The position numbers and the translations under genes were made by a program. Below, one piece after another: positions 1 to 64,000 of a DNA stretch of 64,000 nucleotides. The DNA lies in IMG/VR virus record IMGVR_UViG_3300020810_001156, positions 1 through 64,000 of that record. One strand, written 5' to 3'. How positions within the stretch are numbered: the first letter of the stretch is position 1; the number at the start of each line of letters is the position of its first letter. The notes below the pieces were generated by a model that saw nothing but the letters and a program-made list of their open reading frames with translations, ran no database searches and was not told the DNA's origin.

Positions 1-2
1 AT

Positions 3-131
3 GTATCTGATTTTTTGGATGAGATGGAAATCAAAAGTTGGATGGCTAATGGAATTGGTGAAGGACCTTCTTCACAAAAGAAAAAGAAACTAACATCAGA
101 AAGAGTAAAACGAATAGTACAAATTGACTAA
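3..131 (+). CDS. hypothetical protein, 5' truncated by window edge
   Basis: Open frame from base 3 (VSDFLDEMEIKSW...) to TAA at 129-131. Confidence 0.5.
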   Translation, partial: VSDFLDEMEIKSWMANGIGEGPSSQKKKKLTSERVKRIVQID

Positions 132-132
132 T

Positions 133-315
133 ATGAATAAATTAACGTATCTTATAACCGAAAATGGTGAAACTTATTCAATGGAATTTATCACCGATAG
201 AACCGCAAGTTGGACTGAATCTCAGTATATGAGAAATCGTTCCAATATTCAAATGAATTTGATTGGTGAAGAACCAACGGATGAAACCGAACCAACATCA
301 TATAAATTAGATTAA
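133..315 (+). CDS. hypothetical protein
   Basis: ORF track 124-315; ATG at 133 follows the upstream stop. Confidence 0.7.
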   Translation: MNKLTYLITENGETYSMEFITDRTASWTESQYMRNRSNIQMNLIGEEPTDETEPTSYKLD

Positions 316-316
316 A

Positions 317-880
317 ATGGCAAATGATATTGAAAATTACATTGTAATTGAGAACTCAAATGAAGAAGTTCAAAAGGAAGTTCAGCGAATATTCCAAACC
401 GAAGAAGGTCAATGGGAAGTTCATTCAGAAGATTTAGCAAAGAGAGTATTTGGTGAGGATGCTCCCGAAGAATACGATAGAACTTGGTATTGTGATACTC
501 TTGGTGCTAAGTGGTTGTATGGTTCTATTGAAGATGATTCTGAGGAAGAACAAACCGTCCGAATCACTTCAGCATGGGACCCGGTTAATGGTTGGATTGA
601 ACGATTCGCTGAGAACCTACAAAAAATCAAAGAGGATGTTGTAGTTCACAATACCTTTGAAGATGAGGGATACAACTTTGCTGGTGTTTACTTTGTAGCA
701 AAATATTACGATGATTGTGAGTGGGTAGATATGGATGAGTATGAAGTAGATAAAATTTGGGAAGATGATGATGTTAGAGAAGAATATCATAACGAACTTT
801 ACCAAATTCTACAAGACCACAAAGGGGCATACCAAAATACTTTGGAAGATGTAAAGGAAAATCCTGAGGATTATCAATAA
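317..880 (+). CDS. YubB/DUF1281-like ferredoxin-fold phage protein
   Basis: Motifs WYCDTLGAKW and ITSAWDP resemble the WGTKW and FxTAWxPP motifs of this family. Confidence 0.55.
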   Translation: MANDIENYIVIENSNEEVQKEVQRIFQTEEGQWEVHSEDLAKRVFGEDAPEEYDRTWYCDTLGAKWLYGSIEDDSEEEQTVRITSAWDPVNGWIERFAENLQKIKEDVVVHNTFEDEGYNFAGVYFVAKYYDDCEWVDMDEYEVDKIWEDDDVREEYHNELYQILQDHKGAYQNTLEDVKENPEDYQ

Positions 881-913
881 AACTATATATTTATGGTAAA
901 TATACATTCAACT

Positions 914-1051
914 ATGAACATTAAAGAAAAACTTGCTAAGAAAATCTTAGAGACAAAATTGAATAAAGCAACTAAACACGCTAAATCTTATATTCAAAAG
1001 TTACAACTAGAATTGGATGATTTAATCAATAAAGGAAAAGGCAATGAATAA
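914..1051 (+). CDS. small hypothetical protein (45 aa)
   Basis: MNIKEKLAKK...; follows a TATATTTAT motif and overlaps the next ATG. Confidence 0.55.
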   Translation: MNIKEKLAKKILETKLNKATKHAKSYIQKLQLELDDLINKGKGNE

Positions 1052-1379
1052 AATAGTTTTAGGATATCTATCTGATGGTAATTTTTGGAGAGGTAGGCTG
1101 TATGAGGGTGATTTAAGTAATGATAGAAATTCATTGGAATATAGAAACCCAGACAAACTATCCGATTGGTTAGAAATAAAATGTGGAGGTGGCAAGGGTA
1201 ATACATATAATCCAGATATTCCAAATATCTATGATGCTGATAGATTGGAAGTTATCAAAACAACATTAGAAAGTAGATTGGGATGTGTAGTTGAATATCA
1301 CCAAACTGCATCCATCAATGATTATTGGGGAGCTAACTCAGAAGAGGATAGAAAAAAAGCAGGTACTATTCCTTATTAA
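1044..1379 (+). CDS. hypothetical protein
   Basis: ORF track; tight gene packing. Confidence 0.7.
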   Translation: MNKIVLGYLSDGNFWRGRLYEGDLSNDRNSLEYRNPDKLSDWLEIKCGGGKGNTYNPDIPNIYDADRLEVIKTTLESRLGCVVEYHQTASINDYWGANSEEDRKKAGTIPY

Positions 1380-1425
1380 TAGAATATTTTAGGGTTAAAT
1401 TTTTTTGAAAAAAGTTGGGAAAACA

Positions 1426-1472
1426 TTTGGATTTCTCAACTTTTTTTCGTATGTTAGTACTGTAATTGAGAG
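1426..1472 (+). promoter_or_regulatory. Bacteroidota sigma-A-type promoter with conserved TACTGTAATTGAGAG tail
   Basis: TTTG 1426-1429, 20-nt spacer, TATGTTAG 1450-1457. Confidence 0.8.
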
Positions 1473-1491
1473 ATAACCTAAAAGTATTGAT

Positions 1492-1821
1492 ATGAATTAT
1501 TTGATTGACCCCACTTCCCTTCTTTTCAACTCTCACCGAATTGAGGGATTCACCAAAATGATTGGTGATTTAAAAATTCATCAATGGGATTTATTGGATA
1601 TCGCACAAGAAGTTGCTGAAGAGTGGACCGAAGATTGGCCTGAAGATGAAGGATTCGGTTCTTCAGATATGACCTATATGATTAAGAACTTTATTGATAA
1701 TGTAATTTGGAAATTCGCTAGTGGTAAGTTGGAAACCAAATTTACTCCTTCACTTTCAATAGTGGAGTATTCAGAAGCTGAACACCACAATATGGTTCAA
1801 CGAATGGAAAGTGTAATTTAA
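1492..1821 (+). CDS. hypothetical early protein
   Basis: ORF track; directly downstream of promoter. Confidence 0.75.
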   Translation: MNYLIDPTSLLFNSHRIEGFTKMIGDLKIHQWDLLDIAQEVAEEWTEDWPEDEGFGSSDMTYMIKNFIDNVIWKFASGKLETKFTPSLSIVEYSEAEHHNMVQRMESVI

Positions 1822-1833
1822 ACCCTAAAAGAT

Positions 1834-2067
1834 ATGTTAAACGGAAAGATTGATTTTCTAACCCTAAGTAAAGTTGAGAAAGAGTTCGGTAACTTTGAAA
1901 TCGGACAAGTTCATGGTGGTGGTAATCCCATTTACCTACGATTCGGATATTGGAATCGAGTTGATGTTGTGAAACTCAACGAAATCTTAGGTTATCATGC
2001 TACCGCAATCGAAGATGATTGGTACGATGATGATTGTGGTTGGAAATATTCATATAAACTAAACTAA
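1834..2067 (+). CDS. hypothetical early protein
   Basis: ORF track. Confidence 0.7.
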   Translation: MLNGKIDFLTLSKVEKEFGNFEIGQVHGGGNPIYLRFGYWNRVDVVKLNEILGYHATAIEDDWYDDDCGWKYSYKLN

Positions 2068-2206
2068 GGAGGTACTTTTGAATAAGAAAGAATTCAAACT
2101 TTCAATCCGAACTTTGAACACTATGGCTAAACAAGGTATTGGTCATAGTTCTCTTAAAGAGGTAGTAAAAAATCTTCAAAAAAAATCAAAAAAAAGTAAG
2201 AAATAA

Positions 2207-2252
2207 TTTGGAATTCTCAGGAATATTTCGTATGTTAGTACTGTAATTGAGA
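2207..2252 (+). promoter_or_regulatory. Bacteroidota sigma-A-type promoter with TACTGTAATTGAGA tail
   Basis: TTTG 2207-2210, TATGTTAG 2231-2238. Confidence 0.8.
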
Positions 2253-2267
2253 ATAAAACCTAATACT

Positions 2268-2468
2268 ATGAAAAATTATCAAATCGTTTTAACAACCATC
2301 ATTTCCTTCTTTATCGCTTATTCGGTATTGTTTGGAATCGCACAAGAATATGTTCACTTTGCTGGTGAACTGAATGAGATGGCTGTATTTATCCTTGCTT
2401 CAACAATGGGATTCATGTCGTTGTTTGCTTGGAATTGGAAAGGATTGTGGAATTGGTTAATTAAATAA
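2268..2468 (+). CDS. small membrane protein (2 TM)
   Basis: Two hydrophobic stretches; ATG 2268 lies downstream of the promoter. Confidence 0.7.
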   Translation: MKNYQIVLTTIISFFIAYSVLFGIAQEYVHFAGELNEMAVFILASTMGFMSLFAWNWKGLWNWLIK

Positions 2469-2469
2469 T

Positions 2470-2604
2470 ATGGCATATTCAAAATCATTATACGAAGCAA
2501 TCCACAAAGGTACTTTGGTAAAATACCTAATGAGTAGAGATAGAGAGATAAAAAAACTTAAAAAAGAGATAGAAACCCTTAAAAACGGAAGTTATGAAAG
2601 CTAA
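2470..2604 (+). CDS. small hypothetical protein (44 aa)
   Basis: MAYSKSLYEAIHKG...; fills the gap between flanking genes. Confidence 0.55.
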   Translation: MAYSKSLYEAIHKGTLVKYLMSRDREIKKLKKEIETLKNGSYES

Positions 2605-2899
2605 TTTATTAGTACATTGTCAGTATTACGAAAACTATAATGTGGATTCCAATGGATTTGGTGAAGTTCCATATTGGAAACCTAAAGGTGGACACACCTT
2701 TACAATGCCTGTTGATTCAGACACGGTATTTTATGCGGATGAGGATAAACTCATTCAAGCCATCAAAAATTTGGTGGAATCTCAGAATTCGATTGCTGCG
2801 AAGTTCGAATATATCGAACATGAGTTGGTAACTTCTGAACCTACTTTGGTTGAAGGTTTGGAAACGGAGTTGGAAAAACTTTATAAAGAGGTTGCCTAA
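2594..2899 (+). CDS. hypothetical protein
   Basis: ORF track. Confidence 0.7.
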   Translation: MKANLLVHCQYYENYNVDSNGFGEVPYWKPKGGHTFTMPVDSDTVFYADEDKLIQAIKNLVESQNSIAAKFEYIEHELVTSEPTLVEGLETELEKLYKEVA

Positions 2900-2900
2900 A

Positions 2901-2932
2901 TTAGGTTTTCTCAAATAAATTTCGTATATTTG
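2901..2932 (+). promoter_or_regulatory. Bacteroidota sigma-A-type promoter
   Basis: TTAG at -33, TATATTTG 2925-2932. Confidence 0.65.
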
Positions 2933-2936
2933 TATT

Positions 2937-3242
2937 ATGGAAAAAGTTATTAAAGATGGTAAAGTGGGTGTATTGATTTCACCTGGTTTTGGAGCAGGAT
3001 TCTACACTTGGGGTTACCCCGAAGAAGCAATCTTTGACCCAACTTTGATTGAGTTGGTAGAAAACGAAAAGTGGCAGGAAGCCATTGATTATTGTGAAAA
3101 GACTTGGACCGATGGTTACTCTGGTGGTGTTCAAGATTTAAGAGTGGCTTGGATTGATGAGGGTACAAAGTTCATCATTGAAGAGTACGATGGTGCTGAA
3201 TCTTTCCTATTTAAAGAAGATATTGATTGGGTAACAGCATAA
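2937..3242 (+). CDS. conserved phage hypothetical protein
   Basis: VGVLISPGFGAGFYTW...EEYDGAE motif is typical of a widespread phage family. Confidence 0.75.
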   Translation: MEKVIKDGKVGVLISPGFGAGFYTWGYPEEAIFDPTLIELVENEKWQEAIDYCEKTWTDGYSGGVQDLRVAWIDEGTKFIIEEYDGAESFLFKEDIDWVTA

Positions 3243-3246
3243 AGTT

Positions 3247-3420
3247 ATGAGTGGAAAAGTAAGTGGATATACCGAAAAAATCTTCACCCAAGATGAGGTG
3301 AAAGATATTCTAAAAGAAATCATTGATATGGTAGATGATTTGGGATGGGAACATCAAAGAATGAGTACCAGCGGACAAGAAACCTACGAAAAGTTGTATG
3401 ATTACTTAGAAAATCTATGA
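3247..3420 (+). CDS. small hypothetical protein (57 aa)
   Basis: MSGKVSGYTEKIF...; ATGA overlap with next gene. Confidence 0.6.
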   Translation: MSGKVSGYTEKIFTQDEVKDILKEIIDMVDDLGWEHQRMSTSGQETYEKLYDYLENL

Positions 3421-3656
3421 AAACCTCAGTTCACTATCCATTAGATAAAGAACAAGCCAAACTTCTAAAACAATTGGATGTTTGGTTAATGGATAATATG
3501 TTAACACAGGGTAGTGAAGCAGAAAATATGGTGATGCAATTAAGAGAAAGAATCACCAAAATTGAAGATAAAGGTTACTATGATACAGGCGAAAAAGAAC
3601 TCTTAAATGAGTTAAGGTATCAGTATTTGGAGGACTTAAAAAGTAAATCTGAATAA
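3417..3656 (+). CDS. hypothetical protein
   Basis: ORF track; C-terminal GYY..KELLN.LR motif shared with 17543-17833. Confidence 0.7.
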   Translation: MKTSVHYPLDKEQAKLLKQLDVWLMDNMLTQGSEAENMVMQLRERITKIEDKGYYDTGEKELLNELRYQYLEDLKSKSE

Positions 3657-3659
3657 CCT

Positions 3660-3669
3660 TATATTTATA
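3660..3669 (+). promoter_or_regulatory. putative phage late promoter (ATATTTATA)
   Basis: Recurrent intergenic motif upstream of gene starts. Confidence 0.5.
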
Positions 3670-3721
3670 GAAACCGAATTGTTTTGTAAATCGGTTTTGT
3701 TGTTTAACTAAAGGGAAACCT

Positions 3722-4309
3722 ATGAGAAAACACATTATTTTTGGAATATTGATAGTTGTAGCTCTACTATCCTTTGGAATGAGTGATTCTAAAGACAAAG
3801 AGCTAAACCTTCCAACGATTGAACAAATGGAAGAAGAACGAAAACTGAAAGAAATTGCTATCCAAGATAGTATCAATCAGTACCACAAAGATGAATTAGA
3901 TAGATACTTAGATGCTATCGGATTTAGAGAAAGTGGAAATAGATATAATGTAACCAATACATTTGGTTATATGGGTAAGTACCAATTTGGTAAATCTACC
4001 TTAAAAGGCTTAGGATACAATGTAAGTAGAAATGAGTTTCTAAACAATCCAGACCTACAAGAAGAAGCAATGTTATCTTTATTAAACCATAATAAAGAGA
4101 AACTACAAACATATATTGACATTTACGATGGTAAAACGATAAATGGAATATATATTACTGAGAGTGGTATTCTCGCAGCTGCCCATTTAGGAGGACAAGG
4201 TTCTGTACGAAGATACTTTAAGAATGGAAAAGTTTTTAAAGATGGGAACGGAACTAAAATTACATCTTATATGAACCAGTTTAGTGGATATGACATTAAT
4301 TTAAATTAA
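3722..4309 (+). CDS. lysozyme-like / lytic transglycosylase protein with N-terminal membrane anchor
   Basis: IGFRESGNRY (catalytic Glu), GYMGKYQFG and ILAAAHLGG motifs of the lysozyme superfamily. Confidence 0.75.
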   Translation: MRKHIIFGILIVVALLSFGMSDSKDKELNLPTIEQMEEERKLKEIAIQDSINQYHKDELDRYLDAIGFRESGNRYNVTNTFGYMGKYQFGKSTLKGLGYNVSRNEFLNNPDLQEEAMLSLLNHNKEKLQTYIDIYDGKTINGIYITESGILAAAHLGGQGSVRRYFKNGKVFKDGNGTKITSYMNQFSGYDINLN

Positions 4310-4317
4310 TAAAGGAT

Positions 4318-4725
4318 ATGAGAAAATCGTTATGGATAGGGTTAGGCCTATTTTTTGTAGGTTGTGCCTACATCGGAGTACTTCTTCCTGGAGTACCAAC
4401 CACATTTTTTGTGATACTAGCTGCATGGGCATTTAGTAAATCTTCTGAGAAATTTAATAGGTGGTTACACGAACATCCTTTGTTCGGAAAGTATCTTACC
4501 AATTGGGAAACCAAAAAAATCTATCCAAATAGAGGTAGATGGGCTATGGTGGGTGTTATGTGTATTTCATTAATTTCAATGTATTTTACAGTTCCACTTA
4601 GAGTTGTAGGATATGCAGGAATTACATTTATACTAATTATTATTTGGGCATTTAGATATCCTGGTTCAGTTGAGGAGTATGATAAAAGAGTAAAAGAGGG
4701 TAAAAAAATCGGTTGGTTCAAATAG
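4318..4725 (+). CDS. ybaN: YbaN (DUF454) family inner-membrane protein
   Basis: GVLLPGVPTTFFVILAAWAF.KSS..F..WL..HP.FG.YL signature. Confidence 0.85.
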   Translation: MRKSLWIGLGLFFVGCAYIGVLLPGVPTTFFVILAAWAFSKSSEKFNRWLHEHPLFGKYLTNWETKKIYPNRGRWAMVGVMCISLISMYFTVPLRVVGYAGITFILIIIWAFRYPGSVEEYDKRVKEGKKIGWFK

Positions 4726-4728
4726 ATT

Positions 4729-5658
4729 GTGAAAAAGGTTACATTAGAACATACTGATATTCCTATAAAATACCCATCAATTGATTATTTTATTGATAAA
4801 CTTAAAAGTGGTCAACCATATCACTTTTTAAGATTTAATCATGGTATTATTGATTCTTTTGTTGACGCGTATGATAATTATGATATTCTTAAAAAAGATA
4901 TAGAATCTAAAAAATATGATACAATATCTCAAACGATATATGATGGGTATAAGAATTCACAATGGGGATTTAATTATTACAATTTACAATCAGAGACTAC
5001 GATTGATAAAATCAAATCTTTTGTAAAGATATTTTTTGAACTCAAATTATACATACCTAAATTGGAAGTTGGTATATCAAGTGGTGTTGGGATGGGTTAT
5101 ATATTTGGAACATATGCACCCGATTATCCAATTCAGATAAACAGAAATAAAGTTATTAAAGATATTGTAACTATAACAAATGGTGATTATTTCCATTCTG
5201 GTATTTTCAGGCATTTTTCAGTTATGGGTGATATGTTTAAATTCTTTGAAGTTGCCAATCAATTAAACTATGGTGTAATTGTAATAGGACCTAATTATTT
5301 GAGATTACTAAAATCCAAATATAACATTCAAAATTTCAATATGATTTCTATACCAACCAAAGGTGCTGTTGATTTTATGGATGAATATATTTCAGATATT
5401 AAAAATGCTATTAACCAAAATCAACATAACATATTACTTACATCGGTTGGAACTATAAGTTCTTGTTATATAGCTGATAAGTTAAAAGATGAAAATATCA
5501 TTGGTATTGATATTGGTAGAAGTTTAGATTGGGATATCAGAGAACATCAAAGTAAAGAACCTACAATGCCAAAAGGTGATTGTTGGATTTCACCTGCGGG
5601 TCGTGGAGATGTTTCTCAACAATATAAAAACTATATAAATGGTTTAAGAAATGGGTAA
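4729..5658 (+). CDS. putative GT-D-fold glycosyltransferase-like protein
   Basis: FLRFNHG N-terminal motif and C-terminal IDIGRSLD resemble GT-D/DUF1792 proteins; heads a sugar-modification operon. Confidence 0.45.
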   Translation: MKKVTLEHTDIPIKYPSIDYFIDKLKSGQPYHFLRFNHGIIDSFVDAYDNYDILKKDIESKKYDTISQTIYDGYKNSQWGFNYYNLQSETTIDKIKSFVKIFFELKLYIPKLEVGISSGVGMGYIFGTYAPDYPIQINRNKVIKDIVTITNGDYFHSGIFRHFSVMGDMFKFFEVANQLNYGVIVIGPNYLRLLKSKYNIQNFNMISIPTKGAVDFMDEYISDIKNAINQNQHNILLTSVGTISSCYIADKLKDENIIGIDIGRSLDWDIREHQSKEPTMPKGDCWISPAGRGDVSQQYKNYINGLRNG

Positions 5659-6289
5659 GGGAGTTTATAAAATTACTGAAGAATTTGAAGATAAATTGGC
5701 TCATTATACTGGAGCTAGATTTGCAGTAACGGTAGATAATATGAGTAACGCTCTATTTCTAGCGTTATATTATGAACACAATGTAATGAATAGAACTGAA
5801 GATATTCTTACGATACCAAGTCGTACATATCCATCAGTACCTTGTGAAATCATTCATGCAGGTCTTAAAGTGAACTTTCGTAAAGTTAAAGGAAAGACTA
5901 TCAAAGGAGCATACCAATTAGAGGGTTCTAATGTATGGGATTCAGCTCTAACTTTTACAGCTGATATGTACAAACCAAATACACATATGTGTGTTTCGTT
6001 TACAGGTCCTTACAAACATTTTAAACTTTCAAAAGGTGGTGCGATTCTAACCGATGATTATGATGCATATCTTTGGTTCAAAAGAGCTAGATATAGTGGA
6101 AGAAGAGAATGTTCATATCACGAAGATAACTTTGATATGTTAGGGTGGAATTTTTATATGATGCCCGAACTTGCCGCCAGGGGATTGTTACTTATGGGAC
6201 AATTCTATGAAGGTGGTAAGAAAAAGGTTAACGATGATTTAGAATTATCGTATCCTGATTTAAGTAAATTTGAAATATATAAACAATAA
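5651..6289 (+). CDS. DegT/DnrJ/EryC1/StrS-family aminotransferase (short form)
   Basis: FEDKLAHYTGARFAVTVDN..NALFLAL, SFTGPYKH...GGAILTDD and GWNFYM motifs. Confidence 0.8.
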   Translation: MGKGVYKITEEFEDKLAHYTGARFAVTVDNMSNALFLALYYEHNVMNRTEDILTIPSRTYPSVPCEIIHAGLKVNFRKVKGKTIKGAYQLEGSNVWDSALTFTADMYKPNTHMCVSFTGPYKHFKLSKGGAILTDDYDAYLWFKRARYSGRRECSYHEDNFDMLGWNFYMMPELAARGLLLMGQFYEGGKKKVNDDLELSYPDLSKFEIYKQ

Positions 6290-6309
6290 ATATATAGTTA
6301 GATTTATCA

Positions 6310-7452
6310 ATGAACTTCAAAAAAACCAAAGAACAATTAACGATAAAGAAATCAGCAAGAATATTTGCCGAAACTTATATTAAACCAAACGCTTATTATT
6401 GGGATAATAATGAAATCTTTCCAAAGGAGTTACTACATAATGCTGGTGAGTTGGGGTTTATGGGTATTTTAATTCCAAAAGAATATGGTGGATTGGGATT
6501 GGGGTATATTGAATATGCTGATGTAATAGAAGAGATATCCAAAGTAGACCCATCTATTGGATTATCCATAGCAGCTCATAATTCATTACCATCACAACAT
6601 ATTTACAAATTTGGTACAAAAGAACAAAAAGAAAAGTGGTTACCAAAACTAGCTTCTGGTAAGTGGATTGGTAGTTGGGGATTGACTGAAGAAAATACTG
6701 GTTCTGATGCTGGAAATATGGATTGTGTAGCTGTAAAGGATGGAGATGGTTGGCTGATAAATGGTGTAAAGAAATTTATTACACATGGTAAATCATCCGA
6801 TATTACAGTGGTAGTTGTGAGAACTGGTGATAGAGGAGATTCGCATGGAATGACTGCATTTGTGGTTGAAAGAGGAACTAGAGGGTTTTCCTCAGGTAAA
6901 GTAGAAACAAAAATGGGAATGAGAGCATCTGAAACTGCTGAAATGGTATTTAAAGATTGTTGGATTTCTGATGAAAATAGATTGGGAGAAATCGGTGAGG
7001 GGTTTATCCAATCAATGAAAATATTAGATGGTGGTAGAATATCAATAGCTGCACTATCTTTGGGGATAGCTAAAGGGGCTTATGAATGTGCTTTAAATTA
7101 CTCAAATAAAAGAGTACAATTTGGTAAACCAATTAGTTCATTCCAATCCGTTGGATTTAAATTAGCTGATATGGCTACCGAAATAGAAGCATCGGAATTA
7201 CTGATTCAGAAAGCATCTATTGAAAAGAGCACTAAGTTATCAGCTATGTGTAAGATGTATGCATCTGAAGTTTGTGTTAAGATAACTAATGAAGCTATGC
7301 AGATTTTGGGTGGATATGGATTTGTAAAAGGTGAATATCCAGTAGAAAGGTTTTTAAGAGATTCCAAACTATGTACAATCGGTGAAGGAACTACTGAAAT
7401 TCAAAAATTAGTAATTTTTAGAAAAATAAACAATGAAAGTAGGAAAGTATAA
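6310..7452 (+). CDS. acyl-CoA dehydrogenase
   Basis: GSWGLTEENTGSDAG, WLINGVKKFITHG, KMGMRASET, RVQFGKPI, QILGGYGF and TIGEGTTEIQ motifs. Confidence 0.95.
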   Translation: MNFKKTKEQLTIKKSARIFAETYIKPNAYYWDNNEIFPKELLHNAGELGFMGILIPKEYGGLGLGYIEYADVIEEISKVDPSIGLSIAAHNSLPSQHIYKFGTKEQKEKWLPKLASGKWIGSWGLTEENTGSDAGNMDCVAVKDGDGWLINGVKKFITHGKSSDITVVVVRTGDRGDSHGMTAFVVERGTRGFSSGKVETKMGMRASETAEMVFKDCWISDENRLGEIGEGFIQSMKILDGGRISIAALSLGIAKGAYECALNYSNKRVQFGKPISSFQSVGFKLADMATEIEASELLIQKASIEKSTKLSAMCKMYASEVCVKITNEAMQILGGYGFVKGEYPVERFLRDSKLCTIGEGTTEIQKLVIFRKINNESRKV

Positions 7453-7924
7453 TATAATCGCAGATGATGTAATTATCGAAGATGGTGTTGAAATTGGAAA
7501 CTTCAATATCATAGGAGCTGGAACTATAATCCGAAAGGGAACTGTAGTTGGTAACTATTGTGAAATAGGTGAAAATAATGATATCGGTGAAAACTCGATT
7601 GTTCAAGGTAGAGTTAGAACTGCTAGTGGGTGTATTATAGAAAAAAATGTAACTATAAAATATGGTACAATTCTAACTTCAGATGTACTACTAAAAGAAG
7701 GATGTTTTTTAGGTCCTCATACTATTACATTGGGTTCAACACATGAAAGGATAACCAAACATGGAACTGTAATCGGTAAAAATACCTACATTGGAGCTGG
7801 TTCGAAAATAGCTGCTGATACTAAAATCGGTGATGATATTGTAGTTGGTGCTTTGGGATTTGTAAATAAAGATATAAATGAAAAGGGAATATATGTAGGA
7901 TTGCCCGTTAAAAAAATAAAATAA
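7433..7924 (+). CDS. hexapeptide-repeat (left-handed beta-helix) acyltransferase
   Basis: [IV]G[DEN]xxx repeats; C-terminal YVGLPVKKIK. Confidence 0.85.
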   Translation: MKVGKYNIIADDVIIEDGVEIGNFNIIGAGTIIRKGTVVGNYCEIGENNDIGENSIVQGRVRTASGCIIEKNVTIKYGTILTSDVLLKEGCFLGPHTITLGSTHERITKHGTVIGKNTYIGAGSKIAADTKIGDDIVVGALGFVNKDINEKGIYVGLPVKKIK

Positions 7925-8745
7925 TGTTATCAATTCTTCCAAATGCTGGTTTTGGTTCTACAACCTATTATGATGGTGATGATGTAAATCACCTATCTCA
8001 CTTAAAAAATTGTAAGTTAATATGTAAAAAAAGATTCAATATTGATGAATCGGTTGAGCAAATAGTTGTAGAGGACCCTCAGCTACATTTTTACAAATTA
8101 TCAAATAAAGTATCAAATACTTACATTTTTAATGAAAATGAAGGGTATAGTAAGGGTAAAAATTGTGATATTCATAATACTGCTACAATTGGAGTGGGAG
8201 TAGAAATTGGTGATAATGTAACTATTGGACCAAATGTTGTAATTTATTCTCATACTAAAATTGGTGATAATGTAACAATAGATTCCAATTGTACAATTGG
8301 AACTGAAGGAATGATGTGGGTGTGGGATAATAATAAAAAAGTATATCTCAGACAGTTAGGTGGAGTTTTAATTGAAAATAATGTTAGGATTTGTAGTAAT
8401 TGTGTTATAGTTAGAGGTTCAGCTAATGAACTTACGATTATTAGAGAGGGTTCTAACTTAGCGCCAGGATGTTGTATTGGGCATGGAACTGAAATAGGTG
8501 AGTATGTACATTTCGCTAACAATATATCAACTGGTGGTTCAACAAAAATTGCTGGTTATAACTTTGTAGGAAGTGGTGTAGTTTTTAGAGCTGGTGTTAA
8601 CGTTACTTCAAATGATGTAATTATCGGAGCTGGTGCTGTTGTTAATAAAAACATAGATAAGAGTGGGGTTTATGTTGGTGTACCTGCTAAATGGATAAAA
8701 GAATCCAAAGGTAAATTAAATGGAATGCCAAAATGGAGAAGATAA
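7924..8745 (+). CDS. LpxD-like hexapeptide-repeat N-acyltransferase
   Basis: IGTEG..., QLGGVLIENNVRI..NCVIVRG, IGHGTEIG motifs of the LpxD family. Confidence 0.8.
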   Translation: MLSILPNAGFGSTTYYDGDDVNHLSHLKNCKLICKKRFNIDESVEQIVVEDPQLHFYKLSNKVSNTYIFNENEGYSKGKNCDIHNTATIGVGVEIGDNVTIGPNVVIYSHTKIGDNVTIDSNCTIGTEGMMWVWDNNKKVYLRQLGGVLIENNVRICSNCVIVRGSANELTIIREGSNLAPGCCIGHGTEIGEYVHFANNISTGGSTKIAGYNFVGSGVVFRAGVNVTSNDVIIGAGAVVNKNIDKSGVYVGVPAKWIKESKGKLNGMPKWRR

Positions 8746-9284
8746 AAGTATTTCAAATTGGATTTAACAAATGTGGAACACAATCTCTTTGTGATTTTTT
8801 TCTTCAAAATGGATATAAATCCGTACATTGGGGTGAAGGAAAATGGGCTAATCATTTTAAAAAAAATCAAAGTGAAGGTAACCTACTTTGTGAAGGAGCT
8901 AATGATATTGTAATGTGGACTGATATTGGATTTATACAAAGGAACTTTCAAATATTTGCTGAACAATATCCCAATTCTAAATTCATATACAATATCAGAC
9001 CTTTAGAAAAGTGGTTAGATAGTAGAATTAGACAATATAAAAAACATCCACTTTCCTTTACAGATGGATATGGATTTACTATTGAAAATGGAATTGATAG
9101 AATTGATTATTGGAAATCCGAATGGTTTTATCACAAAAAAGTTATTGAAGAGTTTTTTGTGGGAAATATGGCTAAACGATTATTGATTTTTGATATTGAA
9201 AAAAATAATGGTGAGGATATTCAATCTTTTTTACCAGAATTAAAGTTTAGTAACTTAAAAATACCATATAGAAACAAAGGATGA
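8733..9284 (+). CDS. sulfotransferase-family P-loop protein
   Basis: KVFQIGFNKCGTQSL PAPS-binding loop; FIYNIRP..KWL.SR. Confidence 0.75.
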   Translation: MEKIKVFQIGFNKCGTQSLCDFFLQNGYKSVHWGEGKWANHFKKNQSEGNLLCEGANDIVMWTDIGFIQRNFQIFAEQYPNSKFIYNIRPLEKWLDSRIRQYKKHPLSFTDGYGFTIENGIDRIDYWKSEWFYHKKVIEEFFVGNMAKRLLIFDIEKNNGEDIQSFLPELKFSNLKIPYRNKG

Positions 9285-9360
9285 GTGATATAGCAATTAT
9301 AGTAATTATTGTGATTGGAGGACTTTTATCTGGATATTTAAGATATTCGGAGTATAAAGA

Positions 9361-9392
9361 TTTGTAATTCTCATTTATTTTTCGTATATTTG
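9361..9392 (+). promoter_or_regulatory. Bacteroidota sigma-A-type promoter
   Basis: TTTG 9361-9364, TATATTTG 9385-9392. Confidence 0.8.
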
Positions 9393-9432
9393 TATTAACA
9401 AAACTTAAAGATGAACAAAATCAAGTAATGTA

Positions 9433-9657
9433 ATGGAAACTTATGTAGTAATAGCATATCGATGGGGTGATATCAATGAACACTCATATTTGGTAGCAGT
9501 TTGTGATTCACATTTTATTGCTCAGAGATATGCTGATAATGAAACCACTGCTAGAGCTGGAAAGTATGGTTGTATGGTTTACAAAAAAATGATGAACGCA
9601 CCATTTACTGATAATGATGTATTGGTATATAAAACTAAATCACAAAAACAAAAATAA
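9433..9657 (+). CDS. hypothetical protein
   Basis: ORF track. Confidence 0.7.
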   Translation: METYVVIAYRWGDINEHSYLVAVCDSHFIAQRYADNETTARAGKYGCMVYKKMMNAPFTDNDVLVYKTKSQKQK

Positions 9658-10728
9658 ATGAATTACGCACTAACTTACGATGATATTCAATTAGTACCAG
9701 CTTTTTCGAATATCAAATCAAGACAAAATATCAAACTTCATACGATGTTGAGTGAAAGATATGGATTATTAAATCCTATCGTAGCTTCACCAATGGATAC
9801 AGTTTGTGAGTTTGAAATGGCTTACAAAATGGCTGAATTGGGTGGAGTTGGGTGTATTCACCGATTTATGAGTATCAAAGAACAAAGAGATATCGTAGAG
9901 AGGTTGTATGAAGCAATCTATGCCGATGAATTTGGTATTGCTGAACAATGGGGTGTAATGTACGATGATTGGCATGGTGAAATCAAAGCCGTACCTATCA
10001 TGGCTGCTATTGGAGTTCAAAATGAAGATAAGGATAGAGCTTCGGCATTGGTTGAAGCTGGTGCAAATGTTTTACTGATTGATGTGGCTCATGGAGACCA
10101 CCAAAATGTGTTAGATATGATTCATTGGTGTGTAACTCAAGATGATTTTCAAAATGTAGATATCATAGCTGGAAATATTGCAACTGCAGAGGCAGCAGAG
10201 TTACTCCAAACTTATGGAGTACATGGTTTGAGAGTTGGAATTGGTGGAGGTTCACTTTGTACAACGAGAATTAAAACTGGGTTTGGTGTTCCAAATGTAA
10301 CTTCATTAGAGGATATCGCTAGGGTATCGAATGTACCTATTATGGCTGATGGTGGTTTGAGAACTTCTGGTGATATCTCAAAAGCACTAGCAGTTGGAGC
10401 TGATTGTGTAATGTTGGGTTCACTATTAGCTGGAACTGATGAAGCGCCTGGTCAAATTGTTGAAACTCCAAACGGATTGTACAAAAGATATAGAGGTTCA
10501 GCATCATTGGAAACTAAAGTAACTCACGGACAAGCTGCGAGAAATGTTGAAGGTGAAGCAACAACAATTCCATATAAAGGTGGAGTTAAATTTATTATCA
10601 ATGGATTATTGGATGGAGTGAAATCAGCCCTAAGTTATGCTGGGGCTAGTGATTTAAAAAATTATAATCCAAAATATGTAGTAGTTACCAATGCTGGACA
10701 GAATGAAGCTAAACCGCATCTTTTATGA
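9658..10728 (+). CDS. guaB: IMP dehydrogenase / GMP reductase family protein, no CBS domains
   Basis: ALTYDDIQLVP, ASPMDTV, IDVAHG, GNIAT, GIGGGSLCTTR (catalytic Cys), ADGG; IMPDH versus GMPR not resolved. Confidence 0.85.
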   Translation: MNYALTYDDIQLVPAFSNIKSRQNIKLHTMLSERYGLLNPIVASPMDTVCEFEMAYKMAELGGVGCIHRFMSIKEQRDIVERLYEAIYADEFGIAEQWGVMYDDWHGEIKAVPIMAAIGVQNEDKDRASALVEAGANVLLIDVAHGDHQNVLDMIHWCVTQDDFQNVDIIAGNIATAEAAELLQTYGVHGLRVGIGGGSLCTTRIKTGFGVPNVTSLEDIARVSNVPIMADGGLRTSGDISKALAVGADCVMLGSLLAGTDEAPGQIVETPNGLYKRYRGSASLETKVTHGQAARNVEGEATTIPYKGGVKFIINGLLDGVKSALSYAGASDLKNYNPKYVVVTNAGQNEAKPHLL

Positions 10729-10901
10729 TAAAATGGTGGAGAACAAATAAAGAACTCGAAACTGAGATTGGTAGATTAGAACACCAAATCCGTCTCATGC
10801 AAGACCATTTTGCGGTTCAAAATAAAGAGATTTTGAGCTTGAAAAAGCAAATCCGTGAGCTTGAAATGTTGTGGGATATAGAAATGAAAAAGAAATATTA
10901 A
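10725..10901 (+). CDS. small coiled-coil protein (58 aa)
   Basis: MIKWWRTNKELETEIGRLEHQ...; ATGA overlap with the upstream stop. Confidence 0.6.
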   Translation: MIKWWRTNKELETEIGRLEHQIRLMQDHFAVQNKEILSLKKQIRELEMLWDIEMKKKY

Positions 10902-10904
10902 AGA

Positions 10905-10913
10905 ATATTTATA
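10905..10913 (+). promoter_or_regulatory. putative phage late promoter (ATATTTATA)
   Basis: Recurrent intergenic motif. Confidence 0.5.
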
Positions 10914-10929
10914 CTAAAAAGGAAAAATT

Positions 10930-11115
10930 ATGAGTCAAGAACAACATAAACCCAGAGATATCCACCAAATGTATGGGTGGGTAGTAGTAGGTAAGAGAGA
11001 TGGGAGAGAACATGCGCTCCATTTCCAAACCAAAGAGGAAGCTATGAAATCTTCATTGGAGGGCATCCTTATGGATGAGAGATACTACAAAGAAGTTTAC
11101 TTAAAAAATAAATAA
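10930..11115 (+). CDS. hypothetical protein
   Basis: ORF track. Confidence 0.65.
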   Translation: MSQEQHKPRDIHQMYGWVVVGKRDGREHALHFQTKEEAMKSSLEGILMDERYYKEVYLKNK

Positions 11116-11116
11116 T

Positions 11117-11539
11117 ATGAGTAAGAAAAAAGCTGTTATAGTTAGTGGATATTTCAATCCGCTTCATAAAGGACACTTAGAATTATTTGAGTTAGCAAAA
11201 CAACACGCTGATAAACTTTGGGTGATTGTAAATTCAGATAAGCAAAGAGAACTGAAAGGTTCTGAGTACTTTATGGATGAGGATGAAAGATTACAAATCG
11301 TAAAAGCAATTAGATATGTAGATTATGCTCTAATTTCTCAAGATACTGATAAAACACAATGTGAAACCCTCAAACAATTTTCAGAAATGTTTGGTGAGAT
11401 TTATGATTTGGCATTCGCTAATGGTGGTGACCAAAATAATGATACAATCCCAGAAGTTGAGGTTTGTAAAGAAAATGGTATTGAATTAATCGATGGATTA
11501 GGAAACAAAATCCAATCCTCAAGTTGGTTATTGAAATAA
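11117..11539 (+). CDS. cytidylyltransferase-like nucleotidyltransferase (RfaE-II/TagD family)
   Basis: VSGYFNPLHKGH (HxGH), VIVNSD, FANGGD motifs. Confidence 0.9.
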   Translation: MSKKKAVIVSGYFNPLHKGHLELFELAKQHADKLWVIVNSDKQRELKGSEYFMDEDERLQIVKAIRYVDYALISQDTDKTQCETLKQFSEMFGEIYDLAFANGGDQNNDTIPEVEVCKENGIELIDGLGNKIQSSSWLLK

Positions 11540-11543
11540 TAGA

Positions 11544-11888
11544 ATGAGTGAAGATACAATTATAAACCTACTTGCAGCTGGAACTTTGATAGTTGCAGTA
11601 GTATTAAGCATAATAATTAGAAATACTAAAATACACAAAGTATTAACTTTCATATTTTATCCATTAATAAAACTAAAAGATTGGGTTGACCCGAACTATT
11701 GGGCTGGTGAGATAGGTGAAAAGAGTGGAATGTATGAAAAAGCAAGAAACTCTAAAAGTAGAAAATGGGTTGATAATCTAAAAGGTTGGAAATGGTGGGC
11801 ATGGCAAATAGGAGTTGGACTTGTATTTGTAATTGTTTTAGAATTCGTTCTAAATATGATAGGATTAACAATGTTACCTTGGAAATGA
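11544..11888 (+). CDS. membrane protein
   Basis: N- and C-terminal hydrophobic helices. Confidence 0.7.
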   Translation: MSEDTIINLLAAGTLIVAVVLSIIIRNTKIHKVLTFIFYPLIKLKDWVDPNYWAGEIGEKSGMYEKARNSKSRKWVDNLKGWKWWAWQIGVGLVFVIVLEFVLNMIGLTMLPWK

Positions 11889-12064
11889 CAGCAAAAGAGT
11901 GGTTAGATAAGCAAGAATGGGAAAACAAATTCGTAGAATCTGTTGCTTGGTCTCATCATACAACAATGGATAGTATAATGGAAGAATATGCTAAACACTA
12001 TTTAACCGAACATTTAAAATATACTCAAAGAAAAATCGAAACTGAAAAGAAAAAATATATATGA
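11885..12064 (+). CDS. hypothetical protein
   Basis: ATG 11885 (ATGA overlap) preferred over track start 11786. Confidence 0.6.
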   Translation: MTAKEWLDKQEWENKFVESVAWSHHTTMDSIMEEYAKHYLTEHLKYTQRKIETEKKKYI

Positions 12065-12261
12065 TAGATTTTATTCTAACTTATTTCCTTTTAGGAACAC
12101 TATGGACTATGTACTTTGAATATGCAGTAAATCCGAAACAAATGAGTAATTCCGATAGAATCCGTCAAATGATTTTTTGGATTATACCCGCTGGAGCTTT
12201 TGTGATTGGCTTCATTATTGGATTCATAAATCACATCAACAATTTTTTTAAAAATAATTAA
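12061..12261 (+). CDS. small membrane protein
   Basis: Two hydrophobic segments. Confidence 0.7.
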   Translation: MIDFILTYFLLGTLWTMYFEYAVNPKQMSNSDRIRQMIFWIIPAGAFVIGFIIGFINHINNFFKNN

Positions 12262-12273
12262 CTTTAATAAAAT

Positions 12274-12300
12274 ACACCCCAATTCGGTGGGTTTTTTATT
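12274..12300 (+). terminator. intrinsic terminator
   Basis: CACC/GGTG hairpin followed by a T-run. Confidence 0.55.
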
Positions 12301-12320
12301 TGAAAATAATTGTAAAAAGG

Positions 12321-12352
12321 CTTGACTTTTATAAAAATTCTTATTAGATTAG
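12321..12352 (+). promoter_or_regulatory. Bacteroidota sigma-A-type promoter (variant)
   Basis: CTTG 12321-12324, TAGATTAG 12345-12352. Confidence 0.55.
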
Positions 12353-12365
12353 AGGTGTTGAGTTA

Positions 12366-12548
12366 ATGATAATTAAACCCCTTACTAATATGGACCAACG
12401 AATGAAAGATAGACTTTGGAAAGAAAGAGAAATGAGAGCCGAATTGGCTCATGAAGATAGAAGTTGGAGAAACCAACAACAAATGAGAGTGATTCATAGA
12501 AGAAGAGCTCAAGTTCAATTGGAAAGATTAAACCAAAAATCTCAATGA
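12366..12548 (+). CDS. hypothetical basic protein
   Basis: ORF track. Confidence 0.6.
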   Translation: MIIKPLTNMDQRMKDRLWKEREMRAELAHEDRSWRNQQQMRVIHRRRAQVQLERLNQKSQ

Positions 12549-12937
12549 GTACCTTTCCTACCGATTTCCAAAAAGTAGTAGATTTCTTAAAATACTACGA
12601 TGTGAATGTAATGATTGATTCAGTTAGTTGTTATATTAAAACCGATGATGAACAAACCATTTGCATTCACCACAATTATAACTTAGAGAAAAACGGATTA
12701 ATTACCCTACTTCACGAAGCTGGACATGTATTACAATCCAATGATAATGGAGTGTGTAATCATTACAAAAATGTGGATGATATGGAAAATCCCAAAGAGT
12801 ACAATATGTACCAATTTATGAATGAGTTGGATGCTTGGAATAGAGGTGAGGAATTGATTGAAATGTTGGACTTGGATGTTGATTCAAATAGATTCCATAA
12901 ACAAAGAGAGGAAGCGCTCTTAACTTATTATGTTTAG
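12545..12937 (+). CDS. HExxH zincin-like metallopeptidase (ImmA/IrrE-like)
   Basis: LITLLHEAGH followed by E.DAW..G. Confidence 0.6.
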   Translation: MSTFPTDFQKVVDFLKYYDVNVMIDSVSCYIKTDDEQTICIHHNYNLEKNGLITLLHEAGHVLQSNDNGVCNHYKNVDDMENPKEYNMYQFMNELDAWNRGEELIEMLDLDVDSNRFHKQREEALLTYYV

Positions 12938-13124
12938 AGAACCCGAAGTATTAGAAAACGAAAATGGAGTATCTACTCCTGTATTTTTAAAGAGTGGATT
13001 CTTTGATGAAACTTTCTTACATAAGGAACGAAACCCTATTGAAGATGTAGAAGAGATGCTAGAGGAATATTCCGATTTAATCCATTGGGTCTATATTCCT
13101 TTGTGGAGATTTAGAACCGAATAA
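12930..13124 (+). CDS. hypothetical protein
   Basis: ORF track. Confidence 0.6.
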   Translation: MFREPEVLENENGVSTPVFLKSGFFDETFLHKERNPIEDVEEMLEEYSDLIHWVYIPLWRFRTE

Positions 13125-13125
13125 A

Positions 13126-13157
13126 TTTGCATGATTCAAATATTTTTCTTATATTAG
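13126..13157 (+). promoter_or_regulatory. Bacteroidota sigma-A-type promoter
   Basis: TTTG 13126-13129, TATATTAG 13150-13157. Confidence 0.75.
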
Positions 13158-13172
13158 TGCTAAAATAATAGT

Positions 13173-13949
13173 ATGACTTTTTGGGAATGGAAAAATGAGG
13201 TATCTCAAGTTAAGAGTAAATTGGATATTCGAAAGGAGAGAGTAGAAGAATTCTTTAAAAATGAAGAATGGAGAAACCACCAGAAATTATCCGAATGGGC
13301 TATAAAGAATGATATAAAGTATCTTAGAAAGTACGATGCATTTGAGTATGAGTATGAATACAAATATATCATGTACTATGAATACCAAGTCCGTACAGCG
13401 TTACCACCAATAGAACCAAAAGAGAATCATTTTTGGTGTAGGTATTGTAGAGATGAAAAACCACAATCTGAAGTTAGGGGTACTTCAATATGTACTCCAT
13501 GTGCTAAACAATATCGAAGAGATAATTACGCTGAAAAAGAACGAAATTCAATGAGAGAAAGATATCATTCAGACCCAATACATAGAATTGGTTCTGTTAT
13601 AAAAGCTCATATCAATCATATCTTAAATAATAAATTTGATAAGATAAGAGATGAAACATGGGAAGAAACTGTTGGATTGAGTAAGCAGGCATTTTTAGAT
13701 TATATTTTAGAACAATGTGAACCTCATTGGAATATGGATAATTACGGAACGGAATGGGTCATTCAACATATCATTCCAAGAGATTGGGCTGAAGTAGAAT
13801 CTGATGCATATCTATTGAACTATTATAAGAACTTAATGCCGTGGGGTTTTTCTGAGAACGCAGCTCTTAAAAATAGAATCGAACCTTCTCAATTAAATGA
13901 ATGGCATTACACTAATGAGAGAATTCAACAATTGATTCAAAACCAATAG
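13173..13949 (+). CDS. HNH-type endonuclease-like protein with Cys4 zinc finger
   Basis: CRYC...CTPC, then MDNYGTEWVIQHIIP...YYKNLMP...EN, like the W.NYG.WHIDHIIP...NLQPLW..N free-standing HNH family. Confidence 0.65.
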   Translation: MTFWEWKNEVSQVKSKLDIRKERVEEFFKNEEWRNHQKLSEWAIKNDIKYLRKYDAFEYEYEYKYIMYYEYQVRTALPPIEPKENHFWCRYCRDEKPQSEVRGTSICTPCAKQYRRDNYAEKERNSMRERYHSDPIHRIGSVIKAHINHILNNKFDKIRDETWEETVGLSKQAFLDYILEQCEPHWNMDNYGTEWVIQHIIPRDWAEVESDAYLLNYYKNLMPWGFSENAALKNRIEPSQLNEWHYTNERIQQLIQNQ

Positions 13950-13954
13950 TAAAG

Positions 13955-13984
13955 AATCCACCCCAAAAAGGTGGGTTTTCTTTT
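13955..13984 (+). terminator. intrinsic terminator
   Basis: AATCCACC/GGTGGGTT hairpin followed by TTCTTTT. Confidence 0.7.
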
Positions 13985-14045
13985 GCGCCAAATCCAAATG
14001 AACTCGAAGTTGGAAAACCAAGATAAAAATAATATAGCTAAGAAT
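13985..14045. repeat. imperfect ~60-bp repeat, copy 1 (copy 2 at 16530-16585)
   Basis: GCGC-AAATC..AAC-CGAAG-TGGA..AAG-TAAAAATAA-ATAGCTAAGAAT shared; each copy follows a terminator. Confidence 0.65.
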
Positions 14046-14141
14046 AGTAGTAATCAATATAGTATAGGTATAGAAGATATATAAGATAAAGAATAAGAAG
14101 ATATAATAGTTATATTAAATAACCCCAAATACCACCCAGCT

Positions 14142-14297
14142 ATGATAACTCAGAAAGAACTCATCCATATGTACTATAAGATATGTGATATAGAAGAGGA
14201 ATTGTATGTTAACCCCTTCCCCAACGATAAGATACTCCTCCTGACCGAAGATTTAAAAAAGACTATCATCAATAGAGTAGATGAAGCTCCTAAATAA
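14142..14297 (+). CDS. small hypothetical protein (51 aa)
   Basis: MITQKELIHMYYKICDIEEELY...; not in ORF track. Confidence 0.45.
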   Translation: MITQKELIHMYYKICDIEEELYVNPFPNDKILLLTEDLKKTIINRVDEAPK

Positions 14298-14426
14298 TCA
14301 AACCATCAACACTCTTTTACCATAAGAGTTAGGATAATGACACCCCCATATAATTAACTATACCGATATACACCTATAAGCATATATTCTAATACTTATA
14401 TACAAATAGGTTTATTTCTATCTCTA

Positions 14427-14462
14427 TCCCACTACCTACCACTTTCCCCCACTTTTCCCCAC
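14427..14462 (-). promoter_or_regulatory. four GTGG boxes at exact 10-bp period (MraZ-operator-like array)
   Basis: Minus strand reads GTGGGG-AAAA-GTGGGG-GAAA-GTGGTA-GGTA-GTGGGA. Confidence 0.55.
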
Positions 14463-14665
14463 CTAATAACATACTACTAAATAATTAGCTAAGAAAAGTA
14501 CTCTATCACCATGGTAGAGGGGCTTGTGTGTGTGTTGGTATCGCTGCAAATTTTCCTGGCCCTGATTCTGATACTATCTCCGAGCCACCTTACCCCTTTA
14601 ACCCCTAAATCCCATAAGCGCTTAGAGACAATCCCTGAGAGAGCTTGGAAATTGGGCTGTAAGAG

Positions 14666-14697
14666 CTAATATACAAAAAAGAAATGAGATATACAAG
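14666..14697 (-). promoter_or_regulatory. Bacteroidota sigma-A-type promoter, minus strand, firing into non-coding DNA
   Basis: Reverse complement: CTTG-N20-TATATTAG. Confidence 0.7.
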
Positions 14698-14707
14698 CCA
14701 TATGGCC

Positions 14708-14810
14708 TGACAATTCGTCATTGTGGATAACTTTTTTTATTAACACCAAAATGTGGATAACTTTTCAAGCGGCTGTTGATAACTTTTTAGCTTGATTTGA
14801 CAAATTGTCA
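14708..14810. promoter_or_regulatory. three co-oriented DnaA boxes flanked by two TGACAAnTTGTCA-type palindromes
   Basis: TGTGGATAA at 14722 and 14752, TGTTGATAA at 14774, each followed by CTTTT; palindromes at 14708-14720 (imperfect) and 14798-14810. Confidence 0.75.
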
Positions 14811-14819
14811 TACAAATAA

Positions 14820-14851
14820 TTTGGATATATCATTTATTTTTCGTATCTTTA
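14820..14851 (+). promoter_or_regulatory. Bacteroidota sigma-A-type promoter upstream of candidate sRNA
   Basis: TTTG 14820-14823, TATCTTTA 14844-14851. Confidence 0.65.
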
Positions 14852-14854
14852 AGG

Positions 14855-14925
14855 GTGGCTGGGTGGGAGTAGTATAGGGGAAAACAGCGAATACTGCCGC
14901 AGGAATTAGATTCACCGGCAGTCAC
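14855..14925 (+). ncRNA. candidate structured small RNA
   Basis: Own promoter; closing stem GTGGCTG/CAGTCAC plus GGTG/CACC; inner stem GTAGTAT/ATACTGC; no ORF. Confidence 0.4.
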
Positions 14926-14959
14926 GACAAAAAAAATATTAAAAAAAAGTGAGAAAAGG

Positions 14960-15006
14960 CTTGCATGATTCAAATTAATTTCGTATATTAGTACTGTAAT
15001 TGAGAG
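14960..15006 (+). promoter_or_regulatory. Bacteroidota sigma-A-type promoter with TACTGTAATTGAGAG tail
   Basis: CTTG 14960-14963, TATATTAG 14984-14991. Confidence 0.8.
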
Positions 15007-15029
15007 ATAAGTTAAAACCTAAAACAAAT

Positions 15030-15605
15030 ATGAGTAAGAAATTCAAATTTAAATTAAACGGAATGGAGTTCTCCCTTCCTATTAAACACCTAAAGACAAC
15101 TGATTGGAATGGTAACCCTACCAAGCCTGAGATTTCGATTAACCACTCAGCTGGGTCAAACCTTCTGAAACAATATGTGAAAGCGAAGTATCCCAAAGTT
15201 ACGGTGATGGTTTCATCATCTATCTTCTCTATGGGTAACTCAGTTGATGTGTATATTACTGATGAGGTTGGTAATCCAGTTGATAAATCTATTGTAGAAG
15301 ATGTTCAAGCTTTCGGTAACCAATTTGTTTATGGTCAGTTCAACGGAATGATTGATATGTATGAACACAAAGAGTGTGGTGCTACCTCTGAAAGTGGTAC
15401 TACTATCACTGGTAACATCAAATACCTTCACGTTCAGAATCGTGCGAAGCACGCATCTCTTCCTGATGTATGTAGAATGTTGGTTGAGATGACAACTACT
15501 GAGAACTATGTGTTTGGAAAAGTAAGTGTTGAAAAAGCTATTGAACATGCTAAGAGTTTCGGCGCTAGTGAGAATAATATTAACAAAGCTCTAAAATTGA
15601 TATAA
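15030..15605 (+). CDS. LPD29 (large polyvalent protein-associated domain 29)-like protein
   Basis: LLKQYVKAKYPKVTVMVSSSIFSMGNSVDVY...F.YGQFNGMIDMYE matches the LPD29 pattern. Confidence 0.7.
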   Translation: MSKKFKFKLNGMEFSLPIKHLKTTDWNGNPTKPEISINHSAGSNLLKQYVKAKYPKVTVMVSSSIFSMGNSVDVYITDEVGNPVDKSIVEDVQAFGNQFVYGQFNGMIDMYEHKECGATSESGTTITGNIKYLHVQNRAKHASLPDVCRMLVEMTTTENYVFGKVSVEKAIEHAKSFGASENNINKALKLI

Positions 15606-15606
15606 T

Positions 15607-15759
15607 ATGAGTAAGTATGAGAATGGGTATCTACCTAAGATTCAGTATTGGCAATCCCAATACGATTTGGCTAAGGAAGCTGGAAATAATTCAGCGATGT
15701 TGAAGTGTTTGGATAAGTTAACTTACTTTGTCCAACGCCAAAAAGAGGTGTACGGATAA
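15607..15759 (+). CDS. small hypothetical protein (50 aa)
   Basis: MSKYENGYLPKIQYWQ... Confidence 0.6.
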   Translation: MSKYENGYLPKIQYWQSQYDLAKEAGNNSAMLKCLDKLTYFVQRQKEVYG

Positions 15760-15785
15760 AAAAATTGAAAAAAGTTTGAAATAAA

Positions 15786-15828
15786 TTTGGATATATCATT
15801 TTTATTTCGTATATTAGTAGTGTAATTG
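15786..15828 (+). promoter_or_regulatory. Bacteroidota sigma-A-type promoter upstream of tRNA
   Basis: TTTG 15786-15789, TATATTAG 15810-15817, TAGTGTAATTG tail. Confidence 0.8.
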
Positions 15829-15871
15829 GTTGAGGTGATTGAGATGTACTCTAGCCCTAACTAACAAATTT

Positions 15872-15943
15872 GCGGGAGAAGCGTTAAGAGAAACGTGCCG
15901 GGCTTCCAGCTCGGAGAAGGTGGGGCGGTTCCATCCTCCCGCT
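15872..15943 (+). tRNA. tRNA-Gly(UCC) with non-canonical D and T loops
   Basis: Acceptor GCGGGAG/CTCCCGC; D stem GCGT/ACGT; anticodon stem CCGGG/CTCGG with loop CTTCCAG; T stem GGTGG/CCATC; U73; no encoded CCA. Confidence 0.75.
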
Positions 15944-16009
15944 CAACTGATGATGAGATTAAGGATAACTCGGCTCCGAATGGGGAGGTAGCATCATCAA
16001 ACACATATT

Positions 16010-16297
16010 ATGGGAGAACAAGTAGCAAACAATAGAGAAATGCAGGAAGTGATGTATCTCCGCCAAGAAGATGGAAAGTGGTACATCCTATCCGAACCTA
16101 AATCACCTGGCCTGGTGAAGAAGGAATACTTACCTATTGGCAATCGGCTTGTATATCCTAAGAAGTGGGGAAGGAAGAAAGCTGCTGAGGTACTACTATC
16201 CGCACTTATATCAGATTCGGAAAAGGTGTGTGAAAAAGCTAATGAGAGGTTGGAAGTACTAAGAGGATTAACTGCTGAGGTTAGTGAATGGAAGTAA
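16010..16297 (+). CDS. hypothetical protein
   Basis: ORF track. Confidence 0.7.
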   Translation: MGEQVANNREMQEVMYLRQEDGKWYILSEPKSPGLVKKEYLPIGNRLVYPKKWGRKKAAEVLLSALISDSEKVCEKANERLEVLRGLTAEVSEWK

Positions 16298-16467
16298 TGA
16301 CTTATTATCAGATACGGAAGAAAGTAGAAGAATCAGGTAAGTCACTGGAAGTCAGAGAGTTAGCTAAGCAGTTACAACTTCAACTATCGGAACCTGGAGC
16401 TAATATCCCATTTAAAGATGCATATGAAATGGCCTATAATGAGATACTCCTACAAAGGGTTTACTAA
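16297..16467 (+). CDS. small hypothetical protein (56 aa)
   Basis: TAATG overlap; MTYYQIRKKVEESG... Confidence 0.55.
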   Translation: MTYYQIRKKVEESGKSLEVRELAKQLQLQLSEPGANIPFKDAYEMAYNEILLQRVY

Positions 16468-16500
16468 ATAAGGGTTATAGTAGTGGGTTGAGGTTACTAA

Positions 16501-16528
16501 GGGAGTGAGGAATCGCTCCCTTTTTTTA
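16501..16528 (+). terminator. intrinsic terminator
   Basis: GGGAGTGA-GGAA-TCGCTCCC followed by T7. Confidence 0.85.
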
Positions 16529-16529
16529 T

Positions 16530-16585
16530 GCGCAAATCTCAAACCGAAGCTGGACAAATAAGCTAAAAATAAAATAGCTAAGAAT
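16530..16585. repeat. imperfect ~60-bp repeat, copy 2 (copy 1 at 13985-14045)
   Basis: Shared core ends in TAAAAATAAAATAGCTAAGAAT. Confidence 0.65.
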
Positions 16586-16630
16586 CCCTATACTATACAT
16601 AAGAGAATATATACTATACTTATACTCACT

Positions 16631-16780
16631 ATGACAACAAAGAAAACACATAGTATATACCACAACACTCAGAACACTATAAAGTGTTACCATTGTAATT
16701 GGGAATGGGAGAGTGGGGCTTTAACCCTATACGAATGCCCCCATTGTGGAAAAGTGGCTGAAGGTATTTCCCAGCTCTAG
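16631..16780 (+). CDS. small zinc-ribbon protein (49 aa)
   Basis: KCYHCNWEW...YECPHCGK (CxxC...CxxC). Confidence 0.6.
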   Translation: MTTKKTHSIYHNTQNTIKCYHCNWEWESGALTLYECPHCGKVAEGISQL

Positions 16781-16990
16781 CGAGCGTAAGCGAGCGGAGG
16801 AGACAGGGGAGACCCCCCACCCCCCTTAGACAGGTTTCTTGTTGCTACCGGATTTGGAAACGCTCTCAAGCCGGGTCTGGTCCGTTTTCGCCTCGAGCCC
16901 GGTTTTTTCCGGTATAGAAAAAATACCCTTTGATACCCCTTCGGTGTATCCTAAGAGGATATCAAACTCGGATTTGTGAAGGGAGCCATT
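16779..16990. other. GC-rich non-coding structured island (candidate packaging/terminus or origin site)
   Basis: AGCGAGCG x2, AGACAGG x2, GGGGAGACCCCCCACCCCCC, CCGGG/CCCGG stem, UUCG hairpin; contrasts with AT-rich surroundings. Confidence 0.45.
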
Positions 16991-17009
16991 TTTATTTTAC
17001 CTCATTTTA

Positions 17010-17041
17010 TTTGGAATTCTCATTTATTTTTTGTATATTTG
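17010..17041 (+). promoter_or_regulatory. Bacteroidota sigma-A-type promoter
   Basis: TTTG 17010-17013, TATATTTG 17034-17041. Confidence 0.8.
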
Positions 17042-17064
17042 TATAAACTAAAATTTAAGAAGAT

Positions 17065-17223
17065 ATGCAAGCATTGACATTAAAAGAAACAATCAACATT
17101 GGAGGTAAGCAATTTTATCATTATTCATTGGGCGGAAAGTACTTCTCTAAAGAGTGGGTAGTAATTCATGGAATAACCTATTATGATTCAGTAAGAGGTG
17201 AAGAAGATTTTCGAAGAGTATAG
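17065..17223 (+). CDS. small hypothetical protein (52 aa)
   Basis: First ATG after the promoter; MQALTLKETINIGGK... Confidence 0.55.
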   Translation: MQALTLKETINIGGKQFYHYSLGGKYFSKEWVVIHGITYYDSVRGEEDFRRV

Positions 17224-17410
17224 ATATACCTTTAAGGGAATCACTTATGAGATAAGGGAAGAACCTCAAAGAGCGAAACAGCTACTTAGGGATTTCCTTC
17301 ATTGTGAAGAAACAAAGGATTGGATAACTATTAAGAATCGAATAACCAATGGATTGATGTTCGGTTGGTTAAAAGAAGTAGAAGAAAAGAATGAGCAAGG
17401 ATTTTGGTAA
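17198..17410 (+). CDS. hypothetical protein
   Basis: ORF track (GTG start). Confidence 0.6.
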   Translation: MKKIFEEYRYTFKGITYEIREEPQRAKQLLRDFLHCEETKDWITIKNRITNGLMFGWLKEVEEKNEQGFW

Positions 17411-17542
17411 GAAGGTTCATAAAATGAATCAGTTAAAGAAAAGATTAAAAAGAAGTAGAGATAACGAAGGACACTCTACTCCCCTAAAGGATAAACTTAG
17501 GTTAAAGAGATTAGTAGAATTAAAGAAAGAGATAGATAAGAA

Positions 17543-17833
17543 ATGGAAACCGAAACATTAAGTAATCAAAGAGAAGCTCTTTTGGAGTTACAAGGGTGGC
17601 AAGAACAAATCTTAGCTATGAGTTCTTCGGAGTTAGGAAATGAGATTCCCTTAAAGAAAAAACAAATGAAGATGTTGGAATGGGCTCTATCCGATGAATA
17701 CTTTATACTAAGGGCTAATGATAGAAAGGTTCTTAAAAGAGTATATGAGAGAGGATATTACTATGAAGAAGATAAAGAAGTTCTCAATTGGATTAGAGAG
17801 AATATCTTAAAGGGAAAGAATTTCATTAAGTAA
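17543..17833 (+). CDS. hypothetical protein
   Basis: ORF track; C-terminus resembles 3417-3656. Confidence 0.7.
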   Translation: METETLSNQREALLELQGWQEQILAMSSSELGNEIPLKKKQMKMLEWALSDEYFILRANDRKVLKRVYERGYYYEEDKEVLNWIRENILKGKNFIK

Positions 17834-18017
17834 TGGATAGAAGTATAAAAGATATCCTTGATGAGTTGACCTATGAATGCGATGAGTGTTGTGGCATTAC
17901 ATCGGATAGAGAAAGGGTATTGGATTTAATAGAAGAGTTAAGAAGGAAGTTGGATGTTGGGTAGTTACTCAGTATTCCCTATAAGGTGATATTTATCTAT
18001 AAAGGATTAAATGAATT

Positions 18018-18305
18018 ATGGGGCCTGAAGAATACCATTACTTAGATAAGTTCAATAACCAATACTTTAAGAATATGAGGGAGGTTCGTATATCCTCCTT
18101 ATATTGGGTATGGGATAACTTATCTTCTAATTCAGGTTCTATACGAAGAAAGACAATAATAGAACTCATACCTTATCCATCCTTATCTCAATTGCTTTCC
18201 GAATTGGAATCGGAAGAAAGATATGAGGATTGTAAGGTTGTATGGGATATAATGAATTTATATGAAGAACATGAGAAAAAAGGAATATACAAACAACTCT
18301 TCTAA
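18018..18305 (+). CDS. hypothetical protein with UVR-like motif
   Basis: LSELESEERYEDCKVVWD resembles the UvrB/C hairpin. Confidence 0.6.
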   Translation: MGPEEYHYLDKFNNQYFKNMREVRISSLYWVWDNLSSNSGSIRRKTIIELIPYPSLSQLLSELESEERYEDCKVVWDIMNLYEEHEKKGIYKQLF

Positions 18306-18519
18306 TTTACCCATAGGGGAATGGAAGATAGGAGATGATACGGATTTCATTTCCTTTGCTTTAAAACAAAAACCCCATTGGTTTCATAGGATGATGGCTA
18401 GGTTTTTCTTTGGCCTTCGTTGGATTGATTTCGAAGAACCACATGATGTGAAACCTTCTAAAGGGATAAGGGCTGGTGTAACGAAGGTTGTACCACCTTC
18501 TAAACGAATCCGAAGATGA
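18262..18519 (+). CDS. hypothetical protein
   Basis: ORF track; KPHWFHRMMARFFFGLRW. Confidence 0.6.
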   Translation: MKNMRKKEYTNNSSNLPIGEWKIGDDTDFISFALKQKPHWFHRMMARFFFGLRWIDFEEPHDVKPSKGIRAGVTKVVPPSKRIRR

Positions 18520-18736
18520 GAGCGATAGAACAAAAGAGTAGATTAAAACACATTGCCCATAACCCATCTGGAGAATTGGTGAGAATTCTAACTCAAAGAG
18601 GACGAGCTTGGTTGAGGCTAAGAACTATCAATAGGAATCAAATAACGACGACGGAAAATTCGTTTTGACCGACACCGTAAAAAATTTTAAAAAGACTGGG
18701 GTAGAACGGGCCCCCTCAAACAACAATAAGGGTTAT

Positions 18737-19027
18737 ATGGGAAAGAAAAAGAAAATCAAAAAAGGATTAGGAAGAAAAATAGGAGAGTGGTTGGTTTTCA
18801 ATCGTAGGTTAACTGCTGCGGAACGATTAGGAAATAGAATGGGTTATATGGGTTCGGCATTTATTATGATGTCTCCATATTTACTTCCTTACGATAACTT
18901 AGGCGCTTACACATATTTAATTGGAGCCGTTCTATCTATACCACAAGTATTCCTTGCCAAACAATGGAACTTAGTGGTAATCAACTTAAATCTATTGGTA
19001 GGATATGGATTATACCTTTATCGATAA
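18737..19027 (+). CDS. small membrane protein
   Basis: Three hydrophobic helices; ATG 18737 preferred over TTG 18665. Confidence 0.65.
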   Translation: MGKKKKIKKGLGRKIGEWLVFNRRLTAAERLGNRMGYMGSAFIMMSPYLLPYDNLGAYTYLIGAVLSIPQVFLAKQWNLVVINLNLLVGYGLYLYR

Positions 19028-19114
19028 ATTAAAAATAAAATTTAAAATGTGGTTGGTTGGAAAGACCGTTAAGATTTGGTTTCCAATCCCCAAACCACGT
19101 CTTTGGAATATATT

Positions 19115-19414
19115 ATGATTTGGAAAGATAGAGAGTGTTTACATTTAGTTCTAATGAAAGACCCTTTCGAAAGAATAGCAAAGGGTGTGAAGAAAATCGA
19201 ATATAGAGAACGAACTGATTATTGGAATAGAAGATTATGGGGAAAGGATATCAAATGGATTTTCTTTCAATATGCGTATCATAAGAACCCCACACATATG
19301 GTTGTGGAATGTAAGAAGGTAGAAATCACCGATAGATGGGAACTTCACTTAGGTGATATCATTCACTTTGAAAATAATCATATAGATAATTTAGAATTGT
19401 TAAAGGAAAAATAA
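19115..19414 (+). CDS. ASCH-domain protein
   Basis: LHLVL..DPFERIAKGVKKIEYRE..DYW..RL signature. Confidence 0.8.
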   Translation: MIWKDRECLHLVLMKDPFERIAKGVKKIEYRERTDYWNRRLWGKDIKWIFFQYAYHKNPTHMVVECKKVEITDRWELHLGDIIHFENNHIDNLELLKEK

Positions 19415-19415
19415 T

Positions 19416-19425
19416 TATATTTATA
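19416..19425 (+). promoter_or_regulatory. putative phage late promoter (TATATTTATA)
   Basis: Recurrent intergenic motif. Confidence 0.5.
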
Positions 19426-19448
19426 TACACAACTAAAGGAGTATAGAT

Positions 19449-19736
19449 ATGAAAATCGGTATTAAATCACATGGTAAAGGATACCAAATAGAATTCACAA
19501 TCGGACCAGGTAGAGGTGATACACACCTTACGGCAATGGCTAAAACATCAGTAGAATTAGATAAATTGAAAACTGCGATTATCAATAGAGAACATGGTGA
19601 GGAAGCAATTGGTGTAATTATTGCTAGGGCAATTGAAAAGAAATTAAACTTACCTGTTGAAGTGGATTATGGATATAGAGGAGCAGGATTTGGATTTAAA
19701 TTTGATTTATATTCTATTGCTAAAAAATTAAAATAA
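19449..19736 (+). CDS. hypothetical protein
   Basis: ORF track. Confidence 0.7.
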   Translation: MKIGIKSHGKGYQIEFTIGPGRGDTHLTAMAKTSVELDKLKTAIINREHGEEAIGVIIARAIEKKLNLPVEVDYGYRGAGFGFKFDLYSIAKKLK

Positions 19737-19745
19737 GGAATTATT

Positions 19746-20108
19746 ATGAACGAATATGTAGGAACTTTGATGCAGAGTAGAAACCAAACTCACATCTTTC
19801 ACTTACAAACAACATCTTACGCTAAGCATGTAGCGTTACAAGAATACTATGAAGGAATCATTGATTTGATTGATGGATTAGTAGAAGCATATCAAGGTAA
19901 GTACGAAATCATAACTGGGTATAAAATGATTGGTACATTAGAAGATATGAGTGATGAAGGAGATATCACAAACTATATTGAAAAGATAGCAAGATATTGT
20001 GAATTAAAAAGAGAGAAACTTCCACAAGATAATTTCTTAACTAACATCTATGATGATATAGATGTATTACTTCGTTCCACACATTACAAATTATCACAGT
20101 TATCTTAA
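19746..20108 (+). CDS. ferritin/Dps-like four-helix protein (DUF5856-like)
   Basis: HIFHLQT.SYAKH.AL.EYYE.I.DLIDGLVEAYQG motif. Confidence 0.75.
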   Translation: MNEYVGTLMQSRNQTHIFHLQTTSYAKHVALQEYYEGIIDLIDGLVEAYQGKYEIITGYKMIGTLEDMSDEGDITNYIEKIARYCELKREKLPQDNFLTNIYDDIDVLLRSTHYKLSQLS

Positions 20109-20125
20109 CCAAAAAATAAAGAGCA

Positions 20126-20163
20126 TAAAAAAAGGGGATGATTAATTTCATCCCCTTTCTTAT
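20126..20163. terminator. bidirectional intrinsic terminator
   Basis: AAAAAAGGGGATGA-TTAATT-TCATCCCCTTTCTT between convergent genes. Confidence 0.85.
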
Positions 20164-20179
20164 TTTATAAAGGTTTCTC

Positions 20180-22900
20180 TTAGAATCTATAAGTTAAACT
20201 TGCGTTCCAAGTTCTACCAAATCCGAACCATACTGAGTTTCTAACATCAACACCATTCCATGTAGTTGAACTAGCATCTGCATGAATGTTAGAGTTAGAT
20301 TCTGCAATATAAACAGCATCGAATAAGTTGTTGATATTAGCTCTCGCAGTAAATTTACCAAACTTACCAGTCAATCCTAAATCAACTAAACCATACGATG
20401 GTAATTTCATCGCACCTAAGTTATCAGGTTGTGTAAACTCCGAATCAGTAATAGAGTAGTCAGCGTATAATCCATCTACAAATCTATAATCTACATCAAC
20501 ATTAAATCTTTTACCTAACTTCTGGTCTACTCCTAAAACAGCTACGAATTGTGCAGCATCACCAACTTTAGCATCTTTAAGGTAAAGAGTACCTGTTCCG
20601 ATTGATTGTTGGTTATCATCAAATAATTCTGCTTCGAAATCTTTAGTATATCTCCAATCACCGATTGATAACATACCTCTGAATCTCGTTGCGTTTGATA
20701 ATTGATACTTACCTTCAAATTCGATACCATTATGTACTACATCGATATCTCTGAATTGTGCAAATCCATCTACACCTTGTTGGTTAGATAAACTTCTACT
20801 AACAAATCTATTACCCCAAGTTGTTGTGTAAGCGTTAATGTTAAACGATACATCTGAACCAATAAAACCATAACCCAATTCAAATGAACGAATTTCTTCG
20901 TTTTGTAAATCTGGATTAATTTCATTAGCAAAGTTAGGGAATACTGCATCAAACTGAGGTTGTCTTGAAATTACACCTGCGTTAAAGAACACATTTGATT
21001 TCTCATCGATATTGTAGTTAGCACCACCCTTTACATATCCACCACCTTGGTTTTGAACATCTGATTCTGGGTTACCTGGTTGGTCAAAATAATCGATTCT
21101 TTGGAATGCTTGGTTAGATAAACCTGCTTGTACTACTGCAGTTAATTTATCTCCCTGATATTCTACTAAACCATTAAGACCTTGCCATCCAACTTTACCA
21201 ACATTGTAGTAATCAATCTTCGGACCGTTTAGACCTGTATTCTGAAAAGGATTTGCTTCAACTAAAGTATTGATGATTTGACCGTTAGAGTTTTTGTTAC
21301 CCGTTGAGTAATAACCATCTAATCCCATTAAATCATTAAGAACTCTATAATGATAACCAGTATAGCTTCTTAAATCAACACCAATAGATGTTTTGAATTT
21401 ACCAAATTGTCCTTCTAAGTTTGAGATACCACCAACCCAGTTGTGTGAGTTCATAGATGCTCTTCTTACCAATACTGTTCTATTTACATTAGAATCTCTG
21501 AATCCATTCGAACCAATAAGTTGTCCTTGGAATGCTGAGATATCACCTGTATATCCTTCAGTAGTTGATTGGTTAGCTGCAACGATTGCATCGAAATCGA
21601 TGAATCCATTTGCATCTCTTGAACCTCTACCATTTTCTAAGTAGTGTTCTGTAAGGTCTTTTCTGAAAGGTAAGATATCAGTTGCAGCTGCACGATAGTT
21701 GTTACCACGAGGACCTGTACCACCACCTCTACCAGCAGAACCATATAATGATGTTGCTAATTTAAGGTTATCTGAAATGTTCCAATCCCAGTTGAAAGTT
21801 GCTAATGGTTTGTTGTAGAAGTTTCTTCTTAAAGAATACTCTTCTCCATTTAGTGTACCACCATTAGAATTCCATCTCTGGTCAATTCCTTCTTCACCAA
21901 AGTTTTGGTAATCTCTAATAGATACCCAAACATCTCTTTGATGGTGCCATTGACCTGCACCTAAGAATGAAAAGTTCAATTCATGGTCTGAACCTTCCGG
22001 TGCGTAACCAACTGCAGCGAAGTAAGTCCATCCTTCACCTGAAGTGTTGTAAACATATCCGTTACCAGCCCACTTAGATAATAAGAAAGATGATGCCCAT
22101 CCTTTATCATTCTTACCTGTGTTGTAAGAAACTCCTGTTTTGGTGTATCCATCGTTACCAACCATTTGAATTACTTTACCACCTTCAGTTTTCTGTGCGG
22201 CTTTAGTAAAAATGGAAACAGTTCCCCCAACTGAAGGAACTGCCAACTTAGATGCACCTAAACCTCTTTGGATTTGGATACCTGATGCTACATCGGTTAA
22301 ACCTTGCCAGTTACTCCAATATACCCATCCGTTCTCCATATCGTTAACGGGTTGTCCGTTAATAAGGAAAGATGTATTTCTTTGGTCAAATCCTCTAAGA
22401 GAGATTCTTGAATCACCATAACCACCACCTTGTTTAGTAGCATAAACCCCTGGAGTTTTATTCATAATTTCAGGGAATTCTTGGTTACCAACCTTTAGAG
22501 AAATCTCAGCTGGTGATATCGATGATACCGCTACTGGAGTTTCTCTTACTTTTGCTACATCAATTACCCCTGATGTAACCACCACTTCAGCTAACTGATT
22601 TAATGCAGTTGGTAAATTTACAATCATATCGTTCACAGCAACAACCTCAGTTGTTTGGAAACCAATAAAAGAAATTACTAAAGTGTTACCAGCGGATGCC
22701 CCAGAAATAGAAAAGAGACCATCAAAATCGGTTGTTGTACCATTTTGGGTCCCTTTGATTACTACCGTTGCGCCTGGTAGGGGTTCATTCGTTTCTGCAT
22801 CTACCACTGTTCCAGTGATTTGTGCGAAACCGGTCATTGAGGTGAAAACCATCAATAACCCAATCAAAAATTGCTTCATAATTGCTTGATTTTTGTTCAT
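20180..22900 (-). CDS. TonB-dependent outer-membrane receptor
   Basis: Signal peptide (FAQ), CarboxypepD-like domain (ITGTVVD..EPLPGATV), plug (SLRGF...INGQP), barrel ending ...SLTYRF. Confidence 0.9.
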   Translation of the reverse strand: MNKNQAIMKQFLIGLLMVFTSMTGFAQITGTVVDAETNEPLPGATVVIKGTQNGTTTDFDGLFSISGASAGNTLVISFIGFQTTEVVAVNDMIVNLPTALNQLAEVVVTSGVIDVAKVRETPVAVSSISPAEISLKVGNQEFPEIMNKTPGVYATKQGGGYGDSRISLRGFDQRNTSFLINGQPVNDMENGWVYWSNWQGLTDVASGIQIQRGLGASKLAVPSVGGTVSIFTKAAQKTEGGKVIQMVGNDGYTKTGVSYNTGKNDKGWASSFLLSKWAGNGYVYNTSGEGWTYFAAVGYAPEGSDHELNFSFLGAGQWHHQRDVWVSIRDYQNFGEEGIDQRWNSNGGTLNGEEYSLRRNFYNKPLATFNWDWNISDNLKLATSLYGSAGRGGGTGPRGNNYRAAATDILPFRKDLTEHYLENGRGSRDANGFIDFDAIVAANQSTTEGYTGDISAFQGQLIGSNGFRDSNVNRTVLVRRASMNSHNWVGGISNLEGQFGKFKTSIGVDLRSYTGYHYRVLNDLMGLDGYYSTGNKNSNGQIINTLVEANPFQNTGLNGPKIDYYNVGKVGWQGLNGLVEYQGDKLTAVVQAGLSNQAFQRIDYFDQPGNPESDVQNQGGGYVKGGANYNIDEKSNVFFNAGVISRQPQFDAVFPNFANEINPDLQNEEIRSFELGYGFIGSDVSFNINAYTTTWGNRFVSRSLSNQQGVDGFAQFRDIDVVHNGIEFEGKYQLSNATRFRGMLSIGDWRYTKDFEAELFDDNQQSIGTGTLYLKDAKVGDAAQFVAVLGVDQKLGKRFNVDVDYRFVDGLYADYSITDSEFTQPDNLGAMKLPSYGLVDLGLTGKFGKFTARANINNLFDAVYIAESNSNIHADASSTTWNGVDVRNSVWFGFGRTWNASLTYRF

Positions 22901-23003
22901 AAATAATATAACTAATTAATATAACTTAACCCCATAAAGGGGTTTCTTTGAATATGTATAATGAACTTTGAAAAACAAAATTTCACTTGTACATATTTTG
23001 ATA

Positions 23004-23035
23004 CTAAGATACGAATAAATTTCTTAATATCCAAA
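23004..23035 (-). promoter_or_regulatory. Bacteroidota sigma-A-type promoter for the TBDR
   Basis: Reverse complement: TTTG-N20-TATCTTAG. Confidence 0.75.
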
Positions 23036-23075
23036 TAATATTTGGAAAATATTAAAAAAATGTTAATAAAAAATA

Positions 23076-23107
23076 TTTGTATATGTCAATTTTTTTTCGT
23101 ATATTAG
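23076..23107 (+). promoter_or_regulatory. Bacteroidota sigma-A-type promoter for the helicase
   Basis: TTTG 23076-23079, TATATTAG 23100-23107. Confidence 0.75.
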
Positions 23108-23149
23108 TAAAATTGTATATTTATGTATATACATATATAAGTATTACGA

Positions 23150-24529
23150 ATGTTAACATTACGAAATAATCAAATAGAACCTGTTAGAAAGGGTATTGAA
23201 TATTTTTCTGAAAATAAACCCGTTCCATCAATTATCGTAGCACCTACTGCTTTCGGTAAATCAATTGTTATTGCTCATATAGCAAAAGGTGTGGGAGAGA
23301 AGGTACTTGTTATTCAACCATCAAAAGAATTATTAGAACAAAACTATGAGAAGTTTACTAACTTAGGTGGTGAAGCAACTATCTATTCCGCTTCAATGGG
23401 TGAAAAAGAGATTGGTGATGTAACATATGCTACTATTGGTTCTATTGTTAATATAGCATATAAATTCAAAGAGTATGGAATATCTAAAGTAATCATCGAT
23501 GAGTGCGATAGGTTTCCCAGAGAACCAAATGGAATGTTAAGAAGATTCTTAAAGGGAGCTGGTATCATCCATACTTTAGGTCTAACTGCTACCCCTCTCA
23601 AACTTCAAACCAATATGGGTGAAGATGGTAAACCTTTCTCTAAGTTGGTTATGTTAACTAATCGTTCTAAGAAAGGTAACTTCTTTAAAAAGATTATTCA
23701 TGTTGCCCAAATTCAACAAATGGTTGAATCAAAGTTTTGGAGTAGATTAGAATATCAATCCTATGATTTCAATACTGGTGATTTGGTTTACAATACAACT
23801 GGTGCTGAGTATTCTAATTCATCTATAAAAAGAGCATATAAGAATCAAAAGATATCTTCTAAGATTGTAAAGAAGGTTGAAGAACTATACAATAGAAAAT
23901 CAATCTTAATAGCAGTTCCTTCAATCGATGAGGCTAAAGAATTAACTACAATGATTCCAAGTTGTAAAGCAGTTTACTCTGATATGCCAACTTCGGAAAG
24001 AAAAGAGATTATTGAAGATTTCAAAGCTGGTAGGTTAAGATGCATCGCTCAAGTTAATATCTTATCAGTTGGATTTGATTATCCAGAATTAGATTGTATC
24101 ATAACTGGTAGACCTACTGCTTCTTTGAGTTGGTGGTATCAATTTGTTGGTAGAGTTACTCGTATCCATCCAAACAAATCAGAAGGATTGGTTGTAGATT
24201 TCGTAGGAGCAGTTCCAAAGTTTGGAAAGGTTGAAGATATCTACTTCAAAGAAGATAAGGGAAGGTGGAGTATGTATGGTGAAGGAAAGAAACTACTAAC
24301 AGGTATCCCTATAAAAGAGATTGGTTTGCATATAGAAGGTGAACCATCACCATATGAAAAAGCCGCTGCATCACCATCAGTTAAGATGCCGTTTGGTAAA
24401 TATGCTGGTAGAGAGGTTAGAGAGATTCCTGCTCATTATAGAGAGTGGATGTTGACCAATTTTAATTGGACTCCATTTAACCAAAAGATTAAGGATGAAA
24501 TTCTAAGACTAAAATCTATTGGTATTTAA
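23150..24529 (+). CDS. SF2 DEAD/DEAH-like helicase (RadD/UvsW-like) with C-terminal DUF3820-like domain
   Basis: APTAFGKS, IIDECD, GLTATP, LSVGFD, QFVGRVTR; tail MPFGKY.G. Confidence 0.9.
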   Translation: MLTLRNNQIEPVRKGIEYFSENKPVPSIIVAPTAFGKSIVIAHIAKGVGEKVLVIQPSKELLEQNYEKFTNLGGEATIYSASMGEKEIGDVTYATIGSIVNIAYKFKEYGISKVIIDECDRFPREPNGMLRRFLKGAGIIHTLGLTATPLKLQTNMGEDGKPFSKLVMLTNRSKKGNFFKKIIHVAQIQQMVESKFWSRLEYQSYDFNTGDLVYNTTGAEYSNSSIKRAYKNQKISSKIVKKVEELYNRKSILIAVPSIDEAKELTTMIPSCKAVYSDMPTSERKEIIEDFKAGRLRCIAQVNILSVGFDYPELDCIITGRPTASLSWWYQFVGRVTRIHPNKSEGLVVDFVGAVPKFGKVEDIYFKEDKGRWSMYGEGKKLLTGIPIKEIGLHIEGEPSPYEKAAASPSVKMPFGKYAGREVREIPAHYREWMLTNFNWTPFNQKIKDEILRLKSIGI

Positions 24530-24537
24530 TACTTACT

Positions 24538-24547
24538 TATATTTATA
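24538..24547 (+). promoter_or_regulatory. putative phage late promoter heading the exported-protein operon
   Basis: TATATTTATA just after the helicase stop. Confidence 0.5.
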
Positions 24548-24695
24548 ACAAATACTCATTGTATAGTATCTAATACTCAACGAGTATAATCGTTATCTCA
24601 ATTAAGTTTATCGGAGGGTTCTCCTCTGGTGTTTTATAAATCGTTTTATTATTAAGTTATACAATTGGTTACTTTAACTATAAAGTAGGCATTTT

Positions 24696-25175
24696 ATGTA
24701 TGCGTTAAGATTTTTAGGAATTGTTTTATTCTTAATATTGGGTGTATCAAGTATATCCGCACAAGAAATAAAGGTAGGAGATGTTACAAACGAAATCCGA
24801 TTAGGACCTTTCGCTGGTAATGCAAATCTTGCTATGGGAGTTCGTAATATTACCGAAGAACTTCTTATGGATTTGGATTACGATTTATCCCCATACGCAG
24901 AAACACAAATTAATATAAGACTTGTATTCTTTGATGTAAAGAATATTGGTAAGAGTATTGGTGTATATCATAATAAGGTATCAGCAACTCAAATCATTGC
25001 AATAGGAGAATTACAAGTTGGTAAGAAAGTAAAGAAACGAGTTACTAAAAAAGGAGTGAGTAAAGAAATATCTAACTCCACTTTGGTGGTAGCATCAGAT
25101 GGTTCGTTTAATCAACAAACGGCATCAAGTGCTGTAAAAAAGGTTTTAGTAGAAATAATTAAAGATTTATTATGA
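24696..25175 (+). CDS. exported CsgG/TolB-N-like alpha/beta protein
   Basis: Signal peptide (SAQ); LAMGVRNITEELL helix and terminal S.AVKK.L helix resemble the CsgG fold. Confidence 0.5.
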   Translation: MYALRFLGIVLFLILGVSSISAQEIKVGDVTNEIRLGPFAGNANLAMGVRNITEELLMDLDYDLSPYAETQINIRLVFFDVKNIGKSIGVYHNKVSATQIIAIGELQVGKKVKKRVTKKGVSKEISNSTLVVASDGSFNQQTASSAVKKVLVEIIKDLL

Positions 25176-26848
25176 AAAAAATTTTAACATTATTAGTTAG
25201 TGTATTGTGTACACTAAGTGTCTTTGGACAATCTCGTATGGATTATTCGAGAGTAAATACAGTAACCCAAGTAGGGGATACTTTAATTGTAAAATATCAA
25301 TACTTTAAAGGAACTGATGTTAATGGTAATGATATGCCAGATGCGACACTTTATCAGTTTGATATACAACATAACAATAAGTTATTGGATGTTATTGAAA
25401 ATGATTGGCAACCAACATCTAACTCTTCACAAAAAGCAGTAAACACTTGGAATGGATATAAGTTTACTATTGATTCTGAAAAAGACCAAACTGATTTTGA
25501 TGGGCAATATCTAAGTTGGTTAAGTGGAGATGCTACCTATGGAACAAATGCTGATTGGTCAGTACAAAGGGTAACTTATCAAGATGTAACTTCATTGGAA
25601 AATGGTGATGAGATTATGAAGGTATCTTATAAGATTAAAGATAAGGCAAATTCAAACTATACTGATTATACTAATTTAATCAATGTGAATTGGGCAAACT
25701 ATAAAGAAGCAGATGGTACTCAGATTGATGTAACTGGTCAATCTAATATAGGGTTAACAGGTATTCAAGGTGGTGATGCTGGTAATGTTTCTATTTCAGT
25801 ATCATCGAATGTAATCACAAATAATATTGGTGATGGTGGTGATTTCTCTTATACAATTTATAACAAAGGTGAAAATACTAATCCAATAGCAAGTGGTAAC
25901 TTTGATGCTGCTGGTGATGCAACTGTAACTGGTTTGGAAAATGATGTTGAGTATGATTTATATGTTTCAATTGATTCATCTAAAGAGTATTTAGATAATG
26001 TAGTAACTGTATCTGATTTATCATTGGTGTTTGCAGAAGCAATAGGAGCAGGCGATTCTCCAAATGGTATTTCAACTACATTTGATTATTACATTCAAAG
26101 TATTTTAGCGAATGTTGTAGGTACTTCTATTCCAAATGGTGGTGATATAAACTTTGATGATTCGTATGAGATACTTGCTTATCTACAAGGTGTAACATCT
26201 ACCAATACAACATTCATTTCAAAAACAGGTGAAGTGTATAATGTAAGTGGTATCAAATCTACTTTTGGTGATGAAGTAAATGGTATAGCAACCGTTTCAC
26301 CAACATTCAAACCAACTGATAGTGATAAATCGTTCCAATTTGCTCATGCAATTTCTGGTGATGTAAACTTCTCACATGGATTTGAACCAACATCAACTAA
26401 TGCGGATATACCAACCTCAGCACAATCAACTACTACTCAAAGAAGTATGATGGCAAGGGGTGCAAAACTTAATCCTGAAACTGCTAATTTAGATTTAACA
26501 TCTGAATTAAAAGATGGTCAAGTAATCTTCACAATAGGTTCGGAGGTTGAGGAAATGATTGGTGCTCAGTTTAACATTGTTTACGATAGAACGAGATTAG
26601 TATTAGATGATGTAATATTTGATACTGGTAATACAATGACCAACTTCTCAAATCACATTGAAGAAAATGGAAAAATAAATATAGGTTCTTTTGACCAAAA
26701 CTTTGAGGCAACTGTTAAGACAGGTACTCCTTATAAGTTAATCTTTACACCAACCGTACAGTTACAAAACACATCAGGTTTAATTACTTTCAAAGTTAAT
26801 GAAGGTGTTAAAGCAGATGGTACACAAATTAAATTTATAATGGAGTAA
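25172..26848 (+). CDS. exported cohesin- and dockerin-like domain protein
   Basis: Signal peptide (FGQ); cohesin-like N-terminus (YQFDIQHN..LL) and C-terminus (GAQFNIVYD); dockerin-like VTVSD and GDVNFSH segments. Confidence 0.6.
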   Translation: MKKILTLLVSVLCTLSVFGQSRMDYSRVNTVTQVGDTLIVKYQYFKGTDVNGNDMPDATLYQFDIQHNNKLLDVIENDWQPTSNSSQKAVNTWNGYKFTIDSEKDQTDFDGQYLSWLSGDATYGTNADWSVQRVTYQDVTSLENGDEIMKVSYKIKDKANSNYTDYTNLINVNWANYKEADGTQIDVTGQSNIGLTGIQGGDAGNVSISVSSNVITNNIGDGGDFSYTIYNKGENTNPIASGNFDAAGDATVTGLENDVEYDLYVSIDSSKEYLDNVVTVSDLSLVFAEAIGAGDSPNGISTTFDYYIQSILANVVGTSIPNGGDINFDDSYEILAYLQGVTSTNTTFISKTGEVYNVSGIKSTFGDEVNGIATVSPTFKPTDSDKSFQFAHAISGDVNFSHGFEPTSTNADIPTSAQSTTTQRSMMARGAKLNPETANLDLTSELKDGQVIFTIGSEVEEMIGAQFNIVYDRTRLVLDDVIFDTGNTMTNFSNHIEENGKINIGSFDQNFEATVKTGTPYKLIFTPTVQLQNTSGLITFKVNEGVKADGTQIKFIME

Positions 26849-26850
26849 AT

Positions 26851-27228
26851 ATGAAAAAAGTATTAGTATTATTATCTTTGGTTTTATTAATGGGATGTGT
26901 TAAGGATGAAATCCTTTCTCCTATTGATAATACAGTAGAGGTTCCTGAATCATTGGTTATTGGTGATTTACAAGGTATTAAAGTAGAATCAACAATCGTA
27001 ACCGATGAAGTTAAGATGAATATCAAACTTCCTTATACGGGAACTTATAGAGTTAAAATTAGAGATATAGGAAAAGAACTTATATCTCAAGAAAAGTTAC
27101 AAGCAAACGAAGGAGATAATATTCTTAAAGTATATGTTTCTTCTTTATCAAACGATGGTTATACTTTAGAGTTGACCGATGATAATCACGATATCATAGG
27201 TATAACTTCAATCGTAGTAAACAACTAA
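26851..27228 (+). CDS. lipoprotein consisting of a T9SS C-terminal sorting domain-like Ig fold
   Basis: Lipobox LMGC then VKDE; IRDIGKELI...GDN.LKV.VSSL..GYTLEL resembles type A CTD. Confidence 0.6.
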   Translation: MKKVLVLLSLVLLMGCVKDEILSPIDNTVEVPESLVIGDLQGIKVESTIVTDEVKMNIKLPYTGTYRVKIRDIGKELISQEKLQANEGDNILKVYVSSLSNDGYTLELTDDNHDIIGITSIVVNN

Positions 27229-27238
27229 ATATAAAATT

Positions 27239-27541
27239 ATGAGTGAAGAAAAAGAAGTAGGGTTCTTCGGACAATTGAAAAATCAAATCATAACTGGTGC
27301 AGGGGTTATCCTAACTGGTTTGGGTACAATGTTTATGGATGAAGTAAAAACATTCATTGGTATTGGAGATGAAGAAGAAACCAAAACAGAACAAGTTCAA
27401 GTTGAACAAAAGCAAGAGGTCAATGTAAGTGGACCTGAAATCATTATCAATATTCCTGAACAAAAAACAGAAACTAAAACAATTATTAAAGAAGTTCCTG
27501 TTAAAGAAAAGAAGGAAAAAGAAGAAGAAATAGATTGGTAA
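27239..27541 (+). CDS. membrane-anchored protein with charged low-complexity tail
   Basis: One TM segment; KTIIKEVPVKEKKEKEEE. Confidence 0.75.
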   Translation: MSEEKEVGFFGQLKNQIITGAGVILTGLGTMFMDEVKTFIGIGDEEETKTEQVQVEQKQEVNVSGPEIIINIPEQKTETKTIIKEVPVKEKKEKEEEIDW

Positions 27542-27570
27542 TAAGTTATATATTGTTAATATTAAATTAA

Positions 27571-27807
27571 ATGATTATGTTAAAATTCTTTAGAAATTTT
27601 TGGGAACTAAACACTATGCCGATGGTGGATATGTGGAATGATGCCGAAACTGTTAATGAAAAAATAGTAGCAGTATTTTTTAGCATTTGGATTGCTATAT
27701 TGTTGGTATTGTTTTATGTAGGAATGACGGGATTATTATACGGATTAATATCAGGAGAAGCAGATGTAGCAAATGCAACATTTGGTATCTTTGATTATTG
27801 TTGTTAA
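27571..27807 (+). CDS. small membrane protein
   Basis: Long hydrophobic segment. Confidence 0.65.
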   Translation: MIMLKFFRNFWELNTMPMVDMWNDAETVNEKIVAVFFSIWIAILLVLFYVGMTGLLYGLISGEADVANATFGIFDYCC

Positions 27808-28008
27808 TTATGAAAAAAATAATTGATATATTGAGTAAGATTGATAGTTGGGTATATAATCAACTATTAAATTTATACCCTAATCTTACAAAACATATGA
27901 GGGAAAAATAATGGGATTATTAGATGTGTTTATAATAACATCTGCAATCGTTATAGGTATGTCCGTTGTAATCGGACAATTAATGAAAATATTTGATAAG
28001 GAAGAATA

Positions 28009-28725
28009 ATGAAAAAATTATTACTATTGTTGGTATGTGTATTTTTAACACAAACCACATTTGCGCAAGTTGGAAGTATTAAAGCAGAAGAATATGTTGC
28101 TGAATTCGAAAAGAAAAAATCAATTGATGATGTTTCGGATTATGATGGTGATATGTTGCCTGTTGCACTACTCGATGTAGGTATCTCAGATGCTCTCTAC
28201 GAAACTTATCCTGAATTAAGGGATGGTAGAGTGGGTTTAGGACTTACAAACATTGTAATCGAATATTTGGATTGGACAAATAGATTTGAATTTGTTGAAG
28301 AAAAATCTGCAATCAAAGATAGAATGAAATCACAATGGGTTGCTTCTCGTAAAGGTGTATCTGAAAATAAAGTTTATGGTATGGGTAAGATTACTCTTGC
28401 TGAATACTTTGTAACTATTGAGATATACGATTTCTCAGTATCGGAAGATGAAGTACTTTCACTTAAAGAAGGTTCTAAACAAACTCAAACAACTCGTTTA
28501 GGATTACAAGTAAGATTTACCGATGCTGAAACTGGTAGATACTTGGTAGGTTCTGGTTTAGGAGATGCTAAGACTGTTAAAACTCAAGAAGGTTTAATTG
28601 GTTTAGATGTAGATGAAATCGCATTTAGAGAATCAGGTATCGGAGTTGCAACTCGTAAAGCATTAGAAACAGCTTCAGCAAGAATTGTGGCAAGAATGAT
28701 ACGAAAAGGAATCTTCCCAAACTAA
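28009..28725 (+). CDS. csgG: CsgG-family (curli assembly/transport) protein
   Basis: Signal peptide; RFEFVEEK, AEYFVTIEIYDF, LGLQVRFTDAETG...GSG.G, G.ATRKALETA motifs. Confidence 0.7.
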   Translation: MKKLLLLLVCVFLTQTTFAQVGSIKAEEYVAEFEKKKSIDDVSDYDGDMLPVALLDVGISDALYETYPELRDGRVGLGLTNIVIEYLDWTNRFEFVEEKSAIKDRMKSQWVASRKGVSENKVYGMGKITLAEYFVTIEIYDFSVSEDEVLSLKEGSKQTQTTRLGLQVRFTDAETGRYLVGSGLGDAKTVKTQEGLIGLDVDEIAFRESGIGVATRKALETASARIVARMIRKGIFPN

Positions 28726-28728
28726 TGG

Positions 28729-30339
28729 ATGAAAAAACTACTATCGATACTATTTTTTATATTCGTAACACAAGTTAGTTACGGACAGACATTTACACAA
28801 ACCTTTGTAGATAGATGTACTGGTGAAGTACAAGTAGTAACTGCCAACTTTCAAACGGGTTCGGCAGTTGTTTCATTTTATAATAAAGTTAGAGTATTTA
28901 CATATCAAGAATATGTAAACGGAGAATTACACCAATGGTTGATGACTACTTATGCTTGGTGGCAAGCACTCTCCCCATGTTCAGCTGCACAAACTCAAAC
29001 TACCAACGCACAAAACGCAGCGAATAACGCCACAAATAACACTACAAACACAACCAATACAAATACCTCATCAACTAGCAACACATCTTCATCAAGTAGT
29101 AGTTCATCATCAAGTTCGTCTGGAGGGGATTCTGGTAGTTCATCTTCAAGTTCGTCAGGTGGTTCAGACGGTGGTGGTGATGGAAGTAGTTCATCAGGTG
29201 GTTCAGAAGGTAGTGGAGAAGGTAGTGGAGAAGGTAGTGGAGAAGGTTCTGGCGAAGGAAGTGGAGAAGGTAGTGGAGAAGGTAGTGGAGAAGGTGAAGG
29301 TTCTGGTGAAGGTTCCGGTGAAGGTGAAGGTGAAGGAGAAGGTAGTGGAGAGGGTGAAGGTGAAGGAGAAGGTTCTGGTGAAGGAGAAGGAGAAGGTTCT
29401 GGTGAAGGTGAAGGAGAAGGTGAAGAAGAGTCATCTGAAGAAAGTTCAGAGGAAGAATCAAGTGAAGAGGAATCATCAGAAGAATCGGAAGAAGAAAGTT
29501 CAGAAGAAGAATCCGAAGAAGAGAGTGAGGAGGAATCAGAAGAAGAAGAGAGTGAAGAAGAATCTGAGGAAGATGAGGAAGAATCTGATGAGGATGATGA
29601 AGAAGAATCCGAAGAAAGTGATGGTGAAGATGAAGAAGATGAGGAAGATGAAAAGGAAAAAAAGTTTATGCCTATTCAATTAAAGGCGGATATGATGGCT
29701 CAACAAGCTCTTACTTTGGATTATAATGCGGTTCTTAATATCGGTGCTTCTATGAGTTCTATTTTTGGTGATAGAAGTTATGGTGCTAATCTTATGATAT
29801 ATGATAATCTTAAACAAGCAAACATTTCACTTAACACATCAGGTGTTACTATGAATGATAATTACGAAGTAACATGGGTAGATGGTGTTTCGGTTTCTTA
29901 TATGAGAAACTATAAGATGAATGCTATATCAGCATCAGCAAGTAGAATGAAACCATTAGGTAAGTGGGGAACTGTTGGTGTGGGTATTAACTATTCTTAT
30001 ATGACGGGTAAAGACCAATTAGGGCAACAACTTCCTAAGTCTTGGATGTTAGGATATAATGTTGTTTATTCTAATATGATAAAAATAACTGATAGAATAA
30101 TGTATTCACCAGCATTGGTTGGAGTTAGTTCTCCATTATCATATACACAAATGCAAGAAACTGATATTGTAGATTTTTCTACAATCAATAAAGATTTAAT
30201 GGTTATAGTAGCAAACCCATTCACAATACAATTAACTAATAGATTTTCGTTCAATGTAGGGTGGACAGTTATAATGAGTACGAGTGAATATCTACCGATA
30301 TTAAACTCGTTTATGATAGGTTCTAAAATACCATTTTAA
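28729..30339 (+). CDS. exported protein: small N-domain, long S/G/E low-complexity stalk, C-terminal beta-barrel-like domain
   Basis: Signal peptide (YGQ); GSGE and EEES repeats; alternating beta strands ending in Phe. Confidence 0.8.
29206..29660 (+). repeat. coding low-complexity repeats (GSGE / GEGE / EEES)
   Basis: Tandem GAAGGTAGTGGA-type and GAAGAA-rich units. Confidence 0.9.
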
Positions 30340-30341
30340 TT

Positions 30342-30890
30342 ATGAATAAAAAAATAGAAATTTCTGTATGGTTACTTTGTTTATTAGTAATCGGATTTTG
30401 GTTTATTGGATATACTACACAATACCAAAGACCAGCTAAAATAGAATATGTAGAAGTAGTAAAAGAAGTAGAAGTAGTTGTTACTGATACAATCTATGTA
30501 GATAAAATCATAGAAGAAAAAATATATGTACCAAAATACATTACACAAATCGAAAGAGATACAATTAAAGTAGAAGTACCAGTAGAAGTAATTGTTGAAA
30601 AACAAATACCAATTACTAAAAAAGTATATGTGGATAAAGTAGTAGATAGACTTGTTGAAGTTCCCGTCAACGAGAAAAAACTATTTTTAGGGTTTGGTTA
30701 TCAATACGATTTTGAAAATTATTTTAGTGGAGCAAATATAAAGTTAATTCACAAAACACCTAAAGATAAAATGTTTAGTTTAGATGTTGGTTTCAGAAAT
30801 GATTTGTTAGATAAAGAAACTAATGTAGGAAGATTAAGACCTTACATTGGAGGTTCTATATATTTTAGAATTGATAATCCAAACAAATAG
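30342..30890 (+). CDS. membrane-anchored protein with V/E/K-rich repeats and C-terminal beta strands
   Basis: TM helix; KVEVPVEVIVEK and VDRLVEVPV repeats. Confidence 0.75.
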   Translation: MNKKIEISVWLLCLLVIGFWFIGYTTQYQRPAKIEYVEVVKEVEVVVTDTIYVDKIIEEKIYVPKYITQIERDTIKVEVPVEVIVEKQIPITKKVYVDKVVDRLVEVPVNEKKLFLGFGYQYDFENYFSGANIKLIHKTPKDKMFSLDVGFRNDLLDKETNVGRLRPYIGGSIYFRIDNPNK

Positions 30891-32920
30891 TGAAAAAACT
30901 TCTTTACATATTATTATTTTTACCCACTTTAGTTTTTGGACAAAGTGGTGAAGGATATGTAAATTACAAATCCTATAAAACTCACTATGGGAATGGTTAT
31001 AGTTCAACCTATAATGGATACACATATAGTGGATTAGCTGATAACGCAACCGAGTTACAAGCAATGTTAGATGTAAATCACCCTGGTACATCTTTAACAC
31101 ATGAAGGTGAAGCAGTAGCTAATTCAAGTGAAGGATTAAAAGGAGGTAGACCTTCCAGATGGGGGAATGATTTTTATGCCGTTTATCACTATGGTTGGTT
31201 TCAACCACAAGAAACAGGAACTTACAGATTTACCCTACAATCAGATGATGGTAGTGGTTTATGGATAGATGGAGACTTAAAACTATTTAGACCTTGTTGT
31301 GGTGCATCCTCTGTGGATGTTTCCTTAACATCAGGACAATGGTACTTCTTTGAAACAAAATGGCAAGAATATACAGGTGGTGATTATATGTACTTTATGT
31401 ACTCACCTCCAAGTAATGCTAATGTGTTTTATGTTGGTGACCAAACACAGTATCTTAAAGTAACTAATATAGAACCAGAAGAAGAACCAATAAGTCCTGA
31501 AGTAGATTTAGATTTAGAATTCCATTCTCAATTAGCACCAGAAGAATATAGATTCAGAGTTTACTATGATGGAACTTCTGCACAAGATGGAACTGAATGG
31601 TTGAATACATCTACAATGAACTCTTCTTATTATTTAGATGATGATGGTAGTAAGGATATTACTGATTATCTAAATTTAGTCAAAATGGCAGATGGTAAGA
31701 AGGCAACTACAACTGGTGGTTGGACGGAGTGGTGTGTGGTTTATGATTATGATACAACTAACAAACGATACAGGGTTGGTATTGATAAAAGAGAATTTCC
31801 AAGTGGATTTACTTTTACTGATTTGAAACAATTAAAGTTGTTTGATTTATGGGATGGTGAAATAACTTATATGTCAGATGATATCTATTGGGCAAATTAT
31901 TACATCTATACTGATACTCAATTTGATTTCACAAGTTCAACCTTTTCATCTTATATAAGAGATGCAAATGGATTCTATGGAATAAAAGCAGATTTCTCAT
32001 TTGAAGATGTTGAAATATACAAAGGACATAAAGTATCATTTATGAATCCATCTACCAATATAGAAGGATGGACAGCAGAAGAATTTATGGATGATTATAT
32101 TACAGTTGCAGATGTAGTTGCAGGATTTAACGAATTAGCTGGTGGTGGAATTAATGGTGGATTAAAAGGAGATTTGAATGGAGTCCAATTACAAAACTCA
32201 GATGTTAACCAAGATGGTGAATTTGATTTTCAAGATAGTCAAATAGGATTATCTTTTTTGACTGGTGGTGATACTCCGTTTGATGGAAGTTTATATGATA
32301 TAATGAGAATAGTTCCTAAATCAGAATATGATAATACTACAACTACTAATTGGAAAACACAAACAAATAAATCACCATCAACATCGTTTACGTTTAGTCT
32401 TATAGATACGATACAAACTTTAGAGTATAAGGTTTCTTTTATAGGTGATGTAAACCTTTCACATTCTGCTCCCCAAACAGGTACTTCACCCGCTACCCAA
32501 TCTACTATATCTTCAAGAATGATGAGTGTAAGAAATTCATCTACTCAAAACAATACTTCGTTAGAGGTTGATTTAGATATTGAAAAAACTGAAGAACATA
32601 TAATCATTACATTAGATTTGCCTGAGAATAATTTTAATCTAATTGGTTCTGAATTTAGAATTGGGTTTGATAATGAACGAGTAGAATATGATAAGTTAGA
32701 AACTAATACAATGATGAATAGCTTTGATGCTAAGAGGAGTTCTTATGTTAAGGTGGGTTCTATATCAACTGATGGTTCTCTAACCTTAAACAGCGGCGTT
32801 CAATATAAAATTTATTTTAAACCAATACAATCATTTGAATCAACATTAGGATTGGTATCGGTTAAGAAATCAGAAGTTGTTGATGTAAATGCTAATATAA
32901 TAAATGTAATTATAAAATGA
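30890..32920 (+). CDS. exported PA14-domain protein with dockerin- and cohesin-like domains
   Basis: Signal peptide (FGQ); GWFQPQETGTYRFTLQSDDGS.LWIDG (PA14); DVNQDGEFDFQD; GDVNLSH; C-terminal cohesin-like domain. Confidence 0.75.
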   Translation: MKKLLYILLFLPTLVFGQSGEGYVNYKSYKTHYGNGYSSTYNGYTYSGLADNATELQAMLDVNHPGTSLTHEGEAVANSSEGLKGGRPSRWGNDFYAVYHYGWFQPQETGTYRFTLQSDDGSGLWIDGDLKLFRPCCGASSVDVSLTSGQWYFFETKWQEYTGGDYMYFMYSPPSNANVFYVGDQTQYLKVTNIEPEEEPISPEVDLDLEFHSQLAPEEYRFRVYYDGTSAQDGTEWLNTSTMNSSYYLDDDGSKDITDYLNLVKMADGKKATTTGGWTEWCVVYDYDTTNKRYRVGIDKREFPSGFTFTDLKQLKLFDLWDGEITYMSDDIYWANYYIYTDTQFDFTSSTFSSYIRDANGFYGIKADFSFEDVEIYKGHKVSFMNPSTNIEGWTAEEFMDDYITVADVVAGFNELAGGGINGGLKGDLNGVQLQNSDVNQDGEFDFQDSQIGLSFLTGGDTPFDGSLYDIMRIVPKSEYDNTTTTNWKTQTNKSPSTSFTFSLIDTIQTLEYKVSFIGDVNLSHSAPQTGTSPATQSTISSRMMSVRNSSTQNNTSLEVDLDIEKTEEHIIITLDLPENNFNLIGSEFRIGFDNERVEYDKLETNTMMNSFDAKRSSYVKVGSISTDGSLTLNSGVQYKIYFKPIQSFESTLGLVSVKKSEVVDVNANIINVIIK

Positions 32921-33258
32921 GAAAGATATTATTATTTATATTATTAATTTTGGTATCTTGTCAACCTGATGAGTTAATGGTTGTTGAACCATATCCACAA
33001 TACGAAATGATATTTGAGGAATCAATATCTAAAGTGGTTGATGGACAAGAGTTCTCATTTGAGGTATCAACAACTGAAGAATATACGTTGATTATATCAC
33101 ACCAAAATAGTTCAGTAATATCAAAAGAATCATTCATGCCAACAATGGGATTGAATACTAAAATCCTTTATACAAAATCTTTACCTAAAGGAGAATTAAA
33201 CTTAATATTAATTTTATCTAAAGAAGAAATCCAAAAAACTACTATTATTATAGAATAA
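32917..33258 (+). CDS. lipoprotein with T9SS CTD-like Ig fold (paralog of 26851)
   Basis: Lipobox LVSC then QPDE; similar strand pattern ending KTTIIIE. Confidence 0.55.
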   Translation: MRKILLFILLILVSCQPDELMVVEPYPQYEMIFEESISKVVDGQEFSFEVSTTEEYTLIISHQNSSVISKESFMPTMGLNTKILYTKSLPKGELNLILILSKEEIQKTTIIIE

Positions 33259-33268
33259 TATATTTATA
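33259..33268 (+). promoter_or_regulatory. putative phage late promoter (TATATTTATA)
   Basis: Recurrent intergenic motif. Confidence 0.5.
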
Positions 33269-33271
33269 GGT

Positions 33272-33928
33272 ATGTTAGTATATGATTTCAAAAATGTGGG
33301 AAAGATTTATGGATTGACCAATAATGATTCGGTTGAACCAAAACATGCTGACCGTATTGCTGAAATTCCTAAATCTATTTTTTCTGGGTTTAAGTATGAG
33401 AGGTATAAAAATATGCCTCCATATAAAAACGAATCTATGAGAACAATGCAGGAATTAATTAGATTATCACAAATACCATCTAATGATGAATTTACTTTGA
33501 AGATGGATAAAGTGAAAGAATCTTTTAAAAATTTATGTGAAGAATTAGATATTGATTTCCCAAAAGAAATGGTAAAAGATTTAAAAGATGCTGCTAGTGG
33601 TGTGATATTAGATTTAAAATATCACTACAATAGACCGAGGCCTTACAAATTAGCACCTTTACTTAATATAGAATTAGATACTAACGAAATCGAAGATACA
33701 ACATCAGATTCACCATCTTATCCTTCTGGACACGCAGCTCAAGGTATTCTGATATCCAATTATTTAGCTTACAAAAATCCTTTACATAGAGGAAAGATTT
33801 TGAGGTTAGGTAGAGATATAGCAAAGAGTAGAGTTACTGCAAAAGTTCACTATCAATCGGATGTAGATTTTGGTTCAATGATTGGAAACGATATGTTCAA
33901 CTATTTAAAAGAAAACAAATTAATATAA
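33272..33928 (+). CDS. PAP2-superfamily phosphatase/haloperoxidase-like protein
   Basis: KYHYNRPRP, PSYPSGHA and SRV.AKVHY.SD motifs. Confidence 0.9.
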   Translation: MLVYDFKNVGKIYGLTNNDSVEPKHADRIAEIPKSIFSGFKYERYKNMPPYKNESMRTMQELIRLSQIPSNDEFTLKMDKVKESFKNLCEELDIDFPKEMVKDLKDAASGVILDLKYHYNRPRPYKLAPLLNIELDTNEIEDTTSDSPSYPSGHAAQGILISNYLAYKNPLHRGKILRLGRDIAKSRVTAKVHYQSDVDFGSMIGNDMFNYLKENKLI

Positions 33929-34128
33929 TGCCAGCAAAATTAAAACCAAGTACAAAGGAATATCTTAGAGATAAAAATGGCAGACAAATCAATAAATGGT
34001 TTTGGAAGCATTATACTTTGAGTGGGGCAGGAACAGAAGAGTTGATAAAGTTATATGGCACACCTTCCTATAAGAAGAAAAAACAAATGATTAAAAGAGA
34101 ACTTCAAAAAAGAGGAGTAGAACTATGA
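33928..34128 (+). CDS. small basic hypothetical protein
   Basis: ORF track. Confidence 0.65.
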   Translation: MPAKLKPSTKEYLRDKNGRQINKWFWKHYTLSGAGTEELIKLYGTPSYKKKKQMIKRELQKRGVEL

Positions 34129-34361
34129 AAGAATTTGCAGTACAAAAACAATTAATACCAGTAGATACTAATACTGGAGACCCTTCTTGGGCAAAAAGAC
34201 AGATTTGGGTTTATAAATTAAATGGAGATGATACTATTGATGAGTATGATACTCAATCTGAAGCAGAAATAAAAAGAGATGAATTGGATTCTAACGACCC
34301 GACAAGTAGAGTATATAGGGTAGTAAGAAGAATAGACCAATTTAACTATGAAGTGCTTTAG
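34125..34361 (+). CDS. hypothetical protein
   Basis: ORF track. Confidence 0.7.
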   Translation: MKEFAVQKQLIPVDTNTGDPSWAKRQIWVYKLNGDDTIDEYDTQSEAEIKRDELDSNDPTSRVYRVVRRIDQFNYEVL

Positions 34362-34614
34362 TTGTCTTGTCTAAATTTTTATTTTAATTTTTTTATTTAA
34401 CACTTGTCTTGTCTTGCACCGTGTCACTGTGTCCGAAAAATCAAAAAGAATATTTGCTCGGTCCAACAATCGTTTCTGATTGAAGTTTGGAAGCGTTTAG
34501 ACTCATAGCTTCACCTTAGAGTATCGTATGTTCGTATAATACATATAGACCAAAATCACCAAACATAAAAAAAATTTGAACTTTTTTCACTTTTTGAAAA
34601 TTTAGTTGAAAGTG

Positions 34615-34646
34615 TTTGGAATTGTAAAATATTTTTCGTATATTTG
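34615..34646 (+). promoter_or_regulatory. Bacteroidota sigma-A-type promoter
   Basis: TTTG 34615-34618, TATATTTG 34639-34646. Confidence 0.8.
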
Positions 34647-34669
34647 TGGATAAACATCAAATAGAATAT

Positions 34670-35029
34670 ATGGAAGATAAAGTACCTTACGGAGAAACCG
34701 CAGTAGAATTTTGTGAAAGAACCTACCCAGAAACTTGTAAAGAGTTTAAACTAATTTTAGATGAGATGTATGAAACCTTTTGTAAGAAACAAAGAAATTA
34801 TGGACCAGGCAACATTTCAGTTGGTTCATCTTTGGAAACCGAAGAAGATGTTAAAGTAGCATTGACGGGTTTGTGGTTTAGAAAGAATGATAAAATCCAA
34901 AGATTACTTCAGTTAGTTGTAAAAGGTCAACCCGATGAGGTTGGTGAAAATATTCAAGATACTTATGAGGATTTATCAGTTTATGGTATAATCTCTCAAT
35001 TAGTACAAAGAGGTAAATGGGCAAAATAA
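34670..35029 (+). CDS. DUF1599 / nucleotide-modification-associated all-alpha protein
   Basis: F.KKQRNYG..NI, R.NDKIQRL, DTYEDL.VYGII. Confidence 0.75.
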   Translation: MEDKVPYGETAVEFCERTYPETCKEFKLILDEMYETFCKKQRNYGPGNISVGSSLETEEDVKVALTGLWFRKNDKIQRLLQLVVKGQPDEVGENIQDTYEDLSVYGIISQLVQRGKWAK

Positions 35030-35163
35030 AATTTAATACTTACTTGGTATGGGGGCAGATTTACATCCTACCCTATATTAAGTTAACACACAATAGAAAC
35101 CTCAATGGTGATTTAGAACTTATCATTGGTTGGTTAAATAAAGAATTGGTAATCGGAATTTAA
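35017..35163 (+). CDS. small hypothetical protein (48 aa)
   Basis: MGKIKFNTYLVWGQ...; fills the gap between genes. Confidence 0.5.
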   Translation: MGKIKFNTYLVWGQIYILPYIKLTHNRNLNGDLELIIGWLNKELVIGI

Positions 35164-35164
35164 T

Positions 35165-35845
35165 ATGAGAATCTGGCACATATCAGATACACACACTTAT
35201 CACAATTTGTTGGAAGTTCCAACTGATATTGATATGGTGATTTTTAGTGGGGATTGTTCTAATCCAAAAGACCCTTACAATAACGAAGCTGAGGTAAGAG
35301 GTTTTATTGATTGGTATCGTTCACTAAAGATACCTTTAAAGATATTTGTTGCTGGAAATCACGATACTTCTATTGAAAACAAATTCGTAACCAAAGAAGA
35401 TTTTGAAAGACACAAAATTATCTATTTGGAAAATGAAAGTATCACTATTGAAGGATTAAAAATCTTTGGTTCACCTCATACTCCAACATTTGGATATGGT
35501 TGGGCTTTTAATAAAGATAGAACTAAGTTGGAAAGAATTTGGAGAAAAGCTATTGATGAAGATGTGAATATTGTTATCACCCACGGACCTCCAAAGGGTA
35601 TCTTAGATTTATCATTTGATAGAGCTGGAAATTTAGAAAGGTGTGGTGATAAATCCCTTCTCAATAGAGTAATGGAAGTAAATCCAAAATTATGTTTATT
35701 TGGACACATCCACAACCACCAAGATATTATCAATCAGGGAACAATGAAGTTGAGTGGATTAGATACTATCTTCTCAAATGGTTCGGTGATGAAAGATGGT
35801 AGATTTGGTAAATTAACTTCAAACGGAAACATCTTTGAGTTATAA
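35165..35845 (+). CDS. calcineurin-like metallophosphoesterase
   Basis: ISDTH, SGD, AGNHD, THGPP and FGHIH motifs. Confidence 0.95.
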   Translation: MRIWHISDTHTYHNLLEVPTDIDMVIFSGDCSNPKDPYNNEAEVRGFIDWYRSLKIPLKIFVAGNHDTSIENKFVTKEDFERHKIIYLENESITIEGLKIFGSPHTPTFGYGWAFNKDRTKLERIWRKAIDEDVNIVITHGPPKGILDLSFDRAGNLERCGDKSLLNRVMEVNPKLCLFGHIHNHQDIINQGTMKLSGLDTIFSNGSVMKDGRFGKLTSNGNIFEL

Positions 35846-35857
35846 ATACTTATTATT

Positions 35858-36316
35858 ATGAGATGGGTAGAATACTTTCAAAATTTAGCACACCAAATTA
35901 AACTCAAATCCAAAGATGAGAGAACTCAGATTGGAGCAGTAATAGTTGGTAAAGATAAAGAAATTGTATCAACAGGTTACAACTCATTTCCCAGAGGTAT
36001 TGATGATACAATAAAAGAAAGACAAGAAAGGCCAGAGAAATATTTTTGGTTTGAACACGCTGAAAGAAATGCCATATATAACGCAGCTCGAATTGGAGTT
36101 TCTACTAAAGGATGTACAATGTATCTAAGTTGTGGTATCCCTTGCTCTGATTGTGCTAGAGGAATTATCAATGCTGGAATCGTAAGAATCTTTTGTGAAA
36201 GAGGTGGTGGAGCAAAAGGACCTAAGTGGGAAGAATCCGCTGAAAGGAGTTGGAAGATGTTCGAAGAAGCTGGAGTAAATGTTCAGTTTTATGATGAAGG
36301 TAATAACGGAATCTAA
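35858..36316 (+). CDS. dCMP deaminase (cytidine/deoxycytidylate deaminase family)
   Basis: TGYN, HAERNAI and PCSDCARGII. Confidence 0.95.
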   Translation: MRWVEYFQNLAHQIKLKSKDERTQIGAVIVGKDKEIVSTGYNSFPRGIDDTIKERQERPEKYFWFEHAERNAIYNAARIGVSTKGCTMYLSCGIPCSDCARGIINAGIVRIFCERGGGAKGPKWEESAERSWKMFEEAGVNVQFYDEGNNGI

Positions 36317-36332
36317 TCTTTCTTAAATTCGA

Positions 36333-36341
36333 ATATTTATA
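36333..36341 (+). promoter_or_regulatory. putative phage late promoter (ATATTTATA-TAGAAAGGA)
   Basis: Identical extended context at 54020. Confidence 0.55.
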
Positions 36342-36356
36342 TAGAAAGGAATTATA

Positions 36357-37547
36357 ATGGCTGAACCAGCATATAACGCAGGAGGACTTATTGGTTTTAA
36401 TGAAACTACTACTGGTGGTAACACTAATAGTGGTAATAATGGTTATACACCAAGTCCACCCAAATCACCCCCACCAATTCCTACACCACCACCAAAAGAA
36501 AGTAATCCACCTCAACCAAAACCACAAAAAACTACTTTGGATGAGGTATCTTCTGTATCTAAACCATTAACCCCAACAAAAAAACCAGCATCTAAAAACA
36601 TTAGAGAACGTATTAGTGTAGAAAATGTTATTGAAAAACAAACAGTTGGTAATTTTGAAGAAATTGATAAAATAAGATTATTTGGTGAATATCCCCAAAA
36701 CTTTGTGGATATCCCTAAATACGATTTATCAAAGCTAAATGTAATTAGTGATGAGGAGGTTGATTTCAATTTTATTCTTTGTTTGAAAGATGGTGAAGAA
36801 TCACTACCCCGATTATTTGTAACAAAAAACTTTTACGAAAGATTAACAAATAACTACTCTACTGGAAACCCATTTGGTGTAAATGATATTATAGATGAAA
36901 AAAATATTATAGTAATTGATATTAAACCCTTAAAAGAAAAGGTAGAACTTTTAAGGATAGCTGAGTTAAACACAGATATAGATTTAACATCGGTTCAGGA
37001 ATCTGAAAGGAGTTATGTAGAGGTAATTAGAAATTTATTTGTTCATTCCAATTACGAAAAAGATGCAGTAAAGGGATTACAAGCTAATCCCACATATACT
37101 GATATCGAACTATTAAGATATATTTCTTGGGCAGTTGCGAAACCATCTAATAATTTCGATGAACGATTAATACCAGCTGAACAATTAGGTACTTTTAAAG
37201 ATATTCCACAAAACGCTGATATTAGTGATGATGAACCATCTAAAAAGATTGAAGAAGAATTAGATAACAATGGAAATCCAATTGACCCAAATCCAAACTT
37301 ATATCCACCAATTGGTAGAAGGGGTGTAGAAGATGAAGAAGAAGTTTTCTATAATGGAAAAACTTGGACTTGGTTCGAAGAAGAAGAATCTTGGAATTTG
37401 GTAAATCGGGATAATGGTGAACCATTACCTGGTGGAGGTAACAATGGTGGTTCTGGAGGTTCTGGAGGTTCTGGGGGTTCTGGAGGTTCTGGAGGTTCTG
37501 GCGGCTATGGTGATGTTGGTGGTGGTGGACCTAGAGATAGAAGTTAA
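36357..37547 (+). CDS. hypothetical protein with Pro-rich N-terminus and Gly/Ser tail (probably virion-associated)
   Basis: ORF track; low-complexity ends like 60722-62236. Confidence 0.75.
   Translation: MAEPAYNAGGLIGFNETTTGGNTNSGNNGYTPSPPKSPPPIPTPPPKESNPPQPKPQKTTLDEVSSVSKPLTPTKKPASKNIRERISVENVIEKQTVGNFEEIDKIRLFGEYPQNFVDIPKYDLSKLNVISDEEVDFNFILCLKDGEESLPRLFVTKNFYERLTNNYSTGNPFGVNDIIDEKNIIVIDIKPLKEKVELLRIAELNTDIDLTSVQESERSYVEVIRNLFVHSNYEKDAVKGLQANPTYTDIELLRYISWAVAKPSNNFDERLIPAEQLGTFKDIPQNADISDDEPSKKIEEELDNNGNPIDPNPNLYPPIGRRGVEDEEEVFYNGKTWTWFEEEESWNLVNRDNGEPLPGGGNNGGSGGSGGSGGSGGSGGSGGYGDVGGGGPRDRS
37449..37502 (+). repeat. 6x 9-bp coding tandem repeat (GGS)
   Basis: GGTTCTGGN x6. Confidence 0.9.
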
Positions 37548-37596
37548 ATCTAATTTTTATTATATTTATAATAGTAACAACTAAACATTTCGCACT

Positions 37597-37956
37597 TTGA
37601 AAAAAAGACCTTTAGCAAATGTTGAATGGAGAAAATACTTCTCTCTTAATAATACCACATTGAATGAGTATTTAAATTCCTATGGAGATGATTTTCTTAA
37701 CCAATCCCTTTCTTTAGTTATTCAAGCCCACAAACAAAATCTTCCCTCAGTTGTATTGATTGAATTTACAATCGATGGTGTTGTTTCGGTTGTGGAAAAG
37801 AAAGATTACTTATTGGTTTTACAACGATTACTAAATTTGTGTGAACGATTGGAAAAGTATGAGATTTGTGCTGAGATTGTAAAGTATCAGAAATCAATTC
37901 CACCAAAGATTAAAACCCCAACTAAAAAATCGCATAAGATAACTACATTTAATTAA
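37597..37956 (+). CDS. hypothetical protein with UVR-like motif
   Basis: TTG start after TATATTTATA at 37561; LCERLEKYEICAEI. Confidence 0.65.
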   Translation: MKKRPLANVEWRKYFSLNNTTLNEYLNSYGDDFLNQSLSLVIQAHKQNLPSVVLIEFTIDGVVSVVEKKDYLLVLQRLLNLCERLEKYEICAEIVKYQKSIPPKIKTPTKKSHKITTFN

Positions 37957-37961
37957 AACAC

Positions 37962-38624
37962 ATGGCAGAGAACATTACAAAAGTTCCACCAAAAGGTAAA
38001 ATCAAATTTGATATAACCTTGTCTGAAGAACAAAAGTTAGCAAAAACAGCAATCCTTTATCATCCTTACAATTTTATAATGGGAAAAGCAGGTTCCGGTA
38101 AAACCCTTTTAGCAGTACAAATAGCATTAGATATGTTTTTTACGAGGCAGGTAAATAAGATTGTAATAACAAGACCAACGGTATCAAACGAAGATAATGG
38201 ATATCTGCCTGGTTCACTAAATGAAAAGATGGAACCTTGGTTAGTTCCAATTCGTTCTAATATGAGAAAGGTTTATAACAAACCTATGATTTTAGAGAAG
38301 ATGGAAAAGAACGAAGATATTGAATTAGTTTCTCTTTCACATTTCAGAGGAAGAACATTTGAACACTCGATTGTGATTGTAGATGAATTTCAAAACCTAA
38401 CTAAACCACAATTAGGAATGGTATTAGGTAGATTAGGTAAGGGTTCAACAATGATTTTAACAGGAGACCCACAACAAATCGATTTGAAGTTTTCAAATGA
38501 TTCGGCAATACATGAAGTTCCTAAAGTAAAGGATTCACAATATGTTTATTCAACTCATCTGAGAGATAATCACAGACATGAAGCATTGGATGAACTACTA
38601 CGATTGTTGAGTAATTATCAGTAA
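37962..38624 (+). CDS. phoH: PhoH-family ATPase
   Basis: GKAGSGKT, GYLPG, FRGRTF, VDEFQN, GDPQQID. Confidence 0.95.
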   Translation: MAENITKVPPKGKIKFDITLSEEQKLAKTAILYHPYNFIMGKAGSGKTLLAVQIALDMFFTRQVNKIVITRPTVSNEDNGYLPGSLNEKMEPWLVPIRSNMRKVYNKPMILEKMEKNEDIELVSLSHFRGRTFEHSIVIVDEFQNLTKPQLGMVLGRLGKGSTMILTGDPQQIDLKFSNDSAIHEVPKVKDSQYVYSTHLRDNHRHEALDELLRLLSNYQ

Positions 38625-38662
38625 AAATAAATTAAAAATAATTAAAAAAAGTTGAGTTTTCC

Positions 38663-38709
38663 CTTGGATTTCTCAACTTTTTTTTGTATGTTAGTACTGT
38701 AATTGAGAG
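38663..38709 (+). promoter_or_regulatory. Bacteroidota sigma-A-type promoter with TACTGTAATTGAGAG tail and overlapping inverted repeat
   Basis: CTTG, TATGTTAG 38687-38694; AAAAAAAGTTGAG/CTCAACTTTTTTT. Confidence 0.8.
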
Positions 38710-38715
38710 ATAGAT

Positions 38716-39045
38716 ATGAAAAACCAAAAGACATTAAACGCCCTTCGTAAGAAAGCCGGATTGGGTATTTGTGAAAATTCAAGAATGCCAAACCTCAACA
38801 AAGTTGGTGAACTACTAACTGAGTTAGGAATTGAAAACGATGTAACAAATTGGAGTTGTACCAAATGGACATCAGCGGCAGGTTACCGATACAACACTTC
38901 GGGGGGTACTCGTGATTACAATGGTTACCGATTGAAAGTTCCTCAAATCAATTTGAATATCAATTCAACTGACACATACTACTCTTGGAACACAAAGATG
39001 TTCGCTAAAGAGTTGGTAGAATTGATTGAAAAAGTTCAAAAATAA
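38716..39045 (+). CDS. hypothetical early protein
   Basis: ORF track. Confidence 0.75.
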   Translation: MKNQKTLNALRKKAGLGICENSRMPNLNKVGELLTELGIENDVTNWSCTKWTSAAGYRYNTSGGTRDYNGYRLKVPQINLNINSTDTYYSWNTKMFAKELVELIEKVQK

Positions 39046-39056
39046 TTAAGAAAAGA

Positions 39057-39103
39057 CTTGCATAATTCAAAATTATTTTGTATGTTAGTACTGTAATTGA
39101 GAG
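39057..39103 (+). promoter_or_regulatory. Bacteroidota sigma-A-type promoter with TACTGTAATTGAGAG tail
   Basis: CTTG 39057-39060, TATGTTAG 39081-39088. Confidence 0.8.
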
Positions 39104-39134
39104 TAAGAGTTAAAACGATTAAACCCTAAAAGAT

Positions 39135-39446
39135 ATGAAAACTAAATTTGATTTGTGGCTCGAAAAAGTTAACGAAGAGAGAAAAACCTATTGGGAAAGT
39201 AAATTTAATTACAAACCCTACGAACCCCTAAGAGTTGATAAAGGTAGAAAATACATCCGTTTGTGGGATGGTAGTTCTGCTTGGGGATTTGTTTCTATGG
39301 TTGATGGAGTTAACAAAGGAGTTCCAGTTAAGAAAGGTGATTTGTTGAAACCACAAGGTTGGCAAGGACCTGCTAAACATTCTCGTGGTAACATCTTTGA
39401 TGGTACTGATAAGTGGGAATACTACGGACCAAATTACTTAGTTTAA
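39135..39446 (+). CDS. conserved phage early protein
   Basis: GRKYIRL...GDLLKP.GW..PAKH.RGNIF motif widespread in large phages. Confidence 0.8.
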   Translation: MKTKFDLWLEKVNEERKTYWESKFNYKPYEPLRVDKGRKYIRLWDGSSAWGFVSMVDGVNKGVPVKKGDLLKPQGWQGPAKHSRGNIFDGTDKWEYYGPNYLV

Positions 39447-39469
39447 TTAAACCTTAAAACATAAACGAT

Positions 39470-39697
39470 ATGAATATTAAAGAATTTTATTTGAACACTT
39501 ACCCAACCGATGAATTGGGAGTTGAAATCAACGAGAAAGCCACCTTTGTTGGTTTGGTTACCGAACTATTTGGTGGGAGCGATATCTACGAATATATTGG
39601 TGTTGGTGATAGTATCATCAGAGAACGATGTTTTGAAGAACTAGCAAAACAACTAAACAAACCATATGATTTTGTTTACAATTTATGGTTAAATTAA
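39470..39697 (+). CDS. hypothetical protein
   Basis: ORF track. Confidence 0.75.
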   Translation: MNIKEFYLNTYPTDELGVEINEKATFVGLVTELFGGSDIYEYIGVGDSIIRERCFEELAKQLNKPYDFVYNLWLN

Positions 39698-39708
39698 TTC
39701 AAAAAAAG

Positions 39709-39750
39709 CTTGCATGTTTCAAATAAATTTTGTATATTAGTACTCTAATG
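39709..39750 (+). promoter_or_regulatory. Bacteroidota sigma-A-type promoter
   Basis: CTTG 39709-39712, TATATTAG 39733-39740, TACTCTAAT tail. Confidence 0.75.
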
Positions 39751-39756
39751 AGTGAT

Positions 39757-40242
39757 ATGATAAAAAAGAAAATAGTTTACATTGATATGGATGGAGTCAT
39801 CGTTGACTTCGGAAAAGCAATCAAAGATTGGTTTGAAAAACATCCACATTTAGAAGAAAGATACAAAACTCATCCTGACCACATTCAAGGTTTATTCAGA
39901 ATCGCACCTCCCATTAAAGGTGCTATTGAAGCTATTAAAAAATTACACAATAGTGGTAAGTATGAATTATTCATCGCCACCTCTGCTCCTTGGGGTAATC
40001 CTCAATCTCTTACTGATAAAAGATTTTGGTTAGAAGATTACTTCGATAATATCTTTCACAAAAGATTATTCACTACTCACAGAAAAGATTTGTTAATGGG
40101 TGATTACCTTATTGATGATAGATTAAAGAATGGAGCTGGTGAGTTCAAAGGTAAATTATTAAGATTTGGATATGATTGGGAAAACAACAATTCTCCTAAT
40201 GAATATCCTGATTGGGATTCTATTTTAGATTATTTATTATGA
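39757..40242 (+). CDS. 5'(3')-deoxyribonucleotidase (NT5C, HAD family)
   Basis: YIDMDGVIVDF, ATSAPW, K..WLE.YF, GDYLIDD. Confidence 0.9.
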   Translation: MIKKKIVYIDMDGVIVDFGKAIKDWFEKHPHLEERYKTHPDHIQGLFRIAPPIKGAIEAIKKLHNSGKYELFIATSAPWGNPQSLTDKRFWLEDYFDNIFHKRLFTTHRKDLLMGDYLIDDRLKNGAGEFKGKLLRFGYDWENNNSPNEYPDWDSILDYLL

Positions 40243-40790
40243 AACAATTCGATAGTATAAATTTTTTATTAAAGTTTGCATTAGTTCTTTATTCATTAAT
40301 GTTATTGGGAACATTAACATCTTGTACGGATGACCCATTATCAGATTTACCCGATAATTACACAATGGAATTAGATGGTAGATTAGATACAACCAATGAA
40401 GGATTATATAAATTAGAACTAAACTCTACACAAAATTCTATTCAAACAATTCATAGAATTACAGGTAAACTTTTAAATCACAACGAAGAACCATTATATC
40501 CACAATTAGTTGAATGGGAATCATCTCATCAATGGACTTTAAATGATACTGCTTATGTATTCATTCGAAGAACTATAAATGTATTAGGTGATTGGGTAGA
40601 TGTAGATACAACTTATGTAACTGGATTTGCTGGAACCATTGTACCGACTATAAATGAGTTTTCATATAGTGGAACTGGTGGAGAAATAAATACAGTAATT
40701 GCACCAATAGATGAAATGGTTGGCGATACACTTATTGTAAAAGCAACATTTCAAGACTTAGAAGAAACAATTAGAATCGTATTAGAATGA
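40239..40790 (+). CDS. lipoprotein
   Basis: Hydrophobic stretch and lipobox LTSC then TDD. Confidence 0.7.
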   Translation: MKQFDSINFLLKFALVLYSLMLLGTLTSCTDDPLSDLPDNYTMELDGRLDTTNEGLYKLELNSTQNSIQTIHRITGKLLNHNEEPLYPQLVEWESSHQWTLNDTAYVFIRRTINVLGDWVDVDTTYVTGFAGTIVPTINEFSYSGTGGEINTVIAPIDEMVGDTLIVKATFQDLEETIRIVLE

Positions 40791-41161
40791 GAAAGGTAAG
40801 ATTACAAGCAACACCACTAACCGATGAAACTTTTAAGAGGCAAGGTTGGTCAAAACATCTTTCAAATGATTATAATGGTACTGGAGATTTTATTGAGAAT
40901 AGGGAGGATTTAGATGATAATGAAGAACTGGACAAACCTTATTTTTGGACACTCCCTCTACCTAAAGAAAGAAATGATAAGTATGCACCCCGATTTGTAA
41001 CCAACTCATCCGATGATGATGCAGAGTTGGTAAATATGGGATTAAAGCCAGGTCAATATTTTATTGAAATTTTAGATTTCGATGGACTTGGATTTTGTAC
41101 AACTGAGGAAGAATTAGAAATATTATATAGGTCACTAACTGGAAAATATATAGAACAATGA
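40787..41161 (+). CDS. hypothetical protein
   Basis: ORF track. Confidence 0.75.
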   Translation: MRKVRLQATPLTDETFKRQGWSKHLSNDYNGTGDFIENREDLDDNEELDKPYFWTLPLPKERNDKYAPRFVTNSSDDDAELVNMGLKPGQYFIEILDFDGLGFCTTEEELEILYRSLTGKYIEQ

Positions 41162-41844
41162 TTAGAAACTATACAGAAGAACAAATAGAAGCAAACTATA
41201 ATAAGTTTATAGAAGCTATTAAAAAAGTGTTTAGTGGAGAACGATTAGAAAAACTTCTCCATATGTATTCCCCAGAAGAATTGGGAACTGAACTTGCTAT
41301 TGCACCCGCAAGTGGTAAACTTAATTTTCACTCTGCATATCCTGGTGGTTATATCGACCACGTAATGAATGTAGCAAGAAACGCTTACAAACTAAAAAAG
41401 ATGTTTGAAGAGAGTGGTGGGTTTATTAACTTTACTGATGAAGAATTATTCTTCGCAGCTTTCCACCACGATTTAGGAAAGTTGGGTGATGGTAAAGAAC
41501 CATATTATTTACCACAAGAATCGGAATGGCATCAAAAAAATAAAAAAGAATATTTTACTCACAATCCAAAGTTACAATACTTTGATGTAACCGATAGAGC
41601 ATTTTGGTTACTGAATCAATATGGAATCAAATATACTCAGAAAGAACAATTGGGTATTCATATGGCTGATGGATTGTACAACGATGCAACTAAGAAATAC
41701 TTTATTTCTTATAATGAAGATTTCCAAGTAAAAACTGATTTACCATACATTATTCATTGGGCTGACCATATGAGTACTAGATTAGAAAATTCAGAATATA
41801 GAAAATCAACGGGTATGTATGACAATATTTCCGAAAACTTTTAA
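41158..41844 (+). CDS. HD-domain phosphohydrolase
   Basis: APAS...FH.AYPGG..DH, FHHDLGK, IHWAD. Confidence 0.9.
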   Translation: MIRNYTEEQIEANYNKFIEAIKKVFSGERLEKLLHMYSPEELGTELAIAPASGKLNFHSAYPGGYIDHVMNVARNAYKLKKMFEESGGFINFTDEELFFAAFHHDLGKLGDGKEPYYLPQESEWHQKNKKEYFTHNPKLQYFDVTDRAFWLLNQYGIKYTQKEQLGIHMADGLYNDATKKYFISYNEDFQVKTDLPYIIHWADHMSTRLENSEYRKSTGMYDNISENF

Positions 41845-41850
41845 TTAAAC

Positions 41851-41890
41851 TGACAAGTTGTCATACAAAATGAAATGGTATGGATTTGGT
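41851..41890 (+). promoter_or_regulatory. palindromic operator TGACAAGTTGTCA plus GG-N10-G element upstream of hsp20
   Basis: TGACAAnTTGTCATACAAA also at 14798; TGGTATGGATTTGGT at 41876-41890. Confidence 0.45.
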
Positions 41891-41931
41891 AATATATAGA
41901 TTGTATGTTTAACTTAAAAAAAGGAAAAAAT

Positions 41932-42297
41932 ATGATTTTAACATTTGACAGATTCTTTGATGAGGTATTTGATTCTAAATTTCAACCGATGCAAATAAAT
42001 CATCAACAAGGAAACTATTCCATCAATACAACTAAAGATGGAAAACAAAGTATTGTTATAAGTGTTGTAGGACACAACCCAAAAGATGTAAATGTGGATG
42101 TTACTGAAGATTTAATTACAGTAAATGCAGAAACTGAAAATGTGAATGCAGTTGTTGGCAATATAAATCTAAAGTTCAAAGTAGGAAAAGATTACGATGG
42201 AACTACTGCAGAAGCATCAATTGAAAATGGTCTACTTACCATTCTTTTGGATAAAAAAGAAGAGAGAAAAAGTAAAAAGATAAAGATTAAATTTTAA
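41932..42297 (+). CDS. small heat-shock protein (Hsp20/alpha-crystallin family)
   Basis: V.GHNPKDVNV.V, AEASIENGLLTI.L motifs. Confidence 0.85.
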   Translation: MILTFDRFFDEVFDSKFQPMQINHQQGNYSINTTKDGKQSIVISVVGHNPKDVNVDVTEDLITVNAETENVNAVVGNINLKFKVGKDYDGTTAEASIENGLLTILLDKKEERKSKKIKIKF

Positions 42298-42318
42298 TCT
42301 TAGTGGTGTTAGTTTAGT

Positions 42319-42350
42319 AAAGGGGAGGTTGAATAAATCTCCCTTTTTTC
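42319..42350 (+). terminator. intrinsic terminator
   Basis: GGGAGGTT/AATCTCCC hairpin followed by T6. Confidence 0.7.
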
Positions 42351-42389
42351 ATTTTCTTATATTTATATATATTAACAAATAGAGTTATT

Positions 42390-42569
42390 ATGAAACCAGA
42401 ACATAAACAAAAAGCATTATCTCATATTGAGGGAGTAGAAAATCACAACAAAGTGATTAAAGGTATGTTAGATGGAAGTAGACCATCAGACCAAAAAGAA
42501 GCTTTAAGACTAACACATCAAATTGAAAGGTTACTCGAACTTACGAAAAATCTCGTAGACTTAGCATAG
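42390..42569 (+). CDS. small hypothetical protein (59 aa)
   Basis: MKPEHKQKALSHIEG...; follows TATATTTATA at 42358. Confidence 0.65.
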   Translation: MKPEHKQKALSHIEGVENHNKVIKGMLDGSRPSDQKEALRLTHQIERLLELTKNLVDLA

Positions 42570-42579
42570 AAAGAGTAAA

Positions 42580-43983
42580 ATGAAGTTCAGAACTTTATTA
42601 TTGGGATTATCTGCGTTGTTCGTAGCATTTAACGCAGCATTCTTCTCCGTAACTGGTTTATCTAAACTATTTGCAGGAGCAGCATTTTCCGTTATGATAA
42701 TGGCAAGTTCATTGGAATTAGCTAAATTAATTACGGCTGGATATCTTTATAATTATTGGGAAAAAATAAACAAAACATTTAGAATCTATCTAAGTGGAGC
42801 AGTGGTTATATTAATACTAATCACATCATTAGGTATTTACGGATTTCTAACATCAGCATTTCAAGATACATTTAATCAATTTAGTGTTCAAGAAAAACAA
42901 CTAGCATTTCTACAACAAAAAGAAAAGTTTTGGGCAGATGACGTTGCAAGATACGATACTGAATTAGAAAGAATTTCACAAAATATTTCAACACTTTCAA
43001 ATGCTAAAGCAACCGGAATCCAAGTTAGAGATACAACTTCATCAACTGGATTTAGAAACACAATCTCAACAACCGAACTAAGATTATCACAACAAAGAAT
43101 ATCGGTTGAAGAAGATAACAGAAAAGAGGTTCAAGGAAAAAGAGAAGTAGCGGCCGATTCATTACAATCCATTCAATTAAAAATATTAGATGTTGAATCA
43201 TCAGAAGGTGTTTCATCGGAGTTAGGACCTTTACAATACCTTAGTGGATTATTGGATAAACCTATGGACCAAATTATAAACTGGTTCATTCTTATTATTA
43301 TCTTTGTATTCGACCCATTGGCAGTTGCACTTGTAATCGCATTCAACAACGCAATGAAAGTTGATAAAGGTGAAAAGGATAAAAAGAAAGTAGTTGAGAA
43401 AAGAGAACTCTATGGTGAAGAACCTGAAGAGGGCTCTGATATCTACACCGAAGGTGAATTAAAGGATTGGGATACCACATTATCAGATGGGTTAGAAGAT
43501 GAAGAATGGGATGAAGACCATGCCTTAGACCAAGTAATGAATGATATGGTATCCGATATGGATATGGAAGAACTCAATGAAGATTTATTTGGCGAGGAAG
43601 ATGATGTTCCATATGAAGATAGTAAGTTTGAAACTGACAATACTACTACGGAAGATAAAAAAAAAGTTGATGAAGCTGTAATCGTTGATGGTGTTGAGTT
43701 AAAAAAAGATACAAAAAGACGAGGTGTTGATATTGATGGTGATGGTACTATTGATGGATATGATAATACAGGAGATGGATTAATTGATGAACCAAAACCA
43801 TCATCTTCTCAACGAGCACAATATGTAATGAGAGAAAAACCATATTATGCTAGACCTGACTTTAATTGGGGAGATAGAAGTAAGTGGATAAACAATCAAA
43901 ACGCGGTAAACTATTGGTTGACTTACATAAAGAATGATAAAGATACTTCTTATCCAACCGACTTCGATTCTAAAACTTATTAA
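42580..43983 (+). CDS. membrane protein with long coiled coil and acidic C-terminus
   Basis: Three N-terminal TM helices, coiled coil, IIFVFDPLAV helix, DIDGDG/DNTGDG loops. Confidence 0.8.
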   Translation: MKFRTLLLGLSALFVAFNAAFFSVTGLSKLFAGAAFSVMIMASSLELAKLITAGYLYNYWEKINKTFRIYLSGAVVILILITSLGIYGFLTSAFQDTFNQFSVQEKQLAFLQQKEKFWADDVARYDTELERISQNISTLSNAKATGIQVRDTTSSTGFRNTISTTELRLSQQRISVEEDNRKEVQGKREVAADSLQSIQLKILDVESSEGVSSELGPLQYLSGLLDKPMDQIINWFILIIIFVFDPLAVALVIAFNNAMKVDKGEKDKKKVVEKRELYGEEPEEGSDIYTEGELKDWDTTLSDGLEDEEWDEDHALDQVMNDMVSDMDMEELNEDLFGEEDDVPYEDSKFETDNTTTEDKKKVDEAVIVDGVELKKDTKRRGVDIDGDGTIDGYDNTGDGLIDEPKPSSSQRAQYVMREKPYYARPDFNWGDRSKWINNQNAVNYWLTYIKNDKDTSYPTDFDSKTY

Positions 43984-43989
43984 AAATAA

Positions 43990-44021
43990 TTTGGTTTTTT
44001 GAAAATAATTTCGTATATTTG
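43990..44021 (+). promoter_or_regulatory. Bacteroidota sigma-A-type promoter
   Basis: TTTG 43990-43993, TATATTTG 44014-44021. Confidence 0.8.
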
Positions 44022-44050
44022 TTATAAACAAATAAGAAATCATACAAAAG

Positions 44051-45004
44051 ATGAATTTAGGATACGCTTGTATTAATATGACTCTATCAGGTCAAAAACC
44101 AAAAGTAACTACTAATCGTTCAATGATTAAAAGAACATTCTTAGAAAGGGGTGTTGGTTACGCAACTGAATTAGGGTTACAAAACGCAAGAGATTTGTTT
44201 CATATTTTAAAATGGAATAATGAAAATGGAATCAAACTATTTAGATTATCATCTGAAATGTTTCCATGGGGTTCTGAGTATGATTTAGAAACAGCACCAC
44301 ATTACCTAAGAATTAAAACAATATTAGAGGGGTGTGGTCATTATGCAAAAACAAATGGAATTAGAATTACTTCTCACCCTGGTCCTTTCAATGTTCTTAC
44401 TTCACCACATAAAAAAGTAGTAGATAATACTATTACTGATTTAGAACTACATGGTAAAGTTTTTGATTTATTAGGATTAGAAAAATCACATTATAACAAA
44501 ATCAACATTCATTGCAATGGTGTTTATGGAGATAAGAAATCTGCTATGGATAGATTTTGTGATAACTTCCAAAGATTATCACCATCGGTTCAATCTCGTT
44601 TGACAGTTGAGAATGATGATAAAGCATCAATGTATTCGGTAAAAGATTTAATGTATATTCACAACAAAATTGGTATCCCAATCGTATTTGATTATCACCA
44701 CCACAAATTTAATACAGGTGGATTGAGTGAAGAAGAAGCTCTAAAATTAGCAATCTCAACTTGGCCAAAAGGAATTAAACCCATTGTTCATTACTCTGAA
44801 AGTAAAGCATTACATGAGGAGAATGAAAAATTAAAACCACAAGCACATTCAGATTACATCAATGAATTACCCGAACTATATGGTACTGATGTTGATGTAA
44901 TGGTGGAAGCAAAAGCAAAAGAACTTGCTATTCTACCATTTATTAATAAAGATAGTGTATGTGCTTATAGTGGATTGTTAAACACACAAAGTTACGCAGA
45001 ATGA
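44051..45004 (+). CDS. uvsE: UV DNA damage endonuclease (UvsE/UVDE)
   Basis: LGYACIN, FRLSS, HPGPF, HCNG, ENDDK, FDYHHH, HYSES, AHSD, EAKAKE. Confidence 0.95.
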   Translation: MNLGYACINMTLSGQKPKVTTNRSMIKRTFLERGVGYATELGLQNARDLFHILKWNNENGIKLFRLSSEMFPWGSEYDLETAPHYLRIKTILEGCGHYAKTNGIRITSHPGPFNVLTSPHKKVVDNTITDLELHGKVFDLLGLEKSHYNKINIHCNGVYGDKKSAMDRFCDNFQRLSPSVQSRLTVENDDKASMYSVKDLMYIHNKIGIPIVFDYHHHKFNTGGLSEEEALKLAISTWPKGIKPIVHYSESKALHEENEKLKPQAHSDYINELPELYGTDVDVMVEAKAKELAILPFINKDSVCAYSGLLNTQSYAE

Positions 45005-45387
45005 TTATAGATGTAGATATTAAAGCTCCTAAGAGAGTAGAAAAGAATTGGGGATATGAATTATGGATTCACAACGATGAAGAGTATTGTGGGAAATTAT
45101 TGGTATTCACAAAAGAAAGAAATAGATTCTCAATGCATTACCACTTAAAGAAAAAAGAAAGTTGGTATGTGCAAGAAGGAAGATTCCAATTTAATTGGTT
45201 GAATGTAGAAGATGGAAAATTAGAAGGTAAAACTTTAGAGAAGGGTGATAGTGTTTTAATTGAAAGAGGATTGCCTCATCAGTTAATTTCATTAGAAGAT
45301 AACTCAATTGTATTTGAAGTTTCGACTGAACACTTTGATGAGGATAGTTACAGAGTTTATAGAGAAACACCTGAGGATTTATTATGA
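45001..45387 (+). CDS. cupin-domain protein (sugar isomerase-like)
   Basis: K.WGYE.W..N..EYCGK, SMHYH..K.ESWYV, PHQL, EVST. Confidence 0.85.
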   Translation: MIIDVDIKAPKRVEKNWGYELWIHNDEEYCGKLLVFTKERNRFSMHYHLKKKESWYVQEGRFQFNWLNVEDGKLEGKTLEKGDSVLIERGLPHQLISLEDNSIVFEVSTEHFDEDSYRVYRETPEDLL

Positions 45388-45560
45388 GTTACATAAAAGT
45401 TCACGTACCAGAAATATATCAATTAAAAGAACAATTTGAGTCTGATAAAGATAAATGGATTCAATACTATTCAAAGTATGGAGCATTTGTTGGAAGTTCA
45501 GATTCGGTAGATTACCTAACTAAAGAAATAGAAAAATATTATGATAGTAAAAAGAGTTGA
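45384..45560 (+). CDS. small hypothetical protein (58 aa)
   Basis: MSYIKVHVPEIYQL...; ATGA overlap. Confidence 0.55.
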   Translation: MSYIKVHVPEIYQLKEQFESDKDKWIQYYSKYGAFVGSSDSVDYLTKEIEKYYDSKKS

Positions 45561-46119
45561 AAAAACTCCCGTTACAAACGAAGAGTTAAACCTATATAAA
45601 GAAAGAATATCTAAATTAGATAAAGAGTTTGCAGTAACTGCATTAGATGTTGGGATGGATAAGAGAATCGTAACCATTAAGTTTGGTGGTGATTACGATG
45701 ATTTAACTTTGGTAAATCCAACAATAACAAAAACATCAGATGCTATGGTACAATATTTTGAAAAAGATTTACACAAGAAAAACAAAGTAAGAAAAACAAT
45801 TAGACATAAATCCTTTTCAGTTGATACAGACAATTTAGGTTTGGTAGAATTTTCATCGGACAACGATAGTTGGAAAACACAAGATGAGTTTATGAATGAT
45901 TTGGGCTTATTCGAATGTATTACCGCACAAAGATTAATCGATTCAATTGATGGTATTGATATTAGTTCACCACTTCGTAGATACACAGCTGAAATCAAAA
46001 AAGAAAAGAAGCCAGGTAGAAACGAAAGAGTAATGTTACAATCACCTGAAGGAGATATGGAATTTGTTAAATACAAAAAAGCACAACCTCTTTTAGATAA
46101 AGGATATAAATTGGTATAG
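45541..46119 (+). CDS. peptide deformylase-like protein with degenerate catalytic motifs
   Basis: A.DVG..KR, LVNP.I and AQRLIDSIDGI align to PDF motifs; HExxH and EGCLS lost. Confidence 0.65.
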   Translation: MIVKRVEKTPVTNEELNLYKERISKLDKEFAVTALDVGMDKRIVTIKFGGDYDDLTLVNPTITKTSDAMVQYFEKDLHKKNKVRKTIRHKSFSVDTDNLGLVEFSSDNDSWKTQDEFMNDLGLFECITAQRLIDSIDGIDISSPLRRYTAEIKKEKKPGRNERVMLQSPEGDMEFVKYKKAQPLLDKGYKLV

Positions 46120-46121
46120 TT

Positions 46122-46373
46122 ATGGGAATTTTTAGTTACGAATCAGAAGATTCCCTAAATAGGGAAGCTAAGAACATTTCATTCGATGTTCCTGATGATA
46201 TGAATATTTATGAGTATAAGATTATGTGTGTTCGAATGGCACATGCAATGGGTTATCATCACAAATCTGTAAAGAAGGCGTTTGGTGAATTAGATTACGA
46301 AACGGAATCGGATAGAGATTTTAAAGAATTTATGGAAGCAGTTAATCAACTAACTGGTTCTCTTACACCCTAA
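46122..46373 (+). CDS. hypothetical protein
   Basis: ORF track. Confidence 0.75.
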   Translation: MGIFSYESEDSLNREAKNISFDVPDDMNIYEYKIMCVRMAHAMGYHHKSVKKAFGELDYETESDRDFKEFMEAVNQLTGSLTP

Positions 46374-46376
46374 TGA

Positions 46377-46595
46377 ATGAATAAACTATACATATTAGAA
46401 CAAAAAATAGCAACTTTGGAAATTATATTAGAATCGATAGTAGAAGAATTAATTGAAACCAAATTGGTTAATGGAGAAACCTTAGATGCTAGGATTATAG
46501 AAAGAATAAAAGAGTTATCTAATAAAGTAAAAGAAGAAGAAAAACAAATTGAACTACTTAACTTTCCCTATTGGGGAGAAAAAGGTGAAGCATAA
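46377..46595 (+). CDS. hypothetical coiled-coil protein
   Basis: ORF track. Confidence 0.7.
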   Translation: MNKLYILEQKIATLEIILESIVEELIETKLVNGETLDARIIERIKELSNKVKEEEKQIELLNFPYWGEKGEA

Positions 46596-46627
46596 TTTGG
46601 TTTTATCAAAATAATTTCGTATATTAG
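46596..46627 (+). promoter_or_regulatory. Bacteroidota sigma-A-type promoter for the sigma-factor operon
   Basis: TTTG 46596-46599, TATATTAG 46620-46627. Confidence 0.8.
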
Positions 46628-46644
46628 TAAAATATTTTAACTAC

Positions 46645-46917
46645 ATGGAATCAATTTATATATTATATGTTATCATAGCATTATTAGTACTTTCAAATAT
46701 ATTCTTTATTTGGAAAGGAACTCAACTCGTTAAACAAGTTGAAGATGCTGTAAATGAAACTGATAATGTTACCGATGAAACACTTATAGTTTTGGAAAGA
46801 ATGTTATCAGAAATGAAAGAAATAGATATCAGAGGTTCATTTGAATCAGATGATGAGGTTGGTGTTGTATTTAATGAGTTAAAAGATATTATTCAAAAAT
46901 ACCAAAACAAATTATAA
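46645..46917 (+). CDS. membrane-anchored coiled-coil protein
   Basis: N-terminal TM helix. Confidence 0.75.
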   Translation: MESIYILYVIIALLVLSNIFFIWKGTQLVKQVEDAVNETDNVTDETLIVLERMLSEMKEIDIRGSFESDDEVGVVFNELKDIIQKYQNKL

Positions 46918-46918
46918 A

Positions 46919-47638
46919 ATGCCAAGACCTAGAAAAAATAAACAATACTTTACACAAGATACGCAAGATGCAATTATAGCGTATAATAAATCAAAGAGTG
47001 ATAGAGAAAAAAATGAACTTTATCGGAATCGGATAAAGTATCCTTTTGAAAAATTAGCAGAAAACATATTAAATACATTTAAATTCTCTTACTTTGATGT
47101 ACCAAAAGAAGATGTACAAAAAGAAGTGGTAGCTATTCTTATTCAAAAAATTCATATGTTTAAAGAAGGTAAGGGAAAAGCATTTTCATACTTTTCAATT
47201 GTAGCAAAAAACTATCTTATCCTTAATAATAACTCAAATTATAAAAGATACAAAAAAACAGATTTGTTATCTCAGATGCCACAAACTTGGAATCCTGAAA
47301 ATGATTTTTATCACGAACAACAAGGGGATGAGTTTTCTGAATTTAAAGAATTAATGTTACAATATTGGGATAAAAATCTTACAAAAGTATTCACAAAGAA
47401 GAGAGATATTCAAATAGCAGATGCTATCTTAGAGTTATTTAGAAGAAGTCAATATATCGAAAACTTTAATAAAAAGCATTTATATCTTTTAATCAGAGAA
47501 ATGACTGATTGCAAGACTCACTATATCACAAAAGTAGTTAATGTAATGAAAGAGCATCAGAAAAAAATGTTAAATGATTATTTAGACTATGGTGAGTTAA
47601 AGGAAGATTCTGATGAAGATGAATTCTTTTCTTACTAA
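46919..47638 (+). CDS. phage RNA polymerase sigma factor (T4 gp55-like)
   Basis: QYFT...AI..YN, KLAENI, F...KGKAFSYFSIVAKNYLI resemble sigma region 2 of gp55-type factors. Confidence 0.7.
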   Translation: MPRPRKNKQYFTQDTQDAIIAYNKSKSDREKNELYRNRIKYPFEKLAENILNTFKFSYFDVPKEDVQKEVVAILIQKIHMFKEGKGKAFSYFSIVAKNYLILNNNSNYKRYKKTDLLSQMPQTWNPENDFYHEQQGDEFSEFKELMLQYWDKNLTKVFTKKRDIQIADAILELFRRSQYIENFNKKHLYLLIREMTDCKTHYITKVVNVMKEHQKKMLNDYLDYGELKEDSDEDEFFSY

Positions 47639-47688
47639 TCCTATATTTATTCTAAATAGGTTATAATACTTCACTTAAAGAAATACAA

Positions 47689-47799
47689 ATGGAATTGGAA
47701 GATATTTTCAAGACCAAAGAATTCAAATCGTTACCACTTCATAAACGAATTTGGATTAGAATTAAGGTTGCATTTTTTGGACTATTAGAATTAATGTAA
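47689..47799 (+). CDS. small hypothetical protein (36 aa)
   Basis: MELEDIFKTKEFKSLP...; follows TATATTTAT at 47642; TAATG overlap. Confidence 0.5.
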   Translation: MELEDIFKTKEFKSLPLHKRIWIRIKVAFFGLLELM

Positions 47800-47987
47800 T
47801 GAAAAAATGGACTTCGGTACGAGCAGTTTACCTACTCATGTCTCTCGTACTTTTATCCGCCACACTTCTACAAAATTGGTGGATAGTATTATTTGTAGTA
47901 ACAATGTTGCAAATCGGTGTATGGACTAAATTTTGTCCATCTAAGTTTTTATTTGAAAAGTTAGGATTAAAGAAATCAGAACTTTAA
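47799..47987 (+). CDS. DUF2892/YgaP-like small membrane protein
   Basis: W..VR......G/S, two TM helices, G.WT.FCP....F.KLG. Confidence 0.7.
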   Translation: MKKWTSVRAVYLLMSLVLLSATLLQNWWIVLFVVTMLQIGVWTKFCPSKFLFEKLGLKKSEL

Positions 47988-47996
47988 AAGTTACTT

Positions 47997-49229
47997 ATGA
48001 ATCGGTTTGCGAAAATATGTTTAGGCATGGCAGGTGCTATTATGTTCACTTTCTTTGCAGTACAAACTTGTATTGTATTTAGATGGTGTGAACCCTCTTA
48101 CTTTCTTGCCGAATTTGGATATGGTTGTGTTATTGCATTCATGCCACCATTCTTCTATGTGGTATATGATTTCATTCGTACTACAAAATTAAAAGAAGCA
48201 AATATTGATTTACAATTAAATGCTATTGATAAATCTAATTTGGTGGTTATGTTGGATATGGATGGGTACATCTTATCAGCAAACAAAAAGTTTTGTAACA
48301 CAATGATGTGTACTGAAAAAGAACTAAAGTACAAACAACATAAAAGAATGGTCCCAAAAGAATATGGTGATAGTTTAGAGTATCACGAATTTTGGGAAAG
48401 GTTAAAGAGAGGTGAAAGTATTACTGGTGAATTTGAAAGAATTGCAAAGGATGGTACATCTCGTTGGTTATTTGGTAACTACACTCCCATCCAAAGTTCA
48501 GATGGTAGTTACAACAAAGTTCTAAAGATAGCAACTGATATTACACTTCAACACGAATCCGAAGTGTTGGTAAATCAGAAAAACTCTTACTTAGAACACG
48601 CTGCGAAGATTCTCCGACACGATATGCATAGTGGTATCAACACATATATGCCAAGAGGATTATCATCATTACAAAGAAGATTATCTGAAGAAAAAATTAA
48701 AGAGTTAAAAATTGATGCTCCACTAAGGATGTTAGCAGAAGGATTGAAACACACACAAAAAGTTTATGCTGGTGTTAAGGAGTTTACAAACTTAGTTAAG
48801 GAAGATGCACAATTAGATATGAAGGAATGTAACTTATCAGAAATATTGAGAAATTACTTATCCTCTACATCTTATGTTTCACAAGTTAAAATAGATAGGT
48901 TACCATTCACTCAAGTAAACGAACCACTCTTTTGTACTGCAATAGATAACTTAATCAGAAATGGATTAAAGTATAATGATAGTAGTACAAAGGTGGTTAA
49001 AATTTATATGGAAAATGATTTTACAATTTGTGTGGAAGATAATGGTAGAGGTATTACTAATGAAGAGTTCATTGAGTTATCTAAACCATATACAAGAAAA
49101 GAAGGACAAAAGGAAGGAGGTTCAGGATTGGGATTAAACATTTGTATCGCAATTTTGAAAGAACATGGTTTTAAGATAACTGCAGAGAAGTTAGACTCTG
49201 GTACAAAATTAAAAATTAAATTAAAATGA
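47997..49229 (+). CDS. membrane PAS-domain sensor histidine kinase
   Basis: Two TM helices; PAS-PAC; H-box LRHDM; N-box DNLIRNGLKY; EDNGRGI; GSGLGL. Confidence 0.9.
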   Translation: MNRFAKICLGMAGAIMFTFFAVQTCIVFRWCEPSYFLAEFGYGCVIAFMPPFFYVVYDFIRTTKLKEANIDLQLNAIDKSNLVVMLDMDGYILSANKKFCNTMMCTEKELKYKQHKRMVPKEYGDSLEYHEFWERLKRGESITGEFERIAKDGTSRWLFGNYTPIQSSDGSYNKVLKIATDITLQHESEVLVNQKNSYLEHAAKILRHDMHSGINTYMPRGLSSLQRRLSEEKIKELKIDAPLRMLAEGLKHTQKVYAGVKEFTNLVKEDAQLDMKECNLSEILRNYLSSTSYVSQVKIDRLPFTQVNEPLFCTAIDNLIRNGLKYNDSSTKVVKIYMENDFTICVEDNGRGITNEEFIELSKPYTRKEGQKEGGSGLGLNICIAILKEHGFKITAEKLDSGTKLKIKLK

Positions 49230-49672
49230 ACACAATGATTAACTCAATCTTGTTAGTGGATGATGAGGACTTATTCCACTTGGTATTTGAAGATGCTTGT
49301 AGTATCTTAGATATCACTCTATCTTTAGAGGCACTAAATTCATCTGATGAAGCAGATGAAAAATTCAAAGAATGGTTTCCAGAAAACCCAGCAGATGAAA
49401 GACCCGAATGTGTATTCGTTGATTTGAATATTATCGGTTCTTCATATGATGGTATTGAACTTATTCGTAAAATCAATTTTGAATATGGTAACGGATGTGT
49501 AATTGGTATTATCTCATCTTCAGATGATAATCAAGAAATTGAAAAAGCAAAATCAGCAGGTGCACAATTTTGGATTATTAAATCCGATGATATTGAACCT
49601 CGATTAGAAGAATTCAGAAAAGATTATGAAGGATATCTAAACCGAACCGCTCCATTCAAAATTTATAAATAA
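49226..49672 (+). CDS. single-domain response regulator (receiver only)
   Basis: ILLVDDED, phospho-acceptor VFVDLN, ISSS, WIIK. Confidence 0.9.
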   Translation: MNTMINSILLVDDEDLFHLVFEDACSILDITLSLEALNSSDEADEKFKEWFPENPADERPECVFVDLNIIGSSYDGIELIRKINFEYGNGCVIGIISSSDDNQEIEKAKSAGAQFWIIKSDDIEPRLEEFRKDYEGYLNRTAPFKIYK

Positions 49673-49680
49673 GTTTTACA

Positions 49681-50274
49681 ATGATTGAGGTTACGAAACA
49701 TACCAGAGATATCCTATTGGGTGTTGCTAAGAAAAGGAAAGTTTATGTTGAAGGAAACTTTCTTAAACTCTTAAAAGCACCCGATGGGGATACCGAGTTT
49801 GAAGAATATCTTAAAATATGTAAGGATAAAGATTCTACTGCTCGTAGAAAAAGATTACAAGTAACTAAGCAAGTTCAACAACAAAACAAAGAGTTGGTTG
49901 ATAAACAAAAGGAAACCGATGAATTGATGATAGAACTTCAAGATGCTTTGGAATCTGCAAAACAATCTGAAGAAGAAGCAAATCAATTAAGACAAGAAGC
50001 CGAAAAAGGAATGGGTAAAGCATTAGAAGATTTGGAACTAATGCAAAAGAAAACACAATTTGAGTTAATCAGTACAATTGTTAAAGTAGCACTTTATGTG
50101 ATTATAGGAGTTGGTGTTCTCACAACTGCTATGTATGGGTTAGCATTGATTTCTGGTACTGATACACAAATCATAGGTTCTACTTGGAGTAATATGTTTG
50201 GTATTCTCCTAACTAACGCATTCTCAATCGTTGGTACGATTATGGGTGTAAAGTATGCAACTGAAAAAGAATAA
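49681..50274 (+). CDS. coiled-coil membrane protein
   Basis: Long coiled coil and two C-terminal TM helices. Confidence 0.75.
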   Translation: MIEVTKHTRDILLGVAKKRKVYVEGNFLKLLKAPDGDTEFEEYLKICKDKDSTARRKRLQVTKQVQQQNKELVDKQKETDELMIELQDALESAKQSEEEANQLRQEAEKGMGKALEDLELMQKKTQFELISTIVKVALYVIIGVGVLTTAMYGLALISGTDTQIIGSTWSNMFGILLTNAFSIVGTIMGVKYATEKE

Positions 50275-50276
50275 AG

Positions 50277-50807
50277 ATGAGTCCTCAAATCATAGATAAA
50301 GTTAGTGTGGAAACTTACTATGATGTATTATCCATACCATTTGATAGGGAAGTATCAGAACCACATCATATCAGTTCTATCGTAGATTTTAAGACCCTAA
50401 GAGAAGATACACAAAATTTTTTATTAAAACTACCCATCGTTCAGTTCACAGGTAATTTTAAGGCAGGTGGCTTGGATTCTAAACAACGATTGTATCTAAT
50501 GAGTAGTATGAATGATATCTTCTTCGTAGACACCCTTAAAACGAATTATGCTAAGTGTGTAACCAAACTGATTAATGTTCCCGATTTAAGTGGAAAGGAA
50601 GTTATTGAAAGAACTGATGAGCATAGAAGTATTAAACGAATTAGAAAATCCGAAAGTTATGAAGTTACCTATAATGAGGTGGATTATGTAATTGAAATTA
50701 CCGAAGAGGGTAATGGAACATTTACCAGCATTATGTATGGGGATAACTTCGTAATGGATTATATGTTGGAGAAAGATATATTGGAATATTTTTATAAGAA
50801 TAAGTAA
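50277..50807 (+). CDS. hypothetical protein
   Basis: ORF track; last gene of the kinase operon. Confidence 0.75.
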   Translation: MSPQIIDKVSVETYYDVLSIPFDREVSEPHHISSIVDFKTLREDTQNFLLKLPIVQFTGNFKAGGLDSKQRLYLMSSMNDIFFVDTLKTNYAKCVTKLINVPDLSGKEVIERTDEHRSIKRIRKSESYEVTYNEVDYVIEITEEGNGTFTSIMYGDNFVMDYMLEKDILEYFYKNK

Positions 50808-50859
50808 TTGTTTTTGTTTGATTTAGTATAATATACTTATTGGTATATAATAATAAATT

Positions 50860-51003
50860 ATGGCAAAAGCAAAGGGAGGTTTTGGTATTTCGTTATATCG
50901 TTCTCAAAGTAAGAAGAGACCTGGTGTTCACGCTAAGAGTAAAACTTCAAAATCTAAAAATAGTAGAAATTACAAAAAGGCATATAGAGGGCAGGGTAGA
51001 TAA
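50860..51003 (+). CDS. small very basic protein (47 aa) ending YRGQGR
   Basis: MAKAKGGFG...KKAYRGQGR; preferred over overlapping track ORF 50840-51040. Confidence 0.75.
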   Translation: MAKAKGGFGISLYRSQSKKRPGVHAKSKTSKSKNSRNYKKAYRGQGR

Positions 51004-51025
51004 TCCTACACTTTTTTGTTTATTG

Positions 51026-51034
51026 ATATTTATA
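51026..51034 (+). promoter_or_regulatory. putative phage late promoter heading the baseplate module
   Basis: ATATTTATA. Confidence 0.55.
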
Positions 51035-51058
51035 TATTGAACAAATATTGATAAACGT

Positions 51059-51454
51059 ATGTCAACAGATTTCGAATTATTCCCAGGCAAAAACCTTAGT
51101 GGGTTGTTTGAGGATATCTATAACAATCAAATAAATAAAAAGAAACATATTTCTGATGTCATCTTTGAAATCAGAAAAATGATTAGGCATAATGGTGATA
51201 TGGGAATTTTAGGTCCAGTCATCAAAGACTTAATTGATACATCAGTTCGTAACGATGACCAATTGGTTAAGTTAGCAACTATCGCACAAAGAATTATAGC
51301 ATCTAATCAAAAATCAGAAGGAGATACTGGATTCCTCACGGAAGCAGAGAGAGAACAATTACTTTCAGAAATTGAACAAGTTCAAGATGAGGTTAGTAGG
51401 GTAGATGATTTACAAAACGAAATAGAAGAAGTAAAACAAAAATTAGAAAAGTAA
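51059..51454 (+). CDS. hypothetical helical protein (structural module)
   Basis: ORF track. Confidence 0.8.
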   Translation: MSTDFELFPGKNLSGLFEDIYNNQINKKKHISDVIFEIRKMIRHNGDMGILGPVIKDLIDTSVRNDDQLVKLATIAQRIIASNQKSEGDTGFLTEAEREQLLSEIEQVQDEVSRVDDLQNEIEEVKQKLEK

Positions 51455-52680
51455 TGTTTGGGGATAGAAATCGTAATGTACAATCCAATCAAAGTGTTAA
51501 TATTAGAAGGCATAAAGATACTATGTCTATGGGTACTGTATATAAGATTATATTGGATATTAATGATGATATTCTTTCTGATTTAGAAATAGAAGAACCA
51601 CTAAAAGGTAAATATATAGGAGCGATTCAGTTCAGAGCTTCAACTAGTCAAAATAAAAAAGATGAAGGATTAACTTTAGCATTACCGAAAGATAAAACAT
51701 GTGTTTCTCTACCAACTATAAATGAAACAGTTGCTATTACCAATTCACCAGCTGGTGGATATTTGTATGAACGAATCATCAGTTCGGCATTACCAAATGT
51801 AAATACAAGTATAGATGAAATAAATGCATCTCAGAAAAAAGAAAAATCAGCTCAATCAAACACCGCATCTAATTATGGTAACGTACAATCAACTGGAATA
51901 TCAAGAACGGAAAGTTCATCTGATTCGATTGATGTTTCTTCGCTAGGTCAATATTTCCAACCAGATGGTACTATTCATAAACTTAAACTATATGAGGGTG
52001 ATTATTTAATTGAAAGTAGATTTGGTCAATCAATTAGATTTAGTGGTTATAATAACCCTGATAATATTTTTTCACCAAACATTATAATTAGAAATGGTGA
52101 AAATGGAGAATCCCTAACAAAGGATATAGGAACATCTACTGAAGAAAGTATTAATGATGATGGTAATATTATATTTTTAGGTAGCGGTGAACGATTATTG
52201 GAATATACATTACCAACTGAAAATGAATATCCATCATTTTTTAATTACCCATCAGAACTAAAAGGAAATCAAATATTATTAAATTCAGATAGAGTTATTA
52301 TATCGGCTAAATCAGCCGAAATGATTTTTTCTGCAAAAAAAGATATTGGTTTTATAACTGATGGTCAATTTTCAATTGATGCAACCGATGGTATAAACAT
52401 CACAACAGATAATCATATATTTGTTGATACACAGGATAGAGATATAAATTTAGATATTGGTAATGGTACTATTATGTTAGGAACTGATGGTGAGTTGGAA
52501 GCTGCACCAAAGGGTGAAACTTTGGTAGAGTTATTGGGTGAAATGATAGATTTAATAACACAACAAATATATTTAACACCAGCTGGCCCAACCTCACCTG
52601 GCCCAACAAATATAGCACAATTTACAACATTGAAATCTAAATTACAAACAATGTTAAGTAATAATGTACAACTAAAGTAA
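51454..52680 (+). CDS. baseplate hub/central spike protein (gp5/VgrG-like)
   Basis: N-terminal OB-like LP..NETV, YEGD.LIESRFGQSIRF, beta-helical ILLNSDRVIISAK, terminal TPAGP. Confidence 0.65.
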   Translation: MFGDRNRNVQSNQSVNIRRHKDTMSMGTVYKIILDINDDILSDLEIEEPLKGKYIGAIQFRASTSQNKKDEGLTLALPKDKTCVSLPTINETVAITNSPAGGYLYERIISSALPNVNTSIDEINASQKKEKSAQSNTASNYGNVQSTGISRTESSSDSIDVSSLGQYFQPDGTIHKLKLYEGDYLIESRFGQSIRFSGYNNPDNIFSPNIIIRNGENGESLTKDIGTSTEESINDDGNIIFLGSGERLLEYTLPTENEYPSFFNYPSELKGNQILLNSDRVIISAKSAEMIFSAKKDIGFITDGQFSIDATDGINITTDNHIFVDTQDRDINLDIGNGTIMLGTDGELEAAPKGETLVELLGEMIDLITQQIYLTPAGPTSPGPTNIAQFTTLKSKLQTMLSNNVQLK

Positions 52681-52681
52681 T

Positions 52682-53095
52682 ATGGCAGTAAATAAAAACA
52701 TATTGGGTGGTGCTAGTGATAGTATAAAAAAAGTTGCTGATATATCTAATATTACAAATAATCCTAAAGATACGATAAGTAGCATAACTACAGAACTACC
52801 AACTCCACCTGCATTACCAAAAGTTCCACCTAAGCCAGAATTACCGGCGTTACCAAAGGTTAGATTGCCTAAACTTCCACCTATTCCAAAGTTTAGAAAA
52901 AAGAAAGTAGAAGAAAATCCTAAACTTAAAAAAGGATTACCAAAGTTACCAACTCCACCTAATCTACCACCAATACCAGTAGTACCTAAAGTACCAAATA
53001 TTCCAAAAATACCTAATATAGAACTGCCAAAGGTACCTGAAGTAAAAATACCTGATATTAATTTACCAAATCCATCGGATTTATTAAAAAGATAA
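52682..53095 (+). CDS. Pro/Lys-rich protein
   Basis: LPKVP/IPKIP repeats. Confidence 0.7.
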   Translation: MAVNKNILGGASDSIKKVADISNITNNPKDTISSITTELPTPPALPKVPPKPELPALPKVRLPKLPPIPKFRKKKVEENPKLKKGLPKLPTPPNLPPIPVVPKVPNIPKIPNIELPKVPEVKIPDINLPNPSDLLKR

Positions 53096-53098
53096 AAA

Positions 53099-54004
53099 AT
53101 GTCTTGGGGATTATTTAAAAGAAACGTAATACGAAAGACAAATCCAAATAACAATCCTTCTTTAGATATAAATAAGGTTGCAACTATTTGGGCTGATGAA
53201 TATGATGCTGCGATAAAAAGAGGAAAAGATTTTATTAATTTAGAATCAGTACAAGCTGGTAATAAAGAAATAATGAAAAATCTTTTTAGAGTTGCGTTAT
53301 TAAAAGGATTGGCAACACCACCTGGCGTAAATTTTTCATTACCAAATGAATTTGGGAATGGTGTAAAAGCTTATTGGGCCGGAGCCCAAATGAACCCATT
53401 TCCAATTCCACTAATTCCAGCACCCGGTTCAATTCAAAATTTAGTAGTAAATTCTAATATTGTAACTAATGTGGGGGTGTGGCCTCTATACCCACCATTA
53501 AAACCCGCTAAAAAACAAGAGATAATAGTAAATATGTTTATACTTGCCGCTATTGTGCATTTATTTTCGATAGGTGGTGTTATACAAACAACTTCACTAT
53601 ATCCATCGGCACCATCCCCAATACCCGCTCCTGGTGTTATAATTTGGACGGGATATTTAATACCACCCGCAATCCCTATTCCAAATCCAAACTTCCCATC
53701 TGCGGATGGTAGTGAACTACCTGTAATAGAGCAGGTTGATAATAACACTATAAGTGAAGTTGGTCCTATTCAAGAATATGAATTACCCAATGATAGTGAT
53801 GATAGTGGATTAGGTGATGGTATAAATGGAGATGGTAGTGGATTAGGTGATGGTATAAATGGAGATAGTTCTTTTGAAGATATGGTAAACTCATCTTTAG
53901 GAGATGATATTAATGATATTGGTGATGGTAATAATATCAACAAACAAATAGAAGAATTTAAAAAACAATTAGTAGCAATACGACCAGATTGTATTAAAAA
54001 TTAA
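53099..54004 (+). CDS. hypothetical baseplate-region protein
   Basis: ORF track; context. Confidence 0.75.
   Translation: MSWGLFKRNVIRKTNPNNNPSLDINKVATIWADEYDAAIKRGKDFINLESVQAGNKEIMKNLFRVALLKGLATPPGVNFSLPNEFGNGVKAYWAGAQMNPFPIPLIPAPGSIQNLVVNSNIVTNVGVWPLYPPLKPAKKQEIIVNMFILAAIVHLFSIGGVIQTTSLYPSAPSPIPAPGVIIWTGYLIPPAIPIPNPNFPSADGSELPVIEQVDNNTISEVGPIQEYELPNDSDDSGLGDGINGDGSGLGDGINGDSSFEDMVNSSLGDDINDIGDGNNINKQIEEFKKQLVAIRPDCIKN
53803..53866 (+). repeat. tandem 33-bp-period coding duplication (SGLGDGINGD x2)
   Basis: TAGTGGATTAGGTGATGGTATAAATGGAGAT at 53803 and 53836. Confidence 0.9.
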
Positions 54005-54019
54005 AAAAACCTAAATCAA

Positions 54020-54028
54020 ATATTTATA
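54020..54028 (+). promoter_or_regulatory. putative phage late promoter (ATATTTATA-TAGAAAGGA)
   Basis: Same extended context as 36333. Confidence 0.55.
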
Positions 54029-54050
54029 TAGAAAGGAAAACATTTTAACA

Positions 54051-54584
54051 ATGGATACTGATAAATTAGTAAAAGCAATACAGATTATAGTTAAGGAGGA
54101 AATCAAAGTGATTCTTCCCAAACTCGTTAAAGAAGGTGTTAAGAAAGAAATGGCTAAGTTATTGAAAGAAAACAAAAAACTTAAAGAAGCTATTACACCA
54201 AAACAACCAACATTTATGGATTCAAATGTAATGGAAGAACCAGTTCAACCACAAAAAACATTTAGTAAGAATCCTGCATTAAATGAGGTATTGGCACAAA
54301 CACAACCCTTTAACTCACAACAAAGAAGTGGAACTAATGTTCCATCATATGCTGGGGCACCAACCGAAGTATCGTCTGGTACGATGAACTTCGATTCAAA
54401 CTCAGTACATACATTAGGTGCATCAAATATAGCACAACAAATGGGTTACGGAGATATGGCACCAAAACAAGGTTTAGGTGTTCATACTGGAAACGCTGGA
54501 TTGGATAAAGCACTAAATAGAGATTATAGTGGTTTAATGAAAGCATTGGATAAAAAGAAAGGTCCTTGGAGACCGGGAATGTAA
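54051..54584 (+). CDS. hypothetical structural-module protein
   Basis: ORF track; LNEVLAQT and ALNRDYSGLMK motifs. Confidence 0.8.
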   Translation: MDTDKLVKAIQIIVKEEIKVILPKLVKEGVKKEMAKLLKENKKLKEAITPKQPTFMDSNVMEEPVQPQKTFSKNPALNEVLAQTQPFNSQQRSGTNVPSYAGAPTEVSSGTMNFDSNSVHTLGASNIAQQMGYGDMAPKQGLGVHTGNAGLDKALNRDYSGLMKALDKKKGPWRPGM

Positions 54585-54592
54585 TATAGATT

Positions 54593-55021
54593 ATGGCAGT
54601 TGAGTTAGGAAGAAGAATTGTTAAAGATACCATTGCATACGCAAATTATGCTATTGGTATTACATTACCATTAACTTTTGGTAAAAATACCTTTGAACAA
54701 TCTTTTCTAACTAAAGACCAAGTTAAATCAAATATTAAAAATCTTCTACTTACTAAAAGGGGGGAACGTATTTTACAACCTGAATTTGGTAGTGGAATCC
54801 AATCGTTATTGTTTGAACCAAATGTAGATGATTTAGAAGGTAGAATAGAAGATACAATAAACGAAAGTTTAGAACAGTGGTTACCTTATGTTACGGCAGA
54901 AGAAATTGATATTGAATCAACTGATGAATTGAGAGATAACAATAAATTAAATGTTTCAATTAAATTTAGAATTGGTGATGATATTAATTTAGAAACCTTA
55001 ACATTCACAGTTCAGGGATAA
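54593..55021 (+). CDS. baseplate wedge protein (T4 gp25/GPW family)
   Basis: VKSNIKNLLLTKRGERILQPEFGS, QWLPYV. Confidence 0.9.
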   Translation: MAVELGRRIVKDTIAYANYAIGITLPLTFGKNTFEQSFLTKDQVKSNIKNLLLTKRGERILQPEFGSGIQSLLFEPNVDDLEGRIEDTINESLEQWLPYVTAEEIDIESTDELRDNNKLNVSIKFRIGDDINLETLTFTVQG

Positions 55022-55027
55022 TAAGAT

Positions 55028-57061
55028 ATGGCAATTACAAAAACAACAAAGAATTTTAAGGGTAGAGGTAAGGATATAAAATACCTCAATAAAGATTTTA
55101 CTGAATTCAGAACTAATCTTATTGAGTTTGCTAAAACTTATTTCCCAACAACTTATTCTGATTTTAACGAATCCTCTCCTGGTATGATGTTCATTGAAAT
55201 GGCATCTTATATTGGAGATTCACTTTCATATTATGTTGATGATACCTTAAAGGAATCATTAATGGTACATGCTGATGATATTGAAAATGTAATAGCACTT
55301 TCACAATACTTAGGATATAAACCCAAAGTATCCGCACCAGCAGTAACAACTTTATCTGTCTATCAATTAGTTCCTTCAACTGGAACTGGTGCAAACAATA
55401 CATTTGATGAAACATATCTTTTAAAGATAAAAGAAGGTATGATATTGGAATCTTCAAATGGAGTATCTTTTATTACAAAAGATGTAGTTGATTTTTCGGA
55501 TTCAACTGATAGAGAAATTACAATATACCAAACCGATTCGGTTACTGGAGAAACATCATTTTATTTAGTAAAGAAATTAGTAAAAGTTATTTCGGCAGAA
55601 GTAAAAACTGAAGAATTTACATTTGGTTCATATGAAGAATTTCAAAAAATTGATTTATTGGATACAAACATTATAGATATCTATGATGTACGAGATTCAA
55701 ATGGAAACAAATGGTATGAAGTTCCCTACTTAGCACAAGAATTGGTATTTGTGGATTATCCGAATACGGAAAGTAATGACCCAGACCTTTATCAATTTAA
55801 ATCAACAGTACCATATGTATTAAATACACTTAAAACATCTCGTAGATTTGTTAAACAGGTTAACCCAGATAGTACAACAACTATTCAGTTTGGTGCAGGA
55901 GACCCAACAGCGAATGATGAAACGATTATACCTAATTTAAAAAATGTTGGATTGGGATTACCCAATTCTATTTCTAAATTAGAAGAATCATTTGACCCAA
56001 CTAACTTTTTAAAAACCAAAACTTATGGTTCATCACCATCAAATACAACCATAACTGTAAAATATTTAGTTGGTGGTGGTGTAGAATCAAATGTTCAAAA
56101 AGGAACAATTACTCAAATTAGAAATAGTGAATTTGAAGAAGATACAACATTATTCACACCAACGCAGTTGGCAATTTATAATTCAGCTAAAAATTCAATC
56201 GCAGTAGATAATGAAGTTCCTGCAACAGGTGGTAAAGGTGGTGATACTATTGAAGAAATAAGACAAAATGCTTTAGCAAACTTTGGTTCTCAGAATAGAG
56301 CAGTAACTGCTAAAGATTATGAAGTAAGAGCATTATCAATGCCAACTAAGTATGGTTCGGTTGCAAAGGCATACGCTACGGCAGATGGTACATTAGATAA
56401 CAACTCACCATCATCAATTCTTTCTTCACCAAAAGCTCTACAAGAGTTTACTGATTTAGTGATGAGTTTTGTTGAGAAGCCAGATAGTGAAGAACCTGAT
56501 AGAAAAAGCGTTCAACAAGAAATACAAAAATATCTAACTGGAAAAACATCAAATGATAATGAAAAAAATAATCCATTCGCAATAAATTTATATTTGTTAG
56601 GGTATGATTCAAATAAAAAATTATCAAATCTTAATAGAGCAGTAAAGGAAAATTTAAAAACATATCTATCGGAATATAAAATTTTAACCGATGGTATTAA
56701 TATTAATGATGGGTTTATTATTAATATAGGAATTGAATTTGAAGTAATTACTTTAAAAAATTATAATAAAAGTGAGGTAATTTCTGATTGTATATCCGAA
56801 TTAAAAGATTATTTAAATATTGATAATTGGACATTCAACAATACAATTAATATTTCAGAATTAGAATTAATTGTAGCAAATGTTGATGGTGTTAGTTCAG
56901 TACCAAAATTAAAAATTGTAAATAAGTGTGGTGGAGAATATTCACCAAACTCATATAATATAGAAGCGGCGATTAAAGATAAGATTTTATATCCATCTTT
57001 AGACCCATCGGTTTTCGAAGTTAAATTTCCAGATTCGGATATTAAAGGGAGGGCAAGATAA
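55028..57061 (+). CDS. baseplate wedge protein (T4 gp6 / baseplate J-like)
   Basis: YLNKDF..FR..L, DFNESSPGMMFIEMASYIGD.LSYY.D, QNRAVTAKDY. Confidence 0.9.
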   Translation: MAITKTTKNFKGRGKDIKYLNKDFTEFRTNLIEFAKTYFPTTYSDFNESSPGMMFIEMASYIGDSLSYYVDDTLKESLMVHADDIENVIALSQYLGYKPKVSAPAVTTLSVYQLVPSTGTGANNTFDETYLLKIKEGMILESSNGVSFITKDVVDFSDSTDREITIYQTDSVTGETSFYLVKKLVKVISAEVKTEEFTFGSYEEFQKIDLLDTNIIDIYDVRDSNGNKWYEVPYLAQELVFVDYPNTESNDPDLYQFKSTVPYVLNTLKTSRRFVKQVNPDSTTTIQFGAGDPTANDETIIPNLKNVGLGLPNSISKLEESFDPTNFLKTKTYGSSPSNTTITVKYLVGGGVESNVQKGTITQIRNSEFEEDTTLFTPTQLAIYNSAKNSIAVDNEVPATGGKGGDTIEEIRQNALANFGSQNRAVTAKDYEVRALSMPTKYGSVAKAYATADGTLDNNSPSSILSSPKALQEFTDLVMSFVEKPDSEEPDRKSVQQEIQKYLTGKTSNDNEKNNPFAINLYLLGYDSNKKLSNLNRAVKENLKTYLSEYKILTDGININDGFIINIGIEFEVITLKNYNKSEVISDCISELKDYLNIDNWTFNNTINISELELIVANVDGVSSVPKLKIVNKCGGEYSPNSYNIEAAIKDKILYPSLDPSVFEVKFPDSDIKGRAR

Positions 57062-58128
57062 TGGCATACTATTTTTTAACAGCATCAAAAGATGCATCGG
57101 TGTACTTACAACAACCCGACCAAAACGCTGGTTTAGATGAGGTATTAGAGGTTAGTAAGGTTTATTATGGTAACATCAAAGATGTATCCAGAGCACTTCT
57201 TAAATTTGATGTAACTGGATTATCATCTAGCTTAGCAGATGGGTCTGTAACAATGTCTGAAGCAACCCTTATATTAAAAGAAACCGAATCAGAAGAACTT
57301 CCATTAGAATTTACATTAGAAGCATATCCAATTTCACAAAGTTGGGAAATGGGTAATGGTACTCGTTTTGATGATATTACAACATCGGGTGTAACTTGGA
57401 ATAATAGAGAAGGTGATTCTACACTAAGATGGTTGGAAACATCTGAGTTTAGTAGTGTATCTACTGGTTCTTATGAAGGCAAAGGTGGAACATTTTATTA
57501 CGCATCTTCTTCATTACAAAACTTTGAATATAAAACTACCGATGTTTATATAGATATCAAAGATATTATGATTGATTGGATTAGTGGTTCTATTCCAAAT
57601 GATGGAATCATTCTAAAATTACCATTTTCAAAAGAAACAGATACAAATGATTATGGTATTCTTAGGTTTTTTAGTAAAGAAACAAACACCATTCATCAAC
57701 CAAAAGTTAGAATAGGTTGGGATGATACATCATTTTCAACTGGTTCGTTGACTGAGTTAACATCGGAAGAAATAAAAGTTGGAATTAAAAATTTTAAAAA
57801 AGAATATAAAGTAAATACAACTCCAAAATTAAGAGTAGTTGGTAGAGATTTATATCCAATAAAAACATTCTCATCAACATTACAATATAGTATTAGTAAA
57901 TTTTTACCAATAACATCATATTATCAAATATCCGACTATCATTCAGGTGAAGTAGTAGTTCCATTTTCAGATTATACAAAATTAAGTTGTGATTCCGATG
58001 GAAATTACTTTAAATTAAATTTATCTAATTGGGAAGTTGATAGGGTGTATATTATAGAATTTAAAGTTAGTATCAATGGAACTGATTATTTCTTTGATGA
58101 TGATTATACATTTAGCGTAATTTCATAA
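57061..58128 (+). CDS. virion structural protein (DNRLRE-like beta-sandwich)
   Basis: ASKDASVY, SRALLKFD, W.MG.G, FFSKET.TI.QP; context. Confidence 0.7.
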   Translation: MAYYFLTASKDASVYLQQPDQNAGLDEVLEVSKVYYGNIKDVSRALLKFDVTGLSSSLADGSVTMSEATLILKETESEELPLEFTLEAYPISQSWEMGNGTRFDDITTSGVTWNNREGDSTLRWLETSEFSSVSTGSYEGKGGTFYYASSSLQNFEYKTTDVYIDIKDIMIDWISGSIPNDGIILKLPFSKETDTNDYGILRFFSKETNTIHQPKVRIGWDDTSFSTGSLTELTSEEIKVGIKNFKKEYKVNTTPKLRVVGRDLYPIKTFSSTLQYSISKFLPITSYYQISDYHSGEVVVPFSDYTKLSCDSDGNYFKLNLSNWEVDRVYIIEFKVSINGTDYFFDDDYTFSVIS

Positions 58129-58131
58129 ACA

Positions 58132-59448
58132 ATGTTTAAAAAGAATAGAGCACAAAAAAAGGCAGAATCTATAAAACGAGGTCAAGCTGGTATGGGTAAT
58201 GAAAAAGAACCTATGAAGCGTGGACTTGGTAGAGATGAGTTTGTCAAAAAACTTAAAGAAGGTGGTTCTCTAAATCTTCCTAAAAAAAACGAACGTGGTG
58301 TACGCATCGCTAAAAGAAATGTAGTTAAGGGAAGGCCAATTAATCCATTATCGGATGTAATTAAAAATAGACCATTTGATTCTACAACAATAGAACCAAA
58401 TGTAAATCCATCTACAATAAATTGGGATGGTGTTAATAGTGCTGATTATGATGAATTATATGGATATATTAGTGAGCAAGAAATAGATGGTGGTATCATA
58501 GGCGGTCAACTAATTAGACCTAAATATGATAGTGTTGAATTGGAAAAATCAATAGATACTAGAATATTTGAACTTATACCAAACACACCAGCACCACAAC
58601 CAGATACAGTACTTCGTTCAGTATATAATACAGCATTAGAACAAATAGAAGATTTAACTGCCGAGGTTGAAAGATTAAATAATGATGTTAGTAATTTAAA
58701 TTCAATAATAGCTGAATTAGAAAGTATAGTTGCTGCATTAAGAATAGAAACCGATAATGAAAAATTAAAAGCTAATATTGCAAATGACCAAAGAGATATT
58801 GCTAATACTCAAATTGCATCAACAACAATAGATTTACAAAACGCGGTACAAAACTCAATCAACGAAGCAATCGAAAGAGTTTCTTTAACCGCTAGAATAG
58901 AGGCATTACAAGAATCGTTTAGAGTACAAAAAGAACTAACTGAAGAAAGAGAAAAACAAAATGCTGCACAAAACGCATTAGAAGGATTAAATGGATTCTT
59001 CCAACAAACTGAAAATAGTGGATGGAAGATATCAGCAAACGATGTAAATGAAGAGGGTAAGAAGGGATTAAAAATTGCATCTCGTAAACCCGATGAAGTT
59101 TCGATAGTAAATGGTTCTAAGGGTGTTGCATTCTTTAACTTTACAACTGAAGAACAAACATTTACATTATCTGAAAGTATTAGTTGGCTTGACGGCCCTA
59201 AAACTTGGAAAGTTCCTGCTAGAAATGAACAATCTGCTGGTGTAACTACTGTTACATTTAAGTGGACACCTCTTGGTAAAACATCTAAAAGAAAACAAGA
59301 AAAAAGCGGAACTCTTATAATTAATACATCAGCTGGTGATAAATTGGAGATAAAAGCATATTATTGGAAACGAGTTAAGAGAAAAGACAAGTGGGGAAGT
59401 AGAGGTACTGCTCAAGTATTTGTTGGTGAAGATAAAACAGGTGGATAA
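58132..59448 (+). CDS. coiled-coil virion protein
   Basis: Central heptad region; context. Confidence 0.75.
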   Translation: MFKKNRAQKKAESIKRGQAGMGNEKEPMKRGLGRDEFVKKLKEGGSLNLPKKNERGVRIAKRNVVKGRPINPLSDVIKNRPFDSTTIEPNVNPSTINWDGVNSADYDELYGYISEQEIDGGIIGGQLIRPKYDSVELEKSIDTRIFELIPNTPAPQPDTVLRSVYNTALEQIEDLTAEVERLNNDVSNLNSIIAELESIVAALRIETDNEKLKANIANDQRDIANTQIASTTIDLQNAVQNSINEAIERVSLTARIEALQESFRVQKELTEEREKQNAAQNALEGLNGFFQQTENSGWKISANDVNEEGKKGLKIASRKPDEVSIVNGSKGVAFFNFTTEEQTFTLSESISWLDGPKTWKVPARNEQSAGVTTVTFKWTPLGKTSKRKQEKSGTLIINTSAGDKLEIKAYYWKRVKRKDKWGSRGTAQVFVGEDKTGG

Positions 59449-60716
59449 TGGCAATTAAAACATTTAAGGAAATAATAGAAAATAAAGGGTATCGAATTTC
59501 TACTAAAGATAGAGAAATTTTCGAAAAAGGAACCCTGCAATCTTTTTTCGGATTTTCTGATGCGGATATGATTGAGTTCATTGTTTATGATGCCAATGAT
59601 AATCAGCTTCCTCAGGGTGATGAAGGAAAGTTAGTTAGATACATTCCACTTAGTTCAGAAAACATTAAAGATTATTTTTTAATCGCAGATGGAACCGAAT
59701 TTCAGGCATTTAATTTTCCCAATGAATATTTTATTGATGCAGAACGATTAATTAATGAGGCGGGATATAATAATGGTATATTTAAAGCACAAATAACACT
59801 ATTAAATAAAAGAGTTGGATTTGATAACTTAAATGAAAAACTTTGGATTAAAGAAATATCTCCATCGAGAACTGAAGTAAAGTTACTACCGATTCGAAAT
59901 GAAGTTTCAGAAAAAACTGATTTATTAACCAGATTTAATATTATGGTAAATGGACAATCTTTTAGGGATGATATTTTACCATATATAGGGGAATTTGTTG
60001 AAAAAATAGATTCAAAAGAAATAGATTCATTTATTAAAAAGACATATACTGAAAAATGGTATAACAAATTAGTTTCTGAGTTTGGTGTTAGGGAGTTCGA
60101 TAGATTAATGACAAGAATACATAAACAATTTGCAGAAGCGATGAAATATGAATTTTTAAATAGAAATTCTTACATTGGTGATGTAAACTATGGTAAAAAG
60201 AAACCGACAAAAGAATCATTATCTTTATCAAAAGAAGCAGTGTACAAAACAGCTCAGAGAATCTTAATAGAATGTGTAGATAAATTTTTGCCACAAAGAA
60301 CAATTCAATCAAGAACAACTAGAGAAAATGAATTTGATGCTAGTAGAGATAAAGTTGGTAAAATTATAAGAACTAGAGAATCGGATGTAATTATTCAACC
60401 GAATGTGCCGGGTATTGAGGTAACAAAAGAAAAACCTCTACCACAAACAAAAGATGAATTTAAGGAATCAAAAAATTTAGAGGTAGCTATTAAAAAAGAA
60501 GTACCATCTGAATTACCAATTCCAAAATTTATAAAAGAAAATCCGATTAAAAGTAAAAAGAAAAGTATATTTAAAAATAAGTTTTTGGGATTGGGTACTG
60601 GTAAACGAATACCGCTTGAAAATGATAAGAGTGGTGCATTTACAAAAAGACCAAATCCAATAACAACACCAGTTACAAATCAAAGAGGTGGAGGAGGACC
60701 TTCTGATATAAGTTAA
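59448..60716 (+). CDS. baseplate-region structural protein
   Basis: WIKEISPSRTEVKL motif; context. Confidence 0.75.
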   Translation: MAIKTFKEIIENKGYRISTKDREIFEKGTLQSFFGFSDADMIEFIVYDANDNQLPQGDEGKLVRYIPLSSENIKDYFLIADGTEFQAFNFPNEYFIDAERLINEAGYNNGIFKAQITLLNKRVGFDNLNEKLWIKEISPSRTEVKLLPIRNEVSEKTDLLTRFNIMVNGQSFRDDILPYIGEFVEKIDSKEIDSFIKKTYTEKWYNKLVSEFGVREFDRLMTRIHKQFAEAMKYEFLNRNSYIGDVNYGKKKPTKESLSLSKEAVYKTAQRILIECVDKFLPQRTIQSRTTRENEFDASRDKVGKIIRTRESDVIIQPNVPGIEVTKEKPLPQTKDEFKESKNLEVAIKKEVPSELPIPKFIKENPIKSKKKSIFKNKFLGLGTGKRIPLENDKSGAFTKRPNPITTPVTNQRGGGGPSDIS

Positions 60717-60721
60717 TAATT

Positions 60722-62236
60722 ATGCCAGCACCAATAAAAAATATCGATTATGATGAAGTATATGACCCTAATGAGGGTGATAATACTGGACCACAAGAGC
60801 CAGACCAAGACCCTGGTGTAGGTAATGGCCCTGCTACTGGCGATACTGGTGATACTGGTAATACTGGTGGTAATAGTGGAGGTAACTCACCAAAGGGACC
60901 TTATGGTGATACAGAAGACCCAGAAGAACCACCAAAGGATACTATCTCAGACCCTATTTTATTTATTATAAAAACTAATGAAAAGGGATTTTCAACTTTT
61001 GTAAATGATGAAAAAGTTGGTATAAATTCATTGGTAAGAGTTACAAGAGAATCATTAGCAAGAACTGGTGATAAAAAAATAAAAGTATCTAAAGAGGGTT
61101 ATGTATGTAACGAATACTACATCGTATCTATGTTAGATGATGGGGCTCCCATTATAGAAAATCAAGGATTAAAACCGGAAAACCAATTACTTGGAATAAA
61201 TACAAAAGCAATTTCTCTTATCAAATATGTTGATAATAAAATTGTAGAAGAAAAGGGTATTGCTAGTGTATCTTCTATTGATTTAAATTTTAAATTAAAT
61301 AAAAAACCAGTAAATACAGGCGGTGGACGTGATGAATATGAGGAACCAAGTAGTTATAAAGTAAATTTTTTAATAACTGGTGAGGGATTGCCGGTAAGTG
61401 TACTAAAAAATGGAAATAAAAATGCACAATTTTTTCCATCTATTGGACAGAGTTCATATGAAGATGTTGAAGGAACAAACTATGTAATAAGTTCAGCTGA
61501 TACTTCTTTGTATAGGATTACTCGTATTGATATTCTCAAACCAGATAATAAACCCATTATAATAGAAGCGGATGCTGGTGAATCGTTGGAAACAACATTA
61601 AAATTGACATCTGAATATAGTATTGGCATAGATACCGAAAAGATACCAGTTCCATTACCAGGATTAGACCCTCAAATATCATTGGTAAATGGAGACCCAA
61701 GAAAATATAATATTAACACTAAATCTGGAGTACCACTACTGGTTCAGATGAACGATGATGTGCAAGCAATAACAGTTGTAGTTGGTGATGATGTTTTGGA
61801 ATTTGATGATTTTGGTAGAGATAATTATGAGGAACCGGGTGGAAAGGTTGTTGGTATAACAATACCTCATAGGGTTTTTAACAAAATAGGACAATATAAT
61901 ATAAAATTATTTCCATTTTCATTTGATGATTATGAAAATCAAGTTAGAGAATCGGAACAACCTATTACTATAACACCAAAAGAAGTTACACCTAAGTTTG
62001 TACAAAACGAAAAAGAATTACCCCCACCACCACCAAAACCAGAGGATAAGGCTAATCCATATAAGCCAGTATCTACACCATCTGGTGGCTCTCCTCGTAG
62101 AGGTGGCGGAGGTGGAGGCGGAGGCCGAAACGAATTTATAGAAAGAGACGAATTTAATGATTTTGGAGATAGATTCGATGACTTTGGAAGAGATGATAGC
62201 ATCCTCAGACCTAATTATGATATAAGACAATTCTAA
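60722..62236 (+). CDS. structural-module protein with low-complexity termini
   Basis: ORF track; context. Confidence 0.75.
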   Translation: MPAPIKNIDYDEVYDPNEGDNTGPQEPDQDPGVGNGPATGDTGDTGNTGGNSGGNSPKGPYGDTEDPEEPPKDTISDPILFIIKTNEKGFSTFVNDEKVGINSLVRVTRESLARTGDKKIKVSKEGYVCNEYYIVSMLDDGAPIIENQGLKPENQLLGINTKAISLIKYVDNKIVEEKGIASVSSIDLNFKLNKKPVNTGGGRDEYEEPSSYKVNFLITGEGLPVSVLKNGNKNAQFFPSIGQSSYEDVEGTNYVISSADTSLYRITRIDILKPDNKPIIIEADAGESLETTLKLTSEYSIGIDTEKIPVPLPGLDPQISLVNGDPRKYNINTKSGVPLLVQMNDDVQAITVVVGDDVLEFDDFGRDNYEEPGGKVVGITIPHRVFNKIGQYNIKLFPFSFDDYENQVRESEQPITITPKEVTPKFVQNEKELPPPPPKPEDKANPYKPVSTPSGGSPRRGGGGGGGGRNEFIERDEFNDFGDRFDDFGRDDSILRPNYDIRQF

Positions 62237-64000
62237 TGCCAGCACCAAAAAACATATTAGATATTTTAAAATCTTTGGGAGCAAACAAAGTTCCACCAAA
62301 GAATAATGCCATTATATCATTATCTGATTTAAATAAATCTGGTAAAGCGGGTGGTGGAGCATTTAATCCTATTAATGATATTTTAAAACCAATAAACCCT
62401 ATAAACTATCCAACTAAACCAGTAAATGATTTAGGATTAAAATCAAATATTCCAAATACAAAAAAAGCAAACGAAAAGAAATTGCCTGAGGTATCTTTAT
62501 CAGATAGACCTAAAAATCTAAATGAAGTTGAAGAACAAAAAGATATTGTAACTAAGTTAGATGAGGGAACTCAAGATAATGAAACATCTAATATCTTAGA
62601 TAGAGCAGTTAGTTTAACAATTAATGTTGTTGATGAGTATTCTGTAACTGTACCAGATATTAGAAGAATCACATATCCCAAAGTAATTAGGGGTGCTGAT
62701 TTTATTGGATATGATGTTGATTTTAAATTAAGATTTGATGTAGAAGGATTAGAAAGAAGTGGGTTTGTTGAAGTTGGTATTGGTAGAGTTAAAAATGCAT
62801 TTACAACAAGAGAATTTAATCTTAATTTTAATGTACAAGAGATTCTAATCAACTATCTTGATATGGAAGGTACTGAAGATGTTGATAAAATTAAGATACC
62901 AATATCATTAACTCCTGTAAACCAAAATCTAAGAAAAGAAAAGGTAAGGGGTGAAACAGAAACTTTTACTATTTTATTTGATAAGGGTGATTTAGATATA
63001 CCACGTTCGGTTGCTATTAACAGGATATCAGAAGGATTCATTTCTCAATTTAATAAATGTAGTTTTGATGATTCAACATATCTTACTCACTTATTACATT
63101 TGGGGGATGGTAACAACAAAGTAATAACAACTTGGAGAGGATTGCAAGAAATCACTCAAACTGGTGGTGATGCATCTTCGTTAATTTTAAAGTTATATGA
63201 ACCCCTTTCAAACGATATACAAACAAATCAAAAAGTTTGGATTACTAAAATTCAAACCAATCCTATATTTGAGACACTCACATTATTGGGTGATACGCAG
63301 GATTACTGCCCACCATTACAAGGACCTAATTTTTCGTTAGAATCTGATAATGGTATTGGATATCAAGTATATAGTGATTTACTTGCAAGTGGTTCATCAA
63401 CAAATGATGCACTAATAAGAGAGTATGGTGAAAAAGTTGGTATAGATACCAAAAAATTAAATATTCAATATGTAAGTGGTTCCGAATATGTATTTGAAAA
63501 TTTTGTACATTTTGGTTCGGCTGAAGAAAGAATTAAAAACTTCCAATATAAAGTTGAACTATTAGAATCATATCAAACAAAATATAATAGTTTATCGGTA
63601 TCTCAAGTAGAATTGGGGTATTTATTAGCAGAGGGTGGATTGGTTGATGAATATACAATCATAAGTGAACCAGCTTCTTCCAGTTTACAAATTGAGGCTA
63701 TAAGTGTAACAGCAGCTTCGGTGGTACAAGCTAATCAACAATTGGTTAATATAAACAATCTTATCAAAACATTTGATGGATTTGAAAACTTTTTATATAC
63801 ATCAACCAATTCATTAGCATATCCTAAGAGCGGAAGTTCAATTATAGCATCAACCGATTCTCAGGCAATTGCTTGGTATAATACTGCTGTAAATGAAGCC
63901 GCAACATTTGATAGAAATAATGTAGATTACCTAAACAACAATCTTCCAGAATTTATTAGAGAAGATTATCAGAACGAGGACTTTATGTTGTTTATGGATA
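62236..64000 (+). CDS. large baseplate/virion protein, 3' truncated by window edge
   Basis: ATG overlaps the upstream TAA; frame appears open to the end; NFVHFGSAEERIKNF.YK and final EDFMLFMD. Confidence 0.8.
   Translation, partial: MPAPKNILDILKSLGANKVPPKNNAIISLSDLNKSGKAGGGAFNPINDILKPINPINYPTKPVNDLGLKSNIPNTKKANEKKLPEVSLSDRPKNLNEVEEQKDIVTKLDEGTQDNETSNILDRAVSLTINVVDEYSVTVPDIRRITYPKVIRGADFIGYDVDFKLRFDVEGLERSGFVEVGIGRVKNAFTTREFNLNFNVQEILINYLDMEGTEDVDKIKIPISLTPVNQNLRKEKVRGETETFTILFDKGDLDIPRSVAINRISEGFISQFNKCSFDDSTYLTHLLHLGDGNNKVITTWRGLQEITQTGGDASSLILKLYEPLSNDIQTNQKVWITKIQTNPIFETLTLLGDTQDYCPPLQGPNFSLESDNGIGYQVYSDLLASGSSTNDALIREYGEKVGIDTKKLNIQYVSGSEYVFENFVHFGSAEERIKNFQYKVELLESYQTKYNSLSVSQVELGYLLAEGGLVDEYTIISEPASSSLQIEAISVTAASVVQANQQLVNINNLIKTFDGFENFLYTSTNSLAYPKSGSSIIASTDSQAIAWYNTAVNEAATFDRNNVDYLNNNLPEFIREDYQNEDFMLFMD

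What the first reader, a model, noticed from the sequence alone, without database searches (positions are those of the whole stretch)
26851..27228. Stand-alone T9SS C-terminal-domain-like lipoproteins
Seen: 26851 and 32917 are a lipobox plus a single ~80-aa Ig-like domain with type A CTD hallmarks but no YPNP motif. The upstream scaffolds lack a CTD. Established: CTDs are normally fused to cargo and route it through the Bacteroidota T9SS, which also supports gliding and phage adsorption. Inference: trans-acting sorting adaptors, or decoys that jam the host T9SS (superinfection exclusion).
Basis: inference. Interest (0 to 1): 0.7.

Follow-up and report, generated by a model that had tools for sequence, protein, structure and literature searches.

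The report
Phage lipoproteins made of a secretion-tag fold
A 252-kb marine phage of Flavobacteria-like hosts encodes two small lipoproteins whose only folded part is a diverged copy of the C-terminal tag that these bacteria use for type 9 secretion. Each lipoprotein gene sits directly behind a large sugar-binding scaffold protein that lacks the tag, so it most likely anchors or escorts that protein, but this has not been tested.

Summary
Genes 26851-27228 (LP1, 125 aa) and 32917-33258 (LP2, 113 aa) are real and conserved, each with an invariant lipobox cysteine.

- **Fold:** LP1 folds confidently (pLDDT 89) into a seven-strand beta-sandwich. Its nearest structural and sequence relatives are the extreme C-terminal type A sorting domains (CTDs) of Bacteroidota T9SS cargo.
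- **Homology:** LP2 is a homologue of LP1 (hhalign 95%).
- **Membership:** Both score below the curated CTD HMM cut-offs and lack the PNP motif. LP1 also lacks the near-invariant C-terminal lysine.
- **Upstream proteins:** They lack a CTD. Both share a C-terminal module, which in the 558-aa protein models as a cohesin fold.

New points:
- In all 15 related viral loci the lipoprotein gene abuts or overlaps a lectin-dockerin-cohesin gene.
- Both lipoproteins carry the Bacteroidota lipoprotein export signal right after the cysteine (C-x-K-D-E; C-Q-x-D-E), conserved in about 230 homologues. This predicts surface exposure independent of T9SS.
- No stand-alone copy was found in 301 Flavobacteriaceae genomes.

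Best reading: dedicated surface-lipoprotein anchors or adaptors for the scaffolds. The decoy idea is not supported. A trans-acting T9SS signal remains possible but untested. This is a new variant of a known kind.

The parts
24696..25175 (+). First gene of cassette A: a 159-aa exported protein with a type I signal peptide and no assigned family.
   Evidence: ORF. No Pfam, NCBIfam or PHROG hit. A homologue sits in the same position in the related loci that extend far enough upstream. A terminator-like hairpin at 24609-24631 precedes it.
25172..26848 (+). 558-aa exported scaffold protein. It has an N-terminal region of unknown fold, a dockerin-like EF-hand loop, a GDVNxSHS motif with an S/T-rich linker, and a C-terminal cohesin module (residues 433-558 = 26468-26845). 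It has no CTD.
   Evidence: The C-terminal ~190 aa are shared with the 676-aa paralogue (E 5e-15). Cohesin evidence: Pfam E 8e-4, sub-threshold; ESM features 0.91; AF2 pLDDT 82-93 with all 50 top PDB hits being cohesins.
26851..27228 (+). LP1, 125 aa. Signal peptide is 26851-26895, the lipobox Cys16 is 26896-26898, the export-signal motif V-K-D-E is 26899-26910, a conserved tether follows, and the CTD-like beta-sandwich covers residues 42-125 (26974-27225). The start codon lies 2 nt after the stop of the 558-aa gene.
27239..27541 (+). 100-aa protein with an N-terminal membrane helix, an E/K/T-rich tail and a conserved C-terminal (I/L/V)(D/E)W. It is conserved downstream of LP1.
   Evidence: Homologues in the same position in the related loci that extend far enough downstream. 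No Pfam hit.
27571..27807 (+). 78-aa membrane protein, a conserved neighbour.
   Evidence: Homologues in the related loci that extend far enough downstream.
28009..28725 (+). First gene of cassette B: a 238-aa exported protein. It looks CsgG/HfaB/LpoB-like by language-model features only.
   Evidence: ESM Atlas score 0.94 with 180 shared features to CsgG/HfaB clusters. The Pfam CsgG HMM finds nothing in the genome, so this is a lead, not an assignment.
28729..30339 (+). 536-aa exported protein. It has a conserved N-terminal 85 aa, ~230 aa of S/G/E low-complexity sequence, and a C-terminal ~210 aa rich in alternating strands that ends in Phe (outer-membrane-barrel-like by inspection).
   Evidence: Translation. 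Conserved in relatives; in L002 it lies after LP2. No PorP/SprF or other Pfam match.
30342..30890 (+). 182-aa membrane-anchored protein, an accessory gene of cassette B. It is present in L005/L006 and absent in L002 and L008.
30890..32920 (+). 676-aa exported scaffold protein. It has an N-terminal PA14/GLEYA lectin-like domain, a dockerin-like loop (32126-32239), a GDVNxSHS motif with linker, and a C-terminal module homologous to the cohesin of the 558-aa protein (about 32543-32917). It has no CTD.
   Evidence: PA14 E 1.3e-5. Relatives have PA14 at E 5e-18 or a C-type lectin at E 7e-6. Dockerin_1 is sub-threshold.
32917..33258 (+). LP2, 113 aa. The lipobox Cys15 is 32959-32961, the export-signal motif Q-P-D-E follows, then a very conserved tether (residues 15-35), then a CTD-like domain at about residues 36-113 (33022-33255). 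Its ATG overlaps the TGA of the 676-aa gene (ATGA).

Best explanation
LP1 and LP2 are phage-encoded outer-membrane lipoproteins made in infected marine Flavobacteriales-type cells.

**Proposed route and role**
1. Each is exported by Sec and lipidated at the invariant cysteine.
2. Because of the acidic lipoprotein export signal directly after that cysteine, it is most likely flipped to the cell surface.
3. Its single folded domain is a diverged member of the type A CTD / DUF3244 beta-sandwich superfamily. It has been detached from cargo and given its own lipid anchor.
4. It works as the dedicated membrane-anchoring or adaptor subunit of the protein encoded immediately upstream. That protein is a Sec-exported lectin-dockerin-cohesin scaffold with no anchor or sorting domain of its own.
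5. Together with the other exported proteins of the two cassettes, the pair decorates the envelope of the infected cell with carbohydrate-binding scaffolds.

**Shown:** gene reality, lipobox, fold and homology, cohesin fold of the partner, strict gene pairing, presence and conservation of the export motif, and restriction to viral contigs among what was searched.

**Inferred:** physical binding of the lipoprotein to the scaffold, surface location, and the biological purpose.
For: - **Pairing.** In the window and in all 15 related loci examined, the lipoprotein gene lies 0-4 nt from, or overlaps, a gene whose C-terminal module is homologous to the cohesin-ending region. This holds even where the partner is only ~24% identical. 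Two paralogous pairs have been kept side by side.
- **Lipid anchor.** The cysteine is invariant.
- **Export signal.** LP1 C-V-K-D-E equals the optimal C-X-K-(D/E)2-X, and LP2 C-Q-P-D-E fits Q-x-(D/E)2, both as defined experimentally in a Flavobacteriaceae species (PMC5080379). Positions +4 and +5 are acidic in about 100% of 231 close homologues. In 40 of 47 divergent cluster representatives the stretch after the cysteine has at least two acidic residues and a net negative charge.
- **Tether.** The stretch between lipid and domain is conserved, and in LP2 it is more conserved than the domain (0.4 against 1.1 bits entropy). It is disordered in the isolated model. Both features are as expected for a segment that binds a partner.
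- **Partner architecture.** The partner ends in a cohesin fold and carries lectin domains but no CTD.
- **Precedent (from my own knowledge of the T9SS literature).** Uncleaved CTDs already serve as anchoring modules in T9SS, for example the PorU and PorZ CTDs. Both are among the structural matches.
- **Phage-specific.** The family is not found as a stand-alone protein in 301 Flavobacteriaceae genomes.
Against: - No direct evidence of binding exists. The complex prediction gave no verdict, because an unrelated control scored the same.
- How the CTD-less, non-lipidated scaffold would cross the outer membrane is unexplained. The CsgG-like lead for the 238-aa neighbour rests on language-model features only and fails the Pfam HMM.
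- The export signal was defined in cellular species, not in this unknown host.
- Gene adjacency alone is weak evidence of binding.
Confidence: 0.42

Rival explanations
1. Trans-acting T9SS sorting signal. The lipoprotein binds the upstream scaffold in the periplasm. Its CTD-like domain is recognised by the host SprA-PorV translocon, and the complex is carried out through T9SS. The lipid tail then replaces the usual A-LPS attachment.
For: - The domain is homologous to, and folds like, type A CTDs and sits at the extreme C-terminus.
- According to the translocon structures, CTD motifs specify the fold rather than the contacts, and the binding pocket is plastic (PMC10994853).
- The partner lacks any CTD yet has extracellular-type modules.
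- Cellular proteins with a cohesin directly followed by a type A CTD exist, so the phage pair looks like such a protein split in two.
- LP2 keeps the conserved lysine.
Against: - It scores below all curated CTD cut-offs.
- LP1 lacks both the lysine and PNP.
- A conserved lipoprotein export signal offers a T9SS-independent route.
- Piggy-back export of a non-covalent partner by T9SS is not described in the papers read here.
- PorU cleavage would sever the domain from its lipid.
Confidence: 0.2
2. T9SS decoy for superinfection exclusion. The tethered CTD-like domain occupies PorV/SprA and blocks secretion of gliding adhesins and other T9SS cargo that serve as phage receptors.
For: The domain has the CTD fold and homology. 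A membrane tether would keep it at the translocon. The general precedent of phage lipoproteins that mask receptors (T5 Llp, Cor) comes from my own knowledge.
Against: - It does not explain the obligatory pairing with a large cohesin protein in every locus, or the two diverged pairs.
- It does not explain the conserved export signal that would remove the protein from the periplasmic side.
- LP1 lacks the lysine that contacts PorV.
Confidence: 0.08
3. Periplasm-facing outer-membrane lipoprotein of an envelope or lysis complex. LP acts with the neighbouring membrane proteins (100 aa, 78 aa) and exported proteins inside the periplasm, for instance as a spanin-like or polysaccharide-export accessory.
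For: The 100-aa and 78-aa membrane proteins are conserved just downstream of LP1. In relative L002 a GH19 lysozyme-like gene lies between them.
Against: - LP is a well-folded 85-aa domain, not a short proline-rich o-spanin.
- LP2 has no such downstream partners.
- The gene order is lipoprotein before membrane protein.
- The export motif argues for the surface.
Confidence: 0.12
4. Generic DUF3244-type small lipoproteins with no specific link to the upstream gene or to T9SS. The resemblance to CTDs would reflect only common descent of a widespread Bacteroidota Ig-like domain.
For: - DUF3244 is hit by more family members than Por_Secre_tail (24 against 18 of 58, all sub-threshold).
- DUF3244 structures match at Z 8.4.
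- Generic MG/FN3 domains score similarly.
Against: The gene pairing is invariant across deep divergence, with overlapping stop and start codons. The nearest cellular sequence relatives are true C-terminal CTDs.
Confidence: 0.1

Closest known systems
T9SS type A C-terminal sorting domain (TIGR04183 / Pfam PF18962 Por_Secre_tail), e.g. the CTDs of mirolase (8qb1), PorU (6za2), NucA/FspA bound to SprA-PorV (8glk, 8glj)
   Same: Same seven-strand beta-sandwich, and collinear sequence alignment over the whole domain. This includes the 'v-I-x-D-x-x-G-x-x-v' and 'G-x-N...L..G-Y' blocks. It sits at the extreme C-terminus of a Sec-exported protein. Detectable profile-level homology.
   Different: - No passenger domain: the domain is preceded only by a lipidated cysteine and a ~20-25-residue tether.
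- No PNP motif.
- LP1 lacks the near-invariant lysine, and LP2 lacks G-x-Y.
- Below the curated HMM cut-offs.
- Encoded by a phage.
- Carries a lipoprotein export signal.
DUF3244 (PF11589), small Bacteroides proteins with one Ig-like domain (3d33 BVU_0276, 4g5a BT_1867), function unknown
   Same: Small stand-alone protein with an N-terminal leader plus one beta-sandwich of the same superfamily. It gives the best Pfam E-value for LP1 (1.7e-3) and is hit by 24 of 58 family members. Structural Z is 8.4.
   Different: Scores stay below the cut-off of 25 bits. DUF3244 is cellular and gut-associated with no known cohesin partner. Whether DUF3244 proteins are lipidated was not checked here.
Bacteroidota surface lipoproteins carrying the lipoprotein export signal (e.g. 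C. canimorsus MucG, SusD/E/F-type proteins; PMC5080379)
   Same: Lipobox followed by C-X-K-(D/E)2 or Q-x-(D/E)2. The Ig-like domain is tethered to the lipid.
   Different: Much smaller, phage-encoded, CTD-type domain. The carbohydrate-binding modules are on a separate, non-lipidated partner protein.
Type B CTD protein plus cognate PorP/SprF shuttle operons, and the PorU-PorV / PorZ-PorQ anchoring pairs
   Same: Adjacent genes encode a large surface protein and the small partner that anchors it. An uncleaved CTD is used as a docking module (PMC12618676; PorU and PorZ structures among the matches).
   Different: Here the CTD-like module is on the small partner, not on the large protein. No PorP/SprF homologue is present.
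Cohesin-dockerin scaffoldins of cellulosomes and non-cellulosomal cohesins
   Same: The upstream proteins end in a cohesin fold and contain dockerin-like calcium-loop motifs.
   Different: They are phage-encoded in a Gram-negative host and have N-terminal lectins instead of enzymes. The HMM scores are sub-threshold. The anchoring partner is a lipoprotein rather than an SLH or sortase module.

Membership tests
T9SS type A CTD (TIGR04183 / PF18962) | Score above the curated HMM cut-off | tested here: not met
   LP1 scores PF18962 18.0 bits against 27 and TIGR04183 13.1 against 23. LP2 has no hit. At E<0.01, 18 of 58 family members hit PF18962, with a best E of 1.6e-5.
T9SS type A CTD (TIGR04183 / PF18962) | Seven-strand Ig-like beta-sandwich superposable on solved CTDs | tested here: met
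   AF2 pLDDT is above 95 over residues 40-125. Matches: 8qb1 Z 10.3 with rmsd 1.9 A over 77 residues, 6za2 Z 9.9, 8glk_D Z 9.2. The AFDB top 30 all align to C-terminal domains, over a third of them annotated as T9SS targets or sorting-domain proteins. Generic Ig folds score almost as high.
T9SS type A CTD (TIGR04183 / PF18962) | Located at the extreme C-terminus of a protein with a Sec signal peptide | tested here: met
   The domain ends at the last residue of both lipoproteins.
T9SS type A CTD (TIGR04183 / PF18962) | Fused to an N-terminal passenger (cargo) that it carries out | tested here: not met
   Only a lipidated cysteine and a 20-25-residue tether precede the domain.
T9SS type A CTD (TIGR04183 / PF18962) | Conserved motifs: PNP in the first strand, G-x-Y, and a near-invariant lysine in the last strand | tested here: inconclusive
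   In alignment A6 with five genuine CTDs, PNP is absent in both. G-x-Y is present in LP1 (DGYTLEL) and absent in LP2. The lysine is absent in LP1 and present in LP2 (QKTTIIIE). The importance of the lysine is taken from PMC10994853.
T9SS type A CTD (TIGR04183 / PF18962) | T9SS-dependent export and removal by the PorU sortase | not testable with these tools
   Needs expression in T9SS-proficient and T9SS-deficient strains.
DUF3244 (PF11589) | Score above the curated cut-off (25 bits) | tested here: not met
   LP1 scores 18.7 bits, E 1.7e-3. At E<0.01, 24 of 58 members match, with a best E of 3.7e-5.
DUF3244 (PF11589) | Fold like 3d33 / 4g5a | tested here: met
   Z 8.4 to both, over 79-81 residues.
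Bacteroidota surface-exposed lipoproteins (LES-dependent) | Lipobox cysteine followed by C-X-K-(D/E)2-X or Q-x-(D/E)2 | tested here: met
   LP1 is C-V-K-D-E and LP2 is C-Q-P-D-E. Positions +4 and +5 are acidic in ~100% of 231 close homologues. The motif definition comes from PMC5080379.
Bacteroidota surface-exposed lipoproteins (LES-dependent) | Demonstrated exposure on intact cells | not testable with these tools
   Needs protease shaving or antibody labelling.
Phage o-spanin | Short, proline-rich, unstructured OM lipoprotein whose gene is embedded in or follows an i-spanin gene | tested here: not met
   LP1 has a confidently folded 85-residue domain. It precedes the membrane protein rather than following it, and LP2 has no such neighbour.
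Cohesin (PF00963), for the upstream partner | HMM above cut-off, and a nine-strand jelly-roll fold | tested here: inconclusive
   The HMM gives 20 bits against 24.1, E 8e-4. The fold criterion is met: all 50 best PDB hits are cohesins, E down to 1.4e-6.

The most novel reading that the evidence does not exclude
The phage has split a T9SS substrate into two genes. A lipid-anchored, cargo-less CTD acts in trans: it binds the cohesin-ending lectin scaffold and pilots it through the host SprA-PorV translocon. It escapes sortase removal and leaves the complex lipid-anchored on the surface. This would be the first trans-acting T9SS signal and the first viral hijack of T9SS for remodelling the infected cell's surface.
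Probability: 0.15. Interest if true: 0.85.

Novelty: new variant of a known kind. Interest (0 to 1): 0.6.

Why it matters
T9SS sorting domains are known only as covalent C-terminal tags on cargo, or as uncleaved anchors of PorU and PorZ. Here a whole clade of abundant marine jumbo phages keeps a cargo-less, lipidated version of that domain. It is always coupled to a CTD-less lectin-dockerin-cohesin protein.

- If it is a surface anchor, these phages build their own carbohydrate-binding surface scaffold on infected Flavobacteria. These hosts are key marine polysaccharide degraders. The same phage also carries a host-like TonB-dependent receptor and a PAP2 phosphatase.
- If the domain still talks to T9SS, it would be a natural tool for trans-targeting or blocking this secretion system.

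Either way the pair is small, well defined and directly testable in Flavobacterium johnsoniae.

Tried and rejected
- **Complex prediction.** The cohesin-containing region (residues 269-558) was folded with mature LP1. Result: no verdict. The score was 0.81, but LP1 scored 0.82 with an unrelated control protein, so this counts neither for nor against binding.
- **Phage database.** Megablast of the region and tblastn of LP1 found no match.
- **PHROGs.** No family for either lipoprotein or for the scaffolds.
- **Foldseek against PDB for LP1.** Only generic Ig/FN3/MG-type hits, with no CTD in the top 50. The CTD link came from the AFDB clusters, VIA-align and the Atlas.
- **HMM profile of the family against PDB sequences.** Nothing significant.
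- **CsgG and PorP/SprF.** The CsgG HMM (PF03783) and the PorP/SprF HMM (PF11751) found nothing in the phage genome. The CsgG-like label for the 238-aa neighbour is therefore only an ESM-feature lead. My own impression that the 159-aa protein is of the same kind has no support.
- **Second dockerin-like hit** at 100.3 kb of the genome. It is an EF-hand-like loop in a helical, signal-less protein in front of a gene that by inspection resembles a prohead protease. It was judged irrelevant.
- **Frameshift fusion.** I considered that each lipoprotein might be joined to the upstream protein by a frameshift. I rejected this because each lipoprotein begins with a canonical lipoprotein signal peptide with an invariant cysteine, which would have no role inside a fusion.
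- **The search for related loci with the broad alignment A3** failed because no stretch was conserved enough.

Full report
**Setting.** The window is the first 64 kb of a 252,603-bp viral record that CheckV rates complete. GC content is about 32%. The finding lies in a block of + strand genes between a RadD-like helicase (23150-24529) and nucleotide-metabolism genes: a metallophosphatase and a dCMP deaminase. A SusC-like TonB-dependent receptor on the minus strand (20180-22900) is 65-76% identical to chromosomal receptors of marine Flavobacteriales, Polaribacter and related MAGs. The host is therefore most probably a marine member of the Bacteroidota, a phylum that typically has a T9SS (inference).

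**The observation.** Both ORFs are real.
- LP1 (26851-27228, 125 aa) and LP2 (32917-33258, 113 aa) start with typical lipoprotein signal peptides ending in L-M-G-C and L-V-S-C.
- LP1 has 396 homologues and LP2 has 142 at E<=0.01, all from marine metagenomes and viral contigs.
- The cysteine is invariant in the alignments.
- The two proteins barely match by BLASTP (E 7.4). They are linked by profile comparison (hhalign 95%, E 2e-8) and by a continuum of intermediate 105-128-aa lipoproteins found in 1.8 billion cluster representatives.

**Fold and homology.**
- With a 58-sequence alignment, AlphaFold2 gives LP1 a mean pLDDT of 89.4. Residues 40-125 exceed 95 and form a seven-strand sandwich. Residues 17-39 are of low confidence.
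- Against AFDB fold clusters, all 30 best matches align the domain to the last 85-100 residues of their proteins. Over a third of these are annotated as T9SS targets or sorting-domain proteins, with rmsd as low as 1.2 A over 85 residues.
- An exhaustive comparison with 48,161 solved chains ranks the CTD of mirolase first (8qb1, Z 10.3). The PorU CTD (Z 9.9), the translocon-bound NucA and FspA CTDs (Z 9.2, 7.9), the PorZ CTD (Z 8.0) and the two DUF3244 structures (Z 8.4) are also listed. Complement MG domains and FN3 domains score Z 8-10 too, so structure alone does not single out the CTD. Foldseek against PDB shows only such generic hits.
- Sequence evidence settles the kinship. The LP1 profile reaches proteins that carry PF18962 well above threshold.
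- A profile of the domain alone found six matches at E<=1e-4 in 301 Flavobacteriaceae genomes, where about 0.03 would be expected by chance. Each match is the final ~80 residues of a 628-1983-aa ORF, most with recognisable CTD motifs such as YPNP, G-x-Y or the C-terminal lysine.
- The ESM Atlas places LP1 in viral clusters of 122-126 aa. In some of these, 11-55% of members hit PF18962. The next nearest are bacterial CTD proteins.
- An alignment with five genuine CTDs is collinear over the whole domain.

**Membership.** The lipoproteins are not canonical type A CTDs.
- LP1 scores 18 bits against the cut-off of 27 (PF18962) and 13 against 23 (TIGR04183). DUF3244 scores slightly better (18.7 against 25). 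LP2 hits nothing. Across 58 family members, 24 hit DUF3244 and 18 hit Por_Secre_tail at E<0.01.
LP1 keeps G-x-Y but lacks the near-invariant lysine of the last strand. LP2 keeps the lysine but not G-x-Y.
- According to the substrate-bound translocon structures, the CTD motifs specify the fold. Only that lysine contacts PorV consistently, and the binding pocket is plastic (PMC10994853).
- Recognition by T9SS is therefore neither excluded nor implied.

**The partners.**
- That region of the 558-aa protein, modelled with 17 diverse sequences, gives a nine-strand domain with pLDDT 82-93. All 50 of its best PDB matches are cohesin modules, with E down to 1.4e-6. The Pfam Cohesin hit is sub-threshold (E 8e-4), and ESM features agree.
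- Upstream lie dockerin-like calcium loops (DVNQDGEFDFQD; sub-threshold Dockerin_1).
- At the N-termini are lectin domains: PA14/GLEYA in the window and relatives, and a C-type lectin in relative L002.
- No PF18962 match exists anywhere in the phage genome, so the scaffolds indeed lack a CTD.

**Gene pairing.**
- LP1 starts 2 nt after the stop of the 558-aa gene, and the ATG of LP2 overlaps the TGA of the 676-aa gene.
- I examined 15 related viral or metagenomic loci, including family members only 29-38% identical to LP1. In every one, the lipoprotein gene abuts or overlaps a gene whose C-terminal module is homologous to the cohesin region. This holds even when that protein is only ~24% identical overall.
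- The wider order is also conserved: 159-aa exported protein, scaffold, LP1, (extra lipoprotein), 100-aa and 78-aa membrane proteins, 238-aa exported protein, 536-aa low-complexity/barrel-like protein, (182 aa), scaffold, LP2. In L002 the 536-aa homologue follows LP2 instead.

Directly after the lipidated cysteine, LP1 reads V-K-D-E and LP2 reads Q-P-D-E.
- The lipoprotein export signal that sends Bacteroidota lipoproteins to the cell surface was defined experimentally in Capnocytophaga canimorsus (Flavobacteriaceae). Its optimal form is C-X-K-(D/E)2-X, with Q-A-(D/E)2 as an alternative. Acidic variants function in Flavobacterium and Bacteroides (PMC5080379).
- Positions +4 and +5 are acidic in essentially all 231 close homologues. 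Of 47 divergent cluster representatives, 40 have at least two acidic residues and a net negative charge in the stretch just after the cysteine.
- The tether between lipid and domain is also conserved. In LP2 it is more conserved than the domain itself (0.4 against 1.1 bits entropy).

**Interpretation.**
- The strict pairing, the lipid anchor, the export signal and the conserved tether fit best with a dedicated surface-lipoprotein anchor or adaptor for the cohesin-ending lectin scaffold (confidence about 0.4).
- The weak point is how the scaffold would cross the outer membrane. The 238-aa neighbour resembles CsgG/HfaB only by language-model features and fails the HMM. The 536-aa protein looks barrel-like only by inspection, with no PorP/SprF match.
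- The trans-acting T9SS signal idea would solve that problem. It gains some colour from cellular proteins with a cohesin fused to a type A CTD, but it is untested (about 0.2).
- The decoy idea leaves the pairing and the export signal unexplained (about 0.08).
- A spanin-like or periplasmic role (about 0.12) is suggested only by the neighbouring small membrane proteins and by a GH19 gene in one relative. It is contradicted by the folded domain.
- The complex prediction returned no verdict and is not used as evidence.

**Novelty.**
- Phage proteins with ordinary cargo-fused CTDs are already annotated in viral structure libraries. Small stand-alone domains of this superfamily exist in bacteria as DUF3244.
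- What is new is the combination: a cargo-less, lipidated, export-signal-bearing CTD-type domain that is restricted to viral contigs among what was searched and is obligatorily paired with a CTD-less cohesin scaffold.
- I class it as a new variant of a known kind, of moderate to good interest, with a clear bench test.

Noticed in passing
window 20180-22900 (-): A full-length SusC-like TonB-dependent receptor (CarboxypepD_reg, Plug and barrel domains). It is the only minus-strand gene in the region. It is 65-76% identical to chromosomal receptors of marine Flavobacteriales/Polaribacter MAGs. This looks like a host-derived auxiliary gene and a clue to the host.
   Followed up: partly
window 28729-30339 (+): A 536-aa exported protein with an extreme ~230-residue run of S, G and E repeats (SGEG..., EEES...). 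The run lies between a conserved 85-aa head and a strand-rich tail that ends in Phe. No family was found. In relative L002 the gene sits after LP2 and lacks most of the repeat.
   Followed up: partly
window 28009-28725 (+): A 238-aa exported protein resembles CsgG/HfaB/LpoB proteins by ESM features (0.94). It fails the Pfam CsgG HMM and has no match among PDB sequences.
   Followed up: partly
window 33272-33928 (+): A PAP2-superfamily phosphatase (E 6e-11) is encoded directly after LP2. This is another envelope-lipid-modifying candidate in the same block.
   Followed up: no
L007:7383-8075, L008:7395-7895, L009:7350-7850, L015:6345-6821, L018:2173-2718: Relatives carry an additional 158-230-aa lipoprotein (C-A/T-N-P-S-M-E-R-G...) between LP1 and the 100-aa membrane protein. 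Some have C-x-x-T-P thrombospondin-like motifs. It is absent from this window.
   Followed up: no
L002:4044-4655: In one relative a GH19 lysozyme-like gene (E 5e-8) lies between the homologues of the 100-aa and 78-aa membrane proteins. This hints that those two may be lysis-related. No such gene is at that place in the window.
   Followed up: no
L006-L010 upstream of cassette A; L002:12253-15903: Relatives have glycosyltransferase-like and UDP-galactopyranose-mutase-like ORFs (identified by inspection) just upstream of cassette A. They also carry sulfotransferase and 2OG-Fe(II) oxygenase genes nearby. The envelope cassettes therefore sit among surface-glycan-modifying genes.
   Followed up: no
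G000:C1:231063-231212 (outside the window): A weak match (E 1.4e-3) to the signal-peptide and lipobox part of the family profile, inside a 208-aa open frame. It is possibly another phage lipoprotein and was not examined.
   Followed up: no
AFDB hits A0A1A9LFB9 (109 aa), A0A4Q3RU79 (107 aa), A0A1Q3P507 (162 aa): Short cellular entries that consist of little more than a CTD-like domain appear among the fold matches. Stand-alone CTD-like proteins may therefore also exist in bacteria, or these entries may be fragments.
   Followed up: no

What the first reader, a model, noticed from the sequence alone, without database searches (positions are those of the whole stretch)
47689..50807. Complete phage-encoded two-component signalling operon without a DNA-binding output
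Seen: a DUF2892-like membrane protein, a TM-PAS histidine kinase with all catalytic boxes, a receiver-only regulator with intact Asp/Lys, a coiled-coil membrane protein and an unknown ORF. They are tightly coupled, sit behind a late-type motif and lie between the sigma factor and the baseplate genes. Established: full two-component systems are rare in lytic phages, and single-domain receivers act through protein contacts. Inference: the phage senses redox, oxygen or energy state and tunes lysis timing or host motility, via the downstream proteins or cross-talk.
Basis: partly seen in the sequence, partly recalled or inferred. Interest (0 to 1): 0.7.

Follow-up and report, generated by a model that had tools for sequence, protein, structure and literature searches.

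The report
Phage two-component sensor tied to lysis
A 253-kb uncultured aquatic phage carries its own sensor kinase, a receiver protein and a membrane partner; this trio is almost confined to viruses and in many related phages is fused to the genes that burst the host, which suggests these phages time lysis by sensing the cell's state.

Summary
Window 47642-50807 is one tightly coupled operon behind a genome-wide late-type promoter motif. It encodes a 36-aa ORF, a 62-aa two-TM DUF2892-like protein and a membrane-anchored PAS histidine kinase with H, N, G1 and G2 boxes intact but an atypical DHp. These are followed by a receiver-only regulator (D12/D13/D66/S97/K119), a coiled-coil protein with a C-terminal TM hairpin (cc197), and an accessory 176-aa protein. 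All six ORFs are under purifying selection. It is not an artefact: more than 570 IMG/VR contigs carry it.

New findings:
- Kinase, receiver and cc197 form a conserved three-gene module. It was found in only 8 MAG contigs among 185,579 species genomes and in no GenBank phage.
- The sensor domain is swapped between lineages (PAS, GAF, TPR), while the receiver is nearly invariant.
- In 25 of 50 non-redundant viral loci the module lies within 3-4 genes of an endolysin and/or a Phage_holin_4_1 holin. The holin gene often overlaps the module's first gene.

Best reading, at moderate confidence: a post-translational, signal-gated lysis-timing device.

Against this reading, in this genome the operon sits beside baseplate genes, 120 kb from the endolysin. 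The redox-sensing and sigma-factor claims remain leads only.

The parts
47642..47651 (+). Late-type promoter motif TATATTTATT, 47 nt before the first ORF
   Evidence: TATATTTAT[AT] occurs 23 times on the + strand of the 252.6-kb genome, 22 of them intergenic. It lies upstream of the major head protein operon, head-tail adaptor and tail sheath. The motif is kept upstream of the cassette in 15 of 67 distinct upstream regions examined, all close relatives.
47689..47799 (+). 36-aa ORF (s36), no TM segment; its stop overlaps the next start (TAATG)
   Evidence: Conserved in 31 non-redundant homologs; dN/dS 0.20.
47799..47987 (+). 62-aa two-TM protein (tm62), DUF2892/YgaP-like_TM-like; candidate kinase accessory or holin-type protein
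   Evidence: Pfam PF11127 E 0.03, below cut-off. Two TM segments. Conserved 'FCPSKF..KLG'. dN/dS 0.22. In 14 related loci the holin gene overlaps its start.
47997..49229 (+). Membrane-anchored PAS histidine kinase, 410 aa. N-terminal TM region res 4-58; PAS res 82-186 (48240-48554); atypical DHp with His208 (48618-48620); HATPase_c res 312-409 (48930-49223)
   Evidence: dN/dS 0.14.
49226..49672 (+). Receiver-only response regulator, 148 aa; phospho-acceptor Asp66 (49421-49423); overlaps the kinase stop (ATGA)
   Evidence: Pfam Response_reg 31.8 bits. 49 invariant columns including D12, D13, D66, S97-99, W116 and K119. dN/dS 0.08..
49681..50274 (+). cc197: small N-terminal domain (1-37), long cytoplasmic coiled-coil helix (38-158) running into TM1, then a nearly invariant TM2 'STWSNxFGILLTNxFSIxGTIMGVKYA'. 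Proposed output partner of the receiver
   Evidence: Follows the receiver in 46 of 54 loci; some contigs were truncated, or the ORF caller missed it where tblastn found it. Atlas clusters are 100% viral. dN/dS 0.14.
50277..50807 (+). 176-aa accessory protein (u176), alpha/beta, unknown fold
   Evidence: Present in 22 of 54 non-redundant loci, always directly after cc197. AF2 pLDDT 81; no PDB match. dN/dS 0.15.
46919..47638 (+). 239-aa upstream gene, candidate phage sigma factor (unverified); lies behind a Bacteroidetes-type promoter motif at 46620
   Evidence: No Pfam, NCBIfam or PDB hit. Atlas feature search gives a lead to viral Sigma70_r2 clusters. Motif.
42580..43983 (+). 467-aa membrane plus coiled-coil protein (family memCC_F7), which in other lineages lies directly after cc197 or the holin
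   Evidence: No Pfam or PHROG hit for the window's copy; a relative (L028) gave only a weak PHROG match of unknown function.
51059..57061 (+). Downstream baseplate module (includes gp25-like 54593-55021 and gp6-like 55028-57061), behind its own late-like motif at 51033

Best explanation
The stretch is a late operon of a complete, about 253-kb uncultured tailed phage, probably of a Bacteroidota host. Its core is a three-gene signalling module, almost confined to viruses:
- a membrane-anchored PAS histidine kinase;
- a receiver-only response regulator;
- a membrane-anchored coiled-coil protein (cc197).
Two small proteins precede the core (36 aa; 62-aa two-TM) and an accessory 176-aa protein follows it.

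Proposed mechanism. Late in infection the kinase reads a cytoplasmic or membrane cue through its PAS domain; other lineages carry GAF or TPR sensors on the same kinase core. It autophosphorylates on His208 and passes the phosphoryl group to Asp66 of the receiver. The receiver has no DNA-binding domain, so it acts by protein contact on cc197, and/or on the small TM protein or the holin. This advances or delays permeabilisation of the inner membrane, that is, the time of lysis.

Shown here: gene content, catalytic motifs, operon coupling, the late-type motif, purifying selection, restriction to viruses, sensor swapping, and physical linkage to holin and endolysin genes in relatives.

Inferred: phosphotransfer, the nature of the signal, the receiver-cc197 contact, and the effect on lysis.
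For: Domains and motifs.

Operon coupling across 54 non-redundant loci: HK->RR median -4 nt, RR->cc197 median -1 nt.

The late motif is shared with the head and sheath genes.

dN/dS is 0.08-0.22 for all six ORFs, lowest for the receiver.

The triad is kept while the flanks change.

Sensor swapping on one kinase core: 50-71% identity to GAF, TPR and other architectures.

Restriction to viruses:
- at least 574 IMG/VR loci and 3,845 receiver clusters;
- only 8 MAG contigs among 185,579 species genomes;
- the receiver profile hits 1 of 301 genomes sampled from its phylum;
- cc197 Atlas clusters are 100% viral.

Lysis linkage:
- An endolysin (PG_binding_1 + Amidase_2) and/or a holin lies within 3-4 genes of the triad in 25 of 50 non-redundant viral loci.
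- All 16 holin family members hit only Phage_holin_4_1, best E 1e-8.
- The holin gene overlaps tm62 or the kinase gene by 1-20 nt in 17 loci.
- The lysis-adjacent state occurs in several deep clades of the kinase tree and in a further divergent lineage, L109-L111.

Metatranscriptome contigs, one from a DNase-treated library, bridge the HK-RR-cc197 junctions.
Against: - In this genome the operon sits between a putative sigma gene and baseplate genes. The endolysin is at 169,760-170,671, about 120 kb away, and no Phage_holin_4_1 homolog exists anywhere in the genome.
- Thirteen non-redundant viral loci with enough flanking sequence show no recognised lysis neighbour; 12 more were too short to judge.
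- The loci are related to each other, so the counts are not independent events.
- Lysis cassettes lie in variable genome regions where unrelated accessory genes also accumulate.
- cc197 shows no homology to the holin family and has no fold match.
- RNA-library contigs can contain DNA, and the flanking genes are covered equally.
Confidence: 0.45

Rival explanations
1. Host take-over by cross-talk. The phage kinase and/or the free receiver plug into host phosphorelays, as a kinase or phosphatase of host regulators, a phosphate sink, or a CheY-like effector on a host machine. This would reprogram host metabolism, envelope or motility late in infection. cc197 would merely tether the system to the membrane.
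For: The receiver is far more conserved than the kinase or cc197: 62-100% identity, 49 invariant columns, dN/dS 0.08. This fits a conserved external target. One Bacteroidetes chromosome (967-kb contig) carries the kinase-receiver pair without cc197, among ordinary cellular genes. Single-domain receivers acting by protein contact are well established (general knowledge).
Against: The receiver subfamily is almost absent from cellular genomes, so no matching host kinase family is visible. cc197 is found only in viruses and always co-inherited. The linkage to holin and endolysin genes is not explained.
Confidence: 0.2
2. Neutral or unrelated accessory cassette. The triad has a function unrelated to lysis, for example sensing for another late process. 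It sits next to lysis genes in many phages only because both occupy the same variable, late-transcribed region.
For: In the window's clade and in the L027-type clade no lysis genes are adjacent. The flanks vary widely and include glycosyltransferases, ClpP and 2OG oxygenases.
Against: Start-stop overlap of the holin gene with tm62 or the kinase gene in 17 loci argues for co-translation rather than mere proximity. Adjacency recurs in three different gene orders and in several deep clades.
Confidence: 0.15
3. Superinfection or envelope-stress sensor. The membrane kinase, with the small TM protein, detects a second infection or envelope damage and imposes lysis inhibition or exclusion, by analogy with T4 RI/RIII and holin T.
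For: A small TM protein is translationally coupled upstream of the kinase in 39 of 54 loci: tm62 in 29, tmF10 in 10. The kinase has only a very short external loop, which suits intramembrane sensing. The linkage to the holin is as above.
Against: The conserved, swappable sensor is cytoplasmic (PAS, GAF or TPR), which points to an intracellular cue. There is no homology to RI or RIII; PHROG searches gave no such hit.
Confidence: 0.1
4. Virion- or baseplate-related function, suggested by the position directly upstream of the baseplate module in this genome.
For: Position in the window and in the clade L001-L016. The late motif is shared with structural genes.
Against: The adjacency to baseplate genes is limited to one clade. 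All other lineages place the triad elsewhere.
Confidence: 0.04
5. Assembly artefact, or host DNA mis-joined into a phage contig.
For: None found. A few homologous contigs are binned into MAGs of five different phyla, which shows that binning around this cassette is unreliable.
Against: Composition is uniform. Copies 100% identical lie on two other IMG/VR contigs. Synteny is kept at 83-98% identity in many samples. Thirteen or more DNA runs hold 80-98% of the sampled words of the stretch. The genome is rated 100% complete by CheckV.
Confidence: 0.01

Closest known systems
LytSR two-component system controlling the holin/antiholin-like LrgAB (with CidAB) in Staphylococcus and Bacillus (own knowledge)
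   Same: A membrane sensor kinase plus a response regulator is wired to holin-type membrane proteins that decide cell lysis. The kinase is thought to read the energetic state of the membrane.
   Different: LytR is a LytTR DNA-binding regulator that acts on transcription, and the system is cellular. Here the regulator is receiver-only, the kinase is a PAS/atypical-DHp type rather than the LytS 5TM-Lyt type, and the system is viral and sits in the lysis operon itself.
T4 lysis inhibition: antiholins RI and RIII acting on holin T (own knowledge)
   Same: A phage-encoded device that senses a condition and postpones holin triggering post-translationally.
   Different: There is no phosphorelay in T4. 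RI senses superinfection in the periplasm. No sequence similarity was detected.
CheA-CheY-FliM and other single-domain receivers such as DivK and CpdR (own knowledge)
   Same: A stand-alone receiver carries the full D-D-D-S/T-aromatic-K set (W116 at the CheY Y106 position) and must signal by protein contact. The partner gene is conserved next to it.
   Different: The kinase is a membrane HisKA-like dimer type, not CheA. No CheW, MCP or motor genes are present. The closest solved receiver is a Cytophaga stand-alone regulator, 3ilh, at only E 8e-7.
Sensory rhodopsin II - HtrII - CheA - CheY photo-signalling (own knowledge)
   Same: In four distinct related phage contigs (six loci: L058/L084 from one record, L085, L062, L059, L060), a 193-aa microbial rhodopsin and a TM plus coiled-coil protein (x169) lie between the receiver and cc197. 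This brings together a rhodopsin, membrane coiled-coil 'transducer-like' proteins, a kinase and a CheY-like receiver.
   Different: x169 and cc197 have no detectable homology to Htr or MCP proteins; the only hit was to a short Htr fragment at E 0.34. The rhodopsin is absent from the window's genome.
Histidine kinases reported in other viruses: kinases preceding the curli (T8SS) genes of uncultivated pelagiphages (PMC9599517); hybrid kinases of phycodnaviruses such as EsV-1 (own knowledge)
   Same: Virus-encoded sensor kinases carried as accessory genes.
   Different: In the passages read, the pelagiphage kinases are described next to curli genes, FecR and an adenylate cyclase, with no paired receiver or cc197-like partner mentioned. 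The EsV-1 kinases are hybrid eukaryote-virus proteins. Neither case is described as a kinase-receiver-membrane-partner module linked to lysis genes.
cREC, the divergent receiver domain of jumbo phages linked to NAD+/ADP-ribose enzymes (PMC7824862)
   Same: A receiver-fold protein encoded by large phages.
   Different: By that paper's statement, cREC is never found with histidine kinases. The receiver here always directly follows a kinase gene, usually with overlapping stop and start codons (median -4 nt, range -4 to +11).
Small membrane-protein modulators of sensor kinases, such as MgrB-PhoQ and SafA-PhoQ (own knowledge)
   Same: A 50-66-aa TM protein is encoded immediately upstream of, and coupled to, the kinase gene (tm62 or tmF10).
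   Different: No homology. The interaction is untested. tm62 could equally be a holin-type protein.

Membership tests
Two-component sensor histidine kinase (HisKA-type DHp + HATPase_c) | HATPase_c catalytic domain with N, G1 (DxGxG) and G2 boxes | tested here: met
   PF02518 57.7 bits against a cut-off of 26.4. 'DNLIRNGLKYND', 'EDNGRG' and 'GSGLGLN' are invariant or nearly so.
Two-component sensor histidine kinase (HisKA-type DHp + HATPase_c) | Phospho-acceptor His followed by an acidic residue, about 105-115 residues before the N-box Asn | tested here: met
   His208-Asp209 are invariant. The distance from His208 to Asn322 is 114 residues, counted on the sequence. The typical spacing is from own knowledge.
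Two-component sensor histidine kinase (HisKA-type DHp + HATPase_c) | DHp domain recognised by a curated HisKA, HisKA_2 or HisKA_3 model | tested here: not met
   No Pfam model matches residues 181-300, even at E<=10. NCBIfam kinase models align only from about residue 229 onward. This is therefore an atypical DHp subfamily.
Two-component sensor histidine kinase (HisKA-type DHp + HATPase_c) | Autophosphorylation and phosphotransfer to the cognate receiver | not testable with these tools
   Needs biochemistry.
Response regulator receiver (CheY-like) domain, stand-alone | Acidic pair, phospho-acceptor Asp, Ser/Thr, aromatic switch residue and Lys at the canonical positions | tested here: met
   D12, D13, D66, S97, W116 and K119 are invariant in 27 homologs. 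PF00072 scores 31.8 against a cut-off of 30.2.
Response regulator receiver (CheY-like) domain, stand-alone | No output (DNA-binding or enzymatic) domain | tested here: met
   148 aa in total. The receiver domain covers 8-120, and only a 25-residue conserved tail follows.
PAS sensor domain | PAS fold recognised by curated models | tested here: met
   PAS_3, PAS_9 and PAS_4 are all above cut-off. TIGR00229 scores 39.6 against 22.9.
PAS sensor domain | Identified cofactor (FAD, heme or FMN-Cys) that would define a redox, oxygen or light sensor | tested here: inconclusive
   The best solved matches are the FAD-PAS of MmoS (3ewk, E 1e-11) and the Aer PAS (8dik). No LOV-type 'NCRFL' motif is visible in the sequence. 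The two Cys residues are not strongly conserved. The cofactor-binding residues were not assessed.
DUF2892 / YgaP-like_TM (PF11127) | Score above the Pfam gathering threshold | tested here: not met
   14.7 bits against a cut-off of 25.3, E 0.034. The protein resembles the family in length, in having two TM segments and in a C-P motif, but membership is not established.
Phage lysis cassette (holin + endolysin operon) | Adjacent to, and co-oriented with, a holin and an endolysin | tested here: not met
   For the window: the endolysin is at 169,760-170,671 and no Phage_holin_4_1 homolog is present. For relatives the feature is met in 25 of 50 non-redundant viral loci, with holin-tm62 or holin-kinase gene overlap in 17.
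Holin (for tm62 or cc197) | Small TM protein that permeabilises the inner membrane at a set time | not testable with these tools
   tm62 has the size and topology of a two-TM holin. cc197 has no homology to the neighbouring holin family. The function needs expression and lysis assays.
Sigma-70 family (for 46919-47638) | Recognisable region 2 or region 4 | tested here: inconclusive
   No Pfam, NCBIfam or PDB hit. The Atlas feature search ranks viral clusters in which 21% of members carry Sigma70_r2. This is a lead only.

The most novel reading that the evidence does not exclude
Large aquatic phages carry a signalling module of their own, almost confined to viruses, that makes lysis conditional. 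A phosphorelay with interchangeable sensors (PAS, GAF, TPR, and in some genomes an adjacent rhodopsin) gates the holin post-translationally through a receiver and a membrane coiled-coil partner. The virus, not the host, would then decide the moment of lysis from the cell's energy, redox or light state.
Probability: 0.3. Interest if true: 0.85.

Novelty: new variant of a known kind. Interest (0 to 1): 0.72.

Why it matters
Lytic phages are usually thought to time lysis with a fixed holin clock. The known exceptions are few: T4 lysis inhibition, and quorum or arbitrium sensing in temperate phages.

A widespread phosphorelay, almost confined to viruses, that is wired into lysis operons and carries swappable sensors would mean three things:
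- Many abundant aquatic phages take an environment-dependent lysis decision.
- The latent period and burst size measured in the sea could depend on host physiology or light through a viral sensor.
- A new type of two-component output exists: receiver to membrane coiled-coil protein.

The module is compact and its parts are well defined, so the question can be tested directly in vitro and in surrogate hosts.

Tried and rejected
- Complex prediction of receiver + cc197(1-125): score 0.24, below the mark, no verdict. It counts neither for nor against binding.
- Fold search of the cc197 model (AFDB clusters): only coiled-coil noise. A profile of cc197 against PDB sequences gave nothing below E 0.003, again coiled coils.
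- The 176-aa protein: Foldseek PDB and VIA-align wide gave no match (best Z 4.8). The Atlas gave no usable hit.
- cc197 against the holin family by hhalign: probability 0.3%.
- blastn and tblastn against 50,697 GenBank phage records: no relative of the stretch, the receiver or cc197, and only weak kinase hits.
- Sigma-70-type promoter scan: 26 sites against 27 expected, uninformative. Terminator-like sites were not above chance in a useful way.
- Pfam HisKA models on the DHp: nothing.
- Sigma-factor check of 46919-47638 against the PDB: nothing.
- First look-ups of kinase ORFs by exact sequence failed because the ORF bounds were wrong.
- Literature searches for a described phage-encoded kinase-receiver module, or a phage rhodopsin next to one, found none in the held library. 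That library is incomplete.
- Host motility and a DNA-binding output were considered and dropped. There are no motility genes nearby and no HTH domain in any of the six proteins.

Full report
WHAT THE GENOME IS

The window is the first 64 kb of a single 252,603-bp IMG/VR virus record that CheckV rates 100% complete. It has about 32% G+C, and nearly all genes lie on the + strand.

It is a tailed phage:
- gp25-like and gp6-like baseplate wedge proteins lie at 54593-57061.
- The gp6-like protein is 39-43% identical to those of Flavobacterium phage vB_FspM_immuto and Microcystis phage Mel-JY01.
- Elsewhere in the genome lie a major head protein, a head-tail adaptor and a tail sheath.

Three things point to a Bacteroidota host:
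- a SusC/RagA-type TonB-dependent receptor gene;
- an intergenic motif, TTTCGTATATT[T/A]GT, which contains the Bacteroidetes -7 element TAnnTTTG (the consensus is from my own knowledge);
- the Flavobacterium-phage baseplate relatives.

DNA runs that hold the stretch are salt-marsh and marine metagenomes.

THE OBSERVATION

Six co-oriented ORFs fill 47689-50807:
- s36, 36 aa.
- tm62, 62 aa, two TM segments.
- A 410-aa kinase.
- A 148-aa receiver.
- cc197, 197 aa.
- u176, 176 aa.

The two ORFs overlap by TAATG in different frames.

Kinase. It has an N-terminal TM region, a PAS domain (res 82-186) and HATPase_c (312-409). No curated HisKA model recognises its DHp. Even so, 'LRHDMHSGINTY' with His208-Asp209 is invariant, as are the N, G1 and G2 boxes.

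Receiver. It passes the Pfam threshold narrowly (31.8 against 30.2 bits). D12, D13, D66, S97-99, W116 and K119 are invariant in 27 diverse homologs. It has no output domain.

cc197. It folds as a small N-terminal domain followed by one roughly 120-residue helix that runs into TM1. A second TM helix follows, and its sequence is almost invariant.

Genes are tightly coupled. HK/RR overlap by ATGA. Across 54 non-redundant loci the median gaps are -4 nt (HK->RR), -1 nt (RR->cc197) and +1 nt (cc197->u176). All six ORFs are under purifying selection, with dN/dS of 0.08-0.22.

LATE EXPRESSION

TATATTTAT[AT] occurs 23 times on the + strand and 22 of these are intergenic. It precedes the head, adaptor and sheath genes, two giant ORFs, and this operon at 47642. 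Close relatives keep the motif upstream of the cassette.

It could not be confirmed as a sigma factor.

Contigs from four salt-marsh metatranscriptomes, one of them DNase-treated, bridge the HK-RR-cc197 junctions. This is weak evidence for transcription, because such libraries can contain DNA.

NOT AN ARTEFACT, AND NOT RARE

- At least 574 IMG/VR stretches encode a relative of the kinase.
- The receiver has 3,845 clusters at 90% identity in the large protein collection, including Tara samples and contigs up to 250-297 kb.
- No GenBank phage record holds the receiver or cc197.

A VIRUS-SPECIFIC THREE-GENE MODULE

Across 80 viral loci the kinase (58-100% identity), receiver (75-100%) and cc197 (46-100%) stay together while the flanks change completely. 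Only the clade nearest the window keeps the sigma-like gene upstream and the baseplate genes downstream.

The kinase core is 50-71% identical to metagenomic kinases with other sensors:
- GAF, on the same N-terminal TM pair, followed by the receiver and cc197 (L101);
- TPR (L100);
- other N-terminal regions;
- long multi-PAS arrays.

Among one genome for each of 185,579 species, only 8 MAG contigs carry the kinase signature. These are binned to five phyla, and most of them also carry the receiver and cc197, which suggests mis-binned viral DNA.

One copy is clearly cellular. It lies on a 967-kb Bacteroidetes contig among ordinary genes, and neither that locus nor its genome has cc197. A receiver profile finds only that genome among 301 sampled from its phylum. 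In a kinase tree the two Bacteroidetes MAG copies nest inside the viral diversity (the root is uncertain). cc197's Atlas clusters are 100% viral.

LINK TO LYSIS

I clustered all flanking ORFs of 54 non-redundant loci. This revealed several recurrent neighbour families:
- An endolysin with PG_binding_1 + Amidase_2, both above cut-off.
- A four-TM protein whose 16 tested members all hit only Phage_holin_4_1, best E 1e-8.
- Several small TM proteins.
- A membrane coiled-coil family, which is also present in the window at 42580-43983.

The commonest gene order is: small TM - endolysin - holin - tm62 - kinase - receiver - (x169) - cc197 - membrane coiled-coil protein. A second order places the holin after cc197-u176. 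A third, in more divergent contigs, places the endolysin directly before the kinase.

A holin and/or endolysin lies within 3-4 genes of the triad in 25 of 50 non-redundant viral loci. The holin gene overlaps tm62 by 4-20 nt in 14 loci, and overlaps the kinase gene by 1-4 nt in 3 loci. The lysis-adjacent state appears in several deep clades of the kinase tree, including the sister group of the window's clade.

In the window's own genome the endolysin is 120 kb away and no homolog of that holin exists.

MECHANISM

I therefore read the module as an extension of the lysis operon.
1. A late-made membrane kinase senses an intracellular or membrane cue.
2. It phosphorylates a receiver that has no DNA-binding domain.
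3. The receiver acts on membrane proteins, with cc197 first in line, to advance or delay membrane permeabilisation.

The genes, motifs, coupling, conservation, virus restriction and synteny are shown. Phosphotransfer, the signal, the receiver-cc197 contact and the effect on lysis are inferred.

The signal is open. The PAS domain's best solved relatives are the FAD-binding PAS domains of MmoS and Aer, but this falls short of a cofactor assignment.

A complex prediction for receiver + cc197 gave no verdict.

COMPARISON WITH KNOWN SYSTEMS

Functionally the nearest analogue is LytSR-LrgAB, a two-component system that controls holin-like proteins. The wiring here is post-translational and viral. 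T4 lysis inhibition is the nearest phage analogue, but it has no phosphorelay.

The receiver works like CheY-class single-domain regulators. The kinase fails one membership criterion of the HisKA class, since no curated DHp model recognises it, while it meets the catalytic criteria.

I found no description of this module in the searchable literature. That library is incomplete.

VERDICT

- The module is a new variant of a known kind of system. It is widespread, almost confined to viruses, and experimentally tractable.

Noticed in passing
L084:10937-11518 (JGI 3300048121, 297-kb contig); also L085, L058, L062, L059, L060: A compact 193-aa microbial rhodopsin sits between the receiver and cc197 in four distinct related phage contigs, together with a TM plus coiled-coil protein (x169). 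It scores 53 bits on PF01036 and has the retinal Lys in 'DLTAK'. Aligned to green proteorhodopsin, it keeps D97 and T101 but has Q at E108. It also matches the viral rhodopsin OLPVRII at E 3e-7. In L059 the endolysin lies directly upstream. A rhodopsin inside a phage lysis and signalling cassette appears undescribed in the searched library.
   Followed up: partly
window 20180-22900 (- strand): A full-length 906-aa TonB-dependent receptor with a CarboxypepD_reg domain, Plug and barrel (SusC/RagA-type N-terminus). It is one of the few minus-strand genes. This is an unusual phage cargo and a hint of a Bacteroidota host. The only relatives in GenBank 'phage' records are unannotated metagenomic fragments.
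   Followed up: partly
whole genome G000; e.g. window 2925, 9385, 23100, 34639, 44014, 46620 (class A) and 3660, 19416, 33259, 42358, 47642 (class B): There are two sharply defined intergenic motifs. Class A, AAAwwwTTTCGTATATT[T/A]GT, is like the Bacteroidetes -7 element and probably marks early or middle genes. Class B, (C/G)TTATATTTATA, lies before structural genes and is probably late. Together they would allow a temporal map of the whole genome.
   Followed up: partly
window 50797-51009 (includes the 47-aa basic ORF 50860-51003): One metatranscriptome contig (X15) joins 50797 to 51009, skipping 211 nt. The small, very basic ORF here is present in only some related loci. This is an indel polymorphism between the operon and the baseplate module.
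   Followed up: no
window 42580-43983: A 467-aa protein with three N-terminal TM segments, a coiled coil, a fourth TM and an acidic tail. It belongs to a family that in other lineages lies directly after cc197 or the holin (14 of 54 loci). It is a possible further member of the lysis and membrane gene set. It has no Pfam or PHROG annotation.
   Followed up: partly
L101:1287-2702; L100:16-3061; L088:4334-7500: The same kinase core and N-terminal TM pair carry a GAF domain instead of PAS (L101). Other contigs have two kinases in tandem: multi-PAS plus TPR in L100, and two kinases in L088. The module therefore collects different inputs on one output.
   Followed up: partly
L090:4837-8237 (Bacteroidetes MAG, 967-kb contig): This is the only clearly cellular copy: a multi-PAS protein, the kinase and the receiver sit among TauE, cytochrome c, TetR, ABC1 kinase and M15 peptidase genes. 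Its genome has no cc197. The copy nests within viral sequences in the kinase tree, which may indicate virus-to-cell transfer.
   Followed up: partly
window 44051-46119: A run of repair and accessory genes lies just upstream: UV-damage endonuclease UvdE (221 bits), a cupin and a peptide-deformylase-like protein. In this clade they are inserted between the membrane coiled-coil gene and the signalling operon.
   Followed up: no
G000:C1:110811-125297 and 142082-153682: Two giant ORFs (4,828 and 3,866 aa) lie in operons that start with the late-type motif. They were not analysed.
   Followed up: no
L093:8818-12917 (MAG contig binned as Bdellovibrionota): A PrkA / SpoVR / DUF444 gene trio lies on the minus strand next to a copy of the triad. 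The contig also carries a papain-like protease and a D12 methyltransferase. Whether this 89-kb contig is viral was not resolved.
   Followed up: no
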